DNA from: an uncultured bacterium
GTDB taxonomy: Bacteria; Verrucomicrobiota; Kiritimatiellia; RFP12; UBA1067
NCBI GenBank assembly: GCA_902802945.1
Contig: CADCOC010000010.1
Coordinates: 1,049-65,048, forward strand
Direction of reading: 5' to 3'
Length of the DNA: 64,000 bases
In this document: positions 1-64,000 of the stretch, piece by piece
Layout: each line of letters begins with the position of its first letter
Position numbering within the stretch: the first letter of the stretch is position 1
Program-made: the position numbers and the translations under genes
Notes under the pieces: generated by a model
What the model saw: the letters and a program-made list of their open reading frames with translations, nothing else
The model's database searches: none
Told to the model about the DNA's origin: nothing

Positions 1-120
1 GATGCCGTACATCATGTCGCCTATGAAACGAGCCACGGGCTTGCTGAAATGGGGAGAAATCCTCCCCAAAAATGCCTTGAGCTGCCCTAGCAGTTTCGTC
101 GCGATTGTGGTATCATACAT
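1..120 (-). CDS. hypothetical protein, N-terminal 40 codons only (gene continues beyond left edge)
   Basis: Minus-strand ATG at 120-118 opens a frame with no stop down to position 1: MYDTTIATKLLGQLKAFLGRISPHFSKPVARFIGDMMYGI. Too short to assign. The FSKP..F..D...G pattern only vaguely recalls N-termini of some DDE transposases (from memory). Confidence 0.3.
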   Translation of the reverse strand, partial: MYDTTIATKLLGQLKAFLGRISPHFSKPVARFIGDMMYGI

Positions 121-154
121 GGCGTCGCCTCGCTTGTTTGTGTAAGGACTTCGT

Positions 155-160
155 ATTATA
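155..160 (-). promoter_or_regulatory. candidate -10 box (TATAAT on minus strand) for the left-edge gene
   Basis: The reverse complement of 155-160 is TATAAT, 34 nt upstream of the minus-strand ATG at 120. Confidence 0.3.
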
Positions 161-322
161 GCGAAGATCATTCAGGAGAGGCGACACTTTTTTGCCCCGT
201 AATCCCCGTAATCTGGAAGCGGCGCGATGAAAGTCGCGCTCGGCGCGGGGGCGTCTCGCCAGCCACGAAAAAATTGGGGAACCTCCAATGCGGAATGGGG
301 CTTGATGTGGGTGCCGCGCGTA

Positions 323-331
323 TGTTATACT
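323..331 (+). promoter_or_regulatory. extended -10 box TGtTATACT, 6 nt upstream of ATG 338 (leaderless-type arrangement)
   Basis: Sequence tgttatact, then tctgcc, then ATG at 338. Confidence 0.45.
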
Positions 332-337
332 TCTGCC

Positions 338-2095
338 ATGTTTGCGAAAATCATGAAACGACATTCCTTTCGGCTGGGCGCCGTTGCACTGGCTCTGGCC
401 GCATCCTTGTTGGCTACGCAGGTCGGCTACGCCGCCAAATCGCGCGTGATAGTGCTGCACACGAACGACACCCATACCCACATAGACGACGGTCGCGTGG
501 CGTTCTCCGAAATCGCCGCGGAAAGGGCCCGTTACGAGGCGGAGGGTGAGAACGTGATACTCGTGGACGCGGGAGACTACGTGCAGGGTACGGCGCTCGG
601 CGGCTACGACTCGGGACGCAGCGCAATCGAGATCATGAACGCCACCGGCTACAGAGTGGCCACTCTCGGCAACCATGAGTTCGACTATGGCATCAAGGCG
701 ATGTTCGCCAACGCCGCCCACGCCACGTTCCAGACCGTCAGCTGCAACTTCATTCAAAGAAACTCAGCCGACGATCCGGGGCACCTCGTGTTCCCTGCCT
801 ACACGGTCGTTACGAGCGGTACGGTGAGAGTCGCCTTCGTGGGCGTGACCACGCCAACCACTCTCGTCTCGGCGAAGCCTTCCACGTTCCTCGACCCCAC
901 CGGCACTTACCGCGCATACGACTTCATGGCGGGCGAGCGCGGTGCTATGTTGTACAAGGCCGTGCAGGACGCAGTGAACGACGCGGCGCGGCACGCGGAC
1001 TACGTGATCGTGCTGGGGCACCTTGGCATCTCTCCCGACTGTGCGGACTACATGTCCACAGACGTAATCGCGCACACCACCAACTTCGTGGCGCTCGTTG
1101 ACGGACACTCCCACTCGGAGTACACCGGCTCGCGCGTGCGCAACGCCGCCGGAAAGGACGTGATCCTCACGCAGAGCGGCAGCTACTTAGGACTCCTCGG
1201 CTGTCTCGTGCTTGAGGATGGCCAGTGCGTGATGGCCGGCACGATCTACACGCGCGGCAAGAAGGATGCGAAGGTGTCGCGTCTGGAAAAGGAATTGTCC
1301 GACGCCGTCGAACGGCAGCTCGGCGTGAAGATCGCCCGCGCGCCAGCCACGCTATGCGCCTACCGTCCAGGCGCGAACGAGCGTCTCGCCCGCAAACAGG
1401 GATGTTCGGCCGGCGACTTCGCGGCGGATGCGGTGCTCTGGTACGCCAACGAAAAGGCGGGGCTTGCGTGCGACTTCGCGATGATGAACGGCGGCAACGT
1501 GCGCGCCGACGTCCCGGAGGGGGATGTCACGCTCAAGGTATTGCGTACGGTCCAGCCGTTCGCCGGCGACATCGGCATCGTGGAGGCGAACGGGCGGCAG
1601 ATACTCGATGCGCTTGAATTCGGCGCGCAGGCGGTCGGAGACGGCGAGTTCGGCGGATTTCTCCACGTCGCCGGGCTTTCGTACACGGTGGACGCGACCG
1701 TCAAGCCAAGCGTGCACGTGGACGCCACGGGCACATGGCTCTCAGGTCCTTCGAACGGTGTCTACCGCGTGAGGGACGTGAAGGTGTACAACCGCAAGGC
1801 TGGCGCGTTCGAGCCGCTTAACCCCAACGCCGTCTACCGCATCGTCGGCAATGCCTTTACGCTCGTCGAGGGTGGCGACGGGTTCGCCATGTTCCGCAGC
1901 ACGAGGAAGGTCGAGAACGGATTGGCGATGGACTACCTCGTGCTTGCCGAATACGCAAAGGCGTTTCGGCGCGGTGCGGACGGAACGCCCGCGCTCACGT
2001 CGGCCAACGCACCGTTCGCATCGTTCGCAAACTACCCGCTCAACTACGAAAACCCGGACGGTGCCGGCCGCATCACGATCAAGGGCCTCCGCTGA
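338..2095 (+). CDS. secreted bifunctional metallophosphatase / 5'-nucleotidase (UshA/CpdB family)
   Basis: ORF 227..2095 trimmed to ATG 338, which gives a signal-like N-terminus (MFAKIMKRHSFRLGAVALALAASLLA). Metallophosphoesterase motifs VLHTNDTHTHIDD, LVDAGDYVQGT and LGNHEFDYG. Length fits an added 5'-nucleotidase C-terminal domain. Confidence 0.85.
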   Translation: MFAKIMKRHSFRLGAVALALAASLLATQVGYAAKSRVIVLHTNDTHTHIDDGRVAFSEIAAERARYEAEGENVILVDAGDYVQGTALGGYDSGRSAIEIMNATGYRVATLGNHEFDYGIKAMFANAAHATFQTVSCNFIQRNSADDPGHLVFPAYTVVTSGTVRVAFVGVTTPTTLVSAKPSTFLDPTGTYRAYDFMAGERGAMLYKAVQDAVNDAARHADYVIVLGHLGISPDCADYMSTDVIAHTTNFVALVDGHSHSEYTGSRVRNAAGKDVILTQSGSYLGLLGCLVLEDGQCVMAGTIYTRGKKDAKVSRLEKELSDAVERQLGVKIARAPATLCAYRPGANERLARKQGCSAGDFAADAVLWYANEKAGLACDFAMMNGGNVRADVPEGDVTLKVLRTVQPFAGDIGIVEANGRQILDALEFGAQAVGDGEFGGFLHVAGLSYTVDATVKPSVHVDATGTWLSGPSNGVYRVRDVKVYNRKAGAFEPLNPNAVYRIVGNAFTLVEGGDGFAMFRSTRKVENGLAMDYLVLAEYAKAFRRGADGTPALTSANAPFASFANYPLNYENPDGAGRITIKGLR

Positions 2096-2165
2096 CGCAT
2101 GGCCGCGACAAGCGCGGCCGCTCCCAGTACCGCGAAATTCTGCCCTATCCGTGCGGCTGAGATTA

Positions 2166-2174
2166 TGGTAGAAT
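2166..2174 (+). promoter_or_regulatory. extended -10 box TGgTAGAAT, 9 nt upstream of fmt ATG
   Basis: Sequence tggtagaat, then atacccgtc, then ATG at 2184. Confidence 0.4.
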
Positions 2175-2183
2175 ATACCCGTC

Positions 2184-3176
2184 ATGCGAATTGTTTTTAT
2201 GGGTTCATCATCGGCTTCGGCCATGTGTTTGAAAGGCCTCCTGCGCTATCCTGAGCTGCAGGTGGTCGGCCTTGTCACACAGCCGGACCGTCCGGCGGGG
2301 CGCGGGCGCGAGCTCACGCCGTGTCCTTGCCGTCAGTACGCGATCGAGCGCGGCATCAAGGAATGCATCACTCCAGAGAACGTGAACGCGCCCGAGGCAC
2401 TCGCGTGGATTCGCGCGAAGAAGCCGGACGCGATCGCCGTAGTCGCATTCGGGCAGTTCCTCAAGAAGGAGATTCTCGAGTTGCCGCCTTTTGGCTGCAT
2501 CAACTGCCATTTCTCACTTTTGCCTAAGTACCGAGGTGCCGCGCCAGTGACGGCGGCGGTGCTTGCCGGCGACGAGCTTTCCGGCGTGAGCGTGATCAAG
2601 ATGGGCCTTGGCATGGATGACGGTCCGATCCTGATGAGCAAGGTGGAGCCGGTCTATCCGGAGGACACGGCGGAGACGCTCATGGAGAAGCTCGCGATCT
2701 GCGGCGGCGTTACCCTCGCTAAGACAATGCGGATGCTCGGTGCCGGCACGCTGCCCCCGCCCCAGCCGCAGGAGGAGGCACGCGTCACGTTTGCGCACAA
2801 GATCAAGAAGTCGGACGGCCTCATCGACTGGAGCCGTCTGCGCTCGTACGACATCGAACGCATGCTGCGCGCCTACGTGCCCTGGCCGGGCTGCTACACT
2901 TTCCTTCCGATGCGTTTCCGCAGGAAGGGGAACACGGGGCGCGTGACCGTGATGGGCGTCGAGTTCGTGCCGTCGGATAAGATTGAGCCTGCTTGGCGCG
3001 GCGAGATGCCGGGTACGGTCCTCTCCACGACGAAACGCGGACCGATCATCCGCACGATTGACGGCGCGGTGCTGCTCGTGTCGCTAAAGGCCGAGGGCGC
3101 GCGCGCGATGGGCGGCGGACAGTTCCTGCTGGGGCGTCCGCTCACGCCGCTGACGGACATGTTGCTGAACGACTGA
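2184..3176 (+). CDS. fmt: methionyl-tRNA formyltransferase
   Basis: Canonical MRIVFMGS start. Motifs VTQPDRPAGRGRE and NCHFSLLPKYRGAAPV. 330 aa, typical Fmt length. Confidence 0.9.
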   Translation: MRIVFMGSSSASAMCLKGLLRYPELQVVGLVTQPDRPAGRGRELTPCPCRQYAIERGIKECITPENVNAPEALAWIRAKKPDAIAVVAFGQFLKKEILELPPFGCINCHFSLLPKYRGAAPVTAAVLAGDELSGVSVIKMGLGMDDGPILMSKVEPVYPEDTAETLMEKLAICGGVTLAKTMRMLGAGTLPPPQPQEEARVTFAHKIKKSDGLIDWSRLRSYDIERMLRAYVPWPGCYTFLPMRFRRKGNTGRVTVMGVEFVPSDKIEPAWRGEMPGTVLSTTKRGPIIRTIDGAVLLVSLKAEGARAMGGGQFLLGRPLTPLTDMLLND

Positions 3177-3188
3177 CGGGAGGCGGTC

Positions 3189-4553
3189 ATGATCGTCAAA
3201 CTGCTGCTCGACAAAAAACGAGAAGGGGGCGAACTGGCACCGGAGGAGATTCGCGCGCTGATCGACGCCTACACGCGCGGCGACGTGCCCGACTACCAGA
3301 TGGCGGCGTTCGCAATGGCCGTGTGCTGCCGCGGTATGACCGCCGCCGAGACGCACGCGCTCACGGACGCGATGCAGCATTCCGGCGAATGCCTCAAATG
3401 GCAAGGGCCTTCAGCAGACAAGCATTCGACGGGCGGCATCGGCGACAAACTTTCGCTCATCATCCAGCCGCTTGCCGCGTCGTGTGGGATATCCGTGCCG
3501 TCTCTCGCGGGACGCGGACTCGGGCTCACGGGCGGCACGGTGGACAAGCTTGAGTCGATCCCCGGCTACAACGCATGCCTGTCGCTTGACGATTTCAGGC
3601 GCGTGGTGTCGGAATGTGGCGTGTCGATCGCCGCGCAGACGGCGGAGATCGCGCCGGCGGACAAGAAACTCTACGCGCTCCGCGACGTGACGGGAACGGT
3701 GCCGTCGATTCCGCTCATTGTGGGCTCGATTCTCTCGAAGAAGCTCGCGGAGGGCGCGGGGACGCTCGTCTTCGACGTGAAGTGCGGCGCGGGCGCGTTC
3801 ATGAAGACGCGCGCGGAGGCGTGTACGCTCGCGCGGGCACTGGTGGACGGCGCGCGCGCGGCGGGACGTCGCGCGGCGGCGCTTGTGACGGCGATGGACG
3901 AGCCGCTCGGGTGGACGGTCGGCAACGCGCTTGAGGTTGAGGAGGCGATTGGGGTGTTGCGGGGGGACAACGGGCAAGATGCCCGTTGTCGCATTTGCGG
4001 GCAAGATGCCCGCCACCCCGATCATGTGGTTGACGAGCAAAATGCCCGCCACTCCGAAGATGTGGTGGAGCTTTCGGGGGAGTTGGCGACGCGGATGGTG
4101 GCGCTGGAGAAGGGCGTGGCGCTTGAAGAGGCGCGGGCGATGTGCAGGGAGAACCTTGCGAATGGCGCGGCTTGGGAGCGGTTTGCGGAGATGGTGAAGC
4201 TGCATGGCGGAGATTTGGAGGCGTTCGCGTCGCGTCCGCGCGGCGAGGCGCACGTTGTCGCTGCGTCGCGTGCCGGGTATGTGGCGAGGGTGGACGCGGA
4301 GGGAATCGCGAAGGCGGCGTTCGAGTTGGGGGCGGGGCGTGCGAAGTCTGACGACACCATCGACTTCGCGGCCGGCGTGACGCTCGCTGTGGCACATGGT
4401 GACCGTGTGGAGGTTGGGCAACCGCTTGCGTGGCTGTATGCGCCAACGCGTCCGGAGCGTCTGGCCGATGCGGCGCGACTAGTACAGGGCTCTATTGCGA
4501 TTACGTCGGAGCAGCCAGCCGCCAAGCAGCTGATACTGGAGGTGGTGGAATGA
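3189..4553 (+). CDS. deoA: thymidine / pyrimidine-nucleoside phosphorylase, carrying a ~28-aa loop insertion
   Basis: Motifs DKHSTGGIGDK, SLAGRGLGLTGGTVDKLE and TVGNALEVEEAI. 454 aa. Extra segment NGQDARCRICGQDARHPDHVVDEQNARH lies after GVLRGD. Confidence 0.9.
   Translation: MIVKLLLDKKREGGELAPEEIRALIDAYTRGDVPDYQMAAFAMAVCCRGMTAAETHALTDAMQHSGECLKWQGPSADKHSTGGIGDKLSLIIQPLAASCGISVPSLAGRGLGLTGGTVDKLESIPGYNACLSLDDFRRVVSECGVSIAAQTAEIAPADKKLYALRDVTGTVPSIPLIVGSILSKKLAEGAGTLVFDVKCGAGAFMKTRAEACTLARALVDGARAAGRRAAALVTAMDEPLGWTVGNALEVEEAIGVLRGDNGQDARCRICGQDARHPDHVVDEQNARHSEDVVELSGELATRMVALEKGVALEEARAMCRENLANGAAWERFAEMVKLHGGDLEAFASRPRGEAHVVAASRAGYVARVDAEGIAKAAFELGAGRAKSDDTIDFAAGVTLAVAHGDRVEVGQPLAWLYAPTRPERLADAARLVQGSIAITSEQPAAKQLILEVVE
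3964..4068. repeat. in-frame palindromic / tandem mini-element cluster inside deoA
   Basis: Hairpin 1: GGGACAACGGGCA-AGA-TGCCCGTTGTCGC (3964-3992, 12 of 13 bp paired). Hairpin 2: GCGGGCA-AGA-TGCCCGC (3997-4013). Two ~33-nt tandem units follow: GCAAGATGCCCGCCACCCCGATCATGTGGTT and GCAAAATGCCCGCCACTCCGAAGATGTGGTG. Confidence 0.85.
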
Positions 4554-5203
4554 CGGAAGCGGAAAATTCGTCACCGAAGAGGCGTCCGCTCTCTAAGCAG
4601 GAGCGCAACAGGAAGATCAAGGCCATCTACCATGAGCTGGAGGCCAAGAAGCGGGAGCTGGGTCTGCGTGCGCCGATGATCAAGCGCGGGCCGGTGTTCT
4701 ACGTGGCCGTGCTTATGGTGTTGCTGCTGATCGGGGGACTTGTGATCCAAGCCGCCGGAAAGGGCGGCGTCAAGAAGATGCGCGACGGCAACATCGTCAG
4801 GGCCGAGCAAAGCGTGTCCGCGCTTGCCGAGGCGCTGGGGCGGTTCAAGTTCCATTGCGGGGTCTATCCTACGGAGAAGGAGGGGCTGACCGCGCTTTCG
4901 GACAAGTTCTCGACGCACGCGGGTTGGATCGGCCCTTACGCCGAGCGGATACTGCCAGACCCGTGGAAGCATCCCTACGTGTACGAGCCGACGAACGATC
5001 CGCCGATCGTGCTGTCGCTGGGGCCGGACGGCGTACGCGGCACGGCGGACGACATCGCGCCGGATCCGGAGCTCTTCGCGAAGCCGTTCAAGGACACGTC
5101 CTGGACGAACGACTGGGTCTATTTCAGCCGACGTGGCATCGTGGTGGTGCCCACGCAGGAGGATAAGGAAAAACTGCTCAAGGAAGGGATGCGGGCGAAG
5201 TGA
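4550..5203 (+). CDS. membrane-anchored protein with a type II secretion GspG-like (pseudopilin) C-terminal domain and no prepilin cleavage motif
   Basis: ATG 4550 overlaps the deoA stop (ATGA). Basic N-terminal ~45 aa, one TM helix (VFYVAVLMVLLLIGGLVIQAA), then LPDPWKHPYVYEPTNDPPIVLSLGPDGVRGTADDI, which resembles the GspG C-terminal signature. Confidence 0.6.
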   Translation: MTEAENSSPKRRPLSKQERNRKIKAIYHELEAKKRELGLRAPMIKRGPVFYVAVLMVLLLIGGLVIQAAGKGGVKKMRDGNIVRAEQSVSALAEALGRFKFHCGVYPTEKEGLTALSDKFSTHAGWIGPYAERILPDPWKHPYVYEPTNDPPIVLSLGPDGVRGTADDIAPDPELFAKPFKDTSWTNDWVYFSRRGIVVVPTQEDKEKLLKEGMRAK

Positions 5204-5859
5204 CCAGCGTCGAAAATCTATCTGAGCACGAGATCTACGAGTTGCTGAAGCTCCATGACGACCTAGCCTGGCGGCTCGTGTGGGAAAAGGCCGTCCTGGC
5301 CGAGGCAAAGTCCCTTCGCAGCGCGCGCATGGCGCGCGAGTGGGGCGTGACGCCCGAGGAGCTGATGGGCATTCTCTACGAGGACATGATTGCCAAGAAG
5401 AAAATCGAGCTGTTCCGCGACGACGGCGGGAGCCTGTGGGGATGGCTGCGGCAGTACGTACGCGGCTACATCCGGCGGGCGAATCCGGCCGCGCGCGGGG
5501 AGATTTCGCTCGAGGGGGCGGACGATTCCGACTTTAGGGACGAAGAGGGCGGGACGAGCTATACGGATAAAATCTCAAAAATGCTGTCAGATGCGCAGGG
5601 TCGGGACGCCAATCCATCTGAAGACCCTGCGATGCGGCGGCGGGAGGAGTGGTCCCTTGTACAAGACTGCTTCGGCGACCTCTGGAAGGAGAGTCCCCTC
5701 CGGGCCTACGTCCACCTGCTGAAACTTCGCTTGAACCTGTCTTCAACGGAAATAAAAAACATGCTCGGCATCAGCTCGGAGGCGAACGTTGACCAGTTGT
5801 TCTCCCGCGCGCTGAAAGACATGAGAAAGTTGAAGGATGAACATGAAGAACGCGATTGA
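5200..5859 (+). CDS. sigma-70 family (ECF-like) RNA polymerase sigma factor, divergent
   Basis: GTG start overlaps the upstream stop (GTGA). Region-2-like LWGWLRQYVRGYIRR. C-terminal region-4-like HTH LSSTEIKNMLGISSEANVDQLFSRALKDMRKL. Confidence 0.45.
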   Translation: MTSVENLSEHEIYELLKLHDDLAWRLVWEKAVLAEAKSLRSARMAREWGVTPEELMGILYEDMIAKKKIELFRDDGGSLWGWLRQYVRGYIRRANPAARGEISLEGADDSDFRDEEGGTSYTDKISKMLSDAQGRDANPSEDPAMRRREEWSLVQDCFGDLWKESPLRAYVHLLKLRLNLSSTEIKNMLGISSEANVDQLFSRALKDMRKLKDEHEERD

Positions 5860-5875
5860 AGAAGAGAAAGTCGTC

Positions 5876-6361
5876 ATGACGGCCGACGAGGCTGCGTTCA
5901 TTGACCGCTTCGTCGCGGATCACTGCCGTCCGCATGCCGTGGTGATGGCGGAACGCCTGAGGGATTTCGTGTCCAAGCGACAGATGGCAATGTTTGCGGC
6001 GGACGACAATCCGGCGTTTGCGCTGGCGGCCGGTCCGACGGCGAAGGCGCCGGCGTCCGTCAAGGCCCCGGACGAGCCGGTGACGTTCGTTTTCGCCTCA
6101 GAGGGCGAGGATGACGCGCCTGGCGCCTGGCGAGCCGAACTCGCGGTGCCGCCCGGCGCGACGGCGGAAACGCCGTTGACGCTGAAGGTCGGCGGGCGGG
6201 ACGTCGCGGGGGTGTTCGCGCTCTCCGGCGTGAAGCTGCCGCTCGTGGACGGCGCGGCGGAGATCCCGTTCGGGGTGTTTCTCGCCGGCATCAAGGATAC
6301 GGACGTGTCTCTCCGCCGTCCCGGCGGCGACGCTGTGAAGGGAAAGTTGCTGTTCTTCTGA
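5876..6361 (+). CDS. hypothetical protein
   Basis: ORF 5837..6361. I prefer ATG 5876 (MTADEAAF...) because it follows a purine-rich gaagaagagaaag stretch and lies after the sigma stop; 5837 or 5843 are also possible. No recognised motif and no TM helix. Confidence 0.45.
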   Translation: MTADEAAFIDRFVADHCRPHAVVMAERLRDFVSKRQMAMFAADDNPAFALAAGPTAKAPASVKAPDEPVTFVFASEGEDDAPGAWRAELAVPPGATAETPLTLKVGGRDVAGVFALSGVKLPLVDGAAEIPFGVFLAGIKDTDVSLRRPGGDAVKGKLLFF

Positions 6362-6362
6362 A

Positions 6363-7970
6363 ATGTCCGCAGCACCCTACATTTTTCCGGCGCAGCAGGC
6401 GGAGTTCCTGCGTGCACTTAGGGATGGCCGCTACCGCGCGCCGGCCCGCACGCGCAACGTGCCCGCGTCCACGTCCCTCGTCTTGAAGATGCCCCCCATC
6501 TACGAGCAGGCGCTGCGCGGCACGTGCGTGGCGAACGCCGTCACGGCGATGCTCGAGTACTACGAGGACTGCAAGATGCGCCTCAGCGTGCAGTACCTCT
6601 TCGCGGCCACGAAGGAGGTCGAGCGCGCGGCGATCGAGCGCAACCTTTCGCGTCTGCGCCTCGGAGAGCCTCTCGATCCCGCCTTCGAGCACGCGCTCCA
6701 CTCGAAGCTGCTCCAGCTGCGGATGATGGCGGACGCGAACGGGGGGATCAACACGCCCGTGATGAAGCCGTACCTCACGCAGTTCGAGGAGACGGTGCGG
6801 GCGCGGTACGAGTCGATGGATGGCAGCCTGCTCCGGTCGTGCTTCAACGTGCTCGAGTTCCGTGGGACGTGCCGATACGCGCTCTGGCCCTACGCGGGCG
6901 TAACCGCCGCTCCGCTGTTCGGATCGGCGGAGCGCGTCGCGTATCCGCCCGGATCGGACGAGGACGCGAAGAAGCACCGGGTACTCTCCGGACTCTACCT
7001 GCTGCCCGCACCGAACAACGTGGACGAGATCCGCGGCATTCTCGCGGGCGTGAACGACCGGCGTCCGATGCCCGTATGCGTGACGGTGAGCTTTTTCGAG
7101 GGGTGCGACGGCGAGACGTTCGCGTTCCCGCAGACGGAGGAGACGGAGGCCGGCCTGGTCGCGAAGAACGCATGGCTGGGCGTGCACGGCATGCTGATCG
7201 TGGGGTACGTGGACAGCGCGTCATCGCCGGGCGGCGGCTACTTTATCGTGCGCAACAGCCTTGGCGAGGCGTGGGGCAACCGCGGGTACGGCAAGCTGCC
7301 CTACGCCTACGTGGCCTGCTTCGCGCTGGAGGCCGGCACGATCCTGCAGGACCTCGTGGACTACACGGGCGACGGGTATGGCGGCCTCCATGCCGACGGG
7401 TCATACGGATCGCGTCGTCGCCGGTGGCGGCTTGTCTTTTTGAACATCCTCGTGGGCGCGGCGCTCGTTGCGGGTACGTGGGTGACCGCGAAGCTGCTTA
7501 CTAAGGCCGAACCAGCAGAGACGCCGCGTCCGCCGTTCGCGGAGGTGACGGTTTATGGACGCGATGCGACCGTGGATGTGACGCTGCCGCCGCCGTGGCG
7601 CGAGGTGAAGGGCATGGCCATTGACGGCGGACGCGTGTTCCGTCTGCCTGCAAAGACCCGCAAAGAGGTAGATGCAATCCGCCGGAAACTCGACGAGGAG
7701 CCGACTCTGCGCGAGAAGCGCGGCAAGCCGCTTACGTATGACCTCGTGACGTTCTACGATCTAGAGTCGGACGACATCGAAGACGTGAAGAGGACGGTAG
7801 GACTTTTCGTGGCCGACCGTTTCCTCGTGCGGATCGAGGGCGAAAGCAACGGCGTATTGCGTATTTCGACCGTTTCGCCGCGCGGCCTTCTGCGCCGTCT
7901 TGAGCGCACATACGACGTGAAACCAGCCGGAGACGGTCGTCTGACACTGAAGAGGAAAAATCGGAATTGA
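6363..7970 (+). CDS. papain-like (C1 family) cysteine peptidase, membrane tethered, with an unknown C-terminal domain
   Basis: Cys motif LRGTCVANAVTAML, His motif GVHGMLIVGYVD and YFIVRNSLGEAWGNRGYGKLPY match the C1 catalytic signatures. No signal peptide. One TM helix (WRLVFLNILVGAALVAGTWVTAKLL) followed by ~160 aa. Confidence 0.7.
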   Translation: MSAAPYIFPAQQAEFLRALRDGRYRAPARTRNVPASTSLVLKMPPIYEQALRGTCVANAVTAMLEYYEDCKMRLSVQYLFAATKEVERAAIERNLSRLRLGEPLDPAFEHALHSKLLQLRMMADANGGINTPVMKPYLTQFEETVRARYESMDGSLLRSCFNVLEFRGTCRYALWPYAGVTAAPLFGSAERVAYPPGSDEDAKKHRVLSGLYLLPAPNNVDEIRGILAGVNDRRPMPVCVTVSFFEGCDGETFAFPQTEETEAGLVAKNAWLGVHGMLIVGYVDSASSPGGGYFIVRNSLGEAWGNRGYGKLPYAYVACFALEAGTILQDLVDYTGDGYGGLHADGSYGSRRRRWRLVFLNILVGAALVAGTWVTAKLLTKAEPAETPRPPFAEVTVYGRDATVDVTLPPPWREVKGMAIDGGRVFRLPAKTRKEVDAIRRKLDEEPTLREKRGKPLTYDLVTFYDLESDDIEDVKRTVGLFVADRFLVRIEGESNGVLRISTVSPRGLLRRLERTYDVKPAGDGRLTLKRKNRN

Positions 7971-7999
7971 GGATTAGGATGTCAATTCGGCAAAAGTTT

Positions 8000-8008
8000 T
8001 GTTATACT
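8000..8008 (+). promoter_or_regulatory. candidate extended -10 box TGtTATACT
   Basis: Lies in the AT-rich intergenic region, 95 nt upstream of ATG 8103. Confidence 0.3.
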
Positions 8009-8102
8009 AGTTTGGAACAAGGCAGTTTGGCATTTTCATTTCTGAGATGCCAAGGCTATGGGATGAACTTTTTTAAGAAACAAAGTTGAAAGGAAAAAGA
8101 AA

Positions 8103-9539
8103 ATGAAAAAGAAGCATCTTGCGCATGTTGTTTCTGTTACAGTGTTTTCGGGGATTGTAGGTTGTAGCACGGTGACGATCAACAGTCAAACAGGAGGCGC
8201 CACAGTGCGCTGTGACGGTCAGTCGGGACCCGCTCCCATGCAGATTGAGACAACTTGGCTAGGATCGACCAAGCAGGTGATGGTCTCAAAGGAGGGCTAC
8301 GCCACGAAGACGATTTCCGTGAACTTCCATTCGCCGAAGATGGTCAACGTGTCGCTCGAGCGCAAGTTCAACGTGACGGCCAATCAGGAGGATGCTACCA
8401 TCTATGTTAACGGCTCTGCGCGCGGGAAGTCGCCGGCGAAGGGTGTTGCGATCAACGACAGCAATGGGTCGATGGTTTCCGCGAAGAAGAAGGGGTGGCT
8501 AGAGGCGAAGGTGAAGGTGACGCCCGAGACGCCTACGGACATTGAGCTCGTCATGGAGCAGGACGGTTCGGGTCGGCGTTTGCTGAACCTCATTCCCGGA
8601 CGCGATGGCGTGACGGTGAAAGCGACGCCCATCTTCTCGGATACGGACGTGGGCGAAGATTCCCCGAACGTGGCGCAGGTGCGCCGCCTCACGGCCCAGC
8701 CCCAGAACGAGTTCATACAGAACATGAGCCTGCTGCCTGACGGCAAGAGCCTCGCAACCTCCATTGTCGAAGAGTATGAGGAGAACGGAATCGTCCAGTA
8801 CCGGGCCAACCTCTGGGTCCTCGACTCGTCCATCGCCGGCGCGCCGCGCCGCGCCGCCACGACCGGCAACTTCTTCGACATCACGGCGAACGCCTCGGTG
8901 GACGGGAAGACGCTCTACTTCGCCTCGACGCGCAACGGGCGTCTCGCGATCTGGAGCCTCAACATGAAGACCATGAGCGGACTTCGCCTTCTCACGAACG
9001 CAAACACGGCCGACTACTCGCCGGCCATCAACCCCTCCGCGACGGAGCTGCTCTACACGGCCATCCTGCCCGGCGGCAACAATCCCGCATACCTCTGGTC
9101 GAAGCCGGCCGACGGCAACGGCATGCCCAGCCAGCTGCGCGAGGGTTACAACGCCGTGTGGAGCCCGGACGGCAAGAAGTGCCTCTACGTGAAGGGCTCC
9201 ATGGCGAAGAACCAGGCGAAGATCTGGGTAATGGACGCGAACGGCGGCAACCCCACGCAGCTCTCCACCGGCAACGGCAGCTACAACGACATCGACCCGC
9301 GCTGGTCCACCGACGGCAAGCGCATCGTGTTCGCGTCGAATCGCGGCACCGTGAAGGGTCGGCAGAACTACGACATCTGGATCATGGACGCCGACGGACA
9401 GCACATCACCCAGCTCACCACCAACAGCTCCTGCGACGACAAGCCCGTGTTCGCGCCGGACAACAAGACGGTGTTCTTTCGCTCTAACCGCGGCCTCGTG
9501 TGGGACATCTGGGTGATGCAGCTCAACGACGACAAGTAA
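8103..9539 (+). CDS. lipoprotein with a PEGA-like N-terminal domain and a TolB-like (PD40/WD40) beta-propeller
   Basis: Lipobox FSGIVGC. PD40-type repeats WSPDGKKCLYV, DPRWSTDGKRIVFASNRG and DKPVFAPDNKTVFFRSNRG. Confidence 0.75.
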   Translation: MKKKHLAHVVSVTVFSGIVGCSTVTINSQTGGATVRCDGQSGPAPMQIETTWLGSTKQVMVSKEGYATKTISVNFHSPKMVNVSLERKFNVTANQEDATIYVNGSARGKSPAKGVAINDSNGSMVSAKKKGWLEAKVKVTPETPTDIELVMEQDGSGRRLLNLIPGRDGVTVKATPIFSDTDVGEDSPNVAQVRRLTAQPQNEFIQNMSLLPDGKSLATSIVEEYEENGIVQYRANLWVLDSSIAGAPRRAATTGNFFDITANASVDGKTLYFASTRNGRLAIWSLNMKTMSGLRLLTNANTADYSPAINPSATELLYTAILPGGNNPAYLWSKPADGNGMPSQLREGYNAVWSPDGKKCLYVKGSMAKNQAKIWVMDANGGNPTQLSTGNGSYNDIDPRWSTDGKRIVFASNRGTVKGRQNYDIWIMDADGQHITQLTTNSSCDDKPVFAPDNKTVFFRSNRGLVWDIWVMQLNDDK

Positions 9540-9560
9540 TAACGGGAGTAATTGTTCCCG

Positions 9561-11366
9561 ATGAAGAAGTCCTGTCAGTTCTCCCTCGCCGTATCCGCGC
9601 TGGCCGCCCTCCTCATCACGGGCTGCGAGTCGATCGACACCTCCCTGTTCGGAGGTTCCTTCGGGCGCAACTCCACGGCGATGACGGCCGGCGGCGCCGT
9701 GGCCGGGCAGGACTACGTGATCGGCCTCAAGCCGAGCGAGGCGGCGCAGCAGTACTTCGCGTCCGCCTCGGCCTCCGACGCCAAGACGGTCACCGTGACG
9801 CCCGGCGACGACAAGGGGACGGGCGTCACGTGGACGGACGACGGCGGCATCACGATCCCTCCGGGCGTGACGATCGAGTTCGTGAACAAGGGCTACTGTC
9901 TCGATCCGCACCTCCCCGCCCCGAAGGCGGACGAGGAGATGCAGTTCATCAAGACATCCTGCCTGATCCCCACGCAGCTGCAGGGGACGTACAAAAACCT
10001 TCTGCGCCGCGCGGCGGCGGGCGACGAGGACGTGAAGAGCAACCTCCAGCACCTCATGTGGACGCTCCGCACGGCGGGCAGCAACGACGCCTACGCGAAG
10101 AACCTCACCGACCGCCAGCGCGAGATCCTCGCCGAGTGCGCCGAGGCCGGATCCTTCGACGGCTACTGCCAGGACCTGCACCGCTTCGACGAGTTGAAGA
10201 AACTCGCCATGGCACAAGTTGGTCAAGTGACCGACAAGCTTCAGGTCGAAATCGGCAACGTCACGTACAAGGTCTCGGACCTCCTCGACCCCGAGCTCGG
10301 CAAGCAGAAGGTGGCCGCGCACCTCGGCGAACTCATCCACATGAACGAGTACCTGCCCGTGGTGCACTCCGGCTTCAATTTTGGTGAACTGCAGAAGGGC
10401 ATCTACACGGACATCAAGGGCAACGGCACGCTCTCGTTCAAGGCGAAGGTCGCCAACTCCACCTCCGAGCCGTTCGTGTTCTACCCGATGGACTACGTCG
10501 CCCAGGTCGGCAGCGGCCAGAATATGCAAGGTGCCTTCTTCGCCGCCGCCGACAGCACAATGCGGCAGAGGACGACTAATGGTGAGCATAATAAAGTTGA
10601 AGTCGAAGAAGTTAAAAAACCATGTAATCATGTTTGGAGTGTCGCAAAAGTACCGGGAGATGAATACCAGAAGCGGCGAGGATTGAGAAAGGAATTTCAA
10701 AACGACATTGATAGTGCTCGACAAGATTTAATTAATCGCTTTCGAGAAACGATAACAGATGATGGCTTGGAACATGGGGCTTTGATTTATTATGAAGAGG
10801 GAGTGATTAAAGTCTCTGATTTCATTGACGGGAACAGGGACTGGGAAGTTCGGTTGATGTGGCCTATGGGTATGCTTACTGATTATGTCCAGCGAATTAC
10901 AATGCGAAATGGTAAATATTACGCATATAAGGGGCACACGGGGGAAATTGAAAAAGAAGTGCCGTCAATGTATGGGGATTATGCAAATAACATTTGGTAT
11001 ACTGTGGAAGAATCTGGATCATTTTCCCCAGGAGATGTAATTTCTGGCGTGATGAGAAATCATCCAAACGCAATTCCTCTTGAAATAGTGCATTCTCACC
11101 CTGGTAATAGGTTGTTAGGTAAAGTTGGAAATGGCTTTAGTGGTTCTGATATTTTGTTTGCTGATGAAATGGGAGTGAACATTTCTGTTATTTATAAGGA
11201 TTGGAGCAGTCTTTACAATGATGAAACATATTATCCTGATGGCAATGGTCAATATTCAAGTTTCTCAGAAGGTAAGAAAAAAGGACATTTAGATGATAGT
11301 GTCTCCGATGAGTTACTTCGGAAAATTATGAGGTATAGGTGTAAGAAATGTGGAGCAATACGATGA
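9561..11366 (+). CDS. lipoprotein of unknown function with a low-GC C-terminal JAB/MPN-like (DUF4329-like) domain
   Basis: ATG 9561 (MKKSCQF..LAALLITGC lipobox). C-terminal EHGALIYYEEG ... EIVHSHPGNRLLGKVGNGFSGSDILFA resembles the E / HxH / SxxD JAMM-type motif. The last ~270 codons are ~35-40% GC against ~65% upstream. Confidence 0.55.
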   Translation: MKKSCQFSLAVSALAALLITGCESIDTSLFGGSFGRNSTAMTAGGAVAGQDYVIGLKPSEAAQQYFASASASDAKTVTVTPGDDKGTGVTWTDDGGITIPPGVTIEFVNKGYCLDPHLPAPKADEEMQFIKTSCLIPTQLQGTYKNLLRRAAAGDEDVKSNLQHLMWTLRTAGSNDAYAKNLTDRQREILAECAEAGSFDGYCQDLHRFDELKKLAMAQVGQVTDKLQVEIGNVTYKVSDLLDPELGKQKVAAHLGELIHMNEYLPVVHSGFNFGELQKGIYTDIKGNGTLSFKAKVANSTSEPFVFYPMDYVAQVGSGQNMQGAFFAAADSTMRQRTTNGEHNKVEVEEVKKPCNHVWSVAKVPGDEYQKRRGLRKEFQNDIDSARQDLINRFRETITDDGLEHGALIYYEEGVIKVSDFIDGNRDWEVRLMWPMGMLTDYVQRITMRNGKYYAYKGHTGEIEKEVPSMYGDYANNIWYTVEESGSFSPGDVISGVMRNHPNAIPLEIVHSHPGNRLLGKVGNGFSGSDILFADEMGVNISVIYKDWSSLYNDETYYPDGNGQYSSFSEGKKKGHLDDSVSDELLRKIMRYRCKKCGAIR

Positions 11367-11977
11367 TAGTATGGTCTGCTAGAGTGTTTCTGTGTTGTAC
11401 ATTTTTTGGGCGCGTAGAAATTAATGCAGAGCAATTGTGTTTTATTAGAGATTTATTAGATCATAGCACCACCACATCGCATGAAGTTCGTGTTTTGACA
11501 GATTCAGCTGATATTAGTACGGTACATAATTGTAACGGTACAATCGTAATCGGCCAGTGGATGCGTGACATGTGCGAGAGCGAGGATGAGTTGGCGGCGA
11601 TTGTGATGCATGAGAAGGCGCATTTGGTTTTGAAACACGGAGAGAAGGCGTGGTACGAGAAGGTCGGCGGATGGTTTACGGGATGGTTCACGGATGAGTC
11701 GAAGCCGCGTTTTCGCGGGTCGCCGGATCCGAAGAGCGTTGCGCGAGAGAAAGAGGCGGACGAGAAGGGTTTGATGTTGATGGCAGAGGCAGTCTACGAT
11801 CCGCAGGCGGCGGTTGACTTCTGGACGCGCTACTACGAGCGCACCGGCTGGTGGGAAGGCGACGGCACGCACCCGAAGCCGCGTGAGCGGCTGGCGCACC
11901 TGAACGCCTTGATGCCCAAGGCGAAGGAATTGTACAGAGTGGCAAATAACAAGAAACAGAAAGAGAGTGCAAAATGA
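11348..11977 (+). CDS. short M48-family zinc metallopeptidase, probably with a chimeric N-terminus
   Basis: HExxH in AAIVMHEKAHLVLKHGE plus EKEADEKGLMLMAEAVYDPQAAVDFW. The first ~70 codons lie in the low-GC segment. Start may be 11348 or 11363. Confidence 0.6.
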   Translation: MWSNTMIVWSARVFLCCTFFGRVEINAEQLCFIRDLLDHSTTTSHEVRVLTDSADISTVHNCNGTIVIGQWMRDMCESEDELAAIVMHEKAHLVLKHGEKAWYEKVGGWFTGWFTDESKPRFRGSPDPKSVAREKEADEKGLMLMAEAVYDPQAAVDFWTRYYERTGWWEGDGTHPKPRERLAHLNALMPKAKELYRVANNKKQKESAK

Positions 11978-12873
11978 AGAATGTCAAGATCCGCGTGCTT
12001 CTGGCGCTGGTGGCGTTGCTGCTTGCGGTGACGGGCTGCCGCACCGTGCCGGTGTCGGGGCGTACGCAGTTTGTTGTGCTGACGGAGGGGTACGAGAACA
12101 ACCTCGGCGCGTCCAGCTACATGGAGTACAAGAACAAGTACAAGCCGACGTCCAACGAACGGCAGCAGGCCGTGCTGAAGCGCGTGGGGCAGGCGCTTGC
12201 GAAGGCTTCGGGGCAGACGAGATACGTCTGGGAGTTCAACGTGCTGGAGTCTCCCATCCAGAATGCGTTCTGTCTGCCGGGCGGCAAGGTGGCCGTGTAC
12301 AACGGGCTGATGAAGAAATTCAAGAACGAGGCGGAGTTGGCGTGTGTGGTGGCGCACGAGGTGGGCCATGCCATCGCGCGCCACGGTGGCGAGAGGATGT
12401 CGTGGGGCTACCTCAAGACAATCGGCTCGCTGGGGTTCTCGTTCGCCAACACGACGGCGCAGTCCGTATATGGAATCGGCTCGGAATACGGCGTGATGCT
12501 GCCGTTCAGCCGGAGCCACGAGACCGAGGCGGACCTGATTGGCTTGCAGCTGATGGCAAAGGCGGGATACGACCCGCAGGCGGCAATCGACTTCTGGCAG
12601 CATTTTGGATCGGGATCGAGCGACATCCTCTCCTCCATCACCTCCACGCATCCGTGCGATGCGGACCGGGTGGCGGAGTTGAGCGTTCAGCTCGACGTCG
12701 CGCGGATGCTCTATGACCAGTGCGTGGAGAAACGCGGGCTCGGCGTTCGCTTTAAAGACGGCGTGCCTGAGGGGGACGAGGGAACGAAGCAGCCCCCGTC
12801 GACGTCGGCGCCGACCAAGGCGCCGACCAAGGCCAAGCCAGTACCGGAGCCGGAAATAGACGTGGTCATCTGA
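11974..12873 (+). CDS. M48-family zinc metallopeptidase lipoprotein
   Basis: Lipobox LLAVTGC. Motifs VVAHEVGHAIARHGGE and HETEADLIGLQLMAKAGYDPQAAIDFWQHF. ATGA overlap with the upstream gene. Confidence 0.85.
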   Translation: MKNVKIRVLLALVALLLAVTGCRTVPVSGRTQFVVLTEGYENNLGASSYMEYKNKYKPTSNERQQAVLKRVGQALAKASGQTRYVWEFNVLESPIQNAFCLPGGKVAVYNGLMKKFKNEAELACVVAHEVGHAIARHGGERMSWGYLKTIGSLGFSFANTTAQSVYGIGSEYGVMLPFSRSHETEADLIGLQLMAKAGYDPQAAIDFWQHFGSGSSDILSSITSTHPCDADRVAELSVQLDVARMLYDQCVEKRGLGVRFKDGVPEGDEGTKQPPSTSAPTKAPTKAKPVPEPEIDVVI

Positions 12874-12908
12874 TTTTTTGCTAAACGAAAAAAGAAAGGA
12901 AAAAGAAA

Positions 12909-13307
12909 ATGAAAGTTGTGAAGACGCTGTTGTGCATGCTGTGCATGTCAGTGCTGTGCGGTTGTGCCTTGTTTGGAGGTCGCCGCGGCGAGGAGATTCA
13001 GCCGATTGAGAATTGCCCAGTGACAATCTTTGGCGGGCAGTCCATGAAAGAAGTTGTCATGCGAGCGGCCCACCAAAAGCTGTGGTCGCCGCAGCCGATC
13101 GACGATGGCACGGTGCGTTGCACGCTTAACCTTCGCGGCCATCAGGTGGTCGTTGACGTGGTGTACACGGACTCCACGTTCTCGATCAATTACGTCTCCA
13201 GCGCGAACATGAACTACGACCCCACGCTGAACACGATCAATCCCAAATACAACCAGTGGGTGCGCAATCTTCAGCGCGAGATCATCGGACAGGGACTGAA
13301 GCGGTAA
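12909..13307 (+). CDS. small lipoprotein, unknown function
   Basis: Signal plus lipobox MSVLCGC. Coding-like composition. 132 aa. Confidence 0.6.
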   Translation: MKVVKTLLCMLCMSVLCGCALFGGRRGEEIQPIENCPVTIFGGQSMKEVVMRAAHQKLWSPQPIDDGTVRCTLNLRGHQVVVDVVYTDSTFSINYVSSANMNYDPTLNTINPKYNQWVRNLQREIIGQGLKR

Positions 13308-13410
13308 AAGAAAATCCGCCAGAGCAACTTTTTTTGGTGGAACGTGTCAGACGGCGCGTCTATCCGTTCCTAACCAATCATAAACCCTAAAAGAAAAAAG
13401 AGGTGACAAC

Positions 13411-13869
13411 ATGAAGATCAACAAGATTCTCATTGCGGCGGTTGCCGCAGTTGCATGCGTGAGCATGGCGTCGGCAGGTCTCGGCGCACGTCCATGCGGT
13501 GGCGGTTTCCGCGGCGGGCACCACGCCTTCCGCGGCCATTGCGGCGGCTGGGGCGGTCATCGTGGCGGCTGGGGCCACCACGGCGGCTGGCATCATGGCG
13601 GACACCATGGCGGCTGGGGACGCGGCTGGGGCTGGGGCCTTGGCGGTTTCGCGGCCGGTTGCGTGACCGGGGCGCTCTGGAACCGCGGCTACTATTCGCC
13701 CTACTACTCCACACCCGTCTATACGACGCCCGTGTACACGGCTCCTACGGTTGTGACCCCCACGGTCGTGACACCGACGGTGGTTACTCCGACGGTTGTG
13801 ACACCAACGGTGCAGACGGTAGTGGCGCCGACGACATACACGGCTCCTGTTGTCTATCGTTCCTGGTAA
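13411..13869 (+). CDS. secreted Gly/His/Trp-rich low-complexity protein with a PTVVT tandem repeat
   Basis: Signal peptide MKINKILIAAVAAVACVSMASA, then GGHRGGWGHHGGWHHGGHHGGWGRGWGWG, then PTVVT x4. Confidence 0.55.
   Translation: MKINKILIAAVAAVACVSMASAGLGARPCGGGFRGGHHAFRGHCGGWGGHRGGWGHHGGWHHGGHHGGWGRGWGWGLGGFAAGCVTGALWNRGYYSPYYSTPVYTTPVYTAPTVVTPTVVTPTVVTPTVVTPTVQTVVAPTTYTAPVVYRSW
13744..13818 (+). repeat. 15-nt coding tandem repeat (5 units, PTVVT/PTVQT)
   Basis: Units read cct acg gtt gtg acc / ccc acg gtc gtg aca / ccg acg gtg gtt act / ccg acg gtt gtg aca / cca acg gtg cag acg. Confidence 0.85.
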
Positions 13870-13930
13870 GTTTTGGGTTGCCTTCGGCCGTTTTTTTCGG
13901 TAAACTAACTCCAAACAACCCATAGGAGTA

Positions 13931-14404
13931 ATGTTTATGAAGAAAATGATTGTGTTCGCTGGGCTTATCGCCGCCTGTTCGGCGTCTGCTCAGTTTCTCC
14001 AGAACTTGACGCAGGCTCTTCTAGAGCCGGAGCCCGCCCCTGCCCCCGCGCAGCCCGTGCAGGTGGTCCAGCCGCAACCGGTCGTGCAGCAGCAGGTCGT
14101 GCAGCCCGTGCAGCAGGTCACGACCACTACGGTGCAGCCCGTGCAGCAGGTTACGACCACCACGGTGCAGCCCATGCAGCAGGTCACGACGACGACCGTT
14201 CAGCCTGCCCCTGTGGTCGCGCCTGCCCCCGTGGTGGTCGTCCCGCCGCCGCGTCCGGGGTGGCAGCCCTGCCCTCGCTGCGGGGGCCGTGGCAAGGAGG
14301 AGCACGCGATGGGCTTCAAGGTGAAGCGCTGCAAGCTCTGCGACGGCAAGGGCTTTCTGCCCCCGCCGCCTCCGCCCCGCCGCCACCACCATCGGCGGTA
14401 CTAA
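13931..14404 (+). CDS. secreted repeat protein with a C-terminal CxxCxGxG zinc-finger-like motif
   Basis: Signal peptide MKKMIVFAGLIAACSASA. VQPVQQVTTTT x3. CPRCGGRGKEEHAMGFKVKRCKLCDGKG resembles a DnaJ-type zinc finger. Confidence 0.6.
   Translation: MFMKKMIVFAGLIAACSASAQFLQNLTQALLEPEPAPAPAQPVQVVQPQPVVQQQVVQPVQQVTTTTVQPVQQVTTTTVQPMQQVTTTTVQPAPVVAPAPVVVVPPPRPGWQPCPRCGGRGKEEHAMGFKVKRCKLCDGKGFLPPPPPPRRHHHRRY
14099..14197 (+). repeat. 33-nt coding tandem repeat, 3 units
   Basis: GTGCAGCCCGTGCAGCAGGTCACGACCACTACG is repeated three times with a few substitutions. Confidence 0.85.
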
Positions 14405-14434
14405 GCCGGATCGGCACTTCTGGGCCGAAAAACG

Positions 14435-14471
14435 CGCCTGCGGGAAATCTCCCGCAGGCGTCCGTTTTTTT
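14435..14471 (+). terminator. Rho-independent terminator
   Basis: Perfect 11-bp stem CGCCTGCGGGA / TCCCGCAGGCG, 4-nt loop AATC, then TCCG plus T7. Lies directly after the stop at 14404. Confidence 0.7.
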
Positions 14472-14479
14472 GCTATAAT
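14471..14479 (+). promoter_or_regulatory. extended -10 box TGcTATAAT upstream of the topoisomerase gene
   Basis: Sequence tgctataat, 43 nt upstream of ATG 14523. Confidence 0.45.
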
Positions 14480-14522
14480 ACACGCTCATTTCAAACCAAA
14501 AGATTTCAGGATTCATCTGTTC

Positions 14523-16367
14523 ATGGCAGCATCAAGCTACGACGACAAAAACATAACGACCCTCGACTGGGTCGAGCATATCCGCAAGCGCCCCGGCATG
14601 TACATCGGGGACATCGGCAACGGCAGCGGCTACCACGACTGCGTCTACATCCTCATGAAGGAGGTGATCGACAACGCCGTGGACGAGTTCGTGATGGGCT
14701 ACGGCCGGCAGATCGACGTGACCGTCAACTTCGAGACGGGCGAGACGACCGTGCGCGACTACGGACGCGGCATCCCGCTCGGCAAGGTGGTCGAGTGCGT
14801 GAGCGAGATGAACACCGGCGGCAAGTTCGACTCCGACGCCTTCCAGTTCTCCGCCGGCATGAACGGCGTGGGCACGAAGGCCGTGAACGCCCTTTCGAGC
14901 GAGTTCGAGGTGCGCGCGTTCCGCGAGGGCGAGTTCTCCGAGGCGTTCTTCCGTGAGGGGAAGCTCGTCTCGAAGAAGCGCGGCAGGTGCAAGGAGGCGA
15001 ACGTCCGCAACGGTACCTACGTGCGCTATGTCCCCGACGTGAACGTGCTCCGCAAGTTCAAGGTGCGCGAGGAGTACGTCGAGCGCCGCATGAAGATGTA
15101 CTGCTACGTGAACGCCGGCCTCACGATCAACCTCAACGGCAAGAAGATCCAGTCGTCCGAGGGCCTTGCGGACCTCATCGCCGACGAGGCGCAGTTCGAG
15201 AAGCTCTACCAGCCGTTCCACTACCGCACGAAGATGATGGAGATCATCTTCACCCACACGAACCGCTTCTCCGAGGAGTACTACACGTTCGTCAACGGAC
15301 AGTACACCACCGAGGGCGGCACCCACCTCACCGCCTTCAAGGAGGCGCTCACGAAGGCCGTCAACGACTACGACTCCAAGAAGAAGTTCGACGGCGACGA
15401 CGTGCGCGAGGGCCTGCTCGGGTGCGTGGCGATCCGCATGAAGGACCCCGTGTTCGACGGGCAGACGAAGACGAAGCTCGGCAACGGCGAACTCCGCAGC
15501 GAGTTCGTGGCGCAGATGAAGAAGGCCATCGAGGAGATGCTCCACCGCGCCCCCGCCGAGACGGACAAGCTCATCGCCAAGATCGAGGAGACTACGAAGC
15601 TCCGCAGCCAGCTCAACACGATCAAGAAGCAGAGCCGCGAACGTGCGGCAGCAGTCTCCGTACGCGTGCCGCAGCTCAAGGACTGCAAGGAGCACCTGCG
15701 CCTCGACAAGAAGGGCGACAAGAAGGGCTGGGGCGAGGACACGATGATCTTCCTCACCGAGGGCAAGTCCGCAGGCGGTACCCTCGGCACCGCGCGCGAC
15801 GCCGTGAAACAGGCCGTGTTCTGCCTGCGCGGTAAGCCCCTCAACACCTGCGGCGAGAACCGCGACATGCTCTACCGCAACGAGGAGTTCTACAACCTCA
15901 TCAAGACGCTCGACGTGGAGGACTCCATCGAGCGCCTCCGCTACGGCAAGATCATCTTCGCCACCGATGCCGATGTGGACGGCCTCCACATCCGCAACCT
16001 GCTCATCACGTTCTTCATGCGCTTCTACAAACAGCTCGTCACCGACGGACGCGTGTTCGTGCTCGAGACGCCCCTCTTCCGCGTGCGCAACAAGAAGGAA
16101 CAGCACTACTGCTTCACCGAGGAGGAGCGCGTGAAGGCCATCGCGAAGTGTGGACAGGGCTGCGAGATCACCCGCTTCAAGGGACTCGGCGAACTGAACG
16201 CCAAGGAGTTCAAGGAGTTCATCGGGCCCGACATGCGCCTCACGCCCGTCTCCTGCCTCGACGACACCGACATCGACAAGACGATCAAGTTCTACATGGG
16301 CGCCAATACGCCCGACCGCAAGGACTACATCATGGACAACCTCGTCTGCGATTCGAGCGAATTCTGA
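14523..16367 (+). CDS. parE: type IIA DNA topoisomerase subunit B (topoisomerase IV ParE-like; GyrB not excluded)
   Basis: Motifs LDWVEHIRKRPGMYIGD, LTEGKSAGGT, CLRGKPLN and IIFATDADVDGLHIRNL (Toprim). 614 aa fits the short ParE type. Confidence 0.85.
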   Translation: MAASSYDDKNITTLDWVEHIRKRPGMYIGDIGNGSGYHDCVYILMKEVIDNAVDEFVMGYGRQIDVTVNFETGETTVRDYGRGIPLGKVVECVSEMNTGGKFDSDAFQFSAGMNGVGTKAVNALSSEFEVRAFREGEFSEAFFREGKLVSKKRGRCKEANVRNGTYVRYVPDVNVLRKFKVREEYVERRMKMYCYVNAGLTINLNGKKIQSSEGLADLIADEAQFEKLYQPFHYRTKMMEIIFTHTNRFSEEYYTFVNGQYTTEGGTHLTAFKEALTKAVNDYDSKKKFDGDDVREGLLGCVAIRMKDPVFDGQTKTKLGNGELRSEFVAQMKKAIEEMLHRAPAETDKLIAKIEETTKLRSQLNTIKKQSRERAAAVSVRVPQLKDCKEHLRLDKKGDKKGWGEDTMIFLTEGKSAGGTLGTARDAVKQAVFCLRGKPLNTCGENRDMLYRNEEFYNLIKTLDVEDSIERLRYGKIIFATDADVDGLHIRNLLITFFMRFYKQLVTDGRVFVLETPLFRVRNKKEQHYCFTEEERVKAIAKCGQGCEITRFKGLGELNAKEFKEFIGPDMRLTPVSCLDDTDIDKTIKFYMGANTPDRKDYIMDNLVCDSSEF

Positions 16368-16387
16368 AGAGAGAATGATAACATGAA

Positions 16388-16503
16388 TATTGTTCACAAA
16401 TCGCAATTGTCACAATTGTTCACAAATCACAAATGGCAAATGAAATCACATTTGTATTTGTGGCAATTGTGCCATTTGTGAACAATTGAGATTTGTGAAC
16501 AAT
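16388..16503. repeat. AT-rich inverted-repeat element, copy 1 (MITE/REP-like)
   Basis: Two forward ATTGTTCACAAAT boxes and two reverse ATTTGTGAACAAT boxes around a CACAAAT/ATTTGTG-rich core. The left arm ATTGTTCACAAATCGCAATTGTCACAATTGTTCACAAAT equals the reverse complement of the right arm of the copy at 43908-44024, except for 1 nt. Confidence 0.85.
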
Positions 16504-16525
16504 CAAATAGGTAAAGGAAAAGAAA

Positions 16526-17629
16526 ATGTCTAAGTCAATCGTTTATTTCGCCGACTTCCGCTGCTCCGACTCGGAGAACCTCCAGCAGAAGTTCACGCGC
16601 CTCCTCAAAACCGCCGGCCTCGAGAAACTCGGCCTCGACGGGAAGTTCGCCGCCATCAAGACCCACTTCGGCGAGCCCGGCTGCCTCGCGTACCTCCGTC
16701 CGAACTGGGCGAAGACGCTTGTGGACGCCGTCCGCGCGGCGGGCGGGATGCCGTTCCTCACGGACGCGAACACGCTCTACGTGGGCCGCCGCAAGAACGC
16801 GCTCGACCACATCGCCGCCGCCTACGAGAACGGCTTCTCGCCGTTCGCCACGGGTTGTCACGTGATCATCGCGGACGGACTCAAGGGCACGGACGACGTG
16901 TCCATCCCCCTCCCCGACGGCAAGTACGTGAAGGAGGCCTTCATCGGCCGCGCGCTCGTGGACGCCGACGCGATCATCTCCCTCACGCACTTCAAGTGCC
17001 ACGAGATGACCGGCATCGGCGGCGCGCTCAAGAACCTCGGCATGGGCGGCGGTTCGCGCGCCGGCAAGAAGGCCATGCACTCGAGCGTGCATCCGAGCGT
17101 GAACGAGGACGCCTGCATCGGCTGCGGCAAGTGTACGCGCGAGTGCGCGCACGGCGCCTGCACCGTGACGAACCGCAAGGCACACATCGACCCCGCGAAG
17201 TGCGTGGGGTGCGGACGCTGCATCGGCGCGTGCAACCGCGACGCGATCCAGAGCGATTTCGGCGAGCCCTGCACCGTGATGCAGGGCAAGATCGCGGAGT
17301 ACGCGGCCGCCGTCGTGCGCGGCAAGCCCGCGCTGCACGTCTCCTTCATCTGCGACGTGTCGCCCCACTGCGACTGCCACCCGATGAACGACTACCCGCT
17401 CATCCCCGACCTCGGCATCGCCGTCTCCACCGACCCCGTCGCCCTCGACCAGGCCTGCACCGACCTCTGCAACGCCGCGCCGATCATGCCCGGCTGCGCG
17501 CTCGACGGCGTGGACGTGAAGGGCGACATCTTCACCGCCATGCACCCGACCACGCGCTGGCAGGACGCCATCGCCGAAGGCGTACGCATGAAGCTTGGTT
17601 CTGCCGATTATTCACTGGTGCGCATCTAA
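16526..17629 (+). CDS. DUF362-family protein with two 4Fe-4S ferredoxin-type clusters
   Basis: Motifs CIGCGKCTRECAHGAC and CVGCGRCIGACNRDAI. The overall layout (N-terminal DUF362-like region, internal ferredoxin domain) is recalled from this family. Confidence 0.75.
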   Translation: MSKSIVYFADFRCSDSENLQQKFTRLLKTAGLEKLGLDGKFAAIKTHFGEPGCLAYLRPNWAKTLVDAVRAAGGMPFLTDANTLYVGRRKNALDHIAAAYENGFSPFATGCHVIIADGLKGTDDVSIPLPDGKYVKEAFIGRALVDADAIISLTHFKCHEMTGIGGALKNLGMGGGSRAGKKAMHSSVHPSVNEDACIGCGKCTRECAHGACTVTNRKAHIDPAKCVGCGRCIGACNRDAIQSDFGEPCTVMQGKIAEYAAAVVRGKPALHVSFICDVSPHCDCHPMNDYPLIPDLGIAVSTDPVALDQACTDLCNAAPIMPGCALDGVDVKGDIFTAMHPTTRWQDAIAEGVRMKLGSADYSLVRI

Positions 17630-17642
17630 GAGTCTTGCCATT

Positions 17643-18488
17643 ATGTCCACCCTCCCGCAGAAGATGATCGTGATTTCCGGATCGGGCGCGTATCCGCGCC
17701 TGATCGTGGAGGGCGCGCACGCGGCGGGGGTGCGTCAGGTGGACGTCCTCGCGGTGCGCGGTTCCACCGCCCGCGCCACGGTGAAGGCGGCGGACAATGT
17801 CCACGTCATCAACATCGGCGGCATCGCCGCCGGTCTCCGCTGGGTGGCCGCGCAGGGGTACGACGGCGCGTGCTTCGCCGGACAGATCAACCCGCTTTCC
17901 CTCTTCACGGCGCGCTTCGACGCCGAGACGAAGGGCTGGCTCGACTCGCTCTCCGTCAAGAACGCCCACACCGTGTACGGCAAGCTCGCCTACGAGTTCG
18001 AGGCCGCCGGCGTGAAGGTGTTCCCCGCCTCGTCGTTCATGGACGGACACCTGCCCGGCGTGGGTGCGCTCACCAACCGCGCGCTCACCGACCGCGAAGC
18101 GTCCGACGTGGCACACGGCGCGGCCGTGATGCGCGACATGGGCCGTCACGATGTGGGCCAGACCGTGCTCGTGAAGGAGGGCATGGTGCTTGCCGTGGAG
18201 GCGTTCGAGGGCACGAACGCGGCGATCAAGCGCGGCGGCAAGCTCGGCGGCAAGGGCGCGGTGATCGTGAAGGGCGCGCGCGAAGGTCACGACATGCGCT
18301 TCGACATCCCCGTGGTGGGCCTCAAGACCCTCAAGGTGATGAAGTCCGCCGGAGTGACGGCACTTGCCTTCCAGGCGGGGCGTCTCGTCCTCCTCGACCG
18401 CGAGGCGGTCATCGCCTACGCCAACAAACACAACATCGCCCTCGTCGGCATCGAAACCGACCTCCCCCCGGCGCCGCTGCGGCCGTGA
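17643..18488 (+). CDS. lpxI: UDP-2,3-diacylglucosamine diphosphatase LpxI family (DUF1009)
   Basis: ATG 17643 (MSTLPQKMIVISGSGAYP). Motifs VGQTVLVKEGMVLAVEAFEGTNAAIKRGG and GAVIVKGAREGHDMRFDIPVVG. Confidence 0.75.
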   Translation: MSTLPQKMIVISGSGAYPRLIVEGAHAAGVRQVDVLAVRGSTARATVKAADNVHVINIGGIAAGLRWVAAQGYDGACFAGQINPLSLFTARFDAETKGWLDSLSVKNAHTVYGKLAYEFEAAGVKVFPASSFMDGHLPGVGALTNRALTDREASDVAHGAAVMRDMGRHDVGQTVLVKEGMVLAVEAFEGTNAAIKRGGKLGGKGAVIVKGAREGHDMRFDIPVVGLKTLKVMKSAGVTALAFQAGRLVLLDREAVIAYANKHNIALVGIETDLPPAPLRP

Positions 18489-18534
18489 TCTGTTTTTGCC
18501 CATGATCTGTTTTTGAAAGTAAAGGGGGGCCGAA

Positions 18535-21500
18535 GTGCTTAAAATTTTTGTAGAGTTTGCCGCTTACGGTGTTGCCGCGATTCTGGCGGCGGTGTGTATT
18601 TTTGTCTGGGCGTGGAAGTGGAGCGGTTGGTCATGGTCTGTTGTGTCGCGGCAGCTGCGGCGCTCGGTGCTCGCGGTGATGGTCGTACTGGCCGTCGTCG
18701 CCACCATTGAAGCGCAGAAACGTTCCGGGAACGAAGCGACAGGAGTGTCGCTTCCCCGAGAAGAGCCACCCGTCGGGGAAGCGGCACTCTTGCCGCTTCC
18801 CGCCACCAACACCCTCCACTTCTCCACCATCGCCGTACCCACGAGCGGTACAGTTACGCTCACGGCCGCATGGCCCGAGAACTTCCTCACAGCGGGCCAG
18901 ACACTCGACATTCTGAGGAAAGAAGACCTCCGCGACGAGACGTGGATATGGCTCACGAACGGAGTTGTAGAGGCTGGCTCGACCAACATGACATGGACAA
19001 TCGAGAACCAGTCTCCGTCCAACTCATTCTACAAGGCCGTCGTGCGCGAATCGCTCACGGATATGGACGACCCCGACGGCGACGGGTTACCGAACGTCTA
19101 CGAACTCGCACATGGCATGAATCCGTGGCTGAACGACTACGCCCACGTACAAAAATTGACAGTTGGACCGAACGGCGAGTTTGGCGACATCTTTTCTGCG
19201 CTCGCGGAAAGCGAGGAGTATTCAATCATTGCTGTTACGTCTGGCACTTATCAAGTCAATGGTGGCGTCCAGATGCCTCCCCATCCCGTGATGGTTACGT
19301 GTGAAGACGGCTACGCAGTGTTCAGCGGCACGTCCCCAACGGCGATGTTCCTTCTCGGAAACGGACACGATAGCGGACATACGCTCTTCCGGAATCTGTA
19401 CCTGAACCTGACCTCGACAAGCGGCATGCAGGCCGGGTTCTGGTGCGGAGGGGGTTTGCCATGGGAAACGCCAGGCGCGTCGGCCGTGTTTGAGAACGTT
19501 CACATCCGTGCGCCGAATCCCGGCGTGGAGTATTTCGGTTGGCTGTTCTACGCCCCGTGTGACGCGCCCTCTGTGATCAAGGGGTGTTGCGTCAACGCTT
19601 CCGGCGCTGAATGGATTTATGCGGTTTTCGGTGACAACCCGCCGCCGGTTGTGGTAGAATCATGCACGTTCGTGAACTTCCCTGTCCAAAGCGATTATCA
19701 GAGCGCGGCCGTCGGACTGCGTTCCACGTATGCGAACGGCGCGATTACCTCCACGCCGCCCGTGATGGTGTCGCGTACCCTGTTTGACGCATCCTTCACC
19801 AACGCCTGGCCGCTCGCGCGCTTTGAGAACGCTGGAGATTTCCCAGTGACGATGACGGACTGCATTATTCCGTCCGCGCCAGTCTCGCCCGACTTCATGC
19901 CGAACGTTACCAATAATATGCACATCGTCACGTCGCAAGTCGCCTGGGCGGGATTCCCGCTCGCGGACTCGCCCGCCGTCGCCCTCGGTATCGGCGCGTT
20001 CGCGCCCCTTGCCAACGACCCGCTTGCAGATATGGACAATGACGGGATTTCTGACTACGAGGAGGTATTTGATTACGGTACGGATCCGTTTCTAAAGGAC
20101 TCGGACAACGACGGTATCTTGGATGACGTTGAAATCTTTGTCGACCATACGGACCCAAGCAATCCTTATTCGTTCAAACAAAATTTGACCGTGGCCGTGA
20201 CGAACAAGGCTTCGGCCGCATACGCGGTCTACACAGCATGGGGTATTTCGAATGTCGGGTGGGAGGCAAACGGCTTGGTAGCCTTCCCCGAAGGATTTGG
20301 CACGACCAACTACGTAGACGCCTCGTCACAGGGTGCGACGCACGTCAAGGCATTCTGTGATCTCAATGGGAACGGGACGTTTGATGCGGATTACGACATT
20401 CTGCGCGTGCGCTCCATCCCCCCTGGCAGTACGGCACGGGTGGACTTCGTTTTCGGCGATGTCGACGACGACGGTGTATCCGATGCGCAGGAACGCCAGC
20501 AGGGAACAGACCCGTATGACGGCAACAATTTTAGGTTGGTCGCGACGGTGAAAATTGAATCTTCCGACGTGGTGCCTAGCCTGACCAATTTTGTGGCATG
20601 GGGTTATTCAGCCGTTGGCTGGGAGCCGAACGACCTCGCGCGGTTCGCGGGAACTTCCCTGACGTTTCCGGTCAATGCGTCAGTCATAGGCGGTGAACTT
20701 TTTGTAAAGGTATTTCGCGACTTCAACGCGAACGGGGTCTACGATGTGGATGTGGACGCGCTCGTCTCAAATCGGCTGACGCGGGCGGATAATGGAAAGA
20801 CAGTGACGTTCAACATCGGCGATAGCGATGGAGACAAAATATCCGACAGTGTCGAGCTGGCTGAAGGTACGAATCCCCTCGACAAGCGTAATTACTGCTT
20901 CAACCTGTCGCTGACGTACACGGACGTGTTCCAGACGACGAACGCGCTTACCTTTGCGGCTTCGTTCGGGACGAATCGCGTGTACGGTCCGTGCGTTGTG
21001 GAGGGGAACGTCTGGAGCAACGACTTCGGACACTGTTCTACGACAACAAAGGAGCAGATTTCAGTGGACATGTGGGACGACATGAACCAGAACGGCGAAT
21101 GGGACTCGGGCGAGACAAGCAACAAGTACGTGATCGTAGTCACCGGTCATAACATGGTTGAGACGAATAAGCTGGCTTACAAGAACTTTGACCGCAACAA
21201 CAATGAACTGCCCGACTGGTGGGAGGCGCAGACAGGGCTTAGCAGTGTAACCAATGGTGGTGCTTATGTGGACACTGACGGAGACGGACTGATCAACCTG
21301 TACGAATATTGCTATGGATTCAATCCGCTTGTTTCGGACGCGATGAACACACTGCCCGCTGTGACGACGCGTACAACCAATGTGATGCTTGCTGATGCCG
21401 GAAAGCCGGCAGTTTCCCTACCGAAGTTCATTAACTACCTCTCAAACGGCCAGAACGGCCTCTTTGTTACAAACGCGCATTTCTGGGCGCGTGGATTGGA

Positions 21501-22173
21501 CACGTCATGTGTCAGCATGTGGAATTCATTTGATGGGAAAAAACGTGGTGGAACATTGATTAGTGCCCGTCACATTATTTTTGCCCATCATTTTCCACTG
21601 AGTCCAAATGACAAAGTGATATTCCTAGGAACGGATTCGACGGTTCATACAAACACAATTCTTGCAACGCAACGAGTGGCAGGAACAGATATCCGCATTG
21701 CGGCCTTACAGACCGAAGTTGATACAACCATCATCCATCCTGCAAAGATACTTCCTCCAGATTATGCCGACTACATTGGAATTGGTCAATATCTGCCAGT
21801 TCTACGCTTTGACCAAGACGAAAGATTTCTTGTTAGCGAAATATCCCAAGAAATACCGTTCTTCGCATCGGCGCAGTCCGAGTCCGAGGAGTCAATCATG
21901 ATGACATCGCCATCGTCTGAATTGTGGAGATCTTTTTATTCGCCCATCCGCAATCTTGATTCAGGTAATCCTTTCTTTCTGCTCGCCGGCAACGAGATTG
22001 TCTTGCTGGGTACACTTCATTGGCGATGGAACGGCTATTCTTCGTGTAGCGGCCCGTTCGTGACCACATACGCACAAGATATCCAGGATGCGATGGATAC
22101 GCTTGCGCCTGGTTATTCGTTATCGTATTTAGACTGTTCACCTTATGACAAATTACAGGAGGTGCCGAGATGA
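18535..22173 (+). CDS. very large secreted protein with thrombospondin type-3-like Ca-binding repeats and a C-terminal trypsin-fold-like domain
   Basis: Repeats DPDGDGLPNVYE, DMDNDGISDYEE, DSDNDGILDD, DVDDDGVSDAQE, DSDGDKISDS and DTDGDGLINLYEY. C-terminal H/D/S candidates TLISARHIIFAHH, DIRIAAL and LDSGNPFFLL have chymotrypsin-like spacing. Start may be GTG 18535 or GTG 18643 (MSRQLRRSVLAVMVVLAVVATIEA). Confidence 0.7.
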   Translation: MLKIFVEFAAYGVAAILAAVCIFVWAWKWSGWSWSVVSRQLRRSVLAVMVVLAVVATIEAQKRSGNEATGVSLPREEPPVGEAALLPLPATNTLHFSTIAVPTSGTVTLTAAWPENFLTAGQTLDILRKEDLRDETWIWLTNGVVEAGSTNMTWTIENQSPSNSFYKAVVRESLTDMDDPDGDGLPNVYELAHGMNPWLNDYAHVQKLTVGPNGEFGDIFSALAESEEYSIIAVTSGTYQVNGGVQMPPHPVMVTCEDGYAVFSGTSPTAMFLLGNGHDSGHTLFRNLYLNLTSTSGMQAGFWCGGGLPWETPGASAVFENVHIRAPNPGVEYFGWLFYAPCDAPSVIKGCCVNASGAEWIYAVFGDNPPPVVVESCTFVNFPVQSDYQSAAVGLRSTYANGAITSTPPVMVSRTLFDASFTNAWPLARFENAGDFPVTMTDCIIPSAPVSPDFMPNVTNNMHIVTSQVAWAGFPLADSPAVALGIGAFAPLANDPLADMDNDGISDYEEVFDYGTDPFLKDSDNDGILDDVEIFVDHTDPSNPYSFKQNLTVAVTNKASAAYAVYTAWGISNVGWEANGLVAFPEGFGTTNYVDASSQGATHVKAFCDLNGNGTFDADYDILRVRSIPPGSTARVDFVFGDVDDDGVSDAQERQQGTDPYDGNNFRLVATVKIESSDVVPSLTNFVAWGYSAVGWEPNDLARFAGTSLTFPVNASVIGGELFVKVFRDFNANGVYDVDVDALVSNRLTRADNGKTVTFNIGDSDGDKISDSVELAEGTNPLDKRNYCFNLSLTYTDVFQTTNALTFAASFGTNRVYGPCVVEGNVWSNDFGHCSTTTKEQISVDMWDDMNQNGEWDSGETSNKYVIVVTGHNMVETNKLAYKNFDRNNNELPDWWEAQTGLSSVTNGGAYVDTDGDGLINLYEYCYGFNPLVSDAMNTLPAVTTRTTNVMLADAGKPAVSLPKFINYLSNGQNGLFVTNAHFWARGLDTSCVSMWNSFDGKKRGGTLISARHIIFAHHFPLSPNDKVIFLGTDSTVHTNTILATQRVAGTDIRIAALQTEVDTTIIHPAKILPPDYADYIGIGQYLPVLRFDQDERFLVSEISQEIPFFASAQSESEESIMMTSPSSELWRSFYSPIRNLDSGNPFFLLAGNEIVLLGTLHWRWNGYSSCSGPFVTTYAQDIQDAMDTLAPGYSLSYLDCSPYDKLQEVPR
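18721..18801. repeat. in-frame composite palindromic mini-element (three palindromes)
   Basis: CGTTCC-G-GGAACG (18721-18733). GAAGCGACA-GGAG-TGTCGCTTC (18733-18754). GGGAAGCGGCA-CTCT-TGCCGCTTCCC (18775-18801). The last two are an inverted pair around CCCCGAG...CCGTCGGGG. Confidence 0.85.
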
Positions 22174-22880
22174 AGATTCCACGAAGCGATCTGGTGAAAC
22201 GGATGCTTTTGATAGCGTTCTCGAGCCTTGTTGTCTGCCTCGCCAATGCGGCAAATGTCATCTGGCGTGAAGGTTACGAAGGACAACGATTCGGATGGGC
22301 CGATTGGACAGGATGGGGAGGCCCTTCGGATGCTTGGGGGCTTGGAATCTCAGAAGTCGTTGGAGGAAGGTATTTTGAGGTTTATTTCTGGATGGAGACG
22401 CTTGTAGATGATGGAGGGACTTCGGTTCGCATTCATGCGTCAGATTTCTTGGCCGACATCCCTTTTGATCCTAATTATACAGGTTTCGTTCCCGTAAACG
22501 TTATTCAGGCGGAGGCGGGCGGCATCATCAGCGCGGCGAATACGAAGGGGCGTGACAATCGATATTTCTTTGCCAATGGTACCGATGTAGGCGACGAGTT
22601 GCGACGCGATTACGATATCATAATTCCACTTGAAGGTGATCGGAGATTCTACTTCGGACTCAGCATAGAAATGGATCCCAATCGTCTATATGGTTGGGTG
22701 GAGGCACAGGCGAACGAGAACGGCGAACTTTCGTCTTTGGCCTATGCTATCGACCTTGACGGCGGGCCTATGATCGTGGGGGGCGGCCCGGCTATTCCCG
22801 AGCCGTCGGCGGCGGTGCTGCTGCTCGTGGGCGGCGCGCTGCTGGCGTTAAGACGGAGGAGAACGAATCCCCGAATATGA
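22170..22880 (+). CDS. PEP-CTERM sorting-domain protein
   Basis: N-terminal signal peptide. C-terminal IPEPSAAVLLLVGGALLALRRRR. ATGA overlap with the upstream gene. Confidence 0.8.
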   Translation: MKIPRSDLVKRMLLIAFSSLVVCLANAANVIWREGYEGQRFGWADWTGWGGPSDAWGLGISEVVGGRYFEVYFWMETLVDDGGTSVRIHASDFLADIPFDPNYTGFVPVNVIQAEAGGIISAANTKGRDNRYFFANGTDVGDELRRDYDIIIPLEGDRRFYFGLSIEMDPNRLYGWVEAQANENGELSSLAYAIDLDGGPMIVGGGPAIPEPSAAVLLLVGGALLALRRRRTNPRI

Positions 22881-23497
22881 ACCTAAGATTGAAGAAAGTT
22901 TTGGCGAGTCTGTTGTGGGGTCTCGCGGTCATCCCAGTCTTTTCTGCAAATGTCGACTGGAACAAGGCATTTGTGGTTTATGAAGGACTGGATTATTCCG
23001 GGGTTTACGAGCAATACACGATGGGAAGCCCTTTTCTGAACATGAAGGCGTTGAGGAATGGCAACGCTCTTGAGATATGGGCGCAGCCAGAGGTGAATCT
23101 TGTGGCGGCAAATACATTTGTCCTACTGAGTAGCGTTTTGATGGAAAGTGTGATTTCACCCGAAATGATTTACGGCTCGTCCGATTACTTTGCCTATGCT
23201 GTCTGTACTGACTCCGTTGGGGGATACGAGGAGAAGGCTGACTATTCGGTGACAATTACTCAAGGCGAATCTGTTTATCTTGGGTTCGCCAGCCAACCGG
23301 CAACACTGACCGATCCTGTCACATGCGGCTGGATTGAGTTAGGCCTTGATGGCGAGGGATATTTGACCGTAATTCAATCGGCCTGGGATCGTGACGGTGA
23401 TCCGATTCGTGTGGGTGCCACCCCTGAACCGTCGTCGGCGCTGCTACTGCTCGTGGGCGGCGCGCTGCTTGCACTGCGGCGGCGGGCTTTGGTATAA
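22877..23497 (+). CDS. PEP-CTERM sorting-domain protein
   Basis: N-terminal signal peptide. C-terminal TPEPSSALLLLVGGALLALRRR. ATGA overlap with the upstream gene. Confidence 0.8.
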   Translation: MNLRLKKVLASLLWGLAVIPVFSANVDWNKAFVVYEGLDYSGVYEQYTMGSPFLNMKALRNGNALEIWAQPEVNLVAANTFVLLSSVLMESVISPEMIYGSSDYFAYAVCTDSVGGYEEKADYSVTITQGESVYLGFASQPATLTDPVTCGWIELGLDGEGYLTVIQSAWDRDGDPIRVGATPEPSSALLLLVGGALLALRRRALV

Positions 23498-23498
23498 T
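23490..23498 (+). promoter_or_regulatory. extended -10 box TGgTATAAT, 6 nt upstream of ATG 23505 (leaderless-type arrangement)
   Basis: Sequence tggtataat, then gtgggc, then ATG. It overlaps the stop codon of the upstream gene. Confidence 0.5.
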
Positions 23499-23504
23499 GT
23501 GGGC

Positions 23505-26201
23505 ATGACAGCGCGTTATCCATCGTCTATCCGCGAGGAGGAACTGAAGAACAAGGTCGCCGCCGACTTCTTCGGCGCGTTCGACTGCACCCGCATCATC
23601 GGCAACGTGGATTTCTGCGTGGCGGCGAAGCGGAGCGCGCGTCCCGAGTCCCTCTATTGGGCCGAGGCGAAGAATCATCCGACCGATGTCCACCAGATGC
23701 TGGCCCAGCTGATCCTTACGATCGGCAGGGCGGCCAGCCCTCTGGCCGCTGCGGCGGGCGCGGGGCGACAACCCTACCATGCGGACGAACCTCCCAAGTT
23801 CGCCGGATGCTTCGACAACGAGAAGATCGCCTTCGTCGAGTACCACCACATCCTCCCCGTCTTCAACCTCAACGACTTCAACTGGACGCAGACGCCCTCC
23901 GCCGTGGACGGAAAGACCGTCGAGACCGTCCGCGGCGTCGTCCCCTCTGACAAGATCGTCGTGTTCCGCTTCGGCGCGGACGATGCGGAGATCAAGGCGT
24001 TCATCCGCCACAACTTCACGTCCGGCGAAGGCCCCGCACTCGCCACCCCCATCGACCGCAACAACTTCACCTTCATCTACCAGAAGTGGCGCGCCGAGGT
24101 GATGCCGCACATCGACGCTCCGTGGGACGTCCTCAAAAAGAAGTACGCCCTCTACGACCGAGACTTCTTCCTCGCCGAGATGAACGTGGACGACAACGGC
24201 ACGCCCGAGGTCGTGGACGACCGCCCCGCCGAGGACTTCTACATCACCTTCGACGTAAACGACAAGAAGCCGTATTGCATCCATCGCAAGAACGAGGACG
24301 AGTTTGACATCAGCATGTCTTTCGGCTTTAAACCCGACGGACTCTCCGCCTACGCCTCCTTCTGGCGGCGGTACAAGCGCCCGCCCAAGCGCGAATACTG
24401 GGACTTCATCGTCTCTCGCCTCGACCTGCTCGTTCCGCAGGACGTGCGCGAGCGCAAGGGATCTTTCTTCACGCCAGCCATCTGGGTTGAGAAGTCGCAG
24501 CAGTACATCGCCGCCGTGCTTGGTGAGAACTGGCAGGACGAATACTATGTGTGGGACTGTGCGGGCGGTACGGGCAACCTCGAGGTCGGTCTCACGAACA
24601 AGTACCGCGTCTGGGTCTCGACCCTCGACCAGCAGGATGTGGATGTGGTCAAGGAACGGGTAAGGAACGGTGCGAACCTCCTCGAAAGCCACGTGTTTCG
24701 CTTCGACTTCCTCAACGATCCCTTTGACAAGCTGCCGCAGGGGTTGAGGGACATTCTCGCCGATCCAGAAAAGCGTAAACGCCTTGTTGTCTACATTAAC
24801 CCGCCGTACGCTGAGGCGGGGGATGTCCGCCAGCGTTCTGGCACAGGAAAAAACAAAAATGATGTCTCGGTCGTCCATGTCACGTACGACCGTTACTTGG
24901 AGAAGATCGGTATTGCCGGTCGCGAACTTTTTGCGCAGTTTTTCATGCGCATCCATGATGAGATTCCTGGGTGCGTCCTTGCCGAGTTCTCGAAGCTGAA
25001 GCACCTTCAATCTCCCAACTTCAAGGCGTTTCGACAAGCGTTTCGCGGTACGCTCGAAAAGTGTTTCATCGTTCCCGCAGATACTTTCGACAATGTGAAG
25101 GGCGACTTCCCAATCGGTTTCTTCGTGTGGCGGCTAGAGGATCTTGCTTTCGCTACAGGGAGGATAGGAGATTGGGAGGTCGGGAGAGATTGTAAGCAAA
25201 CTCCTAAACTCCAAGTCTCCCAATCTCCCAGCAGCGAAAGCAATTCAACAAATGGCGTGTTCACGTCAACCGTGGCGGACGTGTACGATCGTAAGGGCAA
25301 GTTCATCGGCACGAAGACGATTCTCGCGTATGACGATGTGGCCAACATCGGGAAATGGGTAAACTCTTTTCGCCATGACGACGATGTGCATCTTGGCTTC
25401 ATGAGCAATGGGCGTAACGATTTCCAAAATACTAATCTTGTCTATTTCATTAATGACAGGAATCAATTGTCTACACCGCGAGGTTGGTGGATGACTCCAC
25501 CGAACTTGATTCCAATGTGTATTTTTGTCGCTGTGCGGCATAGCGTAAAGGCAACATGGTTGAATGACCGAGACACTTTTCTTTATCCAAATGACGGATG
25601 GCAGAATGATTTCGGTTTTCAGTCAGATTGCCTTGTGTATACGCTCTTTTCCGATTTCAACGCTATCAAGTCCAAGTATGGTGTCAACCATTGGATCCCG
25701 TTCACGGAGGAAGAGGTGGGGGCGAAGGATTGCTTCGCGAGCCACTTCATGAGTGACTGGCTGGCGGGGCGCGGGGCGGCGGCGCGCACGGGGTGCGCGC
25801 CCTACCAGGGGGACTTGTTCGCGGCAACGGGCGACACGCCCGTTGGCCTTGTGAACGGGCAAGATGCACGTTCCCCCAGTTGTGAAGCGGCGAGAGCGCC
25901 GCTTCCCCGACGGGCGCACCTCGGGGCACTGTCGCTTCCCGCGCGGGCGGTGATGGACGCCGGGCGGGAGTTGTGGCGGTACTACCACGCGCAGCCGGGT
26001 GCGAATCCGAACGCCTCTTACTACGACATCCGCCTGCATTTCCAGGGCGTGAAGCGCACCTCATCCGGCAAGGAACAGATGAACGCCACCTCCGCCGACG
26101 AAACCTACAACAGACTTCTTGCCGCCCTGCGCGCCGCCCACAAGGCCCTTGCCGCGCAGATCGCCCCGAAGGTGTACGAGTATGGGTTTTTGAAGCGTTA
26201 G
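23505..26201 (+). CDS. gamma-class N6-adenine DNA methyltransferase fused to an N-terminal PD-(D/E)xK-like region (MmeI-like type IIG/IIL RM candidate)
   Basis: Methyltransferase motif X GSFFTPAIWV, motif I YVWDCAGGTGNLE and motif IV VVYINPPYAEAG. N-terminal NVDF...YWAEAKNH resembles a D...ExK nuclease motif. 898 aa is close to MmeI size. Confidence 0.65.
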   Translation: MTARYPSSIREEELKNKVAADFFGAFDCTRIIGNVDFCVAAKRSARPESLYWAEAKNHPTDVHQMLAQLILTIGRAASPLAAAAGAGRQPYHADEPPKFAGCFDNEKIAFVEYHHILPVFNLNDFNWTQTPSAVDGKTVETVRGVVPSDKIVVFRFGADDAEIKAFIRHNFTSGEGPALATPIDRNNFTFIYQKWRAEVMPHIDAPWDVLKKKYALYDRDFFLAEMNVDDNGTPEVVDDRPAEDFYITFDVNDKKPYCIHRKNEDEFDISMSFGFKPDGLSAYASFWRRYKRPPKREYWDFIVSRLDLLVPQDVRERKGSFFTPAIWVEKSQQYIAAVLGENWQDEYYVWDCAGGTGNLEVGLTNKYRVWVSTLDQQDVDVVKERVRNGANLLESHVFRFDFLNDPFDKLPQGLRDILADPEKRKRLVVYINPPYAEAGDVRQRSGTGKNKNDVSVVHVTYDRYLEKIGIAGRELFAQFFMRIHDEIPGCVLAEFSKLKHLQSPNFKAFRQAFRGTLEKCFIVPADTFDNVKGDFPIGFFVWRLEDLAFATGRIGDWEVGRDCKQTPKLQVSQSPSSESNSTNGVFTSTVADVYDRKGKFIGTKTILAYDDVANIGKWVNSFRHDDDVHLGFMSNGRNDFQNTNLVYFINDRNQLSTPRGWWMTPPNLIPMCIFVAVRHSVKATWLNDRDTFLYPNDGWQNDFGFQSDCLVYTLFSDFNAIKSKYGVNHWIPFTEEEVGAKDCFASHFMSDWLAGRGAAARTGCAPYQGDLFAATGDTPVGLVNGQDARSPSCEAARAPLPRRAHLGALSLPARAVMDAGRELWRYYHAQPGANPNASYYDIRLHFQGVKRTSSGKEQMNATSADETYNRLLAALRAAHKALAAQIAPKVYEYGFLKR
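25167..25228. repeat. perfect 12-bp inverted repeat with 38-nt spacer inside the methyltransferase ORF
   Basis: GGAGATTGGGAG (25167-25178) pairs with CTCCCAATCTCC (25217-25228). Confidence 0.8.
25781..25940. repeat. ~160-nt in-frame chain of palindromic mini-elements
   Basis: In order: GGCGCGCA-CGGGG-TGCGCGCC+CTACCAGG; AACGGGCG-ACA-CGCCCGTT; ACGGGCA-AGA-TGCACGT; GAAGCGGCG-AGAG-CGCCGCTTC+CCCCGACGG; degenerate ...CACTGTCGCTTCCC. Confidence 0.85.
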
Positions 26202-26253
26202 GGTCCCGACCCGCTAGTGGAGCCATTCTCGCATTGATTTGGGGGTAAAATTT

Positions 26254-26262
26254 TGGTAAAAT
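26254..26262 (+). promoter_or_regulatory. extended -10 box TGgTAAAAT upstream of glgP
   Basis: Sequence tggtaaaat, 28 nt upstream of ATG 26291. GAAGGA lies just before the ATG. Confidence 0.4.
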
Positions 26263-26290
26263 ACTCGCCTCTCTACGGAATAGAAGGAAC

Positions 26291-28765
26291 ATGGAGATGG
26301 AAAACGGCAAGACGGACGACCGCAGGGTCGTCAACACCGTGCAGGGCCTGAAAGAGGACTTTGCATGGCATTTGCGCTATACACTGGCGAAATACGACGG
26401 AAAGTCCACGCCGCGCGACCAGTACACGGCGTTCGCCTACGCGGTGCGCGACCGGCTCGTGGAGCGCTGGATGGAGACGCAGGAGCGTTACCATCGCCAG
26501 AACGAGCGGCGCGTCTACTACCTTTCGCTTGAATTCCTCATCGGGCGTCTGCTCGGCAACAACGTGATCAACCTCAAGCTCGACCGCGAATGCACGGAGG
26601 CGCTGAAGGAATACGGCATCAACTGGAATTCGCTGCGCGACTTCGAGGTGGACGCCGGCCTGGGCAATGGCGGCCTTGGACGGCTTGCGGCGTGCTTCCT
26701 CGACTCGATGTCCACCCTCGACCTCGCCGGCATGGGCTACGGCCTCCGGTACGACTACGGCATCTTCCGCCAGCGCATCGTGGACGGACAGCAGGTTGAG
26801 GAGCCGGACCACTGGCTCAAGGACGGCTATCCGTGGGAGTTCGCGCGTCCCGAGTACGCGCAGATCGTCCAGTTCGGCGGCCGCGTGGAGTACGTGGAGG
26901 ACGGCGGGAAGCCGAAGTGGGTGTGGAAGGGCGCCGAACAGGTGCAGGGCATTCCCTACGACCTGCCCATCGTCGGTTACAAGAACGCCGTCAACACGCT
27001 CCGTCTCTGGAGCGCGAAGGCGGTGGACGAGTTCGACCTCGCGGACTTCAACAAGGGCTCCTACGTGGAGGCGGTCGAGACGAAGGTGCTTGCCGAGAAC
27101 CTCACGAAGGTGCTCTATCCCAACGACAACACGATGGCCGGCAAGGAACTGCGCCTGCGCCAGCAGTACTTCTTCACGCGTTGTTCGCTCGCGGACATCC
27201 TGCGCCGCTTTGTGGAGGACAACGGCTCCTCTGACTGGTCGAAGCTCCCCGACAAGGCGTTCATCCACTTGAACGAGACGCATCCCGCGCTCGTCATCCC
27301 CGAGCTCATGCGCGTGCTCGTGGACGAGGAGGGCGTGGAGTGGGAGCAGGCCTGGGACATCACGTGCCGCACGACCGGCTACACGAACCACACGATCCTC
27401 CCCGAGGCGCTTGAGAAGTGGCCCGTTCCGATGATGGAGCGCCTGCTCCCGCGCCACCTCCAGATCATCTACGAGATCAACGGACGCTTCCTACGCCAGA
27501 TCTCCGCGCTGTTCCCCGGCGACCAGGAACGTCTTTCGCGCATGAGCCTCATCGACGAGGGCGGCGAGCGCTACGTGCGCATGGCCAACCTCGCCATCAT
27601 CGGCTCCTCCAGCGTTAACGGCGTGGCGCAGCTCCACACGCAGATTCTCAAGGACTCCCTCTTCAAGGACTTCTACGAGCTCCTGCCCGACCACTTCCAC
27701 AACGTGACGAACGGCATCACGCCGCGCCGCTGGCTGCTCAAGGCGAACCCGGCGCTCGCGCAGCTCATCACCGACAAGATCGGCGACGGCTGGATCACGC
27801 ACCTCGACGAGCTGAAAAAACTTGAGACATACGCGCAGGACTCGGCGTTCCTCGACTGCCTCACGCGGATCAAGCTCTCGAACAAGCGCGTCCTCTCCAA
27901 CTACGTGGCGCACATGGTCGGCGCGAAGCTCGACCCCGCCGCGATCTTCGACGTGCAGGTGAAGCGCCTCCACGAGTACAAGCGCCAGCTCCTGCTCGCG
28001 CTCTACATCATCATCTTCTACAACCGCCTCCTCAACGACCCGTCCTACGACCCCGTGCCGCGTGCGTTCATCTTCGCGGCCAAGGCCGCGCCGGGCTACT
28101 ACATGGCGAAGCTCATCATCCGTCTCATCCACGGCATCGCCGGCGTCGTGAACGGCAACCCGCGCACGCGCGGCAAGCTCACCGTCGCCTTCCTGCCGGA
28201 CTACCGCGTGTCGCTCGCCGAGAAGATCATGCCCGCAGCGGAGTTGAGCGAGCAGATTTCGCTCGCCGGCACGGAGGCCAGCGGCACGGGCAACATGAAG
28301 TTCATGATCAACGGCGCGCTCACGCTCGGCACGTACGACGGCGCGAACGTGGAGATCAACGAGGAGGTCGGCGACGACAACATGTTCCTCTTCGGACTCC
28401 GCACCGAGGATGTCGCCCGGCTCCGTCCGTCCTACAACTCACGCGATACGTACCGCTCCGACCCGGAGATCCGCCTGGCGCTCGACATGATCCGCCGCAA
28501 CGCGTTCTCCGTGCTCCAGCCGGGCCTCTTCGATCCGATCATCCGCGCGCTGCTGGACTACAACGACTACTACATGCTCCTCGCCGACCTGCGCAGCTAC
28601 TGCGAGGCGCAGGACCGCGTGGATGCGACGTACCGCGATCCGGCGAAGTGGAACGCGATGTCGCTCGTCAACATCGCCCGCTCCGGGCGCTTCTCGAGCG
28701 ACCGCGCCGTGTCGGAGTACGCGCGCGACATCTGGCACGTCGAGCCGGTGAATTTCGGGAACTGA
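26291..28765 (+). CDS. glgP: glycogen / alpha-glucan phosphorylase
   Basis: 824 aa. Pyridoxal-phosphate site EASGTGNMKFMINGALTLGTYDGANVEI, plus LGNGGLGRLAACFLDS. Confidence 0.95.
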   Translation: MEMENGKTDDRRVVNTVQGLKEDFAWHLRYTLAKYDGKSTPRDQYTAFAYAVRDRLVERWMETQERYHRQNERRVYYLSLEFLIGRLLGNNVINLKLDRECTEALKEYGINWNSLRDFEVDAGLGNGGLGRLAACFLDSMSTLDLAGMGYGLRYDYGIFRQRIVDGQQVEEPDHWLKDGYPWEFARPEYAQIVQFGGRVEYVEDGGKPKWVWKGAEQVQGIPYDLPIVGYKNAVNTLRLWSAKAVDEFDLADFNKGSYVEAVETKVLAENLTKVLYPNDNTMAGKELRLRQQYFFTRCSLADILRRFVEDNGSSDWSKLPDKAFIHLNETHPALVIPELMRVLVDEEGVEWEQAWDITCRTTGYTNHTILPEALEKWPVPMMERLLPRHLQIIYEINGRFLRQISALFPGDQERLSRMSLIDEGGERYVRMANLAIIGSSSVNGVAQLHTQILKDSLFKDFYELLPDHFHNVTNGITPRRWLLKANPALAQLITDKIGDGWITHLDELKKLETYAQDSAFLDCLTRIKLSNKRVLSNYVAHMVGAKLDPAAIFDVQVKRLHEYKRQLLLALYIIIFYNRLLNDPSYDPVPRAFIFAAKAAPGYYMAKLIIRLIHGIAGVVNGNPRTRGKLTVAFLPDYRVSLAEKIMPAAELSEQISLAGTEASGTGNMKFMINGALTLGTYDGANVEINEEVGDDNMFLFGLRTEDVARLRPSYNSRDTYRSDPEIRLALDMIRRNAFSVLQPGLFDPIIRALLDYNDYYMLLADLRSYCEAQDRVDATYRDPAKWNAMSLVNIARSGRFSSDRAVSEYARDIWHVEPVNFGN

Positions 28766-28800
28766 ACCAACTAACGTCAACAAGGCAAAAGGGTAACCAA

Positions 28801-31170
28801 ATGAAGAAACTGCTGCTCTGCATGGTGATGGCCGCGTGCGCGGCACACGCCGCGAAGGTGTCGTCCGTTTCCGTGAAGCTGTCGGACGGCGGCGAGGACA
28901 CGGGCGACGTTCTCGCCCGCTGCATGGTGAAGGTCGGCGACGAGTACGACCCGCAGCAGTGCGCGCGGGACGTGCGCACGCTGCGCGACACGAACGAGTT
29001 CGAGGACATCACCGTCAAGGCCAGCCAGGCCGCCGACGGCGTGTCGGTGGTCTACGTCGTCACGCGCAAGAAGCGTTTCCAGGGCCCGCTCAACGTTAAG
29101 GGCAACGACTACTGGGGCGTGGGCAAGATCACCAATCTCTCCGAGCTGCGCGACGGCTACCCGTACGGCGAGGCCGAGATTGCCGCCGCCGCCGGACGCA
29201 TCCGCGACGCCTATCTGCGGAAGTTCTTCCCAGACGTTCGCGTGACGCCCCGCGTTGAGCCTGTCGAGGGTTCCCCGAACGCCGTCAGGATCACGATGGA
29301 GATCGAAGAGGGACCGCGCGTCAAGATGCGCAAGTTCACGTACAAGGGCATTGAGGGCGTCGAGGAGAGCGAACTTAACGAGAGCATCGAGCAGTACCCG
29401 TGGTGGAACCCGATCGGCTGGTTCATTGACACCCCCGCAACGCCCCAGGAACTCGCCGAAGCGCGCGACAAGATCGCCGACCACTACCGCAACCTCGGCT
29501 ATCTCGATGTCTCGGTCTCGCTTCCCGAGGCCGTCCCCGTGGAGGGCGTCTCCAACAAGATCGACCGCGTGTTTACGATCGTCGAGGGCACCCGCTACAA
29601 GGTGGGGAACATGTCGATCACCGGCGTGAAGCAGTATCCTGCGGATGCCGTTCTCGGAGCCGTGAAGGACCTCAAGACGGGCGACATCGCAAGCGCCAAG
29701 GCCTTGGCCGACGCGGCGCACGCAATTGAGGTGTACTGCGGGTCGGGCGAGAAGGCGCTTGCGGATACGCATGTCACCGTGCGCCGAATCCCCACGGAAG
29801 AATATGGCGACACGGTAGACCTCGTGTTCGTCGTCGAGGAGGGTGTGCCCGTGGTGATCCGCAAGGTACTCATCCGCGGCAACGACTATACGAAGGACAA
29901 GGTGATCCGTCGTGAGATCAGTCTCTCGCCGGGCGATCCCATGCTGGCGGATCTCGCCGAGCGCTCAAAGCACCGCCTTGAAAATCTGCACTACTTCAAG
30001 CGCGTTCAGTACTCCCTCGAGAAGGTTGATGGCGGAGAGTCCAAGAACGGCAGTCCTGAGGAGCGCGACCTCGTGTTCGAGGTTGAGGAACAGACCACCG
30101 GCGGTTTCATGGTCGGCATTGGCGCCGGTTCCGAAGATTCGGTGTTCGGTCAGGTTGAGATCCATGAAAACAATTTCGACCTCTTCAACCCCTGGCGCTT
30201 CCGCGGCGGCGGACAGAAGGGCCGAATCCTCGTGCAGGCCGGTCCGCGCATCCAGACATACGAGGCATCCGTCACCGAGCCGTGGCTGTTCGACCGCCAC
30301 CTCGAATTCACCGTTACGGGCTATCGCCGCCAGCGCTGGTTTGACGACTACGACGTTGTCCGCAGCGGCATTGAGGCATCGCTCAGCTATCCCGTACAGT
30401 TCTGGCCCGGCTGGAAGCCATTCGGACGCTTCGGCGTGTCCATCGCGGCCGAGTTCATCCAGATGGAAGATGTCGAGAAGGACCTGCTCTACGCGCATCC
30501 GCACGACGATGAGCCTCGCCGTCTCTTGCGCGAGGAGGAGGACAAGTACGGCGACAGCTGGGAAATCCCGTTCATTGTCTTCTGGCGCAACGACACGCGC
30601 GATGAATTCCTTTTCCCGAAGAAGGGCTATCTCTTCAACATCCACGGCGACATCGTTGGCGGCGACAACTCGTACTGGCGCACCGGCTTCCGCTACCGCC
30701 ACTACTTGACGGTCATCAAGAAGTGGGGGCACGTGCTACAGTGGGGGCTCCGCGGAGAGACGCTCGACGACTTCAGCGGCGGTCTGCCGATCTACGACAG
30801 GCTCTTCCTCGGCGGCTCGCGCTCCATCCGCGGCGTTGACTTCCGCGAAATCGCCCCGCGCGTCTACTCTCGCGAGAACAAGCACGGACACTACGTGCCT
30901 TGGGGCGGCCAGACGAGCTGGTGCGCCACGATGGAGTACTCCGTCCCTGTCGTGAAGATGATCCGCATCGCCGCGTTCACCGACCTCGGCAGCGTCGGTG
31001 AAGACGAGTTCGACCTCGACACCGACTGGTTCTGCTGGTCCGTTGGTCTCGGTCTCCGCCTCGATCTCCCACAGTTCCCGATCCGCCTCGACTTTGCCGT
31101 GCCGGTCGTCGATCCGGACGAGGACGTTGACGAAAAGGTGTTCTCGTTCACGATCGGGTACGATTTCTGA
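28801..31170 (+). CDS. bamA: outer membrane protein assembly factor BamA
   Basis: ATG 28801 with signal peptide MKKLLLCMVMAACAAHA. ~790 aa with a POTRA-length N-terminal region and a beta-barrel ending ...FSFTIGYDF. Followed by skp and lpxD, as in many Gram-negatives. Confidence 0.88.
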   Translation: MKKLLLCMVMAACAAHAAKVSSVSVKLSDGGEDTGDVLARCMVKVGDEYDPQQCARDVRTLRDTNEFEDITVKASQAADGVSVVYVVTRKKRFQGPLNVKGNDYWGVGKITNLSELRDGYPYGEAEIAAAAGRIRDAYLRKFFPDVRVTPRVEPVEGSPNAVRITMEIEEGPRVKMRKFTYKGIEGVEESELNESIEQYPWWNPIGWFIDTPATPQELAEARDKIADHYRNLGYLDVSVSLPEAVPVEGVSNKIDRVFTIVEGTRYKVGNMSITGVKQYPADAVLGAVKDLKTGDIASAKALADAAHAIEVYCGSGEKALADTHVTVRRIPTEEYGDTVDLVFVVEEGVPVVIRKVLIRGNDYTKDKVIRREISLSPGDPMLADLAERSKHRLENLHYFKRVQYSLEKVDGGESKNGSPEERDLVFEVEEQTTGGFMVGIGAGSEDSVFGQVEIHENNFDLFNPWRFRGGGQKGRILVQAGPRIQTYEASVTEPWLFDRHLEFTVTGYRRQRWFDDYDVVRSGIEASLSYPVQFWPGWKPFGRFGVSIAAEFIQMEDVEKDLLYAHPHDDEPRRLLREEEDKYGDSWEIPFIVFWRNDTRDEFLFPKKGYLFNIHGDIVGGDNSYWRTGFRYRHYLTVIKKWGHVLQWGLRGETLDDFSGGLPIYDRLFLGGSRSIRGVDFREIAPRVYSRENKHGHYVPWGGQTSWCATMEYSVPVVKMIRIAAFTDLGSVGEDEFDLDTDWFCWSVGLGLRLDLPQFPIRLDFAVPVVDPDEDVDEKVFSFTIGYDF

Positions 31171-31236
31171 GCTTAGAGCTTAGAGCTTGAAGCTTAGAGA
31201 GCTTGAAGCTGAGAGATTGGAACTTGGAGTTTTGAG
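31169..31236. repeat. degenerate heptamer tandem repeat (GCTTAGA/GCTTGAA) in the bamA-skp spacer
   Basis: Sequence gagcttagagcttagagcttgaagcttagagagcttgaagctgagagattggaacttggag, about 9 units. Confidence 0.7.
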
Positions 31237-31263
31237 AATAAAGTTGAAAGAGAGAAAATTAAA

Positions 31264-31836
31264 ATGAAGAAGATCATGATGCTGGCGGCGATGGCCGCGA
31301 TGATGACGGCAGTGGCCGAGATGAAGGTCGGCACGGTGAATATGGTGGATCTCGTGCGGCTACACCCTGACCACGAGAAGAACCGTGCGCTCGTCAAGAC
31401 GACCGACAGCGACTACAAGGCAAAGCTAGACGCGAAGCAGGACGAGTTGAAGGAGATCGCCGAGGAGGGCAAGAAGGCTCAGGGCGACCTCCAGAACCCG
31501 ATGCTCTCCACCTCTGCTCGCGCGGAGGCCCAGAAGAAGCTAGAGAGCATCCAGCAGCGTTTCCTCACTGGACAGCAGGAAATGCGCCAGATGGCGTCGC
31601 GTTTCCAGGGCGATCTGAGTGATCTGGAGTCGCGTCTCATCAAGCTAGAGACCGACGACATCCGAGAGAAGATCAGATCATACGCGAAGAAGAACGGCTA
31701 CGACTTCATCGCGGACGGAACGCTACTTGCGTTTGTCAAGGAGTCCTACGACGTTACGGACGACATTCTCAAGTCCATGGGCGTTGATCCCGCTAAGCGG
31801 AAAGAAAAGGCGAAGAAAGCCGATGCGGGCAAGTGA
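31264..31836 (+). CDS. skp: OmpH/Skp family periplasmic chaperone
   Basis: Signal peptide, [15 protein letters not shown], a long charged coiled region. 190 aa. Located between bamA and lpxD. Confidence 0.85.
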
Positions 31837-32869
31837 CCTAGCCGCACGGCTCGGCGGTGTCCTCGAGGGGGACGACGTAGAGCTCGCCGCCTGCGCGGGC
31901 CTCGAGGAGGCCCGTCCGGGCGATCTCTCTTTCTGCAAGGACGCGAAACACGTTTCGCTCGTGCAGGCCACGAAGGCGTCCGCGATTCTCCTGCCGCCGG
32001 ACTGGACGCATGGCGCGCCGTGCGCCATCATTCGCGTGGCGGACCCGAACCACGCCTGCATGGCCGCAGCAGAGATCTTCGCCCCGCCCGCCCCCGTGCG
32101 CGCGCCGGGTGTCCACCCCACTGCCATCATCGATCCATCGGTGCGCCTCGGCACGAACGTCCACGTGGGCGCGTACACGATCATCGAGAAGGGTACGGAG
32201 ATCGGCGACGGCTGCGTGATCGAGGCGCAGGTTTTCATCGGCGAGAACTGTACCGTCGGCGCCGGCACGCACATCTATCCGCAGGTGACTCTGCGCGAGG
32301 GCACGAAGCTCGGCAAGGGCGTGATCCTGCACTGCGGCGTACGCCTCGGCGGCGACGGCTACGGCTACAACACGACGATGGAGAACGGCCTTCCGAAGAT
32401 CGAGAAGATTCCGCAGCTCGGCATCGTGGAGCTCGGCGACGGCGTGGAGATAGGGTCGAACACCACAATTGACCGCGCGCGCATCGGTCGTACCTACATC
32501 GGTCCGATGACGAAGATCGACAACCTCGTGCAGATCGGACACAACGTGAAGGTGGCGGGCTACTCCGGCATCATCGCGCAGGCCGGCGTGGCTGGTTCCA
32601 CGCAGATCGGAACGGGCTGCCTCATCTGGGCGCAGGCAGGCATTTCTGGGCACATCAAGATCGCGGACGGCGTGCAGGTGGGTCCTCAGGCGGGCGTGCC
32701 GCAGTCGCTAGACGGCAGCGAGAAGTACGTAGTGGGCACTCCCGCCACGTCGCTCAAGAACGTCGCGGCCATCACCCTCGCGCCGAAGATGATCATGAAG
32801 CTCCGCCAGGACGTCAAGGCCCTCAAGCAGGACGTCGCGAAACTCGCCGGCACGACAGGGCCTGCATGA
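31823..32869 (+). CDS. lpxD: UDP-3-O-(3-hydroxyacyl)glucosamine N-acyltransferase
   Basis: ATG 31823 ([18 protein letters not shown]). Left-handed beta-helix hexapeptide repeats ([26 protein letters not shown]...). Synteny with bamA-skp. Confidence 0.88.
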
Positions 32870-33591
32870 AACCAGTCGTCGTCATACCGACTTACAACGA
32901 ACGCGAGAACGTGGAGGCCATGGCCGCCGCGGTTCTCGCAGTACTGCCGCCCGAAGGGCAGTTGTTGTTCCTCGACGACAACTCGCCGGATGGCACTGGC
33001 GCGGTGATTGACTCAATCTGTGCGCGCGAGGCACGCGTCCACGTGATGCACCGCGAAAAGAAGGAAGGTCTCGGTCGCGCATACGTGGCTGGATTCGCCG
33101 AGGCTCTGCGGATGGGGGCGACGCACGTCATTGAGATGGACTGCGACTTCTCGCACGATCCGAAGGACGTTCCGCGCTTGCTTGCGGCGGTCGCGGGGCG
33201 ACCGCCCTACCAGGAGGGCGGAGCGGACGTCGCCATCGGTTCGCGCTACGTGAAGGGTGGTAAGTGCGTGGGCTGGCCGTTCCGCCGCTGGCTCATCTCT
33301 CGCGCGGGCGGCATCTTCATCCGTTTCATGCTCGGTGTTCCGGTGAAGGACCCCACGGGCGGCTTCAAGTGTTTCACGCGCCGCGCGCTTGAATTGCTCG
33401 GTGACTTCTCGTCGATCAAGTCCTTCGGCTACTCGTTCCAGATGGAAATGAACTACCGGATGTGGAAGGCGGGCCTGAAGCTCGTCGAGGTTCCCATCAC
33501 CTTCTCCGAACGCCGCGCCGGCGCATCGAAGATTTCCGGTTCCATCGCCGTTGAATCCCTCAAGATGGTCTTCAAGCTGAAGTTTAGCTGA
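32866..33591 (+). CDS. GT2 polyprenol-phosphate mannosyl/glycosyl transferase (Dpm1/Ppm1-like)
   Basis: Motifs [35 protein letters not shown] and AIGSRY. 241 aa. Confidence 0.82.
33189..33214. repeat. hairpin + CCCTACCAGG mini-element inside the GT2 gene
   Basis: GGTCGC-GGG-GCGACC followed by GCCCTACCAGG. Confidence 0.6.
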
Positions 33592-33637
33592 CCCATGCCG
33601 ATTTTACCATAAGCGGCATTGAGAAAAGTGAAAAATG

Positions 33638-33646
33638 TGGTATAAT
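33638..33646 (+). promoter_or_regulatory. extended -10 box TGgTATAAT
   Basis: Sequence tggtataat, 29 nt upstream of ATG 33676. Confidence 0.45.
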
Positions 33647-33675
33647 CATCGCCACGGAAAAGTGTCGAGGATTAG

Positions 33676-35571
33676 ATGAAAGCTGGAGAAATCAAAAAAG
33701 CCGTGGTACTGGCGGCTGGTTTCGGAACGCGACTCAGGCCGCTCACGCTAGTGCGGCCCAAGCCGTTGTTGCCCGTGTGGGGCGTTCCGATGCTCGAGCG
33801 CATCCTACGCATGCTCGAGTCGTGGGGCGTGGAGGAGATCGCCGTGAACGCCCACTGGCAGGCACCGCAGGTGCGCCAGTTCGTCGCAACACGCAAGGGC
33901 CGCGCGAAGGTGACGGTGGCGGAGGAGCCGGAGATACTCGGCACGGGCGGCGTGCTGAACCCGCTCCGGTACTTCCTCGGCGACGGCCCGCTCGGTGATC
34001 GGGCCCTACCAGGTGGCTCGTTCTGGCTCGTGAACGGGGACGTCGTGGCGGAGGGGCTAGACCCGCAGCCGATCGTGGACGCCTTTGAACGGAGCGGCCG
34101 TTTCGCCGCGTGCTGGCTCTCGGATACCCAGGGCCCGCGCACGGTCGAGGCCGACCCCGAGGGACGCATCTGCAACTGGAAGAGCGACGTGCCGGGTGAC
34201 GCCGGCACTTACACCTACTGCGGATGCGCGCTCCTCTCGCCGCAGGTGCTCGGCTACGTGGCGCCGTCCGGCTTCTCCACGATCGTGCAGGCCTATGAGA
34301 AGGCGATGATGGAGGACGCGAAGTTCGTGGTGGGCGTGACCGAGGAACAGGCGTTCTGGGGCGACGCCGGCACGCTCGAAAGCTATCTCGAGATCCACAA
34401 CGCGCTCGATCCCGATCGCTTCGAGGAAAACCCGAACGTGCTGTTCGAGGGCGTGAAGCTCGTCGACACCGCCGATCTCGGCGGGTGCGTGGTGACGGGC
34501 GGACTCGTGGGCGGCGCGTTTGAGCGCACCGCGCTTGTGGGACTCGACCAGATCGACGCGCCGCGTCTCGCGGCGCTTGCGGACGCGCTCGGCTGGCCGC
34601 GTGCGGACGTGGCGTGCGGCTTCCTCGGCGCGCGCGGCAGCGACCGCAGTTTCTGGCGGTTCGTCCATGGCGACGACCGCGCGATCGCGATCGAGTACGA
34701 CGACGCGAAGCGTCCCGAGAACGCGCGCTACGCGTCTCATGCACGCCTCCTCGCGGAGGCCGGCGTGCCCGTGCCGCGCGTGTTGGCGGACGTGCCCGAG
34801 CAGAAGGCGCTTGCGCTCGAGGACATCGACGGCGACTCGCTCGAAGACCGCGCGAACCGGCGCGGCGCCGATCTCGTGAAACTCTACACGCCGGTCGTGA
34901 AGGCGTTGCGCACGCTGCACGAGAAGGGCACCGAGCTCGCGCTCGCGCAGGACGTGAAGCTCGAGCCGTCGTTCGGTCCCGAGCTCTACGCCTGGGAACG
35001 CGATCTCTTCGAGACGTACTGCGTGAAAGAGCGCTTTGGCTATGACGCCCTCCCGAAGGACGTGCGCGCCGAGCTGGAGGACGTGGCGAGTGAGCTGATG
35101 CGCCAGCGTCCCGTGCTCGTGCACCGCGACTTCCAGAGCTCGAACGTACTTTACCGTCCGGCCCGCTCGGTGATCGGGCCCTACCAGGCGGATTTCGCGT
35201 TTATTGATTTCCAGGGGATGCGACTCGGCGCGGCCGCGTACGACCTCGCCTCGCTCCTGTACGACCCCTACGTGCCGCTCGACGAGAAGACGCGCGCCTC
35301 GCTCGCGCGGGTTTATCCCGTGGAGAAGCTCGCGTTCGGCGCGGTGCAGCGTCTCGTGCAGGCACTCGGCGCGTTCGGTCGGCTTGCCTCCGTGGGACAG
35401 CCGCAGTTCGGACGCCACGTGGCGCCCGCGCTCCAGAACCTGCTCGCGGCGGCGGACGAGGCGGACCTCGACGCGCTCGGCGCGTTCGCGGAGGACCTCA
35501 TCGCCAAGGAGGAGATCCGCCTCGGCCGTTTCCACCACCACCATCACGGTGAAGAAGGCGAAGAGGAATGA
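33676..35571 (+). CDS. fusion of a sugar-1-phosphate nucleotidyltransferase and an APH-fold sugar kinase (MurU-AmgK-like, peptidoglycan recycling)
   Basis: N-terminal KAVVLAAGFGTRLRPLTLVRPKPLLPV. C-terminal LVHRDFQSSNVL ... IDFQGMRLGAAAYDLASLLYD. Ends HHHHHGEEGEEE. Confidence 0.65.
   Translation: MKAGEIKKAVVLAAGFGTRLRPLTLVRPKPLLPVWGVPMLERILRMLESWGVEEIAVNAHWQAPQVRQFVATRKGRAKVTVAEEPEILGTGGVLNPLRYFLGDGPLGDRALPGGSFWLVNGDVVAEGLDPQPIVDAFERSGRFAACWLSDTQGPRTVEADPEGRICNWKSDVPGDAGTYTYCGCALLSPQVLGYVAPSGFSTIVQAYEKAMMEDAKFVVGVTEEQAFWGDAGTLESYLEIHNALDPDRFEENPNVLFEGVKLVDTADLGGCVVTGGLVGGAFERTALVGLDQIDAPRLAALADALGWPRADVACGFLGARGSDRSFWRFVHGDDRAIAIEYDDAKRPENARYASHARLLAEAGVPVPRVLADVPEQKALALEDIDGDSLEDRANRRGADLVKLYTPVVKALRTLHEKGTELALAQDVKLEPSFGPELYAWERDLFETYCVKERFGYDALPKDVRAELEDVASELMRQRPVLVHRDFQSSNVLYRPARSVIGPYQADFAFIDFQGMRLGAAAYDLASLLYDPYVPLDEKTRASLARVYPVEKLAFGAVQRLVQALGAFGRLASVGQPQFGRHVAPALQNLLAAADEADLDALGAFAEDLIAKEEIRLGRFHHHHHGEEGEEE
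33985..34013 (+). repeat. 29-nt hairpin mini-element, copy 1 (GGCCCGCTCGGTGATCGGGCCCTACCAGG)
   Basis: Identical to 35160-35188. Read here as GPLGDRALPG. Confidence 0.9.
35160..35188 (+). repeat. 29-nt hairpin mini-element, copy 2
   Basis: Identical to 33985-34013. Read here in another codon phase as ARSVIGPYQ. Confidence 0.9.
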
Positions 35572-37775
35572 GGTCGTCCGTCAAGCAGTTCCTCGCGCGG
35601 TTCCGCGGCGAGGGCGTGCGCCGTCCCGAACTCGTGGCGACGCGCGCGATGGGGCGTCGGCGCGTCTTCCATGCCTACGACCTCGGAGACGACACGTTCG
35701 TCTTCGAGAAGGGCGTGTGGACGGATCTCGACGCGCACGCCTCCGTGCTGCTCGCGCGCAAGAGCGACCTGCGGCACGGTGCGCGCGGCTACGTGATGAC
35801 GGTCACGACGGGCAACCACTCCGTCGCGGCGCTGCCGCTCCTCCAGGGGCAGTTCTGGGACCTTTCGCGCATCCCGGTCGCGAAGCGCGGCGACGTGATG
35901 ATGCATGCGATCCTCTGCGGAAACGTAGTGGACGGTAAACTTGAGCTTTCGCAGCGCGACGTGCCGTGTCGTCTTCTCGTGGAACTGGACGGCTGGCTCA
36001 CGGGCGCGCTTAAGTTCGCGCTCGGCGACGTGGTGATGCTCGAGCGCACGAGCGAGGCGCTTGAGCACTACCGCCAGCGTGGACAGGAATGGCGCGTCAA
36101 GCCGCTCGCGTGGACGGAGCGGGAGATGTCCGTGGCCCTCCGCGCAAGCCGCAAGCGCATCTCCACCGACCTCACCTACTACCACAGCTCGCGTGGCGTA
36201 CACTTCCTCTCCTACACCGACTTTCATGCCTTTGCTGAACTTGCGCGCACCGACTTCCCGCGTTTCCGCGAACAGCTCCGCGAGCTGACGAGCGTGTTTG
36301 AGGGACACGCCACATCCTTCCTCCGCCAGCCGAAGCTGCACGGCCACCACGAGATCGAACTCTTCGGCCTCTCGCGCGGCGTGGCACTCGCGCGTCTCGT
36401 GCCGGAACTCGAAAAGCTGATGGAGAAGATCGTGCTGCGGCGCACGACGCAGGAGGCGGTGGCTGCGCGCATTGCGGAGATCGACGCGCTCTACAAATCG
36501 CTTCTCACGCGCTCTGAACTGGCCGACGACGGATCCGACGCCTTCGTCGAGACGCTCTACATGCACCTGACGGGCGAAATCTACTCCGTCATGGGCGAAG
36601 GTGCCACGCCCGCGTTCGACGACCGGCGTACGGCACTCCCCGGCGCGACGTTCGTGGACGGCCGTCCCGTGTTCCACCCCGGCGTGGACTCGCGCAGCGA
36701 GGTGCTGCTCTCGAATCTCCGCGCGCTCATGAGCAAGGACGAGCACGTGGAGTACGCGAACGTGTACGAGCTGCGTACGGATGCGGACGACGAAGACGGG
36801 CTGGCGATCGGACAGGGGCGCACGCGCGAGATCGTCTACAAGTCCGACTGCCGTCCCGTGGTGGCCTCGCTCGTGGAAAAGCGCCTCTCGCAGTCGGGTC
36901 GCGGCTACGGCAGCTACGTGATCGCCCGCGTGCAGGCCTTCACCGCGCTCGGCGTGGGTCTCGCACAGTACCGTCTTCTCCGCCGCCGCTTCAACAGAGG
37001 GCGCAACTTCTTCGACTACTTCATCCGCACACGTTGCGAGGGCGAGCCGCTCGCGGACATCCCGGCCGGCTACTTCCAGATGGCCGGCGAATTCGGCGGC
37101 GCGGAGGCGGGCGAGGACCCGCAGGTGGTCAGCGCTCTCGCGTTCCTCATGGGCGACGCGGCCGCGCAGAACCTCGTGATGAAGAAGTACGACCCGGTGG
37201 CGAAGACCTGCCACTACGGCACGGGAAAGGAAATCTACCAGTTCGGCTACGACATCGAGGCGGGCCGCCTCATGCCGAAGTCCGTCTCGTGCTGTTCCGT
37301 GCGCGGTTCGCTCGGCTGGCCGGACGTGTCGCTCACGGAATCCAACCTCGACGCCATCTGCCGCTTCTACATCTCCTTCTACGCGAAGACGCTCGCCGCT
37401 TTCGCGGAGCGCCATCCCGTGGTGCCGCTGGCCGACCTCGGCAACCGCTTCTTCGCGGGTTTCGAGTTTCGCTTGCGCGCGATGGAGTGGCAGTTCACGA
37501 TCCAGCGCGACGCCTTCGAGACGTTCGATCCGCATCTGCCGCCGCGCTACGGCTTTCTCGCGAAGTGGCGTTTCGCCCTCTGGTCGCTTGAACGCCACGT
37601 GCGCCGCGTGAACGTGCTCCGCCGCGCCTTCCTCGACCGCATCGCCAATCCCGACGCCGTGGAAGTGGAGACCCCCGCCGAGGACATGCACGCGCTCGAA
37701 GACGCGAACGCGACCAACGTGCTGAGCGCCCTCGAGGACCTCGACATCCACTTCATCGGAGAATCCGGAGGGTGA
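35568..37775 (+). CDS. large conserved-looking hypothetical protein (735 aa); the C-terminal half is possibly an atypical kinase-like fold
   Basis: ATGA overlap with the upstream gene. Coding-like composition throughout. No motif I can name with certainty. Confidence 0.6.
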   Translation: MRSSVKQFLARFRGEGVRRPELVATRAMGRRRVFHAYDLGDDTFVFEKGVWTDLDAHASVLLARKSDLRHGARGYVMTVTTGNHSVAALPLLQGQFWDLSRIPVAKRGDVMMHAILCGNVVDGKLELSQRDVPCRLLVELDGWLTGALKFALGDVVMLERTSEALEHYRQRGQEWRVKPLAWTEREMSVALRASRKRISTDLTYYHSSRGVHFLSYTDFHAFAELARTDFPRFREQLRELTSVFEGHATSFLRQPKLHGHHEIELFGLSRGVALARLVPELEKLMEKIVLRRTTQEAVAARIAEIDALYKSLLTRSELADDGSDAFVETLYMHLTGEIYSVMGEGATPAFDDRRTALPGATFVDGRPVFHPGVDSRSEVLLSNLRALMSKDEHVEYANVYELRTDADDEDGLAIGQGRTREIVYKSDCRPVVASLVEKRLSQSGRGYGSYVIARVQAFTALGVGLAQYRLLRRRFNRGRNFFDYFIRTRCEGEPLADIPAGYFQMAGEFGGAEAGEDPQVVSALAFLMGDAAAQNLVMKKYDPVAKTCHYGTGKEIYQFGYDIEAGRLMPKSVSCCSVRGSLGWPDVSLTESNLDAICRFYISFYAKTLAAFAERHPVVPLADLGNRFFAGFEFRLRAMEWQFTIQRDAFETFDPHLPPRYGFLAKWRFALWSLERHVRRVNVLRRAFLDRIANPDAVEVETPAEDMHALEDANATNVLSALEDLDIHFIGESGG

Positions 37776-37797
37776 TGCTGAGCACATCGAGATAATT

Positions 37798-37836
37798 TAG
37801 CACCAATATTCGAAATCGAAAAATGGTGCTATTTTT
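37798..37836 (+). terminator. candidate Rho-independent terminator
   Basis: Stem TAGCACCA / TGGTGCTA (8 bp), 18-nt loop, then TTTTTG. Lies 23 nt after the stop at 37775. Confidence 0.5.
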
Positions 37837-37860
37837 GTCATTGCCGTACGGGACGGGATT

Positions 37861-37869
37861 TGAGATAAT
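37861..37869 (+). promoter_or_regulatory. candidate extended -10 box TGaGATAAT, with Shine-Dalgarno AGGAGG downstream
   Basis: Sequence tgagataat. AGGAGG at 37881-37886, 9 nt before ATG 37896. Confidence 0.35.
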
Positions 37870-37895
37870 ATGCGCCGTTCAGGAGGTACAAGAAA

Positions 37896-39362
37896 ATGAA
37901 GCGGAAAATCAATTTCATTGGCCGCGAGAGGGAGTTGGAGAACCTGATCGGGCTGTGCGGCAAAAGAGTGTCTTCGCTGGTGACGTGCCGTGGGCGTCGG
38001 CGAATCGGCAAGTCGCGGCTGATCGCCGAGTTCGCCTCGAGAATCGGCGCTCGTTTTATCCATCTTGAAGGTGTGAAGCCTCAGCCTGGATTTTCAAATG
38101 AGGTAGAGTTGCGCGAATTCGCGCGGCAGCTTTCCGTTCAGGTCCACAAGACTGTCAAGACGCCCGAGAACTGGCTGGAGGCATTTGTGGCGCTGGACGG
38201 CTTCCTGCGCGGGAGGGGCAGGACCGTAGTGCTGCTTGACGAGGTGTCCTGGTTCGGGCACTATGACAAGCTCTTTGCCCCCTACATCAAGGTGGCGTGG
38301 GACAATTACTGGAAGAAACACGACGGGGTGATAGTCGTCATTTGCGGAAGCGTGTCAAGTTGGATAAAGGAGAACATCATCGACAACGGCGCCTTTTACG
38401 GACGCCGCTCGCTGGATATCGTGTTGAGGGAACTGCCTCTTGACCAGTGCGTGCAGTTCTGGGGACGGCGCGCGCAGCGCATTGATTCTCGCGAAATCGT
38501 GGATGTCCTGGCGGTGACGGGGGGCGTGCCGAGGTATCTTGAAGAGATCAATCCGTCACTTTCCGCCGCAGAGAACATCAAGCGCCTCTGCTTCACGCCA
38601 AACGGAGTCCTTAGAGTCGATTTCGACGCGATGTTCAACGACGTGATCACGAACCAGCCGACGTTCACGGGGAAGGTTCTCCGTTGCCTTGTGGATGGCC
38701 CGCAAAGCACGGTGGCGATTGCGGAGAAGCTGAATGTCGAGAAGGGCGGACGGGTGTCCGCCGCCATAGACCGGCTAGTTGAGGCGGGAATCGTGTCGCC
38801 CGACAACGGAAAGAATCCCGAGACGGGGGCCTCGGTCAAGGAACGGAGATTTCGGCTCAAGGACAATTACTCGCGATTCTACCTCAAGTACATTGAGCCG
38901 GTCAAGGCGATGATTGACGACGGGCGATATGATTTTCTATCCTTGGAGACACTTGAGGGGTGGAACGCCGTCATGGGGTTACAATTCGAAAACCTGGTCG
39001 TGAACAATTTCGGCATGTTGATTCCATTCCTTCACTTGAAGAACGTTTTGCTGACTTCTGCCGCTCCTTATCGCAAGATGTCCGTCCCGTCCCTTCGCCA
39101 GAAGGGATGCCAGATAGACTTGCTGATTCAATCGCGCCGAACCGTCTACATCGTTGAAATCAAGAGAATGGCGGAGATCGGGCGTGGCATCATTGAAGAG
39201 GTGGATGCGAAGGTTCGGTGCTTGAAGACTAGGCCGAATGTCTCCATCCGGACCGCACTGGTCTATGACGGACACTTGGCTCCCATTGTTGAAGCCGACG
39301 GGTATTTCGACGCAATCGTGCCGTTCCGTGCGCTGTTGGGACTAGAGACGCGAGAGCCCTGA
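37896..39362 (+). CDS. AAA-type ATPase (archaeal-ATPase/ATPase_2-like) with a C-terminal DUF234-like PD-(D/E)xK nuclease-fold domain
   Basis: FIGRERELENL. Walker A CRGRRRIGKSRLI. Walker B-like VVLLDEVSWF. C-terminal QIDLLIQSRRTVYIVEIKR. The gene lies in a lower-GC block. Confidence 0.75.
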   Translation: MKRKINFIGRERELENLIGLCGKRVSSLVTCRGRRRIGKSRLIAEFASRIGARFIHLEGVKPQPGFSNEVELREFARQLSVQVHKTVKTPENWLEAFVALDGFLRGRGRTVVLLDEVSWFGHYDKLFAPYIKVAWDNYWKKHDGVIVVICGSVSSWIKENIIDNGAFYGRRSLDIVLRELPLDQCVQFWGRRAQRIDSREIVDVLAVTGGVPRYLEEINPSLSAAENIKRLCFTPNGVLRVDFDAMFNDVITNQPTFTGKVLRCLVDGPQSTVAIAEKLNVEKGGRVSAAIDRLVEAGIVSPDNGKNPETGASVKERRFRLKDNYSRFYLKYIEPVKAMIDDGRYDFLSLETLEGWNAVMGLQFENLVVNNFGMLIPFLHLKNVLLTSAAPYRKMSVPSLRQKGCQIDLLIQSRRTVYIVEIKRMAEIGRGIIEEVDAKVRCLKTRPNVSIRTALVYDGHLAPIVEADGYFDAIVPFRALLGLETREP

Positions 39363-39444
39363 CGATCCCGGCGTATCATAATTTTTGTCCGTTGCCAAAT
39401 CTTCGTTGCGAAAACTTGGCAATGGGAAGCGGCGGCTGAAATTA

Positions 39445-39453
39445 TGGTATAAT
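39445..39453 (+). promoter_or_regulatory. extended -10 box TGgTATAAT, 7 nt upstream of hslO ATG (leaderless-type arrangement)
   Basis: Sequence tggtataat, then attcggc, then ATG at 39461. Confidence 0.5.
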
Positions 39454-39460
39454 ATTCGGC

Positions 39461-40342
39461 ATGGCAACAGACGAACGAATACAGGCGCTTGATCCGGCAA
39501 CAAAGCTTTCCGTGGTGCTGTGTGACTGCACGGCAGCGGCGGGGGCGTTGGCGAGGGGGCACCTCTCCGGGCCCACGGCGTCGTATTACCTCGCCGAGGC
39601 GCTGGCGGGCGTTGCGCTGCTCGGCGCGGAGACGTCGCAGGACGAAGAGACCGTGACATTCCGCCTCGACTGTCCTGGCCCGCTTGGCGGGTTCCTCGTG
39701 GAAGCGACAGCCGCCGGCACGTTGCGCGGCTACACGAAGCAGAAAATCCTCAACGACTTCGACGGACTCGGCGCTCCGAAAGATGCGAAGGTGCTGGGCG
39801 AAACGGGCACCTTCGAGATCATTCGATCAATCCCCGGCGCGATCCTCGCCTCCGGCGCAGTCGCGGTAGGGGCGCCTCGCAGAGGCGACCGCTCGGAAAC
39901 TTTCGTCGCCCAGGGGCTCGACGCCTTCTTCGCGCAGTCGCTCCAACGGCGCGTGCGCACGGCCGTGGCGGCGGCGGCGGGCGACGACGGCGTGCCCGTC
40001 TACGCACGCGGCGCGCTCGTGGAGTGTCCGCCCGACGGCGACGCCGCCGCGTTTGAGGCAGTGGCGGAGACGTTTGCTTCCGGCGCGGTGCAGAAGGCGC
40101 TTGCGTCGGGAACGGTCTCCGCGCGCACGCTCCTGAAAAAGCTTGGCCTCCCGCAGGCGGAGTTGCGTAGCACGACTCCGCTTTCGTTCGCGTGCCGGTG
40201 CAGTGCAGAACGGGCGGAGGCGATGCTCGCTGCGATTCCAGAGGCGGAGCGCGCCGCGTTGCCGCCACAACTCGACGTTACGTGCCACATGTGCGGCCGC
40301 ACGTGGACTGTCTCAACACGCCGCACGGAGAAGGGGGCCTGA
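39461..40342 (+). CDS. hslO: Hsp33 family redox-regulated chaperone
   Basis: C-terminal zinc centre CRCSAERAEAML...VTCHMCGRTW (CxC...CxxC). 293 aa. Confidence 0.88.
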   Translation: MATDERIQALDPATKLSVVLCDCTAAAGALARGHLSGPTASYYLAEALAGVALLGAETSQDEETVTFRLDCPGPLGGFLVEATAAGTLRGYTKQKILNDFDGLGAPKDAKVLGETGTFEIIRSIPGAILASGAVAVGAPRRGDRSETFVAQGLDAFFAQSLQRRVRTAVAAAAGDDGVPVYARGALVECPPDGDAAAFEAVAETFASGAVQKALASGTVSARTLLKKLGLPQAELRSTTPLSFACRCSAERAEAMLAAIPEAERAALPPQLDVTCHMCGRTWTVSTRRTEKGA

Positions 40343-40344
40343 CG

Positions 40345-41964
40345 ATGGCCGAATATGTGACGATTGGCGAGGCGCTGCCGGCGCAGGTGGACGGACTCGA
40401 CGTGCTGGGCGCCGTATGCAACAACATGGTGGTGTCGCTGGCGATGCCGTATTTCGCCGATCCGGAGGTGCGTCCGCTTACTCGTGCGGACGACTACGGT
40501 TTCGAGATCTACCGCTCGTCGCTCGTGTTCCTGCTCGCGAAGTGCGCCGAGGAGCTGGCGCACGGGTCCGAGTTCCGCGTGCGACAGTCGATCTCGCAGG
40601 CTCTCTACTGCACATGGACGCCGCCCGCGCGCGGTTCCAGTTCCGCCAAGGCGACGGGCGATATCGCGCGCCTCTCCGCCGCGCTGAAGGACCTCGTGCG
40701 CGCGGACGTGCCGATCACGGCCCAGCCCGCCCCCTACAAAAACGCCGTGGAGGTACTCGGCAAACTTGGCCGCGTGGACGAACTCAACCTCCTCCGTCAC
40801 CGCAACCCGCCCGCCGTCCTGCTCTCGTGCTGCGGCGATTTCCGCGCGCTGAACCAGACGCCTCTTGCGCCGCGCACGGGCATGCTTGACCTCTGGGAGC
40901 TAATACCGGCGGATGGTGGCTTCATTCTCAACGTGCCGCCGCCGGAGACGCCGTGCAAGCTCCGCCGCGTGCCCGCGACCGCGCCGTTCTTCAAGATATT
41001 CCGACACCAGGCCGAACACCGCCGCATGACGGGCGTCGAGACGCTCGGCGACCTCAACCAGGCGATCCTCGAGAAGCGCTTCGACGTGTTCGTGCGCACG
41101 GTGGAGGCGATGCAGACGAAGGACCTTGCCCAGATCGCCGACAAGATCGCTGCACGCGGCGAGGTGCGTCTCGTGCTGCTCGCGGGACCGTCCTCGGCCG
41201 GCAAGACCACCACGGCGCACCGTCTTTGCACGCAGCTGCGCGTGGTGGGTCTGCGTCCGCTCCTCCTCTCCACCGACGACTACTTCGTGGGCGACGCGCG
41301 CAATCCGCGCGACGCGGAGGGCAACCTCGACTATGAGACCGTCAAGGCCGTCGACGACGTGCGCCTCGCGGCCGACCTGGAGGAACTCTTCGCGGGGAAA
41401 CCCGTCCATCTGCGCAAGTTCGACTTCCTGAAGCACGACGGCTACGACGCGAAGGAAACGACGCGCCTGCCGTCCGACGGCGTGGTGGTTTTGGAAGGCA
41501 TCCACGCGCTCAACCCGTCGCTCACGGCGGCGCTCCCCGACAACGTGAAGTTCCGCGTGTACCTCAACGCGCTCACGCAGCTCGTGGTGGACTCCTGCAA
41601 CCGCATCTCGACCACCGATACGCGTCTCCTGCGCCGCCTCGTGCGCGACTTCCACTTCCGGGGAATGTCGCCGCTCAACACGTTCCGCCTCTGGCCGAAC
41701 GTGGTGGCGGGCGAGCGGAAGTGGATCTATCCCTACCAGGCGAAGGCAGATGCCGTGTTCAACAGTGCGCTCGACTACGAGCTCGCCGTGCTGAAGCCGT
41801 TTGCGAGCGAGCTCCTGAACCAGGTGAAGCCGTGGGACGCCGCATTTGCCGAGGCGCGCCGCCTCTCCGGCATCCTCCACAACGTCTCGCCGGCCCCCGC
41901 CGACTGCGTGCCGGGCGACTCCATCCTCCGCGAGACGATCGGCGGCAGCCAGCTGACCTACTGA
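40345..41964 (+). CDS. uridine kinase / phosphoribulokinase-family nucleoside kinase with an N-terminal extra domain
   Basis: ATG 40345. P-loop LLAGPSSAGKTTTAHRL, plus LLLSTDDYFVG and VVVLEGIHALNP. ~540 aa. Confidence 0.72.
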   Translation: MAEYVTIGEALPAQVDGLDVLGAVCNNMVVSLAMPYFADPEVRPLTRADDYGFEIYRSSLVFLLAKCAEELAHGSEFRVRQSISQALYCTWTPPARGSSSAKATGDIARLSAALKDLVRADVPITAQPAPYKNAVEVLGKLGRVDELNLLRHRNPPAVLLSCCGDFRALNQTPLAPRTGMLDLWELIPADGGFILNVPPPETPCKLRRVPATAPFFKIFRHQAEHRRMTGVETLGDLNQAILEKRFDVFVRTVEAMQTKDLAQIADKIAARGEVRLVLLAGPSSAGKTTTAHRLCTQLRVVGLRPLLLSTDDYFVGDARNPRDAEGNLDYETVKAVDDVRLAADLEELFAGKPVHLRKFDFLKHDGYDAKETTRLPSDGVVVLEGIHALNPSLTAALPDNVKFRVYLNALTQLVVDSCNRISTTDTRLLRRLVRDFHFRGMSPLNTFRLWPNVVAGERKWIYPYQAKADAVFNSALDYELAVLKPFASELLNQVKPWDAAFAEARRLSGILHNVSPAPADCVPGDSILRETIGGSQLTY

Positions 41965-42056
41965 AAAGTGCCGTGAATTGGGCTTGTTGGCATCTAGTTT
42001 TCGTCAGCGGCCGAAGGAAGATGACGGACATGAAAATTCGACATGCGCTTAATCCC

Positions 42057-42084
42057 GATTATGCGCTACTGATTATGCGCTACT
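42057..42084 (+). promoter_or_regulatory. tandem 14-nt direct repeat (GATTATGCGCTACT x2) over the -35 region
   Basis: Perfect repeat at 42057-42070 and 42071-42084. A third ATGCGCT lies at 42043. The -10 box follows 23 nt downstream. Confidence 0.5.
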
Positions 42085-42104
42085 TGCGCAACGGCGGCGG
42101 AAAA

Positions 42105-42113
42105 TGCTATAAT
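42105..42113 (+). promoter_or_regulatory. extended -10 box TGcTATAAT, 7 nt upstream of ATG 42121 (leaderless-type arrangement)
   Basis: Sequence tgctataat, then acccgcc, then ATG. Confidence 0.5.
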
Positions 42114-42120
42114 ACCCGCC

Positions 42121-43140
42121 ATGAAAACAAGCCTTTTTCTTTTGGCGGGTACACTGACGTTGTGCGCGCAGGGGGCGTGGTACTGGCCGTTCGGCGCGGA
42201 CAGGGACAGCACCAACGCGCCGCCGCGCCTGCACCGTCTGCTCGAGCCGGCGAACGACTTCATCGAACTTGCCCAGGACGCTTCGCTAGAAGGCGACACT
42301 GCCAAGGCGCTGGAGAACTACCGCTTCGCGCTTGAGGAGCTCGACCGCGTGGAGACGGAGTACCCGGACCGCGCAGCCAGCGCCGAGTTCGCCCCGCTTC
42401 GTCTGCGGCGTGCAGCCTGCACTGCGGCCATCGACGCCATCCGCTTCGCGCAGGTCAACGAGAACATGCGCCCCGTGTCCGTAACCGATACGACCGAGTT
42501 GGAGAAACGTTGGGAAAAGGAACAGGGCCTCTCAGACGAAGAGGAAGATAAGAAAAAAACGGAACCGCCCAAAAAGGAAGATGAGGCCAACCCGAAGGAT
42601 GAGGCGAAGAAGGAGCCGCCTCCGCCGAAGGAGGATGTGAAACAACCTACACCACATCCGAAAGAAGAAGCGATGGTACCTACACCACCGCCGAAAGAAG
42701 ATGATAAGAATGCTTCTCCTCCGCCGAAAGAAGAGAAGAAGGTTGATGATGTGCCGCAAAGCGGGCCTACAAATGTTCTGCCAAAGGACTGGGACGGGCG
42801 CATTGCGCAGGCGATGGCTGATCTCCGGGCGCAGGACTACGCGGCCGCCGATGTGCTGTTGGAGTCCATGTTGAATGAACGCCCGAAGGATTTGAACGCA
42901 TTGCTGTTGCGTGCGGCGGCGCAGACGGGCACGCAGAACTACTATGCGGCGCAACGTACGCTTGAGCGGGCGATGCGCGCGCATCCGAGGTCGTATCTGC
43001 CGTACTACAATCTCGCGAACCTCCTTGTCATTCAGGGGGGCGACCTTGAGTCGGCGCGGGAGTACTACGAGCTCGGCCGAACGGTTGGTGGGCCGGTCAA
43101 CAAGGCGCTTGAGGCGCGACTGAAAGGAGTCGGAAAATGA
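42121..43140 (+). CDS. secreted TPR-repeat protein with a Pro/Lys/Glu-rich linker
   Basis: Signal peptide MKTSLFLLAGTLTLCAQG. PPPKE(D/E)-type repeats. TPR-like helices at both ends. Confidence 0.65.
   Translation: MKTSLFLLAGTLTLCAQGAWYWPFGADRDSTNAPPRLHRLLEPANDFIELAQDASLEGDTAKALENYRFALEELDRVETEYPDRAASAEFAPLRLRRAACTAAIDAIRFAQVNENMRPVSVTDTTELEKRWEKEQGLSDEEEDKKKTEPPKKEDEANPKDEAKKEPPPPKEDVKQPTPHPKEEAMVPTPPPKEDDKNASPPPKEEKKVDDVPQSGPTNVLPKDWDGRIAQAMADLRAQDYAAADVLLESMLNERPKDLNALLLRAAAQTGTQNYYAAQRTLERAMRAHPRSYLPYYNLANLLVIQGGDLESAREYYELGRTVGGPVNKALEARLKGVGK
42535..42750 (+). repeat. coding low-complexity repeat (PPPKED/PPPKEE units)
   Basis: EPPKKEDEANPKDEAKKEPPPPKEDVKQPTPHPKEEAMVPTPPPKEDDKNASPPPKEEKK. 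Confidence 0.75.
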
Positions 43141-43907
43141 GGTTTCTGCTGGCATGTGCGTGTGCGGCGTCCATCGTGGCCGCAGCACAGGACGCAACTG
43201 TTCTCGACGAGATATCTCGCGCGGCTAAGGAACCGCCGAAACTGACGCGCGCGGCATCGGCGCCGGCGGTGCTGGCCGCGTGCCGCGAGATGCTGCCGTA
43301 CCGTCCGATAGAATTGAAGGGCGCGCTGATCCTGCGCAACCGCAAGGGGATCGTCCAGAAGGAGTGCGACTACAGGCTCGTCATGCGGCGGAGCGACGAG
43401 TCGACGCAGTTGTCGGTCTCACTGTTCGCGCGGCACGAGACGAACGAGTTGGCGTCCGTGAAGATTTCGCGCCGCGGCAACGCGCGGCCGACGATCCAGC
43501 TCGTGTCCAACGGGACGGACCAGTCCATAGGGTCGCCGCTTGATCGCGTGATGGACACCGACGTGACCTGGCTCGACCTGACCTTCGACTTCCTCTGGTG
43601 GACGGACGCCCAGTACGAGACGGAACGCGAGGGCGAGACGGTCCACGGGCAGACGTGCATGGTGATCCTCGTGCGTCCGCCGACGAAGATCGAGGGACTC
43701 GAGGCCGTGCGGCTGTGGGCTGACAAGAAGACGGGCTGCCTCATGCAGGCCGAGCAGCTGGGCGAGGGCATGAAGCCCCTGCGTCGGCTCTGGGGCACGC
43801 GCGTGAAGAAGTTCGGCGAGCGCTGGATGGTTTCCGTGCTTGAAGTGGAGACGCTCGGGTCGCGCCACCGCACGAAGATCACGGTGGAATCGCTTCAAGA
43901 ACTGTGA
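43137..43907 (+). CDS. outer-membrane lipoprotein-sorting (LolA-like) family protein
   Basis: Signal peptide. Pattern DTDVTWLDLTFDFLWW...GETVHGQTCMVILVRPP...RWMVSVLEVE is recalled from LolA-like/DUF1571-type proteins. ATGA overlap with the upstream gene. Confidence 0.5.
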   Translation: MRFLLACACAASIVAAAQDATVLDEISRAAKEPPKLTRAASAPAVLAACREMLPYRPIELKGALILRNRKGIVQKECDYRLVMRRSDESTQLSVSLFARHETNELASVKISRRGNARPTIQLVSNGTDQSIGSPLDRVMDTDVTWLDLTFDFLWWTDAQYETEREGETVHGQTCMVILVRPPTKIEGLEAVRLWADKKTGCLMQAEQLGEGMKPLRRLWGTRVKKFGERWMVSVLEVETLGSRHRTKITVESLQEL

Positions 43908-44024
43908 TTATTGTTCACAAATGTTCAATGCCATCATTGTTCACAAATCACAAATATAAATGAGGCTTGGCATCTTGACATTGATATTTGTGAACAATTG
44001 TGACAATTGAGATTTGTGAACAAT
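43908..44024. repeat. AT-rich inverted-repeat element, copy 2 (MITE/REP-like)
   Basis: Same four-box architecture as 16388-16503. It starts 1 nt after the stop at 43907, and its last bases overlap the ATG at 44023. Confidence 0.85.
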
Positions 44025-45006
44025 GACTGAGCCTATGGTTTTGGCCTTTATACTGATTCTGCTGGTCTTATTCGTACTCTCTGCGTTTTTTTCTTCCGCC
44101 GAGACGGTTCTTTTCTCGCTGACGCCTCGCCAGCTCCAGACCATTGAGAGGGCAAAGCCCTCGGTCGCACGCCGGATTGCCGGCTGGCAGAAGGAACCGG
44201 CTCTCATACTCTCGACCATTCTCGCGGGCAACACGCTCGTCAACTTCGCCATAGCCTCGCTAGGCTACATGCTGATGCTGCGCTTTGTGGAGACGGGCAC
44301 CGAGGCGGTTTCGGTGGCGACGTTCACGTTCCTCCTGCTGGTGTTCGGCGAGATCATGCCGAAACAGTACGCGATGCGCCATGCGGAGCGGATGGCGGCT
44401 TTCTGCGTGCGTCTGCTGCTGTTTTGGCGGATCGTGCTCAAGCCGTTCTCCGCGCTGATGGTGGCGGGGTCGCGCGTGTTCGGCGATCTCCTCACGCGGG
44501 AGCGCCGCGCGCTTTCCGACGACGAGCTGCGGACGGTCGTGGAGTCTGCCGCGGCCTCGGGCGAACTTGACCGCGAGGAGGCGTCGATGGTGGAGGGCAT
44601 CATGCGCCTGCCGGACCTCTACGCGCTCAACGAGATGACGCCGCGCGTGCGGCTCAAGGGCATTGAGGCGACTCTGTCTGACGCCGAGAAGGTGCGTCTT
44701 GCGGAAGAGTTGGACTATCCGTTTCTGCCGGTCTACCGGAACGACATGGACCACATCGAGGGATTCCTAGATACGGAGCGATTGATGTCTGACCCGGCGC
44801 GGAACGTGTCGGCGGCCATTGACGAGCCGCTGCGCGTCTCGGAGCACCAGGGCCTCGACGACCTGCTCGTCCTCTTCATGAAGACCGGCCGGCGCATCGC
44901 CCTCGTGGAGGACCGCTGGGGCGGCACGGCGGGGATAATCACGCGCGGCGACATCCTTGAGCTGATCGTGAAGCCCGTGATTGACGACGAGGTGGAGGAC
45001 GACTGA
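44023..45006 (+). CDS. CNNM/DUF21 + CBS domain transporter-associated protein (HlyC/CorC family)
   Basis: DUF21 N-terminus LSAFFSSAETVLFSL with TM helices, then a CBS pair region. Alternative start at ATG 44035. Confidence 0.78.
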   Translation: MTEPMVLAFILILLVLFVLSAFFSSAETVLFSLTPRQLQTIERAKPSVARRIAGWQKEPALILSTILAGNTLVNFAIASLGYMLMLRFVETGTEAVSVATFTFLLLVFGEIMPKQYAMRHAERMAAFCVRLLLFWRIVLKPFSALMVAGSRVFGDLLTRERRALSDDELRTVVESAAASGELDREEASMVEGIMRLPDLYALNEMTPRVRLKGIEATLSDAEKVRLAEELDYPFLPVYRNDMDHIEGFLDTERLMSDPARNVSAAIDEPLRVSEHQGLDDLLVLFMKTGRRIALVEDRWGGTAGIITRGDILELIVKPVIDDEVEDD

Positions 45007-45857
45007 TGGCCAAGACCACTATCCTCGTCGTGCTCATGGCCATTTCCCTGGCGGTAGCGGCGTTCTGCGCCGGCGTGGAGACGGGATTCCTCTCCGTGTC
45101 GCGCGTGCGCCTGCTCTCGCTCGTGCGCCAGTCCGCGCCGCGCGCGAAGCGTCTGGCGCGGATTTTGGGCGACATGTCGCGCGTCCTCACGACGCTCCTT
45201 GTGGGCAACAACCTCGCGGCCGTACTCTTCTCCACCGCCACGGCTGCGTTAGGCGCGCAGCTGTTCGCAAACGCGCCGATCGTGCGTTCGGCGTGGTCGC
45301 TCGCGGCCGCCGTGCTGATGCTGTTCCTGGGCGAGTACCTGCCGAAGCTGATCTTCGCCTCGCGTCCGCTCCGCCGTTCGCTGTGGGCCTCCGGCCTGTA
45401 CCGCTGGCTGGCGTTCGTGCTGGCCATTCCGGTGGCGGCGTTCTCGGCGCTGGTACGCGTCGTGTTCCGCGTGCGCCAGCCGCGCTCGCTTAGGCTGGGC
45501 GTCTCGCGCGACGGCCTGCGGATGCTGGTGGCCGACCGCAACGACGCGACGCGCCTCACGCAGTTCGAACGGCGCCTGATCGACCGCGTGCTGATGCTCC
45601 AGGCGACGTTCGCGAAAGACCTCATGCATCCGGCCACCGAGAGGGACCTGGCAGAGATGAAAGAGTACCGCAGGCCTGGAAAAGTCGGGCATTTCTGCAT
45701 TCCGTCTATGACGCGCGGGGACGACATCCTGCCTCTCATGAGGCACAACCGCAGCCCGGTGGCAGTCGTCTGCGACGAGGCGACCGGCGCCGAACTTGGG
45801 GTGGTCACTGAAGAAGATGTACTTCTTGCCTTGACCGGAACCCTCAAAGAAGGGTAA
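45006..45857 (+). CDS. CNNM/DUF21 domain membrane protein with a CBS-like C-terminus
   Basis: AAFCAGVETGFLSVSRVRL plus TM helices. Paralogous layout to the upstream gene. 1-nt stop/start overlap. Confidence 0.72.
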   Translation: MAKTTILVVLMAISLAVAAFCAGVETGFLSVSRVRLLSLVRQSAPRAKRLARILGDMSRVLTTLLVGNNLAAVLFSTATAALGAQLFANAPIVRSAWSLAAAVLMLFLGEYLPKLIFASRPLRRSLWASGLYRWLAFVLAIPVAAFSALVRVVFRVRQPRSLRLGVSRDGLRMLVADRNDATRLTQFERRLIDRVLMLQATFAKDLMHPATERDLAEMKEYRRPGKVGHFCIPSMTRGDDILPLMRHNRSPVAVVCDEATGAELGVVTEEDVLLALTGTLKEG

Positions 45858-45888
45858 AATATACCCGCACATCTTAAAGGAGAAAGCA

Positions 45889-47412
45889 ATGGAAACAAAA
45901 CCAGAAACGGAAAACTCCGCGGCGGAGACGCCTGCGGTCGAGACACCTGCGGCCAATCCGCCGAAGAAAAAGTCGCTGATGCGGCGAATCATCAAGGGTC
46001 TGTTGTGGACCACTGGCGGTTTGCTCATCTTCATCATCCTGGCGCTTCTGACGCTGCCGCTGTGGATCAACCCCGTCGGGACGTCGCTCGCGGGCTGGAT
46101 TGTGCCGAAGTTCACGGACACGGCGTTCAACCTCGAGCAACTGAACCTGAACCCGTACACGGGCAAGCTTCTCGTTTCCGGCGTCAAGCTCGCAAACCCC
46201 GAGGGGTACGCCGAGAAAGACGCCTTCGAGCTGGGATCGCTCAGCGTGGATCTGGAGGTCTCGTCGCTGCTGTCGAAGGAGATCCACGTGCGCGACATCA
46301 TGATCGACGCGCCGTACGCGAGTTACGTGTTTGACGCGGCGGGCTCCAACAACTTCGATCGCATCATCGCAGCGGTCAACAAGAAACTCGGTCCGAAGGA
46401 GAAGAAGGAGAAGAAAGAGCCGAGCGATACGAAGGTGGTCATCGACAAGGTGACGATCAAGAACGTGAAAGTCGCCGTCAACACTGGGCGCTTCGAGCTG
46501 ACCTCACTTGTGGTCACGGACTTCGGCAAGTCGACGGCCGCCACGATCAAGTTGGAAGGCGTGAAGCTCGTCAACCCCGACGGCTTCCCTGAACCTGACG
46601 CCTTCAGCCTCAAGTCGCTCAGCATCGGGATGGAGACGGCCGACTTGTCTAAGAAGCCCATGGTGTTCCACGACATCATCGTCGACTCCACCTACGCCGG
46701 GCTCGTCTACAATGACGCTGGCGTGGGCAACTTCGACGCGATACTCAAGCCGATCAAGGGCGACGAGAAGGACGAGAAGAAGGAAGTCGCTGCCGACGAG
46801 AAAAAGGACAAGGAGAAGGAAGAGAAGGACGGCACCCCGCGCGTGCAGATCGACAAGCTTGAAATCACCGGCACGAAACTCCAGTGGCGCAAGGTTACGC
46901 TGCCCATTCCGCTTCCCACCTTCACGGATATCGGAAAGACGTCCGAGAAGGGCGCGACGCTCAAGGATGTTGCCAACCAGGTGATGGACAAGGCGAAGGG
47001 CGCGATGACTGGATTCGGGGATCTGGCAGGGGCGCTTGGCAGCGGCGTGACGAACGTTCTTGGAAGTGCCGGCGAAATCGTGAGCGGCGGAGTTTCCAAC
47101 GTTTTGGACGGCGCATCCAACGTGCTTGGAGGCGCGACCAGCGCGATCAGCGGCGGCACGTCCAACGTGCTGAACGGCGCGAAGGGGATTCTGGGCAACG
47201 TACTCCCCGGCGGCGAAAATAAAGAAAAGAAGGAAGACGACGCGTCGGGCGTGACCGGCAAGGCTGTAGATGGCGCTAAGAACGTCGGCAAGGCTGTCGG
47301 CGAGGGTGCGGTGAACGCCGGCAAGGCTATCGGCGAAGGCGCGAAGAACCTCGGCGAGGGAGTTAAGAACCTCGGCGAGGGTGCGCTCAAGACACTGGGA
47401 ATCGGCAAGTAA
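45889..47412 (+). CDS. AsmA/DUF748-like membrane-anchored protein with a Gly-rich repetitive C-terminus
   Basis: N-terminal TM helix (GLLWTTGGLLIFIILALLTL). Repeated NLNPYTGKLLVSGVKLANPEGY / KLEGVKLVNPDGF modules. C-terminal (S/G)NVLG and GKAVGEGA repeats. Confidence 0.5.
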   Translation: METKPETENSAAETPAVETPAANPPKKKSLMRRIIKGLLWTTGGLLIFIILALLTLPLWINPVGTSLAGWIVPKFTDTAFNLEQLNLNPYTGKLLVSGVKLANPEGYAEKDAFELGSLSVDLEVSSLLSKEIHVRDIMIDAPYASYVFDAAGSNNFDRIIAAVNKKLGPKEKKEKKEPSDTKVVIDKVTIKNVKVAVNTGRFELTSLVVTDFGKSTAATIKLEGVKLVNPDGFPEPDAFSLKSLSIGMETADLSKKPMVFHDIIVDSTYAGLVYNDAGVGNFDAILKPIKGDEKDEKKEVAADEKKDKEKEEKDGTPRVQIDKLEITGTKLQWRKVTLPIPLPTFTDIGKTSEKGATLKDVANQVMDKAKGAMTGFGDLAGALGSGVTNVLGSAGEIVSGGVSNVLDGASNVLGGATSAISGGTSNVLNGAKGILGNVLPGGENKEKKEDDASGVTGKAVDGAKNVGKAVGEGAVNAGKAIGEGAKNLGEGVKNLGEGALKTLGIGK

Positions 47413-47424
47413 CCGGTTGGGACA

Positions 47425-48690
47425 ATGGAAGGCTCGATCCATCTGGTCGGCATCGGCGGCGTCGGGATGAGCGCGCTTGCGCAGGCTTATCTCGACGTCG
47501 GGTACGCCGTTTCGGGTGCAGACCGCTCTCTGCGCGCGGACGGGCGGTGCACGCCCGTCTTGGAGGCGCTGGCCACCGAAGGGGTTCGCCTGTTCCCCGA
47601 TGACGGATCGGGCGTTGGCGTCGGCACGGATCGCCTTGTGGTTTCAACGGCCATCGAGGATACGAACCCCGACCTCGCGGCTGCGCGCGCGCGCGGCATC
47701 CCCGTGGTCCACCGCGCGGCGGCGCTTTCCGAACTGCTTTCCGCGCGCAAGCTCGTTGCCGTGGCTGGCACGTGCGGTAAGTCCACTGTCACTGCTATTC
47801 TTGGGCATGTCCTTGTGGAATGCGGCTTCGACCCGCTCGTCGTCAACGGCGCGCAGGTCGTGGGCTGGGATGCAAACGGCACGCGCGTGGGGTCCGTGCG
47901 GAAGGGCGCGGGCGAATACGCCGTGGCGGAGGTCGATGAAAGCGACAAGTCGCTCACCGCGTTCCATCCGTACGCCGCGATTGTCACGAACGCCTCCGCC
48001 GACCACTACTCGAAGGAGGAGATGGCCGTCATCGACGGACGCGATCCGTCGGGGAAGCGGCACTCCTGCCGCTTCATTCATGAGGCGGAAGATGCGCTTG
48101 GCGTGTTCCCGATGCCTGGCGCGCACAACCGCGCGAACGCGCGCCTCGCGCTCGCGATGGCGATTGCGCTCGGGGCGGATCCCGCGAAGGCCGCCGCAGC
48201 GCTTGCCACGTTTCCCGGCGTGGAGCGCCGTCTTCAGCGCGTTGGTTCAGTCCTGTGTGGCGATCAAGAGGTCGCCGTCTACGATGACTACGCCCACAAT
48301 CCGGAGAAGCTTCACGCTATGTGGACTACGCTTGCGGAGGCGTATCCGCGCGGAGTGGCGGCGGTGTGGCGTCCGCACGGCTACGGCCCGCTGCGGAAGA
48401 TGCTCGAGCCGCTCGCGGCGGCGTTTCGCGGCGTGATGCGTCCGCAGGACGCGCTCGTGCTGCTGCCCGTCTATGACGCGGGCGGCACAGCGGACCGCAG
48501 CGTCAACTCCGACGCCCTCGCGGCGCTTATGGGAGACGCGCCTGGGGTCGTGAAGCTTGTTTCCGACTTAGAGGAGGCGGAGGAATATCTCCGCGCGCGC
48601 GCCGACGCCTTCGGCGCAATCGTTACGGCTGGTGCGCGCGATCCGGGATTGCCCGTGCTCGCGCGCCGTCTCGCCGGAAAGGAAAGATAA
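47425..48690 (+). CDS. murC: UDP-N-acetylmuramate--L-alanine ligase-like Mur ligase, compact form
   Basis: Motifs IHLVGIGGVGMSALAQ, VAVAGTCGKSTVTA, AEVDESDKS, VTNASADH, PGAHNRANA and YDDYAHNPEK. 421 aa. About 50 aa shorter than my recollection of E. coli MurC between the ADH and PGxHN motifs. Confidence 0.72.
   Translation: MEGSIHLVGIGGVGMSALAQAYLDVGYAVSGADRSLRADGRCTPVLEALATEGVRLFPDDGSGVGVGTDRLVVSTAIEDTNPDLAAARARGIPVVHRAAALSELLSARKLVAVAGTCGKSTVTAILGHVLVECGFDPLVVNGAQVVGWDANGTRVGSVRKGAGEYAVAEVDESDKSLTAFHPYAAIVTNASADHYSKEEMAVIDGRDPSGKRHSCRFIHEAEDALGVFPMPGAHNRANARLALAMAIALGADPAKAAAALATFPGVERRLQRVGSVLCGDQEVAVYDDYAHNPEKLHAMWTTLAEAYPRGVAAVWRPHGYGPLRKMLEPLAAAFRGVMRPQDALVLLPVYDAGGTADRSVNSDALAALMGDAPGVVKLVSDLEEAEEYLRARADAFGAIVTAGARDPGLPVLARRLAGKER
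47539..47559. repeat. GC hairpin mini-element inside murC (GACGGGCG-GTGCA-CGCCCGTC)
   Basis: Perfect 8-bp stem. Same ACGGGCR/YGCCCGT stem family as 3970-3987 and 25826-25871. Confidence 0.7.
48046..48075. repeat. 30-nt hairpin mini-element inside murC
   Basis: CCGTCGGGGAAGCGGCACTCCTGCCGCTTC matches 18770-18799 at 29 of 30 positions, but is read here as PSGKRHSCRF rather than (P)VGEAALLPL. Confidence 0.88.
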
Positions 48691-49481
48691 TGAAGACGAT
48701 GAAATTCAGTTGCGCTGCGGCTGTCGCCGCGCTGCTCGCATGCGCGCCGCTGGTGTCCGCCGCAGCCCCTGACGCGAAGAAGGAGGCCAAACCCGCGAAG
48801 GCTCAGGAAGATAAGCCTGCAAAGGCCCCTGAGGCTCCGGCGCGCGAGAAGCCGTCCGAGGCGGCTGTGGCGAAGGCCCTTAAGGCGAAGAAGCCGATGT
48901 ACACGAAGTTCGCCGACGCGAAGGAGGCGGCGTGGAACTGCCAGCAGCCGCTTTTGGTCGCGCTTATTGTCGGCGATGACGAAAAGTCGAAGCATCTGGA
49001 TGCGAAGGCATTGAGGAGGAAGGAGTTCGCCAAGGACTTTGTGCCTGCCAATTGCGTATTGCTTGTGTGGAGACTTAAGCCGGCCAAACCCGAGGTGCCG
49101 CAGACGCGCGGTAGGCGCAGGGGGCCGCCGCCTAAGCCGACGGCGATTGAGACGCGCCCGCTGAAGCCGCAGGAGACGGAATTCCTCTCGAAATTCGCCG
49201 TTTCGTCGCGTGCCATCGCGAAGGCGAGGGGCGGCGCCGCGCCGAAGTTCTCCGATATTGCCTGCTACCCCACCGTGCTGTGCGTGGATCCTGAATGCAG
49301 TAAGCTCTATTTCCGCGATCCCAAGTATGACACATCCCTAAGCAATCCAAACGCTTCATTCGGCGTCTGGTTCTCGGAGCTGGTAGACATGTTCCGCGGC
49401 AAGACGGGGCGCGAGCCCGTCGTCACGCCGGCTATACAGAAGATCGTAGACAACCCCACCGAGCCGAAGAAGTGGAAGTGA
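48690..49481 (+). CDS. secreted hypothetical protein (Lys/Ala/Pro-rich N-terminal region)
   Basis: Signal peptide MKTMKFSCAAAVAALLACAPLVSAA. Coding-like composition. No firm motif. Confidence 0.55.
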   Translation: MKTMKFSCAAAVAALLACAPLVSAAAPDAKKEAKPAKAQEDKPAKAPEAPAREKPSEAAVAKALKAKKPMYTKFADAKEAAWNCQQPLLVALIVGDDEKSKHLDAKALRRKEFAKDFVPANCVLLVWRLKPAKPEVPQTRGRRRGPPPKPTAIETRPLKPQETEFLSKFAVSSRAIAKARGGAAPKFSDIACYPTVLCVDPECSKLYFRDPKYDTSLSNPNASFGVWFSELVDMFRGKTGREPVVTPAIQKIVDNPTEPKKWK

Positions 49482-50524
49482 ACGTGACATCCGAACCAGC
49501 GCGATTTGTCTATCCGACTTGCCGTCTAGTGCGCGGGTCCCAGGCGTCCCTTGACGCCGCGCTCGCGCGTTTTAACGCGCAACCAGTCGACGATGTTCGT
49601 CTCGCACCGCAGAACTGGCGTGGCTGGCCCGCGAAGCGCACCACGCTTGCCTCCGAGGAGAGCGTGGTGGGCGTGGGCACGTTTCGTGGACGCGAACGCC
49701 GCACGATCACGTTCGCGCCGTCAACGCGCCCCGGCTGGTGGATTCGTCGCACGGACCAGCCGGAGCAGCTGGACACGGGCGTGGACATCGCGAACCTCTG
49801 GACATCTGCGCGCAACCTCGTGCTGCGCTCGGGCTCTCCCCACAACTACCTGCGCATGGTCGAGCACATCGTTGCGCTCCGGGCCGGACTCGGCCTCGAC
49901 AACGTCGTGCTCAAGACGAACTCGGGCGATCCGCCCCTTTTCGACGAGTCGTCCCTCCCGCTCGTCGAGGCCGTGGAGAAGGCGGGCATCGTGGAGACGG
50001 ACGAGGATGCCACTTACGTGACCGTGAAGGAGCCCGTCGCCTTCTGCGGCACGCGCGGCGATTTTCTCCTTTTCCTACCCGACGACGGAGCGCGTCGTCT
50101 CCGTCTCGACGTGGCCATCAGTTGGAACACCATCATAGGCGACCAGCGCGTCGTCTTCGATGTGACGCCCGAGACGTTCCGCTACGCTTCCTACGCGCGT
50201 ACCAACGCGACGCATCGCCAATACCTGCTTGCGAAGACCGTCGGACTCCTCTTCGCCGACACGCGAAACCTCGGCTACGACAAGAAGAACATCCTCATCC
50301 ACGGCCCCGGACGCTGGTATGGCGAGCCGCGTTTCCTGCTGCAGGGAACCGATAAGTACCTTGAACCCGTCTGGCACCGCGCCGCGCTCGACCTGCTCGC
50401 CGCCCTCGCGCTCACCGGCCCCGACCGCTTCGTGGGCACGGTCGTGAGCTACCGCGCCGGGCACACGCAGGACTGCGACGCCGTCCGCGCACTCTACCGC
50501 AACGACCTGCTCGCACAGGCATAA
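49478..50524 (+). CDS. LpxC-family UDP-3-O-acyl-N-acetylglucosamine deacetylase-like protein
   Basis: MVEHIVALRAGLGLDNVVL...PPLFDESSLPLVEAV and HRAALDLLAALAL...SYRAGH parallel the LpxC motifs (TVEHLLSAL.GLGIDN, HK.LD..GDL). GTG 49478 gives a GTGA overlap; 49472 or 49484 are also possible. Confidence 0.55.
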   Translation: MNVTSEPARFVYPTCRLVRGSQASLDAALARFNAQPVDDVRLAPQNWRGWPAKRTTLASEESVVGVGTFRGRERRTITFAPSTRPGWWIRRTDQPEQLDTGVDIANLWTSARNLVLRSGSPHNYLRMVEHIVALRAGLGLDNVVLKTNSGDPPLFDESSLPLVEAVEKAGIVETDEDATYVTVKEPVAFCGTRGDFLLFLPDDGARRLRLDVAISWNTIIGDQRVVFDVTPETFRYASYARTNATHRQYLLAKTVGLLFADTRNLGYDKKNILIHGPGRWYGEPRFLLQGTDKYLEPVWHRAALDLLAALALTGPDRFVGTVVSYRAGHTQDCDAVRALYRNDLLAQA

Positions 50525-50547
50525 ACGACCTCCAGGCGGAAGACGCC

Positions 50548-51270
50548 ATGTCAGACCTTTCGGCCGAAATACACTTCTTCATGCGCTCGCTGGAGCTAAT
50601 AGCCGCCTTCGCGGGCGCCATATCCGGCGTGCGGCTTGCGAGCGTCAAGCGCTTTGACTGGTTCGGCGCGAACGTGATCGGCTTCATAACCGCGGCCGGC
50701 GGCGGAACTCTGCGCGACATCCTGCTACGCGTCGAGCCTTTCTGGATGACCGATCCCTCCTACCTGCTCGTGACGGCGCTCGCCGTGGTCTCAATCTGGC
50801 TGTTCAGCCGGCGCTTCATCAGCGGGCAGATAACATGGTTCGCCTTCGACACTATCTCGATTTCACTTTTCATGATGATCGGTCTGCAAAAGGCGATAAC
50901 GTGCGGCTACGCGCCGTGGTGCGCCATCGTGCTCGGCGTCGTGACGGCGGTGTTCGGCGGCATCCTGCGCGACATCTTCATCAACGAGGTTCCCCTGATT
51001 TTCCGCAAGGAACTCTACGCCCTCGCATGCGCAGCCGGCGGAATCCTCTATTTTCTCCTGCCATTCGTCGGCGTGGAGAGCGTCTATGTGCGCAACATTT
51101 CAGGCATGGCGCTTATCTTCGTGATTCGCGCGCTCGCGATCAAGTACCATCTCGGCGTACCCGTCCTTACTGGCCACGGTGCCACGTTCCACCACAGCAA
51201 AAAGAAACTGGGTGCTCGATGGGTTGATAAAAGGAACTTGAAACTAACATCAAAGAAAGAAGAGGCATGA
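50548..51270 (+). CDS. trimeric intracellular cation channel (TRIC/UPF0126, YadS-like) family membrane protein
   Basis: Duplicated signature GGGTLRDILL and FGGILRDIF. Seven hydrophobic segments. Confidence 0.82.
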   Translation: MSDLSAEIHFFMRSLELIAAFAGAISGVRLASVKRFDWFGANVIGFITAAGGGTLRDILLRVEPFWMTDPSYLLVTALAVVSIWLFSRRFISGQITWFAFDTISISLFMMIGLQKAITCGYAPWCAIVLGVVTAVFGGILRDIFINEVPLIFRKELYALACAAGGILYFLLPFVGVESVYVRNISGMALIFVIRALAIKYHLGVPVLTGHGATFHHSKKKLGARWVDKRNLKLTSKKEEA

Positions 51271-52667
51271 CCATGAAAGTAAACAGAAGATCGTTCATCC
51301 AGACGGCGATTGCGGCGGGCGCGTATTCCTGCTTCGCGGGAAGCCGCGCGTTCAAGTCCGGCGACAAGGTGCGCCTCGCGTGCGTGGGCATCGGCCAGCA
51401 GGCGTGGGGCGACATCAGGAGCTTCGCCGGCACGAAGCTCGTCGAGATCGCCGCGCTGTGTGACACGGACCTCGATGGCAAGCAGTGTGTCGCGGCGTTG
51501 AAGCGCTATCCCAACGTGCCGCGCTTCACCGACTTCAGGAAGATGCTGGACGCGATGGAGGGCAAGATCGACGCGGTCGCCGTCATGACGCCCGACTTCT
51601 CCCACTTCCCCGCGCTGATGGCCGCGATGAAGCGCGGGCTCCCCGTGTTCTCCGAAAAACCGCTCGCCCACACGTTCGAGGAGTGCGAGCTGCTGATGAA
51701 GGCCGCCGCGAAGTACGGCGTCGCCACGCAGATGGGCAACCAGGGGCACAGCGGGGCGAACTACTGGCAGTTCAAGCACTACGTCGAGACGGGCGTCATC
51801 GACGTTTCGCAGCTGAAGCACCTCACGGCGCACATGAACAACCCGCGCCGCTGGCACAAGTGGAACGGAAAGGTCTCCGCGTTCCCGACCGGCGAGAAGA
51901 TGCCGAAGGGGATTGACTGGGACACGTGGCTCGGCACCGCGACGTACCACGAATACTCGAAGGACTACGTGCAGGGCGAGTGGCGCAGCTGGTACGACTT
52001 CGGCAACGGCGCGCTCGGCGACTGGGGCGCACACACGATGGACACGATGCACCGCTTCTTCGACCTGGGGCTGCCGACGGAAGTCTCGATCCGCGACGTC
52101 AAGGGCTGGAACCCGTTCGTGTTCCCGATGCAGGACACGCTCACGTTCAAGTTCGCGGCGAAAGGAAAGCGTCCCGCGATCGAGCTCGACTGGTACGAAG
52201 GCACCGGCAACAAGCCGACGCTGCCGAAGGGATACCGTCCGCAGGGCTGGAACCCCGACATCCCCGCCGCGAAGGGCTCGACGGCGGCCGACGCCGCGAA
52301 GCGGCTCGTCCCCGGCAAGTTCTTCGAGATGAAGGACGGGACGGTCTGGCAGGGCGCGTCGCACGGTTCGCCGATCCTGATGTGCGACACGGACGGCAAG
52401 GTGCCGAAGTACCCGAAGCCGGGCTCGAACCACTACAAGAACTTCCTCCTCGCGGTCATGGGCAAGGAGCAGACGCGCTCTCCCTTCTCCGTCACGGGGC
52501 CGCTCTCGGAGGTCTTCTGCCTCGGCTGCATCGCCCAGCGCCTCAACCGCGGGTTCAAGTTCGACCCGACGACGAAGCAGATCGTCGGCGACGACGAGGC
52601 CAACGCACTCCTGAAGGGCTCGAAGGGCACTCCGCGCAAGGGCTGGGAAGAGTTCTACAGGGTGTAG
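51267..52667 (+). CDS. Gfo/Idh/MocA family oxidoreductase with a twin-arginine signal
   Basis: Tat-like NRRSFIQTAIAAGA. Rossmann motif LACVGIGQQAWGD. 466 aa. Confidence 0.82.
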   Translation: MTMKVNRRSFIQTAIAAGAYSCFAGSRAFKSGDKVRLACVGIGQQAWGDIRSFAGTKLVEIAALCDTDLDGKQCVAALKRYPNVPRFTDFRKMLDAMEGKIDAVAVMTPDFSHFPALMAAMKRGLPVFSEKPLAHTFEECELLMKAAAKYGVATQMGNQGHSGANYWQFKHYVETGVIDVSQLKHLTAHMNNPRRWHKWNGKVSAFPTGEKMPKGIDWDTWLGTATYHEYSKDYVQGEWRSWYDFGNGALGDWGAHTMDTMHRFFDLGLPTEVSIRDVKGWNPFVFPMQDTLTFKFAAKGKRPAIELDWYEGTGNKPTLPKGYRPQGWNPDIPAAKGSTAADAAKRLVPGKFFEMKDGTVWQGASHGSPILMCDTDGKVPKYPKPGSNHYKNFLLAVMGKEQTRSPFSVTGPLSEVFCLGCIAQRLNRGFKFDPTTKQIVGDDEANALLKGSKGTPRKGWEEFYRV

Positions 52668-52692
52668 TGCATACACCTAACGAAGGATAGTA

Positions 52693-53925
52693 ATGAAACC
52701 CGAGAAGATTACCATGCAGGGCGGGCACCTGGTCGTGCCCGAAAATCCCATTATTCCTTTCATCGAAGGCGACGGCACCGGACCCGACATCACGCGCGCG
52801 GCGATGACCGTGTGGAACGCTGCCGTGAAGTCGGCTTACGGCGACGCGCGCAAGATCGAGTGGAAGGAAGTGTACGCCGGCGAGAAGGCGAACGCGGTGT
52901 TCGGTCCGAATACGTGGCTTCCGCAGGAAACGCTCGACGCATGCCGCGAGTATCTCGTCTCGATCAAGGGCCCGCTCACCACGCCCGTCGGCGGCGGCAT
53001 CCGCTCGATCAACGTGGCGATGCGCCAGCAGCTTGACCTCTACGTGTGCCTGCGTCCCGTCAGGTGGTTCAAGGGCGTGCCCTCGCCCGTGAAGCACCCC
53101 GAGCTCACCGACATGGTGATCTTCCGCGAGAACACCGAGGATATCTACGCCGGCATCGAGTGGATGAACGGCACGCCCGAGGTGGAGAAGGTGAAGAAGT
53201 TCCTGATCGAGGAAATGGGCGTGAAGAAGATCCGCTTCCCCGAAACGGCGTCGATCGGCATCAAGCCCGTGTCCGTGGAGGGCACGGAGCGCCTCGTGAA
53301 GGCCGCGCTCGACTACGCGATCGCGAACGACCGGAAATCCGTCACGCTCGTCCACAAGGGTAACATCCAGAAGTTCACCGAGGGAGCGTTCCGCGACTGG
53401 GGCTACGCCCTCGCGAAGCGCGACTACGGCGCGACGCTGATTGACAAGGGACCATGGTGCGAGTTCAAAAACCCGAAGACCGGCCGCACGATTACGGTGA
53501 AGGACTGCATCTGCGACGCGTTCCTCCAGCAGATCCTCACGCGCCCCGCCGAGTACGACGTGATCGCGACGCTCAACCTCAACGGCGACTACGTCTCGGA
53601 CGCGCTTGCCGCAACGGTCGGCGGCATCGGCATTGCGCCCGGCGCGAACATCAACTACCAGACGGGCGTCGCCGTCTTCGAGGCTACGCACGGCACCGCG
53701 CCGAAGTACGCGAACCTTGACAAGGTCAACCCCGGCTCGCTCATCCTTTCCGGCGAGATGATGCTCCGTTACATGGGCTGGACCGAGGCAGCCGACAAGA
53801 TCATCGCCGCGATGGACAAGGTGATCGCCGCGAAGACCGTCACCTACGACTTTGCCCGCCAGATGGAAGGCGCGACGGAAATTTCTTGCTCCGCGTTCGG
53901 CAATGCCCTCGCGGCTGCCATGTAA
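52693..53925 (+). CDS. icd: NADP-dependent isocitrate dehydrogenase
   Basis: Motifs [34 protein letters not shown] and [13 protein letters not shown]. 410 aa. Confidence 0.93.
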
Positions 53926-53940
53926 GAAAAGGAGGATGCC

Positions 53941-55311
53941 ATGATTCGTTCATTTACTGCTCATTACGCGATGTTCGCGGCCGCCGCGCTTGCGTGCGCG
54001 GTTACGGGTTGCCGCACGGCGCAGCCGACCGACTTCCGCGACGTGGTGCTGCAGGCGAAGGAGAAGGTGTTCCCGTCGCTTGTGTACGTGCGCGTGGTGT
54101 GCAAGGACCTTGACGACGGAAAGGACGGCAAGCACACCGCGTCGGGTTCCGGCGTGGTGATCACGGAGGACGGCGAACTGCTCACGAACCATCACGTGAT
54201 CGACAAGGCGGTGGAGATTCGCTGCCTCCTCTCCGACGGCACGTCGTACGACGCGAAGGTGCTGGGGTCGGACAAGGACATGGACGTGGCCCTCCTGAAG
54301 CTGCAGATGCCGGAAGGCGCGCCGCGTCTGCGCGCCGCCGCGCTCTCGTCCGAGCCCGTGAACGTGGGCGACGTGGTGCTCGCGATGGGCGCGCCGTGGG
54401 GACTCGCCCGCTCCGTCACGATGGGCATCGTGTCCTGCACCGACCGCTACCTCGAGAAGTGCGGACAGTACACGCTCTGGTACCAGACCGACGCCGCCAT
54501 CTCGCCCGGCAATTCCGGCGGGCCGCTCGTCGACACGGCGGGCCGCGTGGTGGGGCTGAACGCGCGCGGCAATCTCTCGGGCGCGCAGGCTTTCACCATT
54601 CCCTCTCCCACGATCCTGGAGGTGCTGCCCTATCTCCGCGAGAAGGGCAACGCGAACTGGAGCTGGTTCGGTTTCCAGTTCCAGCCGCTCCACGACTTCA
54701 ACCGCAACACCTACTTCCCGTTCACGAACGGCGTGATCGTGGCGGGCACGGAAATCGGCTCGCCGGCGCGGAAGGCCGGCTTCAAGGTGAACGACCGCAT
54801 TGTGGCGGTGGACGGCGTTCCCGTCACGGCGCTCAACGCCGAGGACCTGCCCGCCCTCGAGCGGCGTCTCGGCAGATTCCCGGTGGGCAAGGCGGTGAAA
54901 ATCGACTACGCGCGGGGCGGCGAGGCCCTCTCCGCGTCGGTGGCGCCGCGTGAGAAAGGGAAGGTCGAAGGCACTGAAAAGGTGTATCCGCGCTGGGGCT
55001 TCACGGCGAAGGAAATCAACCGCTTCAATGAGCCGGACCTTGCGTTCTTCGCGCCGTCCGGCGGCGTGTACGTCGCTGCCACGGCTTGGGAGGGCAACGC
55101 CGCAAACTCCGGTTTGAAGCGCAGGGACATCGTGAAGTCGATGGACGGAAAGAAGGTCGAGACGCTCGAGGACCTCGACGCGCTCTACAAGAAGGCCCTC
55201 GACGGCCTGCCCGCTCAGGACAAGATGTCCGTCACCGTGGACCGCAAGGGCCGCGAGCTGCAATTTATTCTCAAGTACCGTGAAGACACCGAAAAGGACG
55301 ACCTGCAATGA
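53941..55311 (+). CDS. HtrA/DegP-family periplasmic serine endoprotease with PDZ domains
   Basis: Catalytic triad contexts GELLTNHHVI, DVALLKL and SPGNSGGPLVD. Two PDZ-like regions (GSPARKAGFKVNDRIVAVDG). Confidence 0.85.
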   Translation: MIRSFTAHYAMFAAAALACAVTGCRTAQPTDFRDVVLQAKEKVFPSLVYVRVVCKDLDDGKDGKHTASGSGVVITEDGELLTNHHVIDKAVEIRCLLSDGTSYDAKVLGSDKDMDVALLKLQMPEGAPRLRAAALSSEPVNVGDVVLAMGAPWGLARSVTMGIVSCTDRYLEKCGQYTLWYQTDAAISPGNSGGPLVDTAGRVVGLNARGNLSGAQAFTIPSPTILEVLPYLREKGNANWSWFGFQFQPLHDFNRNTYFPFTNGVIVAGTEIGSPARKAGFKVNDRIVAVDGVPVTALNAEDLPALERRLGRFPVGKAVKIDYARGGEALSASVAPREKGKVEGTEKVYPRWGFTAKEINRFNEPDLAFFAPSGGVYVAATAWEGNAANSGLKRRDIVKSMDGKKVETLEDLDALYKKALDGLPAQDKMSVTVDRKGRELQFILKYREDTEKDDLQ

Positions 55312-57500
55312 AAAAGCCAGTAAAGACCGTACTGATTAGCCTGGTGGCGGCAGCCGCCATCACGTGCGCGGCGGACAGTCCGCGCGACATCGCCGCGACG
55401 CGCGCCCTGGTGAAGGAGCATGCGCGGTCGGCCGTGGCCGTGGAGGTGCGCTTCAAGGCACCCGAGGGCGATGAATCCACGGGATTCAACATCCCCTACA
55501 TGTGTCCGAACTGCAACCGGACGCATTACAACAGCCTGTCGGACTACGTGGGGGACGACAAGCCGCTCGTCATGGCCGGATATGTGGTGGGGCCGGACCG
55601 CGTGATGGTGCAGGACCTCACCGTGCGCTCGAACTTTGTGGATTCCGTCGTGATTGAATTCGACGGACGTCGGTACAAGGCCGCGCCCGTGCGTCGGTAT
55701 CCCGAACAGGCCGCTGTCGAACTCAAGGCAGAACGACCGATCGAAGGGGCGAAGCCGCTTGCGTTTACGGGAGGGAACGTCTCCGCCGAAGAGGCCAAGT
55801 TCTTCTTCCATGCGAAGGAGGACGGGTTGTTTGTCTCGGGACTTCTGCCGGGGAGCGCGCTCAAGTTCCGGCACTACGCTGGAATCGGCAAAGATCTCGC
55901 CCCGATGCCCGCGAACGTGATCGTCCTCGACGCGAAGAACCGGCCCGTGTCGCTCTCCTTCACGTCGCCTGTCGTTCTGGGCGAGAAGGGATTCACCGCG
56001 CCCAAGACGTGGAAGGGCGAAGAGCCGTTTGCCTTCGATGCGCGTCTCGACGCGATGCAGAAGAAGGTGAATGCGTCTCTCGTTCCCGTCTATGTCCACC
56101 GCGAGGAGGAGAAGCGCAGTTCCGGTCGTTCGCGCTTTTCGATCCGGATTCGCGGGGAGGACGACGGCAAGGGACTTGACATCGACGTGGTGGGCTATGC
56201 CCTGCCGAACGGCGAGCTGCTGGTGCCGTTGAACCTCGACGCCTCGATGACCGCCGAGATCGACAAACTCGAGGCAGTGATGCCGGACGGCAAGCGGATG
56301 CCGCTTGAATACGTCGGCGCTTTTGACAAGTACGCGCTCGCGGTCGTCCGCTTCCCCGACGGCAAGCATCCGGCCGGCGTCGTGCCGATGAAGCTGTACA
56401 GCGGCAAGGTGGAAGACCTCATGCTCCGCAAGCTCTACACGCTGTCCGTACGGAGCATGGACGGCGTCCTTTCAGGCGAGCTTCTGCAGGAACGCGCCCT
56501 CAAGTTCGAGACAGTACGCGGCGGCGAGACGGTGCCGGATGTGCGACTCAACGCCCAGAATGGACGCCTCCCGTTCGCCGTTACCGAAGACGGGGAGTTC
56601 GTGATGGGGAAATGCAATCGGCGCACCGGGAAGGAATGGTCGCGCGATACGGTCGTCTCGTCCACGTCGCTCGCCACGCTGCTCGGGGACAGGAAGTTCA
56701 ATCCCGAATACGCGATCCGCAAGGGCAAGGACCGCATTCGCGTCGCGTGGATCGGCGTGGAGACGCAGCCCATGACAGCGGACCTCGCGCGCGAGAAGAA
56801 GTCGGCCGGTTTCCTGAAGGCGTTCCGTACCGAGGGTGCGCTCGTGGGGCGCGTGTTCGCCGGATCGCCTGCCGAGAAGGCGGGGATTCGTCCGGGCGAC
56901 GTGCTGCTCTATGCGCGGCGGGACGGCGAGAACGAGCGCATCGCGCTTGAGGCGTCGTCGCGGTTTGGCGGCAGTTTCGATCTTTCGGAGCTCATCGATC
57001 GGCTTGAAGGCAGTCGGCTGGAGATATTCGATGCGGACGACTTCGCGCCGTGGCCGGACGTCGAAAAGGGCGTGAACGAGGTGTTCACGCGTTTCGGTAT
57101 CGGCACGACCGTGGAGGTGGGATACGTTTCGGACGGACAGAAGAAGGAGGTCAAGCTGACACTTGCGCAGACGCCTGTCCACTTCAGGAACGCGAAGCGC
57201 TTCAAGAGCAAGACGCTGGGAGCGGCGTTCGCCGACCTCACGTTCGAGGTGCGCGGGTTCTTCAAGCTTGAGGACGATGCGCCGGGCGTGGTGGTGAGCA
57301 AGGTCAAGCCTGGCGACCCGGCGGCCGTGGCGGGGCTGCGTCCGCTTGAGATCGTTACGCACGTGGACGACAAGCCCGTCGCCGACGTGAAGGCGCTGCG
57401 CGAGGCCGTCAACGGCAAGACGGAGTTCAACCTCTCCGTACGCCGCCTCGCGGCTACGCGCATTGTCCGTGTGAAGATGCAGTCCGACAACCGCGATTGA
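55308..57500 (+). CDS. large PDZ-domain protein (possibly an inactive protease-like partner of HtrA)
   Basis: ATGA overlap with htrA-like gene. Signal peptide. PDZ motifs GSPAEKAGIRPGDVLL and GDPAAVAGLRPLEIVTHVD. No clear catalytic triad. Confidence 0.65.
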   Translation: MKKPVKTVLISLVAAAAITCAADSPRDIAATRALVKEHARSAVAVEVRFKAPEGDESTGFNIPYMCPNCNRTHYNSLSDYVGDDKPLVMAGYVVGPDRVMVQDLTVRSNFVDSVVIEFDGRRYKAAPVRRYPEQAAVELKAERPIEGAKPLAFTGGNVSAEEAKFFFHAKEDGLFVSGLLPGSALKFRHYAGIGKDLAPMPANVIVLDAKNRPVSLSFTSPVVLGEKGFTAPKTWKGEEPFAFDARLDAMQKKVNASLVPVYVHREEEKRSSGRSRFSIRIRGEDDGKGLDIDVVGYALPNGELLVPLNLDASMTAEIDKLEAVMPDGKRMPLEYVGAFDKYALAVVRFPDGKHPAGVVPMKLYSGKVEDLMLRKLYTLSVRSMDGVLSGELLQERALKFETVRGGETVPDVRLNAQNGRLPFAVTEDGEFVMGKCNRRTGKEWSRDTVVSSTSLATLLGDRKFNPEYAIRKGKDRIRVAWIGVETQPMTADLAREKKSAGFLKAFRTEGALVGRVFAGSPAEKAGIRPGDVLLYARRDGENERIALEASSRFGGSFDLSELIDRLEGSRLEIFDADDFAPWPDVEKGVNEVFTRFGIGTTVEVGYVSDGQKKEVKLTLAQTPVHFRNAKRFKSKTLGAAFADLTFEVRGFFKLEDDAPGVVVSKVKPGDPAAVAGLRPLEIVTHVDDKPVADVKALREAVNGKTEFNLSVRRLAATRIVRVKMQSDNRD

Positions 57501-57829
57501 CGCAAATCTCCGGTACCAATGATCGCGGTTACAACACACCCGTAAATTCGATTGACTGTGCCGGCATCTACTCCGGTGTCCTTGCGGACGGCGGAATGCG
57601 TTGCCGAAGAGGTTGGCGGCGTACTTCTCCTGACGACGGAAGACGGCAACACGTATTTGTTCGACATTGCCTGCGGCGCGCTCGGAGGGCACCCCACTTG
57701 CACGGACGGGGCGGATTTGCTATACTTCCAACGCTAGAACTTTCCAGCGCTCAAGACGAAGTTAAAGTGAGGACTGGAATTGTAGGTCTTTTTCTTCAAT
57801 AACATGGCTTGCCATGGAAAGGTGCAACT

Positions 57830-60556
57830 ATGAAGCGCAACAAGAAAACAAGCAAGTGCAGACTCATATTGGGTTTGCTTGCAATGACCGTGTCGATTCC
57901 GCTCTTTGCAGCGGAAGTGACGCCAGAGCAGGCGCAGACGGCTGCTGAAAACTGGATCAGGCTCAGTCCGAGGCGGATGGGGTCGACATTCCGCTCATGC
58001 ACTGCCGATGAAATGGAGACGGTTCGCAATAGCTCTGGACGAGCGGCGTTCCACGTGATCAATTTTGAGGGGGGCGGATACGTGGTGACGTCTGGCGACA
58101 CCCGTCTGTCCCCGATCGTTGCGTTTTCCACTTCAGGACGGTACAGCGGCAACAGAAACAGTCCCCTTTACGCGCTTTTGCGGGGTCAGGAGGATGTTGT
58201 GTCCGCCCTGAACGAATACGACGAAATGGAGTCAGCTGCCAACGTCAGCATCCAGGGCACCGGGCACCAGAACATGCCACGCCATCGAAACGTCGATGTC
58301 AGCCCGTTTGTCGATGCGGAGCTGGAGTGGGCTGCGCTTTTGTCTTCCAAGCCAGATGACGACGACGCGGGCGGCAGTTCCGGCGTCCAAGTTGCCAGAG
58401 AGTCCCAGGAGGCGATTTCAGACATACGCGTAAGCCCGCTGCTCAAGACCAAATGGGGGCAAAATGGCGCTTGGGATTATGACAGCAATTACATTCCACT
58501 GTACAATTTCTACAGTCCCGTCGAAGAATATCCGTGCGGATGCGTCGCCACCGCCGGCGCGCAGATCATGTACTACCACAGGGCGCCGAGCGGATCCATC
58601 GCACAGTTCTCGAACACGTGCTATGTCGATGGAAGCTCGGTGACGCTAAATTCCATCGCCGGGACATTCGACTGGAGCAACATGTTCCTGGAGTACGTCT
58701 GGTGGGAGGCGATATACCCCGACCCATTCCCGACCCCGCCCTCTCTCACCCAGCGGCAGGCCGTCAGCAAGCTGACTTATAACATCGGCGTCGCGATCGG
58801 GATGAACTACAATGGAGGGGGATCGAGCGGACAGGGCAACGTGTTCGTCTCCCAGCTCAAGTCCCGGTTCGGCTACAAGTCCGGGTCGTGGATTTGGTAT
58901 GACATCGACACGGTCGACCGTCTGACTGACTACGAAGATCGGCGGGCCGATTTCAACAATGCGCTCTACGCAAGCCTCGATGCGAAGATGCCGGTGTTCC
59001 TGGCCGTCGTGGGCACTAGCGCGAATGGCAAACGTGCCGAGCATGCCGTCGTTGCCGATGGATACGGCTATATGTCCGGCTATGGCTATACTCATTTGAA
59101 CGTGGGCTACGAGGGTGATTGCGACCTTTGGTACAAAATGGTCTATCCAGACGCTACGGTGGACATTGAGTTTACTGCATGCGTCTACAAAAGGTTCTCC
59201 GGCCTTGGTTTCAACATCCATCCAACGCTTGCAGGCGACATCCTCTCCGGCAGGGTGCTCAAATCTTCCGGTGCCCCCGCTGCCGGCGCCACGGTGACGC
59301 TCTACGATGGTTCGGGCAATGTCGTGAAGACCTCCGCCACCGACGCGAAGGGGCTCTACTCGATCAGGTTCACCGTGGCAGGCAACTTCAAGGTCAAGGC
59401 GGTGTCTGGAAGCCTCGAATCGTCCACCGTTCCGGTAAGCCTGTCACGCACCGTAACCTTGGATCAGGGCCTTGAATTCGAAAGAGGCGGCAGAACGGGG
59501 AACAAATGGGGCGTCAATCTGACGCTGGACGGTACGTCTACGCCTACACCTACCCCTACACCTACACCTGGGCCTACGAGCACCGTGACGTTCGGCAAGA
59601 ACGGCGGCACGGGCGGCGACAACTACGTGACGGCCACGTACGGCGCGGCGATGCCGACCCCGCGCACCGCGCCCACGCTCTCCGGCTGGACGTTCGCGGG
59701 CTACTGGGACACGCTCGCTCTCGATGAAAAGGGAAACCCGAAGGGCAAGCAGTACTATGACGCGAACATGAAGAGTGTCCGTGTCTGGGACAAGAACGGC
59801 GCGGTAACGCTGTGGGCGAAGTGGACGAACAAGGTGACATTCGGCAAGAACGGCGGTACGGGCGGCGACAGCTACGTGACCTGCACGAGGGGCCAGCCGA
59901 TGCCGAAGCGCACGATGCCGACGAAGTCCGGCTACGTGTTCGACGGCTACTGGACCTCCATCGGCGCGGGCGGGGTCAAGTACTACAACGCCGACGGCAC
60001 GAGCGCGCACACCTGGGACAAGTCGGGGAGCGTCACGCTCTGGGCGAAGTGGGTGAAGCCCGTCGCCTGCAGGGTGACGTTCGGCAAGAACGGCGGCGCG
60101 GGCGGCGACAACTACGTGACTGCGACGACTGGCAAGGCGATGCCGACGCCGCGTACGGCCCCTAAGCGCACGGGCTGGACGTTTGGCGGCTATTGGGACA
60201 CTCTTGCCTGCGACGCGAAGGGCAATCCGCTCGGCAAGCAGTACTACGACTCGGGCATGAAGAGCGTCCGTGCCTGGGACAGAACATCCGACGTGACTCT
60301 CTGGGCGAAGTGGACCGTGCGCGTGAAGCTCGGCAAGAACGGCGGCACGGGCGGCGATGACTACGCGACCGTCATCTTCAACCAGCCGTTCCCGAAGAGG
60401 ACGATGCCGACGAAGTCGGGATATGCCTTCGGCGGGTACTGGGTGTCGGCGGGCAGCCGCACGGGCCAGTGCTACAACGCGGACGGCACGGGTACCTCCT
60501 CGATGAAGTGGACGACCGGCGGCACGCCGACGATCTGGGCGCTTTGGACGAAATAA
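57830..60556 (+). CDS. secreted C10-family (streptopain-like) cysteine peptidase with four C-terminal Listeria-Bacteroides (Flg_new) repeats
   Basis: ATG 57830 with signal peptide. Cys motif YPCGCVATAGAQIMYYH and His motif EHAVVADGYG. Then 4 x ~77-aa units starting V(T/K)(F/L)GKNGG(T/A)GGD. Confidence 0.8.
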   Translation: MKRNKKTSKCRLILGLLAMTVSIPLFAAEVTPEQAQTAAENWIRLSPRRMGSTFRSCTADEMETVRNSSGRAAFHVINFEGGGYVVTSGDTRLSPIVAFSTSGRYSGNRNSPLYALLRGQEDVVSALNEYDEMESAANVSIQGTGHQNMPRHRNVDVSPFVDAELEWAALLSSKPDDDDAGGSSGVQVARESQEAISDIRVSPLLKTKWGQNGAWDYDSNYIPLYNFYSPVEEYPCGCVATAGAQIMYYHRAPSGSIAQFSNTCYVDGSSVTLNSIAGTFDWSNMFLEYVWWEAIYPDPFPTPPSLTQRQAVSKLTYNIGVAIGMNYNGGGSSGQGNVFVSQLKSRFGYKSGSWIWYDIDTVDRLTDYEDRRADFNNALYASLDAKMPVFLAVVGTSANGKRAEHAVVADGYGYMSGYGYTHLNVGYEGDCDLWYKMVYPDATVDIEFTACVYKRFSGLGFNIHPTLAGDILSGRVLKSSGAPAAGATVTLYDGSGNVVKTSATDAKGLYSIRFTVAGNFKVKAVSGSLESSTVPVSLSRTVTLDQGLEFERGGRTGNKWGVNLTLDGTSTPTPTPTPTPGPTSTVTFGKNGGTGGDNYVTATYGAAMPTPRTAPTLSGWTFAGYWDTLALDEKGNPKGKQYYDANMKSVRVWDKNGAVTLWAKWTNKVTFGKNGGTGGDSYVTCTRGQPMPKRTMPTKSGYVFDGYWTSIGAGGVKYYNADGTSAHTWDKSGSVTLWAKWVKPVACRVTFGKNGGAGGDNYVTATTGKAMPTPRTAPKRTGWTFGGYWDTLACDAKGNPLGKQYYDSGMKSVRAWDRTSDVTLWAKWTVRVKLGKNGGTGGDDYATVIFNQPFPKRTMPTKSGYAFGGYWVSAGSRTGQCYNADGTGTSSMKWTTGGTPTIWALWTK
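59585..60553 (+). repeat. array of four Listeria-Bacteroides repeat units (coding)
   Basis: Units start VTFGKNGGTGGDNYVTATYG, VTFGKNGGTGGDSYVTCTRG, VTFGKNGGAGGDNYVTATTG and VKLGKNGGTGGDDYATVIFN. Confidence 0.85.
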
Positions 60557-60573
60557 GTTGACGGGAACCTTCG

Positions 60574-62766
60574 ATGGTCCTAATATCCCCTACCGTTGTC
60601 GCAGGTCTTGCGCTGGTTGCAGCTTTATGCTGCTCCACGGCCAGAGCTGCGACATTCGGTCTGGATTATCGGGTTTCCGTCAAGAAGCCGGCCTTGCGCA
60701 TGAGCGCGAGAGCCGTTGCGACATCACCCCTTGGGGAGCATTCGGACGAAGGCATCTTGCGTTTGACCGAGATTCCGACGGACGAAGCTCCCAAGGCACC
60801 GGCCGGCCTTGCGGTCGGCGACACGCTTGACGTGGCCCTCTTCGACGGCTGCAAGGTCAAGCTTACGCTCCTTGAGCAGACGCCGTCCGTGAACGGAGGC
60901 GATTCGTTTCTGGCGACTGCGGACGGCTACGACGGAATGTTCGTGGCTGCCGTAGTTTGCCTGGACGGGCGCATCCATATCGACATCCAGGACTTCCTTT
61001 CCGGGAGGGTTTACTCGGTCCTGTCTTCATCGGAGCAGACAGTCGTCATGGAAGTCGATTCGCGTAGTCTTCCCTGTGGATGCGGCAAAGCGCCTGAAGC
61101 GCCGCGGAAAACCGCGCCGCCCGGGACGCCGCCTGTCTCGCGCATGGAAAAGGCGTCTCGTGCCGACATGTCAATGAAGGCAGGTCCCGCGTTTGTCGAC
61201 ATCCTCGTCGTATATGACGCACTTGCAGCCGAATGGGCGAAAAAACGAGGCGGAGGCGTCAATGCCTTTGCCGAGGTACAGGTGCAGAAGATGAACGCGG
61301 CGCTGGCCAATACGGAGCTTGACCGGAACTTCAGGTTTCGGCTCGTGGGCACATACGAAGTTGGTGGGAGCGCGGGCGGTAGCATCGGCAGTGCGCTTGA
61401 AGCGGCGCAAAGCGGAAACTTCGAGTTCAACGGGGTCAGTTGGAACGGCGTCCACGTGAAACGTGACGAGACGGGTGCGGACATCGTCTGCGTGCTGGTC
61501 GACAATGGTATGTCTTACGGAACGACAGGGATTGGGTTCTCTCTTTACCAGGACAGCTGGGGATTCTCCGAATACGCATACAGCTCGTGTCTCATCCGTG
61601 CCGTTGCCAACGGATTTACGATGATGCATGAAGTCGGGCACAACATGGGCGCGGGGCATCCAACCGCCATGTCCGACGTGGACAACTGCGGCCCCCAGTA
61701 CTTCGGTTATTCGTCCGGCTATTACTTCACCGGCGACGACGGCGAGGCCTACCATACGATCATGGGCTACTCGTCGGACGGCTATGGGAACTACTATTCG
61801 CCAGCCCCGTTCTTCTCGTCGCCAAACTACACGTTCATGTCCGTTCCCGTCGGCGACTCCAGCCACGACAACTCCTTGACGCTACAGCAGACATTCCTGG
61901 AGACTTCCCTTTACCGTGAGGAGAAGAACTTCTTCAAGGTGACGTTCGGCAAGAACGGCGGGACGGGCGGCGACGACTACGTGACGGCGGCATACGGCGC
62001 GGCGATGCCGGTTCCACGCGCCGCGCCCACGCTCTCCGGCTGGACGTTCGGCGGCTACTGGGATACGCTCGCCCTCGACGAGAAAGGCAACCCCAAGGGC
62101 AAACAGTACTACGACGCGAACATGAAGAGCGTGCGGAACTGGGACAAGAAGAGTGCCGCCACTCTCTGGGCGAAGTGGACGAACAAGGTGACGTTCGGCA
62201 AGAACGGCGGCACCGGCGGCGACAACTTCGTCACAGTCTCCAAGGGCCAGCCGATGCCGATGCCCCGTACGCCCCCCACGCGCGCGGGCTGGACGTTCGG
62301 CGGCTACTGGGACACTGTCGTAACGGACGCGAATGGCAACCCGCTCGGCAAGCAGTATTACGACGCGAGCATGAAGAGCGTCCGTGCCTGGGACAAGACT
62401 TCGGCCGCGACGCTGTGGGCGAAGTGGACGGTGCGCGTGAAGCTTGGGAAGAACGGCGGCACGGGCGGCGATGACTACGTGACGGTCACCTACAACCAGC
62501 CGTTCCCCAAGAGGACGATGCCCAAACTCACGGGCTACGCCTTCGGCGGTTACTTTGTGTCGGCGTCCAGCAAGACGGGCCAGTGCTACAACGCTGATGG
62601 CACGGGAACCGCCTCGATGAAGTGGGCGACCGGCGGCACGCCGACGATCTGGGCGCTCTGGACGAAGACCTCGGCTTGCGTGGAGCTTCCACCGTCCAAG
62701 GTTGAGCGGTCTGTCACCGCGCCGAGCGCATCTGCCGCTTCTGGACCGCAAAGGAACGAAAAATGA
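60574..62766 (+). CDS. secreted metzincin (reprolysin/M12B-like) zinc metallopeptidase with three Listeria-Bacteroides repeats
   Basis: Signal peptide MVLISPTVVAGLALVAALCCSTARA. Zinc motif MMHEVGHNMGAGH (HExxHxxGxxH). Downstream HTIMGYS is a Met-turn candidate. Three repeat units follow. Confidence 0.8.
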   Translation: MVLISPTVVAGLALVAALCCSTARAATFGLDYRVSVKKPALRMSARAVATSPLGEHSDEGILRLTEIPTDEAPKAPAGLAVGDTLDVALFDGCKVKLTLLEQTPSVNGGDSFLATADGYDGMFVAAVVCLDGRIHIDIQDFLSGRVYSVLSSSEQTVVMEVDSRSLPCGCGKAPEAPRKTAPPGTPPVSRMEKASRADMSMKAGPAFVDILVVYDALAAEWAKKRGGGVNAFAEVQVQKMNAALANTELDRNFRFRLVGTYEVGGSAGGSIGSALEAAQSGNFEFNGVSWNGVHVKRDETGADIVCVLVDNGMSYGTTGIGFSLYQDSWGFSEYAYSSCLIRAVANGFTMMHEVGHNMGAGHPTAMSDVDNCGPQYFGYSSGYYFTGDDGEAYHTIMGYSSDGYGNYYSPAPFFSSPNYTFMSVPVGDSSHDNSLTLQQTFLETSLYREEKNFFKVTFGKNGGTGGDDYVTAAYGAAMPVPRAAPTLSGWTFGGYWDTLALDEKGNPKGKQYYDANMKSVRNWDKKSAATLWAKWTNKVTFGKNGGTGGDNFVTVSKGQPMPMPRTPPTRAGWTFGGYWDTVVTDANGNPLGKQYYDASMKSVRAWDKTSAATLWAKWTVRVKLGKNGGTGGDDYVTVTYNQPFPKRTMPKLTGYAFGGYFVSASSKTGQCYNADGTGTASMKWATGGTPTIWALWTKTSACVELPPSKVERSVTAPSASAASGPQRNEK
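61939..62667 (+). repeat. array of three Listeria-Bacteroides repeat units (coding), paralogous to 59585-60553
   Basis: The first and last units are near-identical at protein level to the first and last units of the C10 gene, e.g. ...GQCYNADGTGT(S/A)SMKW(T/A)TGGTPTIWALWTK. Confidence 0.85.
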
Positions 62767-64000
62767 GCAGATTAGTAAAATTGGTGTGTTTGCTGGTGGC
62801 GATGGTTCCCGTGCTTGCTGTGCATGGGGCTGCGCCGATTTTATTAAAGACGGGTACGATATTGCCTGAAGAGGAAAGCAGTTTGCTGTCGACGCAGGTC
62901 AAGGTGCCATCTCAACAGTTGCAGAAGGTGTCCGATCAAGGATTGTATATCATCCAGCATGACGGCGTGATAACGCCTGATTGGCGTGAGAAGATCGAAA
63001 AGGCGGGCGCGATTATCCGCGGGTATATCCCGGAGAACGCCTATCTTATCGAGGCAAGCAAGGAAAGTTACTCAACAATCATCAGCTCGGTGGAGCACTC
63101 GTACTTGGGCGACTATGCACCGGAGTATAGGTACGAGGCGGCGGAACTTGTGGCGGCGCCGCAGACGAAAAGCACTGCTGCTGAGGACGAGGTTTTAACA
63201 TCGTCAGGCGAGTCTGTGGAAGCGGTGTCTGACTATGACATCCTGCTGTTTGATGCCGACAAGCGATCGGAAGTTTCAACAAGAGTCGCAAAACTTCATG
63301 CCTGTTCTGTGGTTTCATCTGACGGGAAGGTGATTCGCGCCAAGTTGACGGTTGCCGCCATACGCGAGATTGCCTCTTGGGTTGAAATAGAGTATATTGA
63401 GCCATATCATGAATTAACGTTGCACAACAATGTCGCCGTGCAGGCTCCGCGCATGAATATTGAGACAGTTTGGCCAGATGGCTCAACTGGACTTGGTTTG
63501 ACAGGAGAGGGTCAGGTGGTTGCCGTTGCAGATACTGGATTGGATACAGGAAATAAAAGCACGTTACATGAAGATGTGAAAGGACGCGTGTTACGGTGCC
63601 ATTCAATTGGGCGGCTAGATAGCGGTGACTGGAGTGACCCTGACGGGCATGGAACACATGTTGTTGGTAGTGTACTTGGAAACGGCACGAAGTCAGGCGG
63701 TTCAATTAAGGGTGGAGCCTATAAGGCATCCCTTATATTGCAATCGCTGATTAATGAAAAGGGAAAGCTCTCGAATTATGCTGATTTGAATAATCTCTTT
63801 CAGGAGGCGTATGATGATGAGGCAGGGACTTCTGGTGCCCGTATCCATTCCAATAGTTATGGGAGCTCGCAATATGGAGCTTACACACAGCGCAGTCGAA
63901 ATGTTGATGAATTTATGTTCTCGCACCCAGACATGCTAATCCTGTTCTCGGCTGGGAATGATGGCATTGATAGCGATGGAGATGGCGTTATTGACTTTGA
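62763..64000 (+). CDS. secreted S8 (subtilisin-family) serine peptidase, 5' part only (runs off right edge)
   Basis: My own translation from ATG 62763 (ATGA overlap): MSRLVKLVCLLVAMVPVLAVHG... Asp motif VVAVADTGLDTG and His motif DPDGHGTHVVGS. No stop before 64000. Confidence 0.82.
   Translation, partial: MSRLVKLVCLLVAMVPVLAVHGAAPILLKTGTILPEEESSLLSTQVKVPSQQLQKVSDQGLYIIQHDGVITPDWREKIEKAGAIIRGYIPENAYLIEASKESYSTIISSVEHSYLGDYAPEYRYEAAELVAAPQTKSTAAEDEVLTSSGESVEAVSDYDILLFDADKRSEVSTRVAKLHACSVVSSDGKVIRAKLTVAAIREIASWVEIEYIEPYHELTLHNNVAVQAPRMNIETVWPDGSTGLGLTGEGQVVAVADTGLDTGNKSTLHEDVKGRVLRCHSIGRLDSGDWSDPDGHGTHVVGSVLGNGTKSGGSIKGGAYKASLILQSLINEKGKLSNYADLNNLFQEAYDDEAGTSGARIHSNSYGSSQYGAYTQRSRNVDEFMFSHPDMLILFSAGNDGIDSDGDGVIDF

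Follow-up and report, generated by a model that had tools for sequence, protein, structure and literature searches.

A palindromic REP doublet in frame in the linker of an exported protein of an uncultured Kiritimatiellae bacterium, and its probable replacement of another repeat family

We analysed a window of 64,000 nucleotides (contig C10:1049-65048) from the assembly of an uncultured bacterium of the Kiritimatiellae, which comprises 5.8 Mb in 300 contigs, has 60% G+C and is 92.9% complete. A forward-strand gene at 18535..22173, with the start codon GTG, encodes an exported TSP3-repeat protein of 1212 aa (Pfam TSP3_bac, 4.5e-21). Its first part (18535..18720, + strand) codes for an N-terminal hydrophobic or signal-anchor region that ends in IEAQK. 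Directly beyond this lies a run of three palindromes (18721-18801), which the first-pass annotation had described as one composite element inserted in a tolerant linker. The gene two positions downstream of this host gene (22877-23497) has a PEP-CTERM motif at its end, with a Pfam E-value of 3e-4 that is just above the cut-off.

All three palindromes are present at 18721-18801, as first reported. The first of them, P1 (18721..18733), reads CGTTCC-G-GGAACG. An inverted-repeat search returned the other two as perfect stems, namely P2 (18733-18754, with arms at 18733-18741 and 18746-18754) and P3 (18776-18801, with arms at 18776-18786 and 18791-18801). Together with the motifs CCCGA and TCGGG, P2 and P3 make up two 27-nt arms (18733-18759 and 18773-18799), 89% complementary to each other, with a 13-nt spacer (18760..18772) between them. 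The doublet at 18733-18799 consists of two inverted 27-nt units, each with a 9-bp stem, a 4-nt loop and a CCCGA tag. We refer to the family of such units as REP-1. Unit 1 (18733..18759, + strand) lies in forward orientation, with the ACA/TGT stem variant, a GGAG loop and the CCCGA tag; unit 2 (18773..18799, − strand) is inverted, with the GCA/TGC stem variant and the tag TCGGG. The description as a composite of three palindromes is right for P2 and P3, which are family units, but not for P1, which lies outside the family and was rejected as a component of the element, being unique in the genome. Palindromes with 6-bp arms and a 1-nt spacer have a genomic background of 0.4 per kb, and P1 is probably a chance occurrence or a by-product of the junction.

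Chance as the origin of the palindromes is ruled out by shuffles and reversed-pattern controls. The 9-mer core of the repeat occurs 10 times in the window versus 2.2 expected, and the 22-nt hairpin pattern occurs 4 times versus 0.10 expected. The RNA fold of the segment is a single long hairpin (−53.4 kcal/mol; z = −7.2), and 0 of 200 shuffles fold as well; the fold as DNA is also far outside the range of shuffles. No Rfam family matched, the best scores being 15–27 bits versus cut-offs of 60–168, and the matches resembled those of generic hairpins. A second REP-1 site in the window (25884..25940, + strand) had been said to share the layout of the doublet. The plan is indeed alike, with an intact forward unit, a 10-nt spacer and an inverted unit, but the inverted unit there is truncated and has lost its 5′ arm. 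A third site is a REP-1 singlet (48049..48075, − strand), in frame within a Mur ligase gene.

REP-1 is a dispersed family. Hairpins of the form GAAGCG-N3, a 3–4-nt loop and N3-CGCTTC occur 75 times in the genome as perfect copies. A genome-wide census, which the first-pass annotation had proposed as a check, gave 59 exact matches to the 27-mer pattern (27 forward and 32 reverse), versus none for the reversed control. A looser census called 111 REP-1 units in 84 clusters, with 78 units in 55 clusters being clear, tagged members. Each oriented unit is made up of a 9-bp stem, a loop and the tag CCCGA. The loop is AGAG in 54 units, GGAG in 12 and TGAG in 8; the tag (TCGGG/CCCGA) is exact in 68 of the 111 loosely called units and has at most one mismatch in 15 more. 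Among the 78 clear units, stem pair 7 is G-C in 58 and A-T in 20, while pair 9 is A-T in 46, G-C in 31 and mismatched in a single unit. Because pairs 7 and 9 covary across REP-1, the compensated difference between the stems of P2 and P3, which had been noticed at the locus, is real and is a property of the whole family.

The units are arranged in several ways. Of the 84 clusters, 61 are singlets, while doublets are head-to-head in 8 cases and tail-to-tail in 10; the remainder are a small number of direct pairs and longer arrays. Spacers in the head-to-head doublets measure 12–14 nt, for a total length of 66–68 nt. Counting adjacent head-to-head pairs of units rather than doublets gives eleven in the genome, i.e., the eight doublets and three pairs that begin longer arrays; their spacers are 12–14 nt, except for one of 30 nt that contains another repeat. 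REP-1 has the defining features of a REP, being a short palindrome with many dispersed copies on both strands, and 18733-18799 has those of a REPIN, being an inverted doublet with a short spacer that forms one long hairpin. The tetranucleotides GTAG and CGTC are absent from the stem end of REP-1. As a separate observation, tail-to-tail REP-1 doublets with a 7-nt spacer form part of a longer composite element; its terminal inverted repeats have CTGCATCCCTCCAAAA at their ends, beside GTAACCGGTCACTCAT. The composite element with CTGCATCCCTCCAAAA ends has the look of a MITE, and there are at least seven copies in the genome under study (G000; C21:~11060-11190, C110:~10500-10650, C98:~9850-9990, C43, C139, C231 and C1:~51900-52060).

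The 27-mer is found at least once in 14 of 33 genomes of the genus, reaching 13–89 copies in several, and has 0 copies in the other 19. Beyond the genus, 143 more genomes of the order were sampled, and 2 of them had stray matches, one or two each. On this sampling, REP-1 appears nearly confined to the genus within the order.

The doublet would lie outside the coding sequence if the gene started further downstream, in which case the palindromes would form a 5′ untranslated regulatory or terminator structure. There are GTG and TTG codons inside the element, and a survey of intragenic REPs cautioned that a REP mapped to a predicted N-terminus may in many cases lie outside the gene (Di Nocera, De Gregorio and Rocco, 2013; PMC3733652). 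We nevertheless consider a downstream start barely credible. The closest ortholog (in genome G020) has ATG where GTG stands here, behind the same purine-rich upstream stretch. The 62 codons upstream of the doublet are conserved as protein to about 37% identity: across codons 2–63, the two orthologs differ by 9 synonymous and 4 non-synonymous changes (92.5% nt identity); in the 200 codons past the linker there are 14 synonymous and 6 non-synonymous changes. Orthologs to about 37% identity keep two hydrophobic segments, and the AQK that follows the second of them (18712-18720) is invariant in 10 of 10 aligned orthologs over the same range. AQK is probably a processing or anchoring site. A downstream start would delete the export signal. 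The element also does not look like an intrinsic terminator, the hairpin being followed not by a T-run but by CCGCCACCAAC, inside the open frame. The caution about N-termini does not apply to 18733-18799, to judge from these sequence comparisons, and we treat the doublet as coding.

Read in the frame of the gene, the doublet contains no stop codon and encodes residues 67–89. The stretch after AQK is the least conserved part of the ortholog alignment. An AlphaFold model built from a shallow alignment, with a mean pLDDT of 47, has a helix that ends at residue 63, then a stretch free of secondary structure (residues 64–94) and after it beta strands; in this low-confidence model, pLDDT is <50 at residues 62–99. 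The model is consistent with residues 64–94 forming a linker. The proposal of a tolerant linker after IEA-QK is borne out in that foreign repeat DNA sits there, in frame and directly after the conserved hydrophobic segment. Conservation of amino acids with synonymous variation that breaks the stems, a pattern that had been set against the proposal, is not seen for the segment.

Comparison with orthologs showed that the site is occupied by a different repeat in related genomes. The closest ortholog differs from the host gene by a 77-nt segment (18723..18799, + strand), in place of which G020 has 83 unrelated nt; the flanks on both sides resume at 92–96% identity. The unrelated sequence forms a direct doublet of a different hairpin, which we call REP-2, consisting of GGGACAACGGGC, a 3–5-nt loop and GCCCGTTG (orthologous site at L002:~1745-1830). 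REP-2 is itself dispersed, with 73 copies in the genome under study, 87 in G020, occurrences in 17 of the 33 congeners and none in the control. Orthologs in G005, G006 and the metagenome contigs L047–L052 have one or two REP-2 units at the same site, where they encode TGTTGxPPV and have stems that are intact in some cases and decayed in others. The most distant orthologs (L053–L056) have an unrelated linker and no hairpin. Since REP-2 occupies the site in related orthologs, it is the older occupant in the clade, and REP-1 has replaced it in the lineage of the genome under study. The expectation that homologs lack the ~80-nt segment was right, with one refinement: the site is not empty, holding a REP-2 doublet in orthologs, so the change is a replacement and not a simple insertion. 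The doublet is 67 nt long, which is not a multiple of three, and a plain insertion would shift the frame; the actual change gained 10 nucleotides beyond the doublet and lost 83, and the frame is kept across the swap (linker of 96 nt versus 102 nt). The two REP-2 loop variants stand in opposite order in G020 and L052, which means that the site was reworked more than once.

The exchange of 77 nt for 83 nt is clean, the flanks are highly conserved and there is no target-site duplication, which is also what would be expected if a REP-1 patch had been copied in from another strain's allele by homologous recombination or gene conversion through those flanks. That no cognate transposase was found in the assembly (see below) fits this route as well. 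We regard it as unlikely, though with an appreciable chance of being correct: no donor allele bearing REP-1 was found among the 33 congeners or the metagenome contigs, and recombination would bear only on how the element arrived, not on what it is. The lack of a flank duplication relative to the G020 allele also gives no sign of a MITE derived from a DDE-type IS at the site.

Extragenic placement, a trait of REPs and REPINs, does not hold for REP-1: the copy studied here is within a CDS, and at least 20 of the 55 clear clusters lie in frame within coding ORFs, as judged by a crude coding-potential test that asked for long ORFs looking coding on both sides. A Pfam check placed 10 of 10 in-frame clusters in recognisable genes, mostly between domains. 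The hosts are an amidase, MetH, a MiaB-like enzyme, GlmM, HrpA, a GH2 beta-galactosidase, PurL, a type ISP restriction enzyme, an OadA-like carboxylase and an MFS transporter. In the Mur ligase gene of the window (47425-48690; Pfam Mur_ligase N, M and C), the singlet is at about residues 209–217, in the middle domain. The linkers of the genes for MetH (L039; G000 C24:14610-17192) and the MiaB-like enzyme (L040; G000 C26:22790-24217) contain 3–4 REP units; in five congeners compared, the same positions hold other REP families, other copy numbers or no repeat. A gene beside a transposase gene in G006 (L020:3-1421, − strand), which we take to be 3-isopropylmalate dehydrogenase-like, has an in-frame REP doublet just before a conserved VTSVDKANV motif, and three repeat-encoded units at its predicted N-terminus too.

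These other hosts bear on whether the hairpin persists because it serves the mRNA, for instance through ribosome pausing after the signal-anchor that aids membrane targeting, or through protection of the transcript. REP-1 copies in genes use every reading frame, and MetH, PurL and GlmM, unrelated enzymes of the cytoplasm, are among their hosts, which counts against such a function. The RNA fold is very stable, and orthologs have hairpin-forming repeats at the same codon positions, both of which a function of this kind would predict; yet the REP-2 stems have decayed in several orthologs in which the peptide persists, and the hairpin is missing altogether in the distant orthologs L053–L056. We consider an mRNA function very unlikely. 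A REPIN held in a linker that tolerates it is the reading that we prefer.

REPs are often partnered with a RAYT, a Y1/HUH tyrosine transposase, and a Pfam Y1_Tnp search in five congeners rich in REP-1 revealed such a gene. In G042, a Y1_Tnp ORF lies between two REP-1 arrays. The RAYT-like protein (RAYT-1) is 99–100% identical in G042, G023 and G021, with 3–5 REP-1 units on each side of its gene that alternate in orientation and stem variant. Two RAYT-like ORFs scored 37.6 and 32.7 bits for PF01797 (Y1_Tnp; cut-off 23). The best NCBIfam match of the RAYT-like protein is NF047646 (REP_Tyr_transpos, REP-associated tyrosine transposase), at 60.4 and 66.7 bits for the two ORFs, below the equivalog cut-off of 80. 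In the ORFs, the motifs HVHVL and, C-terminally, YIK can be made out. G006 has a paralogue of 51% identity whose gene is flanked by units of a REP-1 subfamily in which the loop is 3 nt long; in G005, G047 and G008, the genes for paralogues of ~40% identity have REP-2 arrays on their flanks. Horizontal transfer of RAYT-1, suspected from its 99% amino-acid identity in three species, was ruled out, the species being close: they share 93% nt identity at a housekeeping locus versus 96% at the RAYT locus.

The genome under study differs. A tblastn search of its assembly found no close homolog of any of these proteins, and the sole RAYT-like remnant is a truncated fragment of 40% identity, which contains the HVHV motif and lies at the extreme end of contig C270 (3178-3339). 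A full copy of this gene may be unassembled. Repeat arrays do break assemblies, and the G042 contig ends within its REP-1 array. Five Y1_Tnp matches in the genome under study were inspected, and none of the five is flanked by REP-1; a transposase between REP-1 pairs 1.5–2.5 kb apart was ruled out as well, the genes there encoding an AAA ATPase. Two of the five matches are flanked by a different repeat, GGGGACTGTCCCC. At L013 (G000 C65:9074-12253) and L014 (G000 C114:13793-16978), Y1_Tnp ORFs of about 310–380 aa occur with arrays of the GGGGACTGTCCCC palindrome, and these ORFs and arrays may be a separate REP-RAYT pair. Judged by gene neighbourhood, the REP-1 family is linked to a RAYT-like gene in congeners; no such link was found in the genome under study.

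Several known systems resemble REP-1. In E. coli, BIMEs consist of alternating REP variants in alternating orientation, in arrays of variable copy number; they are extragenic and bind IHF and gyrase. REP-1 has in common with them the alternation of variants and orientation and the arrays of variable copy number, whereas the REP-1 copy described here is intragenic. In Rickettsia, palindromic elements (RPEs) were reportedly described by Ogata et al. in 2000 as selfish palindromic repeats in frame in protein-coding genes, tolerated in surface or linker segments. In-frame insertion is the shared feature; the sequences are unrelated, RPE-1 is longer and the host is a different one.

Closest in behaviour are the in-frame intragenic REPs described by Di Nocera, De Gregorio and Rocco in 2013 (PMC3733652), who also mention RPEs. 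Intragenic REPs were most numerous in Opitutus terrae and in Rickettsia conorii, the latter being RPEs, and dimers encoded 20–30 amino acids (PMC3733652). The intragenic REPs of O. terrae resemble REP-1 in that singlets and dimers lie in frame in known genes and several REP families coexist in one genome. They belong to the GTAG and CGTC super-families, whereas REP-1 has neither tag, and the REP-1 case goes beyond that study in that, between orthologs, one family has given way to another with the codon position unchanged. REPIN-RAYT systems (Bertels and Rainey 2011, PMC3116915; PMC3337134) are alike in their short palindromic unit with an asymmetric tag, their short-spacer inverted doublets that fold to one long hairpin in tens of copies per genome, their repeat-flanked Y1/HUH transposase gene (for REP-1, in congeners) and their patchy, lineage-specific distribution. 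They differ in that the classical tag is GTAG and that of REP-1 is TCGGG, in being extragenic whereas more than a third of REP-1 clusters are intragenic, in having a known cognate RAYT, which for REP-1 was not found in the genome under study, and in phylum. REP-1 is a new REP family, with an in-frame behaviour that is known though uncommon. What we have not found described is that one REP family takes the place of another at a single intragenic position, along with comparable turnover in further linkers.

Taken together, REP-1 is a dispersed family with covarying stems that is linked to a RAYT in congeners and lies inside a CDS here. It is very probable that 18733-18799 is a REPIN of this family, in frame in the linker of the exported TSP3-repeat protein, where it replaced REP-2. 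Counting against this reading are the failure to find a close RAYT-1 or RAYT-2 gene (the transposase genes tied to REP-1 and REP-2) in the assembly, the tag TCGGG in place of the classical GTAG, the RAYT score under the NCBIfam equivalog cut-off and the 67-nt length of the doublet, which as a plain insertion would shift the frame. In mechanistic terms, two inverted copies of the genus-specific REP-1 around a 13-nt spacer would form the REPIN, the family being partnered in congeners with a RAYT-type Y1/HUH tyrosine transposase. The landing site would be an unconstrained linker, bounded by the N-terminal signal-anchor on one side and by the first beta-rich domain on the other. Arrival may have been by RAYT-mediated single-strand transposition or by REP-targeted exchange, and the element would persist through the tolerance of the linker rather than through a function.

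For annotation, this means that the odd palindromic peptide is repeat DNA and not a protein motif. The work adds to the known REPs a family that lacks both the GTAG and the CGTC tag, along with its RAYT in congeners, in a poorly studied phylum. It also dates the replacement of one REP family by another, which took place at one codon position in genes that otherwise remain 92–96% identical. Should replacement of this kind prove general, it would have a bearing on the choice of targets by RAYTs and on selfish repeats as suppliers of protein linker sequence. Tentatively, and as a possibility rather than a probability, we suggest that flexible in-gene linkers of this Kiritimatiellae genus are recurrent landing pads in which REP families succeed one another, from REP-2 to REP-1 at this site and with at least four families in the MetH linker. 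If this is true, RAYT-driven insertion would target hairpins already in place, including those that belong to a different family, and REP-encoded peptides would be a steady source of linker sequence for exported and housekeeping proteins.

What the first reader, a model, noticed from the sequence alone, without database searches (positions are those of the whole stretch)
25781..25940. ~160-nt in-frame chain of four to five GC-rich hairpins inside the methyltransferase ORF, linking all mini-element families
Consecutive modules are: GGCGCGCA-CGGGG-TGCGCGCC+CTACCAGG; AACGGGCG-ACA-CGCCCGTT; ACGGGCA-AGA-TGCACGT; GAAGCGGCG-AGAG-CGCCGCTTC+CCCCGACGG; and a degenerate half hairpin CACTGTCGCTTCCC. The reverse complement of the fourth module, CCGTCGGGGAAGCGGCGCTCTCGCCGCTTC, differs from 18770-18799 at only two positions. 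Those two positions form a compensatory base pair (A-T to G-C) in the stem. The third module shares the 13-mer ACGGGCAAGATGC with deoA (3970-3982). The whole chain stays open and encodes ARTGCAPYQGDLFAATGDTPVGLVNGQDARSPSCEAARAPLPRRAHLGALSLPARA. The structure resembles mosaic REP/BIME-type arrays, but it lies inside a coding region.
Basis: seen in the sequence. Interest (0 to 1): 0.72.

Follow-up and report, generated by a model that had tools for sequence, protein, structure and literature searches.

The report
In-frame REP hairpin cluster in gene
The 160-base hairpin chain is real: it is a cluster of small palindromic "REP" repeats sitting in frame in a floppy linker of a DNA-methyltransferase-like gene of a rumen Kiritimatiellae bacterium, and this kind of thing has already been described in related bacteria.

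Summary
Window 25781-25940 holds three perfect 9-bp GC-rich hairpins, one hairpin with a single mismatch and one truncated hairpin. All lie in frame in ORF 23505-26201.

The chain is a mosaic of three repeat families.
- Module 1 is a GTAG-tagged REP: a hairpin followed by CTACCAGG.
- Modules 2-3 are 'ACGGGCAAGATGCCCGT'-type hairpins.
- Modules 4-5 are a tail-to-tail dimer of CGTC-like-tagged hairpins, the reverse copy of the dimer at 18733-18801.

Orthologues settle the origin. Some have an empty site. The closest one has all five hairpins intact. Others carry different REP mosaics at the same linker. AlphaFold gives the segment pLDDT 25-30.

The GTAG family recurs in rumen Kiritimatiellae/Lentisphaerae contigs with at least 9 fully complementary stem variants. 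In three contigs it lies inside and beside RAYT (REP-associated tyrosine transposase) genes.

Other window genes carry the same units as in-frame insertions: a pyrimidine-nucleoside phosphorylase (deoA-like) and a Dpm1-like glycosyltransferase.

Intragenic GTAG/CGTC REPs, including clusters encoding 43-82 residues, were described by Di Nocera et al. 2013, most abundantly in the related verrucomicrobium Opitutus terrae.

This is a new member of a known kind, of moderate interest.

The parts
23505..26201 (+). Host ORF, 898 aa. A type IIG restriction-modification / N6-adenine DNA methyltransferase-like protein with motifs DCAGGTGN and NPPY.
   Evidence: Translation. No Pfam, NCBIfam, PADLOC or PDB-sequence hit. 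Foldseek of the AF2 model matches BpuSI (E 2e-9), DrdV, MmeI, CamA and type I M subunits. More than 7900 homologues.
25781..25809 (+). Module 1: GTAG-tagged REP. A 9-bp stem with GGG loop, then CTAC(CAGG). The reverse complement reads CCTGGTAG + hairpin.
   Evidence: The same unit with stem GGCGGTCGC occurs at 33186-33214 and in alleles P0130/P0131.
25825..25845 (+). Module 2: perfect 9-bp hairpin CAACGGGCG-ACA-CGCCCGTTG. Its tail GCCTTGTG reads GCCCAGTG in L200.
25853..25873 (+). Module 3: GAACGGGCA-AGA-TGCACGTTC, with one stem mismatch (A at 25868). It is perfect in L200, L206 and L158. Same family as the deoA-like ORF copies at 3966-4049.
25884..25913 (+). Module 4: hairpin GAAGCGGCG-AGAG-CGCCGCTTC + CCCGACGG. 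The reverse complement reads CCGTCGGG + hairpin, a CGTC-like tag.
25914..25940 (+). Spacer plus module 5: CTCGGGG + truncated hairpin, the inverted partner of module 4 (tail-to-tail dimer). The window allele has lost GAAGCG.
25144..25243 (+). Separate in-frame MITE-like palindrome of about 100 bp, with TIR TTGCTTTCGCT/AGCGAAAGCAA. Absent from the closest orthologue.
   Evidence: DNA fold z -3.65. pLDDT below 50 over residues 549-581.
23750..23778 (+). Degenerate GTAG REP in the N-terminal loop of the same ORF ('AGAGRQPYH'). Intact as 'AVAGRPPYH' in some orthologues and absent in most.
   Evidence: pLDDT below 50 over residues 75-95.
18733..18801 (+). Tail-to-tail dimer of the CGTC-like family in ORF 18535-22173. 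This is the forward-orientation counterpart of modules 5+4.
48033..48075 (+). Third copy of the CGTC-like unit (CCGTCGGG + GAAGCGGCACTCCTGCCGCTTC), in the MurC-like ORF.
3966..4049 (+). Three hairpins of the ACGGGCAAGATGCCCGT family. They form an insertion of about 24 aa in a pyrimidine-nucleoside phosphorylase.
   Evidence: The orthologous site in Kiritimatiellae RGIG2632 holds different REPs.
33186..33214 (+). Master-sequence GTAG REP. It corresponds to a 7-aa insertion in a Dpm1-like glycosyltransferase.
33985..34013 (+). GTAG REP with stem GGCCCGCTC/GATCGGGCC, in ORF 33676-35571.
35160..35188 (+). Second identical copy of that GTAG REP in the same ORF.
39865..39890 (-). Reverse-orientation GTAG REP (GGTAGGGGCGCCTCGCAGAGGCGACC), in ORF 39461-40342.

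Best explanation
The segment is a BIME-like cluster of REP-type palindromic mini-elements. They accumulated in a permissive, structurally disordered inter-domain linker of a large type IIG / N6-adenine-methyltransferase-like gene in a rumen Kiritimatiellae bacterium, and they are simply read through as a low-complexity peptide.

The cluster has three parts: one GTAG-tagged REP, two hairpins of a second family, and a tail-to-tail dimer of a CGTC-like-tagged family.

Shown:
- The units are dispersed repeats with covarying stems.
- The site is empty in some orthologues and holds different mosaics in others.
- The same units interrupt unrelated genes in frame.
- The GTAG family sits in and around RAYT genes in related contigs.

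Inferred:
- GTAG units are spread by the RAYT, a Y1 (HUH) transposase that recognises the single-stranded hairpin plus its tag.
- Only insertions that keep the frame and fall in tolerant loops survive selection.
- Once one unit is present the site attracts or tolerates more, and the array then turns over by indels, point decay and replacement of units.
- How modules 2-5 are mobilised is unknown.
For: Anatomy and statistics.

GTAG tag and hairpin go together. 38 of 304 CTACC sites follow a hairpin, against 0-1 for controls, with 15 stem types. 67 of 84 pattern hits are fully complementary, in 9 stem types.

Inverted dimers and arrays of the same REP occur in L129, L140, L192, L147 and L208.

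Empty-site and alternative-mosaic orthologues.

The closest orthologue, L200, has all five hairpins intact. The window copy is therefore a slightly decayed version.

Insertions relative to solved homologues: the pyrimidine-nucleoside phosphorylase carries about 24 extra aa and the glycosyltransferase 7 aa. The same site in the phosphorylase gene holds different REPs in Kiritimatiellae RGIG2632.

AF2 gives pLDDT below 50 at residues 75-95, 549-581 and 750-807, the three stretches that hold the insertion sites; eight other segments also fall below 50.

RAYT evidence:
- The L147 ORF matches NCBIfam REP_Tyr_transpos with E 5e-17.
- Its nearest homologues are labelled Kiritimatiellae, and more distant ones are labelled RayT.
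- L207 and L208 hold full RAYT ORFs studded with the same REPs.
- L208 comes from the same metagenome assembly as L002, which is 100% identical to the window.

Literature: PMC3733652 describes GTAG and CGTC superfamilies, complementary stem sub-families, dimers, and intragenic REPs, which are most numerous in O. terrae.
Against: - No RAYT lies in the 64-kb window. The rest of this genome was not available, so co-residence of RAYT and REPs in the same genome is not proven.
- No insertion event was caught in the act. Presence or absence between close strains was seen only as small indels and one stem replacement. That replacement could come from homologous recombination between methyltransferase alleles rather than from REP mobility.
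- Nearly all insert-bearing orthologues share P-Y-Q-G-(D/E)-L at the same spot. This fits one old insertion plus vertical descent as well as it fits repeated targeting.
- Modules 2-3 have no clear GTAG or CGTC tag.
- The CGTC-like tag varies in related copies: CGTC, CCTC, CTTC, GTTC, TTTC.
- In strain L158 the chain is fully intact although the gene around it is gone. This hints at some selection on the nucleic acid itself.
- Low pLDDT may partly reflect gaps in the alignment.
Confidence: 0.8

Rival explanations
1. The chain is kept because it works at the RNA or DNA level. It could be a REP-type mRNA 3'-end protector or terminator, a translation-pause site between two domains, or a binding site for a host protein or the RAYT. 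Its coding role would then be incidental.
For: - RNA fold z is -4.2.
- In strain L158 the methyltransferase body is deleted on both sides, yet all five hairpins are perfect. They sit right after the stop region of the upstream PEP-CTERM gene, the classical REP position.
- Imperfect GTAG copies show more G.T than C.A mismatches on the CTAC (mostly sense) strand. This is my own count from the sequences listed.
- Orientation is biased: 21 sense against 4 antisense in confident coding contexts.
Against: - Coding alleles show uncompensated decay: a mismatch in module 3 (window, L205) or module 2 (L206), and a deletion in module 5.
- Many orthologues lack the chain or carry unrelated units.
- The ORF-context heuristic is crude.
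- No expression data are available.
Confidence: 0.12
2. The segment is a protein-level adaptation. A flexible spacer between the methyltransferase/target-recognition body and the C-terminal helical domain is under selection, and the hairpins are a by-product of GC-rich codon usage.
For: - It is always in frame.
- Linker length varies widely but is non-zero in most close orthologues.
- It is predicted disordered.
Against: - The same DNA units are read in different frames in different genes: [27 protein letters not shown].
- Compensatory stem changes rewrite the peptide (RTGCAP versus VAGRPP) while keeping base pairing.
- The hairpin excess exceeds dinucleotide shuffles.
- Orthologues with the linker reduced to about 12 residues are common.
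Confidence: 0.05
3. The array arose locally, by slippage, duplication and hairpin-templated repair at a fragile GC-rich site. It would then have no link to transposition.
For: - Modules 2 and 3 are tandem relatives.
- Arrays with periods of 39, 96 and 113 bp exist elsewhere.
- The deletions in L158 end in microhomology (GCGGCGGCG) at the edge of the chain.
Against: - Each module has near-identical copies tens of kb away in unrelated genes and in other species.
- The conserved tag next to a variable stem is the signature of a recognised element.
- A RAYT association is seen.
Confidence: 0.03

Closest known systems
GTAG-tagged REPs and their RAYT transposases (REPtrons). Sources: Di Nocera et al. 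2013, PMC3733652; Nunvar 2010 and Bertels & Rainey 2011, from memory.
   Same: - Module 1 is a 21-nt GC hairpin with an adjacent GTAG tag.
- Sub-families have alternative complementary stems.
- HH and TT dimers occur.
- A cognate RAYT gene is associated with the same units in related contigs.
   Different: - Here most copies seen are inside genes and in frame, not extragenic.
- In these Kiritimatiellae contigs the REPs lie inside the RAYT ORF itself rather than only flanking it.
Intragenic GTAG REPs of Opitutus terrae (Verrucomicrobia). Source: PMC3733652, Additional file 3.
   Same: - The host belongs to the same PVC superphylum.
- Singles and dimers are inserted in frame in housekeeping genes, including an N-6 DNA methylase (Oter_3011, 53 REP-encoded residues).
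- GTAG-19 peptides such as HGQDARAT resemble the NGQDAR peptide of modules 2/3 here.
   Different: - The host class differs (Kiritimatiellae).
- The master sequences differ.
- The cluster here mixes three families in one 54-residue stretch.
- Modules 2/3 in the methyltransferase lack the GTGG/GTAG tag.
Rickettsia palindromic elements: RPE-1 (Ogata et al. 2000, from memory) and RPE-4/6, which are CGTC REPs (PMC3733652).
   Same: - Palindromic selfish repeats are inserted in frame and translated.
- Clusters encode 43-82 residues.
- A CGTC-type tag is present on modules 4/5.
   Different: - RPEs are AT-rich, and RPE-1 is 100-150 bp.
- Published CGTC stems start with A/T pairs and form mostly HH dimers. 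Here the stems are GAAGCG... and the dimer is TT.
E. coli BIMEs (bacterial interspersed mosaic elements; from memory)
   Same: A mosaic of several REP types in alternating or tandem orientation with short linkers at one locus. Composition varies between strains.
   Different: BIMEs are extragenic and have defined Y/Z REP types and IHF/gyrase/Pol I binding linkers. None of that was tested or seen here.
REPINs (REP doublets forming hairpins; Bertels & Rainey; bioRxiv 10.1101/2021.07.10.451892 listed)
   Same: Modules 4+5 and the unit at 18733-18801 are two inverted REPs about 20 nt apart that can pair as one long hairpin.
   Different: No RAYT link has been shown for this family. The copy number seen is small.

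Membership tests
GTAG-tagged REP superfamily | Short (20-40 bp) palindromic unit with a 6-13 bp stem and a short loop | tested here: met
   Module 1 has a 9-bp perfect stem and a 3-nt loop.
GTAG-tagged REP superfamily | Unpaired GTAG tetranucleotide directly at one end of the stem | tested here: met
   CTAC starts at 25802, immediately after the stem. 38 of 304 CTACC sites in related DNA follow a 9-3-9 hairpin, against 0-1 for control pentamers.
GTAG-tagged REP superfamily | Many dispersed copies in the genome | tested here: inconclusive
   There are 6-7 copies in this 64-kb window and dozens in related contigs. The whole genome was not available for a count.
GTAG-tagged REP superfamily | Sub-families with alternative complementary stem residues | tested here: met
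   There are 9 fully complementary inner-stem types among 84 pattern hits, and 15 stem types in unbiased loci.
GTAG-tagged REP superfamily | Cognate RAYT gene associated with the same units (REPtron) | tested here: met
   Met in related Kiritimatiellae-type contigs L147, L207 and L208. Not met in the window itself.
GTAG-tagged REP superfamily | Predominantly extragenic location | tested here: not met
   All window copies lie inside long ORFs. In metagenome hits, 25 of 67 lie deep in confident ORFs. The source paper accepts intragenic members, so this does not exclude membership.
CGTC-tagged REP superfamily (modules 4/5) | Terminal CGTC (or TGTC/CCTC) tag | tested here: inconclusive
   The window has CGTC on three units and CCTC/TCTC on their partners. 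Related copies also show CTTC, GTTC, TTTC and CGCC.
CGTC-tagged REP superfamily (modules 4/5) | 8-9 bp stem beginning with complementary A/T pairs; 4-5 nt loop; CCA tail; mostly HH dimers | tested here: not met
   The stem length (9) and loop (4) fit. But the stem starts G-A-A, no consistent CCA tail is seen, and the dimers are TT.
REPIN (inverted REP doublet) | Two REPs in inverted orientation, a short spacer apart, that can form one long hairpin | tested here: met
   In 18733-18801 the arms are 24/28 identical as inverted repeats, and the differences are compensated within each hairpin. Modules 4+5 are the same unit reversed.
E. coli-type BIME | Defined Y/Z REP types with specific linker motifs that bind IHF or gyrase | not testable with these tools
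   Only the general mosaic layout is shared.
Known structured RNA (Rfam) | Match to a curated covariance model | tested here: not met
   No hit falls in 25781-25940. Only weak miRNA-like hits (E 0.007-0.3, far below gathering scores) fall on the MITE-like palindrome at 25138-25246, plus one weak hit (E 0.36) at 25331-25422.

The most novel reading that the evidence does not exclude
The chain may be a self-standing nucleic-acid module kept by selection rather than neutral junk. Two observations point that way.
- It survives, with all five hairpins perfect, in a strain where two deletions removed the methyltransferase gene exactly up to its borders (L158).
- Every Kiritimatiellae RAYT gene examined carries its own cognate REPs in frame at fixed positions, for example right after the HUH motif.

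Together these would point to REP hairpins acting in cis on expression: mRNA 3'-end protection, translational pausing or RAYT autoregulation. The clade would then have co-opted REPs inside coding sequences.
Probability: 0.15. Interest if true: 0.6.

Novelty: new member of a known kind. Interest (0 to 1): 0.35.

Why it matters
The finding extends intragenic GTAG/CGTC-type REPs to Kiritimatiellae, an abundant but little-studied rumen and gut class. No paper in the library mentions REPs in this class.

It shows a gene family in which three separate surface loops serve as landing pads for small repeats.

For annotators, these units create recurrent peptide words ([31 protein letters not shown]...). 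Such words inflate protein-family diversity and break assemblies: the contig carrying the L147 RAYT starts inside that gene, 100 nt upstream of its REP array.

For evolutionary biology, the orthologue series offers a good natural data set on how selfish hairpins are tolerated, decay and are replaced inside proteins. The series runs from empty site, through intact chain and decayed chain, to chain without its gene.

Tried and rejected
- The single genome-contig scan went on a 15-mer (GACCGCCCTACCAGG) that was too unspecific. Only 5 true copies were found, all in Kiritimatiellae or Lentisphaerae rumen MAGs.
- Pfam, NCBIfam, PADLOC and the PDB sequence profile gave nothing for the host protein. 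Only the fold search named it.
- Rfam found no family in the chain.
- The MurC alignment could not show whether the hairpins at 47539 and 48033 are insertions.
- A tblastn hit of E. coli RayT (sequence recalled from memory) in L184 was spurious, because it lies inside a long glycosidase-like ORF.
- I considered filing modules 4/5 as true CGTC REPs and rejected firm membership, because stem composition, tail and dimer type do not fit.
- I considered filing modules 2/3 as GTAG REPs. Only the copies at 3997 and 4033 in the pyrimidine-nucleoside phosphorylase gene have a GTGG-like tag. The methyltransferase copies end in (G/T)CCCAGTG instead.
- The coding-context census rests on longest-ORF and GC3 heuristics. 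It is indicative only.
Full report
**1. Observation**

Window 25781-25940 lies in ORF 23505-26201 (+), which encodes 898 aa.

An exhaustive hairpin scan finds three perfect hairpins with 9-bp stems:
- 25781-25801 (GGG loop)
- 25825-25845 (ACA loop)
- 25884-25905 (AGAG loop)

Module 3 (25853-25873) has one G.A mismatch. The 'half hairpin' (25927-25940) is a truncated unit.

- The two differences from 18770-18799 are the loop-closing base pair.
- The 13-mer shared with 3970-3982 is real.
- The translation is correct.

The signal exceeds chance.
- Hairpins with stems of at least 9 bp number 11 in the window, against 2.5 +/- 1.5 in dinucleotide shuffles. Three of the 11 fall in this stretch.
- The segment folds better than all 200 shuffles, as DNA (z -3.5) and as RNA (z -4.2).

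**2. What the modules are**

Module 1 is a hairpin directly followed by CTACCAGG. Its reverse complement is CCTGGTAG + hairpin, which is the layout of GTAG-tagged REPs.

The same tail follows other hairpins at 33186, 33985 and 35160, at 39865 on the minus strand, and in degenerate form at about 23750. All of them are inside ORFs.

A pattern that fixes only the outer stem, loop and tail gave 84 hits, 82 in 77 metagenome contigs plus the window's two. In 67 of them the four free pairs are fully complementary, in nine different combinations. The hits with 0-1 complementary pairs look like chance matches.

I also checked 243 kb of related DNA that was not selected by that pattern.
- 38 of 304 CTACC sites are preceded by a 9-3-9 hairpin with at least 8 pairs.
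- For five control pentamers the figure is 0-1.
- The distribution is bimodal, and 15 stem types are present.

Modules 4 and 5 are a tail-to-tail dimer of a second family, (N)NTCGGGG + GAAGCGRCR-N4-YGYCGCTTC.
- It is the reverse copy of the dimer at 18733-18801.
- A third unit sits at 48046.
- More copies occur in related contigs, with two covarying stem positions.

Modules 2 and 3 belong to a third family, (G/C)AACGGGCR-AGA-YGCCCGTT(C/G) + (G/T)CCCAGTG. This family is also present three times in the deoA-like gene at 3966-4049.

**3. Insertion status**

I aligned 34 of more than 7900 homologues. The segment lies between the conserved blocks SHFMSDxL and LSPAARAVLDAGRELWRYYH.
- Homologues of 813-817 aa have nothing there.
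- Others have mosaics of different repeat words.

At the DNA level, the closest orthologue sampled outside the window's own 90%-identity cluster (L200, 88-89% nt identity) has the same five modules, all intact. The empty-site orthologue L203 reads HFMSDYLRVSAPLRENLSPAA. Other orthologues start with a GTAG REP of a different stem and continue with other hairpins.

The alleles of the window's lineage differ in three ways:
- a 6-bp in-frame indel in module 5
- point changes that break module 2 or module 3
- in P0130/P0131, a wholesale switch of the module 1 stem from GGCGCGCAC to GGCGGTCGC, which is three compensated pairs

Two further in-frame repeat insertions sit in the same ORF:
- a degenerate GTAG REP at about 23750
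- a MITE-like palindrome of about 100 bp at 25144-25243

An AlphaFold model built on the alignment gives pLDDT below 50 over residues 75-95, 549-581 and 750-807, the stretches that hold these three sites; eight other segments also fall below 50.

**4. The same thing happens in other genes**

- The hairpin triple at 3966-4049 is an insertion of about 24 aa relative to pyrimidine-nucleoside phosphorylase 1brw.
- The orthologous site in Kiritimatiellae RGIG2632 (L105, 81% nt identity) holds a different GTAG REP plus another hairpin.
- The REP at 33186 corresponds to a 7-aa insertion relative to Dpm1 structure 5mlz.
- Among metagenome copies, many lie hundreds of codons deep in long high-GC3 ORFs, mostly in sense orientation and in the AVAGRPPYQ frame (heuristic).

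**5. Host and organism**

The protein has no profile-database match. It carries motifs DCAGGTGN and NPPY, and its model matches the type IIG enzymes BpuSI, DrdV and MmeI and adenine methyltransferases. 'Methyltransferase-like' is therefore reasonable.

The window is a rumen Kiritimatiellae genome.
- It shares 81% identity over 3 kb with MAG RGIG2632.
- The true REP hits of the genome scan all fall in Kiritimatiellae or Lentisphaerae rumen MAGs.

**6. Mechanism**

L147 carries a partial ORF that matches NCBIfam 'REP-associated tyrosine transposase' once its REP insert is removed (E 5e-17; HUH motif PDHLHFIV, Tyr motif YDYILGNPV). It contains three tandem in-frame copies of the master GTAG REP and an inverted copy at its 3' end.

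Its nearest database relatives are labelled Kiritimatiellae. More distant ones are labelled RayT.

Two full genes, in L207 and L208, show the same picture. REPs of the module 1 design lie in frame in the N-terminal part, right after the HUH motif, and near the C-terminus. L208 comes from the same metagenome assembly as L002, which is identical to the window.

The window itself has no RAYT.

RAYT-driven spread of the GTAG units is thus well supported by association but not demonstrated. For modules 2-5 no mobilising enzyme can be named. This matches the literature statement that CGTC REPs lack a dedicated transposase.

**7. Comparison with what is known**

Di Nocera, De Gregorio and Rocco (2013, PMC3733652) define the GTAG and CGTC REP superfamilies. 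They describe:
- sub-families with alternative complementary stems
- HH, TT and HT dimers and grouped elements
- intragenic REPs, most numerous in Opitutus terrae (PVC superphylum) and Rickettsia conorii, with clusters encoding 43-82 residues

Their supplementary table lists an O. terrae N-6 DNA methylase with a 53-residue REP-encoded stretch. It also lists GTAG-19 peptides such as HGQDARAT, close to the NGQDAR peptide of modules 2/3 here.

The finding is therefore a new member of a known kind, in a new host class. No paper in the library links Kiritimatiellae with REPs.

**8. What remains odd**

Contig L158 comes from the same species, with 96-98% identity in the flanking genes. It lacks the methyltransferase body.
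- The end of the upstream PEP-CTERM gene joins the first base region of the chain through a 9-bp microhomology (GCGGCGGCG).
- The last hairpin joins the final 39 nt of the methyltransferase ORF.
- All five hairpins are perfect there.

This fits hairpin-bordered deletion. It also leaves room for a nucleic-acid-level role of the chain. I rate that reading at about 0.15.

Noticed in passing
window 25144-25243: A MITE-like imperfect palindrome of about 100 bp, with 11-bp terminal inverted repeats TTGCTTTCGCT/AGCGAAAGCAA and lower GC. It is inserted in frame in the same ORF and encodes LAFATGRIGDWEVGRDCKQTPKLQVSQSPSSESNS. It is absent from the closest orthologue, P0003. Its right half (KLQDSKTPSSES) recurs in the C-terminal linker of other orthologues. 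It gives weak miRNA-precursor-like Rfam hits on both strands.
   Followed up: partly
L158 1-520 (minus strand), compared with window 23474-23482, 25774-25942 and 26163-26201: A strain of the same species lacks the methyltransferase body but keeps the complete, perfect five-hairpin chain. The chain sits directly after the PEP-CTERM gene and before the last 39 nt of the methyltransferase ORF. The left junction has the 9-bp microhomology GCGGCGGCG. The downstream gene is ychF instead of the glycogen phosphorylase.
   Followed up: partly
L207 2189-2878; L208 about 2100-2899; L147 3-470: RAYT (REP-associated tyrosine transposase) genes of Kiritimatiellae-type contigs carry their own cognate GTAG REPs in frame inside the transposase ORF, not just flanking it. 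The REPs lie in the N-terminal part, always right after the HUH motif, and near the C-terminus. Database homologues P0133, P0135 (4 copies), P0147 and P0153 show the same.
   Followed up: partly
window 3966-4049 compared with L105 about 1000-1100: The same loop of the pyrimidine-nucleoside phosphorylase gene is occupied by three 'NGQDAR' hairpins in the window. In Kiritimatiellae RGIG2632 it holds a GTAG REP (GGCGCGCTC-GGC-GAGCGCGCC+CTACC) plus another hairpin. Orthologous sites thus hold different repeat families.
   Followed up: partly
L205 5196-5502 compared with window 25700-26000: Alleles P0130/P0131, members of the window protein's 90%-identity cluster, have the module 1 stem replaced (three compensated pairs) plus four more changes in the next 15 nt. 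This is a patch of about 45 nt that looks like a conversion or recombination tract.
   Followed up: partly
window 22170-23497: The two small ORFs upstream of the methyltransferase-like gene (236 and 206 aa) end in PEP-CTERM sorting signals (NCBIfam TIGR02595, E about 1e-4). The neighbourhood of the methyltransferase-like gene differs in every orthologous contig examined, which suggests it sits in a variable island.
   Followed up: no
window 14435-14460: An 11-bp perfect hairpin followed by a T-run (CGCCTGCGGGA-AATC-TCCCGCAGGCG tccgttttttt). It looks like an ordinary intrinsic terminator after ORF 13931-14404 and is not a REP.
   Followed up: no
L135 52-532; L147 102-207; L208 2194-2410: GTAG REPs also occur as tandem arrays with fixed periods of 113, 39 and 96 bp, in which the spacer sequences are repeated as well.
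   Followed up: no
alignment A1, linker columns (orthologues P0014, P0017, P0007, P0116 and others): Other recurrent peptide words appear in the linkers of orthologues: LCLCVKE(N/S)LS, NPVNPVNPV, ENVELCKCGNMEIC, HFHNSTLSHF. They probably translate further, non-hairpin dispersed repeats of those genomes. LCLCVKENLS looks like a frame-shifted relative of the SLRENLS found at empty sites.
   Followed up: no

Follow-up and report, generated by a model that had tools for sequence, protein, structure and literature searches.

The window, that is, the whole 64-kb stretch of DNA analysed, carries on its + strand a 631-aa gene (33676..35571) whose MurU-AmgK-like product joins a nucleotidyltransferase to an APH-type kinase and has NTP_transferase and APH domains (PF00483, PF12804 and PF01636, according to the Pfam assignments precomputed for homologues). 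The 29-mer GGCCCGCTCGGTGATCGGGCCCTACCAGG occurs twice inside this gene, at 33985-34013 and 35160-35188, both on the + strand; these are its only exact matches in the window, tolerance of up to three mismatches added none, and shuffled controls gave 0/100. The pair predicted originally is therefore exact at both coordinates, with none expected by chance. If a single mismatch is allowed, identity between the two copies reaches 33 nt (cGGCCCG...CCAGG[T/C]GG; repeat family D19). The first copy (33985..34014, +; site 1), a 30-nt in-frame insertion in the MurU-like nucleotidyltransferase domain, is translated from codon position 1 as GPLGDRALPG, whereas the second (35160..35188, +; site 2), the same 29-mer in the AmgK-like APH-type kinase domain, is translated from codon position 3 as (P)ARSVIGPYQ. 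The difference in codon phase was thus correctly predicted, and so was identity kept at the nucleotide level, in agreement with the use of two sense phases here and two antisense frames elsewhere.

Architecture of the unit and its copies in the window

The unit, ~26-30 nt long, consists of a GC-rich palindrome of 9 bp (GGC...GCC) closed by a GGN triloop and of an unpaired CTACC(AGG) tail, which on the other strand appears as (CCT)GGTAG preceding the palindrome. Many copies have a CT dinucleotide just 5' of this tag (CCT-GGTAG). In the main variant, represented by both copies of the 29-mer, the stem GGCCCGCTC-ggt-GATCGGGCC, followed by CTACCAGG, consists of 9 bp, one of them a C.T mismatch, around a GGT triloop. 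The original description of the hairpin as a 6-bp stem (GGCCCG/CGGGCC) with a 9-nt loop is better replaced by this 9-bp reading; relatives with perfect 9-bp stems differ by one or two bases. With a 9-bp stem and triloop, the predicted DNA folding energies of the units range from -6.8 to -12.8 kcal/mol.

The association between tail and palindrome extends well beyond this variant. Of 275 CTACC sites, 54 directly follow a perfect hairpin with 5 bp or more, compared with only 2-18 of 145-698 sites for control tails with permuted letters; CCTAC and CCCTA were set apart from these controls, since they represent CTACC itself begun one or two bases upstream. At least 16 distinct stems share the CTACC tail, as expected from the claim of different stems with one common tail; the tail follows the stem directly in 16/16 variants, but CTACC was the search criterion, and the independent support comes from the enrichment over permuted tails. 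Compensatory change affects five of the nine stem pairs, altered on both sides, a count that is partly circular since the stem variants were chosen for pairing; one complementary swap (GGCCCG/CGGGCC versus GGCGCG/CGCGCC) leaves the loop the same.

Seven such elements were found in the window, all of them intragenic (7/7). The gene for a GT2 glycosyltransferase (32866..33591, +; 241 aa) contains a member of another subfamily, GGCGGTCGC-ggg-GCGACCGCC + CTACCAGG (33186..33214, +), which reads AVAGRPPYQ and lies exactly where 7 aa are missing from the structure of the Pyrococcus dolichol-phosphate mannose synthase (5mlz). A third subfamily, GGCGCGCAC-ggg-GTGCGCGCC + CTACCAGG (25781..25809, +), reads AARTGCAPYQ and belongs to a methyltransferase-like gene (23505..26201, +; 898 aa; NPPY motif), where it occupies one of two linkers filled with REPs; at the same linker site, homologues carry other REP subfamilies, with the readings AARSVIAPYQ and AVAGRPPYQ. 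The common architecture proposed for 33189-33214 and 25781-25808 was confirmed in both cases as a 9-bp perfect stem with a GGG loop followed by CTACCAGG. The other filled linker of this gene holds a degenerate head-to-head dimer on both strands (23724..23778), with a left unit GGCAG + GGCGGCCAG-ccct-CTGGCCGCT (23724-23750, -) and a right unit GGCGGGCGC-ggg-GCGACAACC + CTACC (23753-23778, +). The dimer region (repeat family D18) shows 84% identity with the glycosyltransferase copy, and among relatives its site is empty in L032 and occupied by one reversed REP in L030. Finally, the gene for the chaperone Hsp33 (39461..40342, +; 293 aa) contains GGTCGCCTC-tgc-GAGGCGCCC + CTACC on the - strand (39865..39890), with the antisense reading VGAPRRGDR; the relative L001 carries a perfect-stem version of this REP, and in the alignment with B. 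subtilis Hsp33 (1vzy) the solved structure has a gap of 8 aa a few residues downstream of it, where the alignment is poor.

The motif CCCTACCAGG has five exact matches in the window, all on the + strand, and six at one mismatch, against 1.7 expected by chance. The match at 41731, which lacks a hairpin and is kept in L001 as YPYQ codons, probably represents ordinary codons and was not counted as an element. All strong copies in the window except one lie on the + strand, but in L003, a syntenic relative, the orientation of the copies with respect to these genes is reversed, which leaves no grounds for a consistent replication-strand bias.

Insertion sites and dispersal in related genomes

Comparison with orthologues revealed empty alleles at both sites in close relatives, in agreement with the proposed status of the copies as insertions. 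At site 1 the difference is clean and amounts to exactly 30 nt (+10 aa), the empty allele being GA|CGG(G/T)CCGTTC. This copy is confined to the closest strains, being present in L001, L014, L033 and L034 and absent from the orthologues L002 and L003 and from every protein at 93% identity or less; its boundary is ambiguous by 3 nt (CGG), and no terminal inverted repeats extend beyond the hairpin. Site 2 is polymorphic, filled only in the window's own lineage, with 0-, 1- and 2-copy alleles among the members of the cluster, the double-insert allele having been assembled independently in L033 and L034; the alleles of the host gene encode products of 613, 623 and 631 aa. The insertion there has a net effect of +8 aa and is the sole coding indel across 8 kb between the window and L014 and L001; its junction is not clean and can be read as +30/-6 or as +24, with flanking substitutions. 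Insertion points are followed by CGG(A), similar to the element's own 5' end. Distant orthologues lack both peptides, contrary to what conservation at the protein level would predict, and one copy is recent enough to be missing from close relatives.

The surface-loop location claimed for the copies agrees with the structural data, which are partly predicted. The P. putida MurU structure 4y7t lacks the 10-aa segment of site 1, and in the AlphaFold model pLDDT falls below 50 both at residues 104-113 (site 1), modelled as coil between secondary-structure elements, and at residues 500-503 (site 2), modelled as coil between strands 491-493 and 507-509. Copies in comparable positions exist in other genes, such as a kinase linker in L024 and, in L016, a CPBP protease loop that joins membrane helices.

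Dispersal is evident beyond the window. Related contigs from rumen Kiritimatiellia contain the core of the 29-mer, C.T mismatch included, at about nine unrelated loci, so that confinement of the 29-mer to a single internal duplication does not apply. In RUG10619, a GTDB species representative, a 20-mer core matches three contigs, corresponding to the orthologous site, a tandem of two 30-nt units in a 940-aa ORF, and a 1221-aa ORF. A scan of JGI metagenomes yielded 13 Kiritimatiellia-type contigs with single copies and with arrays of period 42 or 45. Altogether, about 19 distinct REP sites were counted in about 290 kb of related contigs, for a type of repeat that can number from tens to thousands per genome; roughly 15 of the 19 are intragenic, and the ORFs that host the intragenic copies show high GC3 on either side of them. 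The arrays are head-to-tail in L011, L016, L020 and L026, and head-to-head dimers occur at 23724-23778 and in L031; within orthologous ORFs, array copy number differs (two versus four in L029 and L026, one versus two in L015 and L011). These dispersed copies, together with the 16 or more stems and the loop locations, fit the claim of a family of very small palindromic elements inserted in frame, and in a REP family as dense as this one, two copies within one gene are nothing out of the ordinary.

A more local origin can be envisaged, in which site 2 arose by duplication or ectopic conversion from site 1, 1175 bp upstream, with no bearing on a mobile family. The two copies are indeed identical over 29 nt, on the same strand and 1.2 kb apart, and the empty targets are similar, GACGG(G/T)CCGTTC at site 1 and GA(C/T)GGC(A/T)CGTTC at site 2. 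Nevertheless, conversion through a common flank predicts the same phase and the same flanks, whereas copy 2 is shifted by 2 nt with different flanks, and the identity between the copies ends at the ends of the element; the recurrence of the same mismatch variant at the unrelated loci largely refutes this origin, which we regard as highly improbable. Site 1 is a possible donor for site 2, but that would still be an event within the dispersed family.

Protein-level conservation as the cause of identity was likewise rejected, since four reading frames and both strands are in use. All four stop-free frames of the unit are represented (GPLGDRALP, ARSVIGPYQ, GRARSPSGP and LVGPDHRAG/VGAPRRGDR), with copies on both strands, and the two closed frames hold TGA and TAG. 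Conservation of the 20-mer across phyla was also discarded: 8 of 11 genome-contig matches lie in unrelated phyla and represent protein-level or chance coincidences, five of the eight encoding LVIGPYQG and three corresponding to other coding contexts. By the look of the flanking sequence, we take the five LVIGPYQG matches to lie in putative GAF/fRMsr-type genes. A search of IMG/VR for a phage origin returned 0 matches, and a search of the whole window against Rfam at gathering thresholds returned 0 matches to RNA families. A CRISPR array was ruled out by the period of 30, 42 or 45 nt, the near-identical linkers of 1-19 nt and the position inside ORFs, whereas CRISPR repeats alternate with unique spacers of similar length and lie outside genes.

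Relationship to known palindromic repeats

The repeat is a GTAG-tagged REP, an element of known type and not a new class. GTAG-tagged REPs have been described previously, including intragenic copies and ORFs hit twice in the PVC bacterium Opitutus terrae (Di Nocera, De Gregorio & Rocco 2013, PMC3733652), and the resemblance, especially to GTAG-17 to GTAG-20 of this species, is detailed: a unit of 20-40 bp, a GC stem of 6-9 bp with a loop of 2-3 nt and an unpaired GTAG at one end, subfamilies defined by complementary stem changes, single copies, head-to-head dimers and tandem clusters reiterating flanking DNA, and in-ORF copies encoding 7-30 aa in a PVC host, including ORFs hit twice, are shared by both (PMC3733652). 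The differences concern the host phylum, here Kiritimatiellota, and the stem sequences; the O. terrae REP peptides among those given in that report (e.g. GTGVPPV and VGPALAAG; PMC3733652) match none of the peptides found here. In addition, GTAG REPs are predominantly located downstream of coding regions (PMC3733652), whereas the present copies are intragenic, both in the window and in the majority of the sites overall. As for the REP/BIME elements of E. coli and the SMAG elements of Stenotrophomonas (PMC2817692, PMC8266576), these share with the Kiritimatiellia units the GTAG immediately 5' of the palindrome, the CT just 5' of the tag in many copies and the proposed single-stranded hairpin substrate, but they are overwhelmingly extragenic, with a cognate RAYT flanked by REPs, whereas no RAYT was found here in about 365 kb; conversely, head-to-tail arrays inside ORFs, common here, are rare in E. 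coli and Stenotrophomonas genomes.

The likeness to Rickettsia palindromic elements suggested in the original prediction concerns intragenic palindromes; the present units are tagged with GTAG, measure 26-30 nt and belong to a Kiritimatiellia host, as indicated by the source names of homologues. Classic RPE-1, restricted to Rickettsia, is far longer than the present units (about five-fold, by the estimate made in that prediction), and its host is an alphaproteobacterium. The short RPE-4 and RPE-6 are REPs tagged with CGTC instead of GTAG (PMC3733652). MITEs are likewise small, non-autonomous, dispersed and sometimes in frame, but they have IS-derived terminal inverted repeats and fixed target-site duplications, which differ from the hairpin alone and the junction ambiguity of at most 3 nt (CGG) observed here. 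Very short GC-rich palindromes that also occur inside coding regions include the mobile GC clusters of yeast mitochondria and the very small dispersed repeats of cyanobacteria, which resemble the present units but are not known to carry a GTAG tag and have different hosts.

Mode of spread and significance

The most probable interpretation is that the two 29-mers were inserted in separate events and belong to one subfamily of the GTAG-tagged REPs of a rumen Kiritimatiellia lineage. A REP-associated tyrosine transposase (HUH, Y1) would produce the new copies, recognising the folded single-stranded hairpin with its GTAG guide and cleaving the DNA at a CT close by; for the TnpA-REP of E. coli, Stenotrophomonas and Marinomonas, recognition of a hairpin and GTAG guide and cleavage at a nearby CT have been described in vitro, although REP spread is still considered poorly understood (PMC8266576). 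Persisting intragenic copies add a multiple of three bases, with four of the six frames stop-free, and the open frames encode peptides rich in Gly, Pro, Arg, Ala and Ser; given this frame-neutral length, the stop-free frames and the peptide composition, copies in surface loops and linkers would survive selection, and the element may accumulate inside genes. Tandem copy number would later shift by slippage.

The REP-associated transposase that the original prediction proposed to look for was not detected. The search covered about 365 kb, of which about 290 kb came from Kiritimatiellia, and it returned no RAYT/IS200-like ORF, either with a regular expression for the HUH...Y motif, with tblastn using an IS200 TnpA and the E. 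coli RAYT, whose sequence agrees with the published alignment, or with an HMM derived from 11 RAYTs and related transposases (Additional file 5 of Di Nocera et al.). REPtrons are missing from some REP-bearing species (PMC3733652). A protein search seeded with Oter_2468 of O. terrae retrieved 26 relatives, apparently from Opitutaceae and not from Kiritimatiellia; one of them, in L035, is a clear REPtron, with a RAYT flanked by GTAG+GGCGCG... REPs, and belongs to PVC bacteria but to another lineage.

This negative search would also be expected if the units spread without a dedicated transposase, through gene conversion or template switching from existing copies to short GC-rich microhomologies (CGG/GGC), together with replication slippage, the hairpin stalling the polymerase and favouring strand switching. 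Such a process could account for the variable tandem copy number in orthologous ORFs, the 0/1/2 series at site 2, the variation between relatives in the REP subfamily that occupies a given linker site of the methyltransferase-like gene, and the CGG(A) that follows the insertion points and resembles the element's 5' end. Slippage and conversion, however, fit sites that are already filled, and not the first arrival at the empty site 1 (GAC|GGNCCG) or in unrelated genes; moreover, slippage gives no reason for the conservation of the invariant unpaired GTAG, which corresponds to a RAYT-type guide (PMC8266576). Transposase-free spread is therefore considered unlikely.

Alternatively, the host may keep the elements for a function, as RNA hairpins affecting mRNA stability or the pausing of translation between domains, as sites for a DNA-binding protein or as flexible peptide linkers, and their spread would reflect selection. 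Cellular roles of REPs have been documented in other bacteria (PMC3733652, PMC8266576), and a stem kept by compensatory changes, an invariant tag and copies located at domain boundaries and linkers would all suit a function, but stem conservation is equally predicted for a transposase substrate. The coexistence of filled and empty alleles in near-identical strains and the variation in copy number argue against a retained function, as do the absence of a conserved peptide, with four frames and both strands in use, and that of any Rfam match; we judge this explanation very unlikely. It is also conceivable, if rather doubtful, that the REP family of this lineage is mainly intragenic and inserts, expands and swaps within loops and linkers, possibly by means of a transposase other than a classical RAYT.

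These data extend GTAG REPs to Kiritimatiellota and to a population in which most of the observed copies are intragenic, and they provide filled and empty alleles, 0/1/2-copy series and subfamily swaps among co-occurring strains. Given such allele series, insertion junctions and rates could be read from existing rumen metagenomes. For annotation and protein modelling, recurrent low-confidence loops of 8-10 residues find an explanation as repeat-derived segments. Should the mainly intragenic reading prove true, the family would steadily generate length variation in protein loops and linkers, at rates visible between co-existing rumen strains and with REP junctions directly readable.

Filled and empty alleles in the MurU-AmgK-like gene

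The 29-mer GGCCCGCTCGGTGATCGGGCCCTACCAGG has two exact matches in the window (n=2), both on the forward strand, at 33985-34013 (copy 1, site 1) and 35160-35188 (copy 2, site 2); no third copy was found there at up to three mismatches (0 in 100 shuffles), and the two copies are identical across 33 nt with one mismatch (repeat family D19). Both lie in a 631-aa gene (33676-35571, forward strand), identified from homologues as a nucleotidyltransferase and APH-type kinase fusion, whose nearest named homologues belong to Kiritimatiellia. Copy 1 starts at codon position 1 and is read GPLGDRALPG, copy 2 starts at codon position 3 and is read (P)ARSVIGPYQ, and these matches and translations agree with the original prediction, which described two identical 29-mers in one gene in two codon phases. 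At the end of this gene (35530-35571), an alignment of 37 MurU-AmgK-like homologues shows a His-rich stretch and then an acidic tail (FHHHHHGEEGEEE) in most members; three of the most distant have neither.

Of the same 37 proteins, only the two closest (96-97% identity) contain GPLGDRALPG, and every homologue at 93% identity or less lacks it. At the DNA level, the empty allele of site 1 reads ...GA-CGG(G/T)CCGTTC... (hyphen at the junction) and the filled allele of the related contig L001 reads ...GA[CGGCCCGCTCGGTGATCGGGCCCTACCAGG]CGGACCGTTC..., a difference of exactly +30 nt with a boundary ambiguity of the trinucleotide CGG. Neither L001 nor the GTDB species representative RUG10619 (L014) has an insert at site 2, which is the sole coding indel in an 8-kb alignment of the window with both; the net gain there is +24 nt, consistent either with +30/-6 nt or with +24 nt accompanied by substitutions in the flanks. 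The double-insert allele is also present in two other metagenome assemblies (L033 and L034) and is therefore not an assembly artefact. Within one 90% protein cluster, site 2 forms an allelic series: empty (DGTFAF), one copy (window and P0275), two tandem copies (P0279, PARSASGPYQAARSVIGSYQA) and another insert of 24 nt (8 aa), DAQERGPSLEN, in P0003, P0028, P0269, P0276 and P0277. The DNA of this last insert in the orthologous site of L002 (5430-5470) has the hairpin GACGCGC-agga-GCGCGgTC followed by CTTCC, at the codon position of copy 2, and looks like an older, degenerate short palindromic repeat (REP) of a second lineage at the same hot spot. The empty alleles of close relatives bear out, at both sites, the expectation that homologues lack the inserts, and on this comparison copies 1 and 2 are recent insertions. 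The likeness of the two empty targets would be in keeping with a local origin of copy 2 from copy 1, a reading contradicted by the differences in phase and flanks.

The predicted location in loops also held. The solved structure of P. putida MurU (4y7t) has a gap precisely opposite GPLGDRALPG, and an AlphaFold2 model built from the homologue alignment (mean pLDDT 85) places both peptides in coil with pLDDT below 50, residues 104-113 between helix 98-101 and strand 116-120, and residues 500-503 between strands 491-493 and 507-509. The copy in the GT2 glycosyltransferase gene encodes AVAGRPPYQ, where the aligned Pyrococcus dolichol-phosphate mannose synthase (5mlz) has a gap of seven residues. 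Insertions are strain-specific, copy number changes, and loops tolerate the inserts.

Anatomy and class of the unit

Related contigs totalling about 290 kb contain 275 CTACC pentamers, of which 54 lie directly 3' of a perfect hairpin with 5 bp or more; for permuted tails of the same letters the corresponding figures are 2-18 of 145-698, except for two that represent the CTACC tail itself, shifted upstream by one or two bases. The general unit comprises a 9-bp stem (GGC...GCC), a GGN triloop and CTACC, often followed by AGG, and its opposite strand reads (CCT)GGTAG and then the palindrome. The tail is common to sixteen stem variants, among them GGCCCGCTC-ggc-GAGCGGGCC, GGCGGTCGC-ggg-GCGACCGCC, GGCGCGCAC-ggg-GTGCGCGCC and GGCGCG-ctcggtgat-CGCGCC, the last being the variant of the window with a compensatory C/G swap. 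Stem pairs are altered on both sides in 5/9 positions, as supporting evidence only, the variants having been chosen for pairing. The window's own variant, GGCCCGCTC-ggt-GATCGGGCC, has a 9-bp stem interrupted by one C.T mismatch and differs by one base from the perfect-stem version in contig L019; this derived mismatch is common to about nine unrelated sites, which shows that these arose by copying and not by convergence.

GTAG-tagged REPs are units of 20-40 bp with stems mostly of 6-9 bp, loops of 2-3 nt and an unpaired GTAG at one end; they form subfamilies with complementary stem changes and occur as singles, dimers or clusters reiterating flanking DNA (Di Nocera et al. 2013, PMC3733652). 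Repeats of this type have already been reported in the PVC superphylum, with the encoded peptides in Additional file 3 of that work (PMC3733652). The architecture of the Kiritimatiellota element fits that definition, and the element therefore belongs to this published class, for which no literature on Kiritimatiellota was found. The original prediction, small palindromic elements inserted in frame in surface loops, was essentially right, with the amendment that the class had been described; in-frame copies, two per gene and in different phases, have precedents within it.

Occupancy in the window and dispersal beyond it

A relaxed scan with inspection gave seven elements in the window, 7/7 within genes. 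Besides copies 1 and 2, these are a degenerate head-to-head dimer of two units (23724-23778) and a single unit (25781-25809) in a methyltransferase-like gene of 898 aa that encodes an NPPY motif, a single unit in the GT2 gene (33186-33214), and one on the reverse strand of the Hsp33 gene (39865-39890), read VGAPRRGDR. With all loci pooled, about 15/19 distinct sites fall within long ORFs with high-GC3 flanks, a proportion roughly equal to the coding density expected for such a genome. In the methyltransferase-like gene, the REP subfamily at the same two linker positions differs between relatives: the first may be empty (L032), carry one unit in reversed orientation (L030) or carry a dimer, and the second, filled in all relatives examined at the DNA level, encodes several peptides, including ARDARPYQ. 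Because subfamily and occupancy differ between relatives, these linkers behave as hot spots with turnover.

In the window, the 12-mer TTGTTCACAAAT has eight copies, all exact in a scan allowing one mismatch (0.11 expected), in two clusters taken as intergenic (16390-16502 and 43911-44023), each with two direct copies 26 nt apart and then two inverted copies; with its four sites, the layout resembles a shared operator of a DNA-binding regulator. An AT-rich leader ending in a start codon, AAAGGAAAAAGAAAATG, is identical at 8089-8105 and 12895-12911, before at least two genes, with looser copies near 16492 and 31242, in a background of 61% GC. In-frame tandem repeats with a 33-nt period form two sets (14099-14205 and 42592-42734); they encode 11-aa units, for example VQPVQQVTTTT-like or PKEE-rich, and have no relation to the REP family. 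A coding module of 250-490 nt with YYD...WAKW-type motifs, present in four to five diverged copies (59581-62604), is probably a domain repeated within a large surface protein. The 81%-identical ends of two adjacent small genes (22797-22859 and 23423-23485) encode PEP-CTERM-like sorting tails, PEPS(A/S)(A/L)LLLVGGALLALRRR. The intergenic segment 31172-31260, upstream of a gene starting near 31262, has short tandem heptamers (CTTAGAG/CTTGAAG) and is highly diverged from RUG10619, the neighbouring genes being about 92% identical.

Scanned against 185,579 species-representative genomes, a 20-nt core matches three RUG10619 contigs: at the orthologous site 1, in two tandem 30-nt units of a 940-aa ORF, both read GPLGDRALPG, and as one copy in a 1221-aa ORF, read CSVIGPYQA. 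Eight further matches in other phyla were rejected as copies of the element, five encoding LVIGPYQG and three lying in other coding contexts. The 20-mer GGTGATCGGGCCCTACCAGG is found in unrelated phyla (L004, L005, L006, L008 and L010) in a conserved gene encoding ...W.GFYR...LVIGPYQG...C.RI..., presumably of the GAF/free methionine-R-sulfoxide reductase (fRMsr) type, a case in point of how exact 20-mers can recur by codon-level convergence in GC-rich genomes.

A JGI metagenome scan added 13 Kiritimatiellia-type contigs, in all of which the 27-nt core CGGCCCGCTCGGTGATCGGGCCCTACC is unchanged; the 29-mer, then, is not confined to one internal duplication, as would have spoken against the original prediction, since RUG10619 and these contigs carry the core. 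No copy was found in IMG/VR and no matching family in Rfam. Units occur in tandem in L016 (three to four, period 42, antisense, read GRARSPSGP, in the inter-membrane-helix loop of a CPBP-type protease) and L020 (three, period 45, close to the C-terminus of a 1056-aa protein), number two in L029 versus four in the orthologous ORF of L026, and reach up to three, antisense, in a Ser/Thr kinase linker of L024. The element is a dispersed family that keeps its tag and hairpin architecture with compensatory variation. The 30-mer has stops in only two of six frames (TGA on the sense strand, TAG on the antisense strand), and all four stop-free frames are used among the observed copies; neither this use of four frames nor the presence/absence polymorphism is easily squared with maintenance for a host-selected function.

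Proposed mobilisation

We infer that the element would be mobilised by a REP-associated tyrosine transposase (RAYT). In vitro, RAYTs bind the folded single-stranded REP with GTAG as guide and usually cleave at a CT dinucleotide (PMC8266576); many copies have CT directly 5' of GGTAG (CCT-GGTAG). The RAYT gene envisaged by the original prediction was not found in about 365 kb by motif regex, tblastn or an HMM from a published RAYT alignment. Spread without a transposase, through conversion and slippage, fits in part, accounting for arrays and site turnover, but it does not account for first arrivals at empty sites and leaves the invariant tag without a reason.

Only 26 relatives were retrieved when O. 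terrae Oter_2468 was used as a database query. One of them, encoded on contig L035 (68% GC), which we take to be Opitutaceae-like, is a Y1 transposase 47% identical to Oter_2468, and its gene is flanked by three copies, all in one orientation, of GTAGGGCGCGAGCT(C/T)GCTCGCCGCC (9880-10060 and 10700-10760). Transposase and repeats constitute a REPtron, a RAYT gene flanked by REPs, in another PVC lineage; its REP begins GTAG+GGCGCG, as does the 25781 variant of the window, a likeness that is suggestive only. The interest that remains lies in the still missing transposase, the high intragenic fraction and the ongoing dynamics visible among rumen strains.
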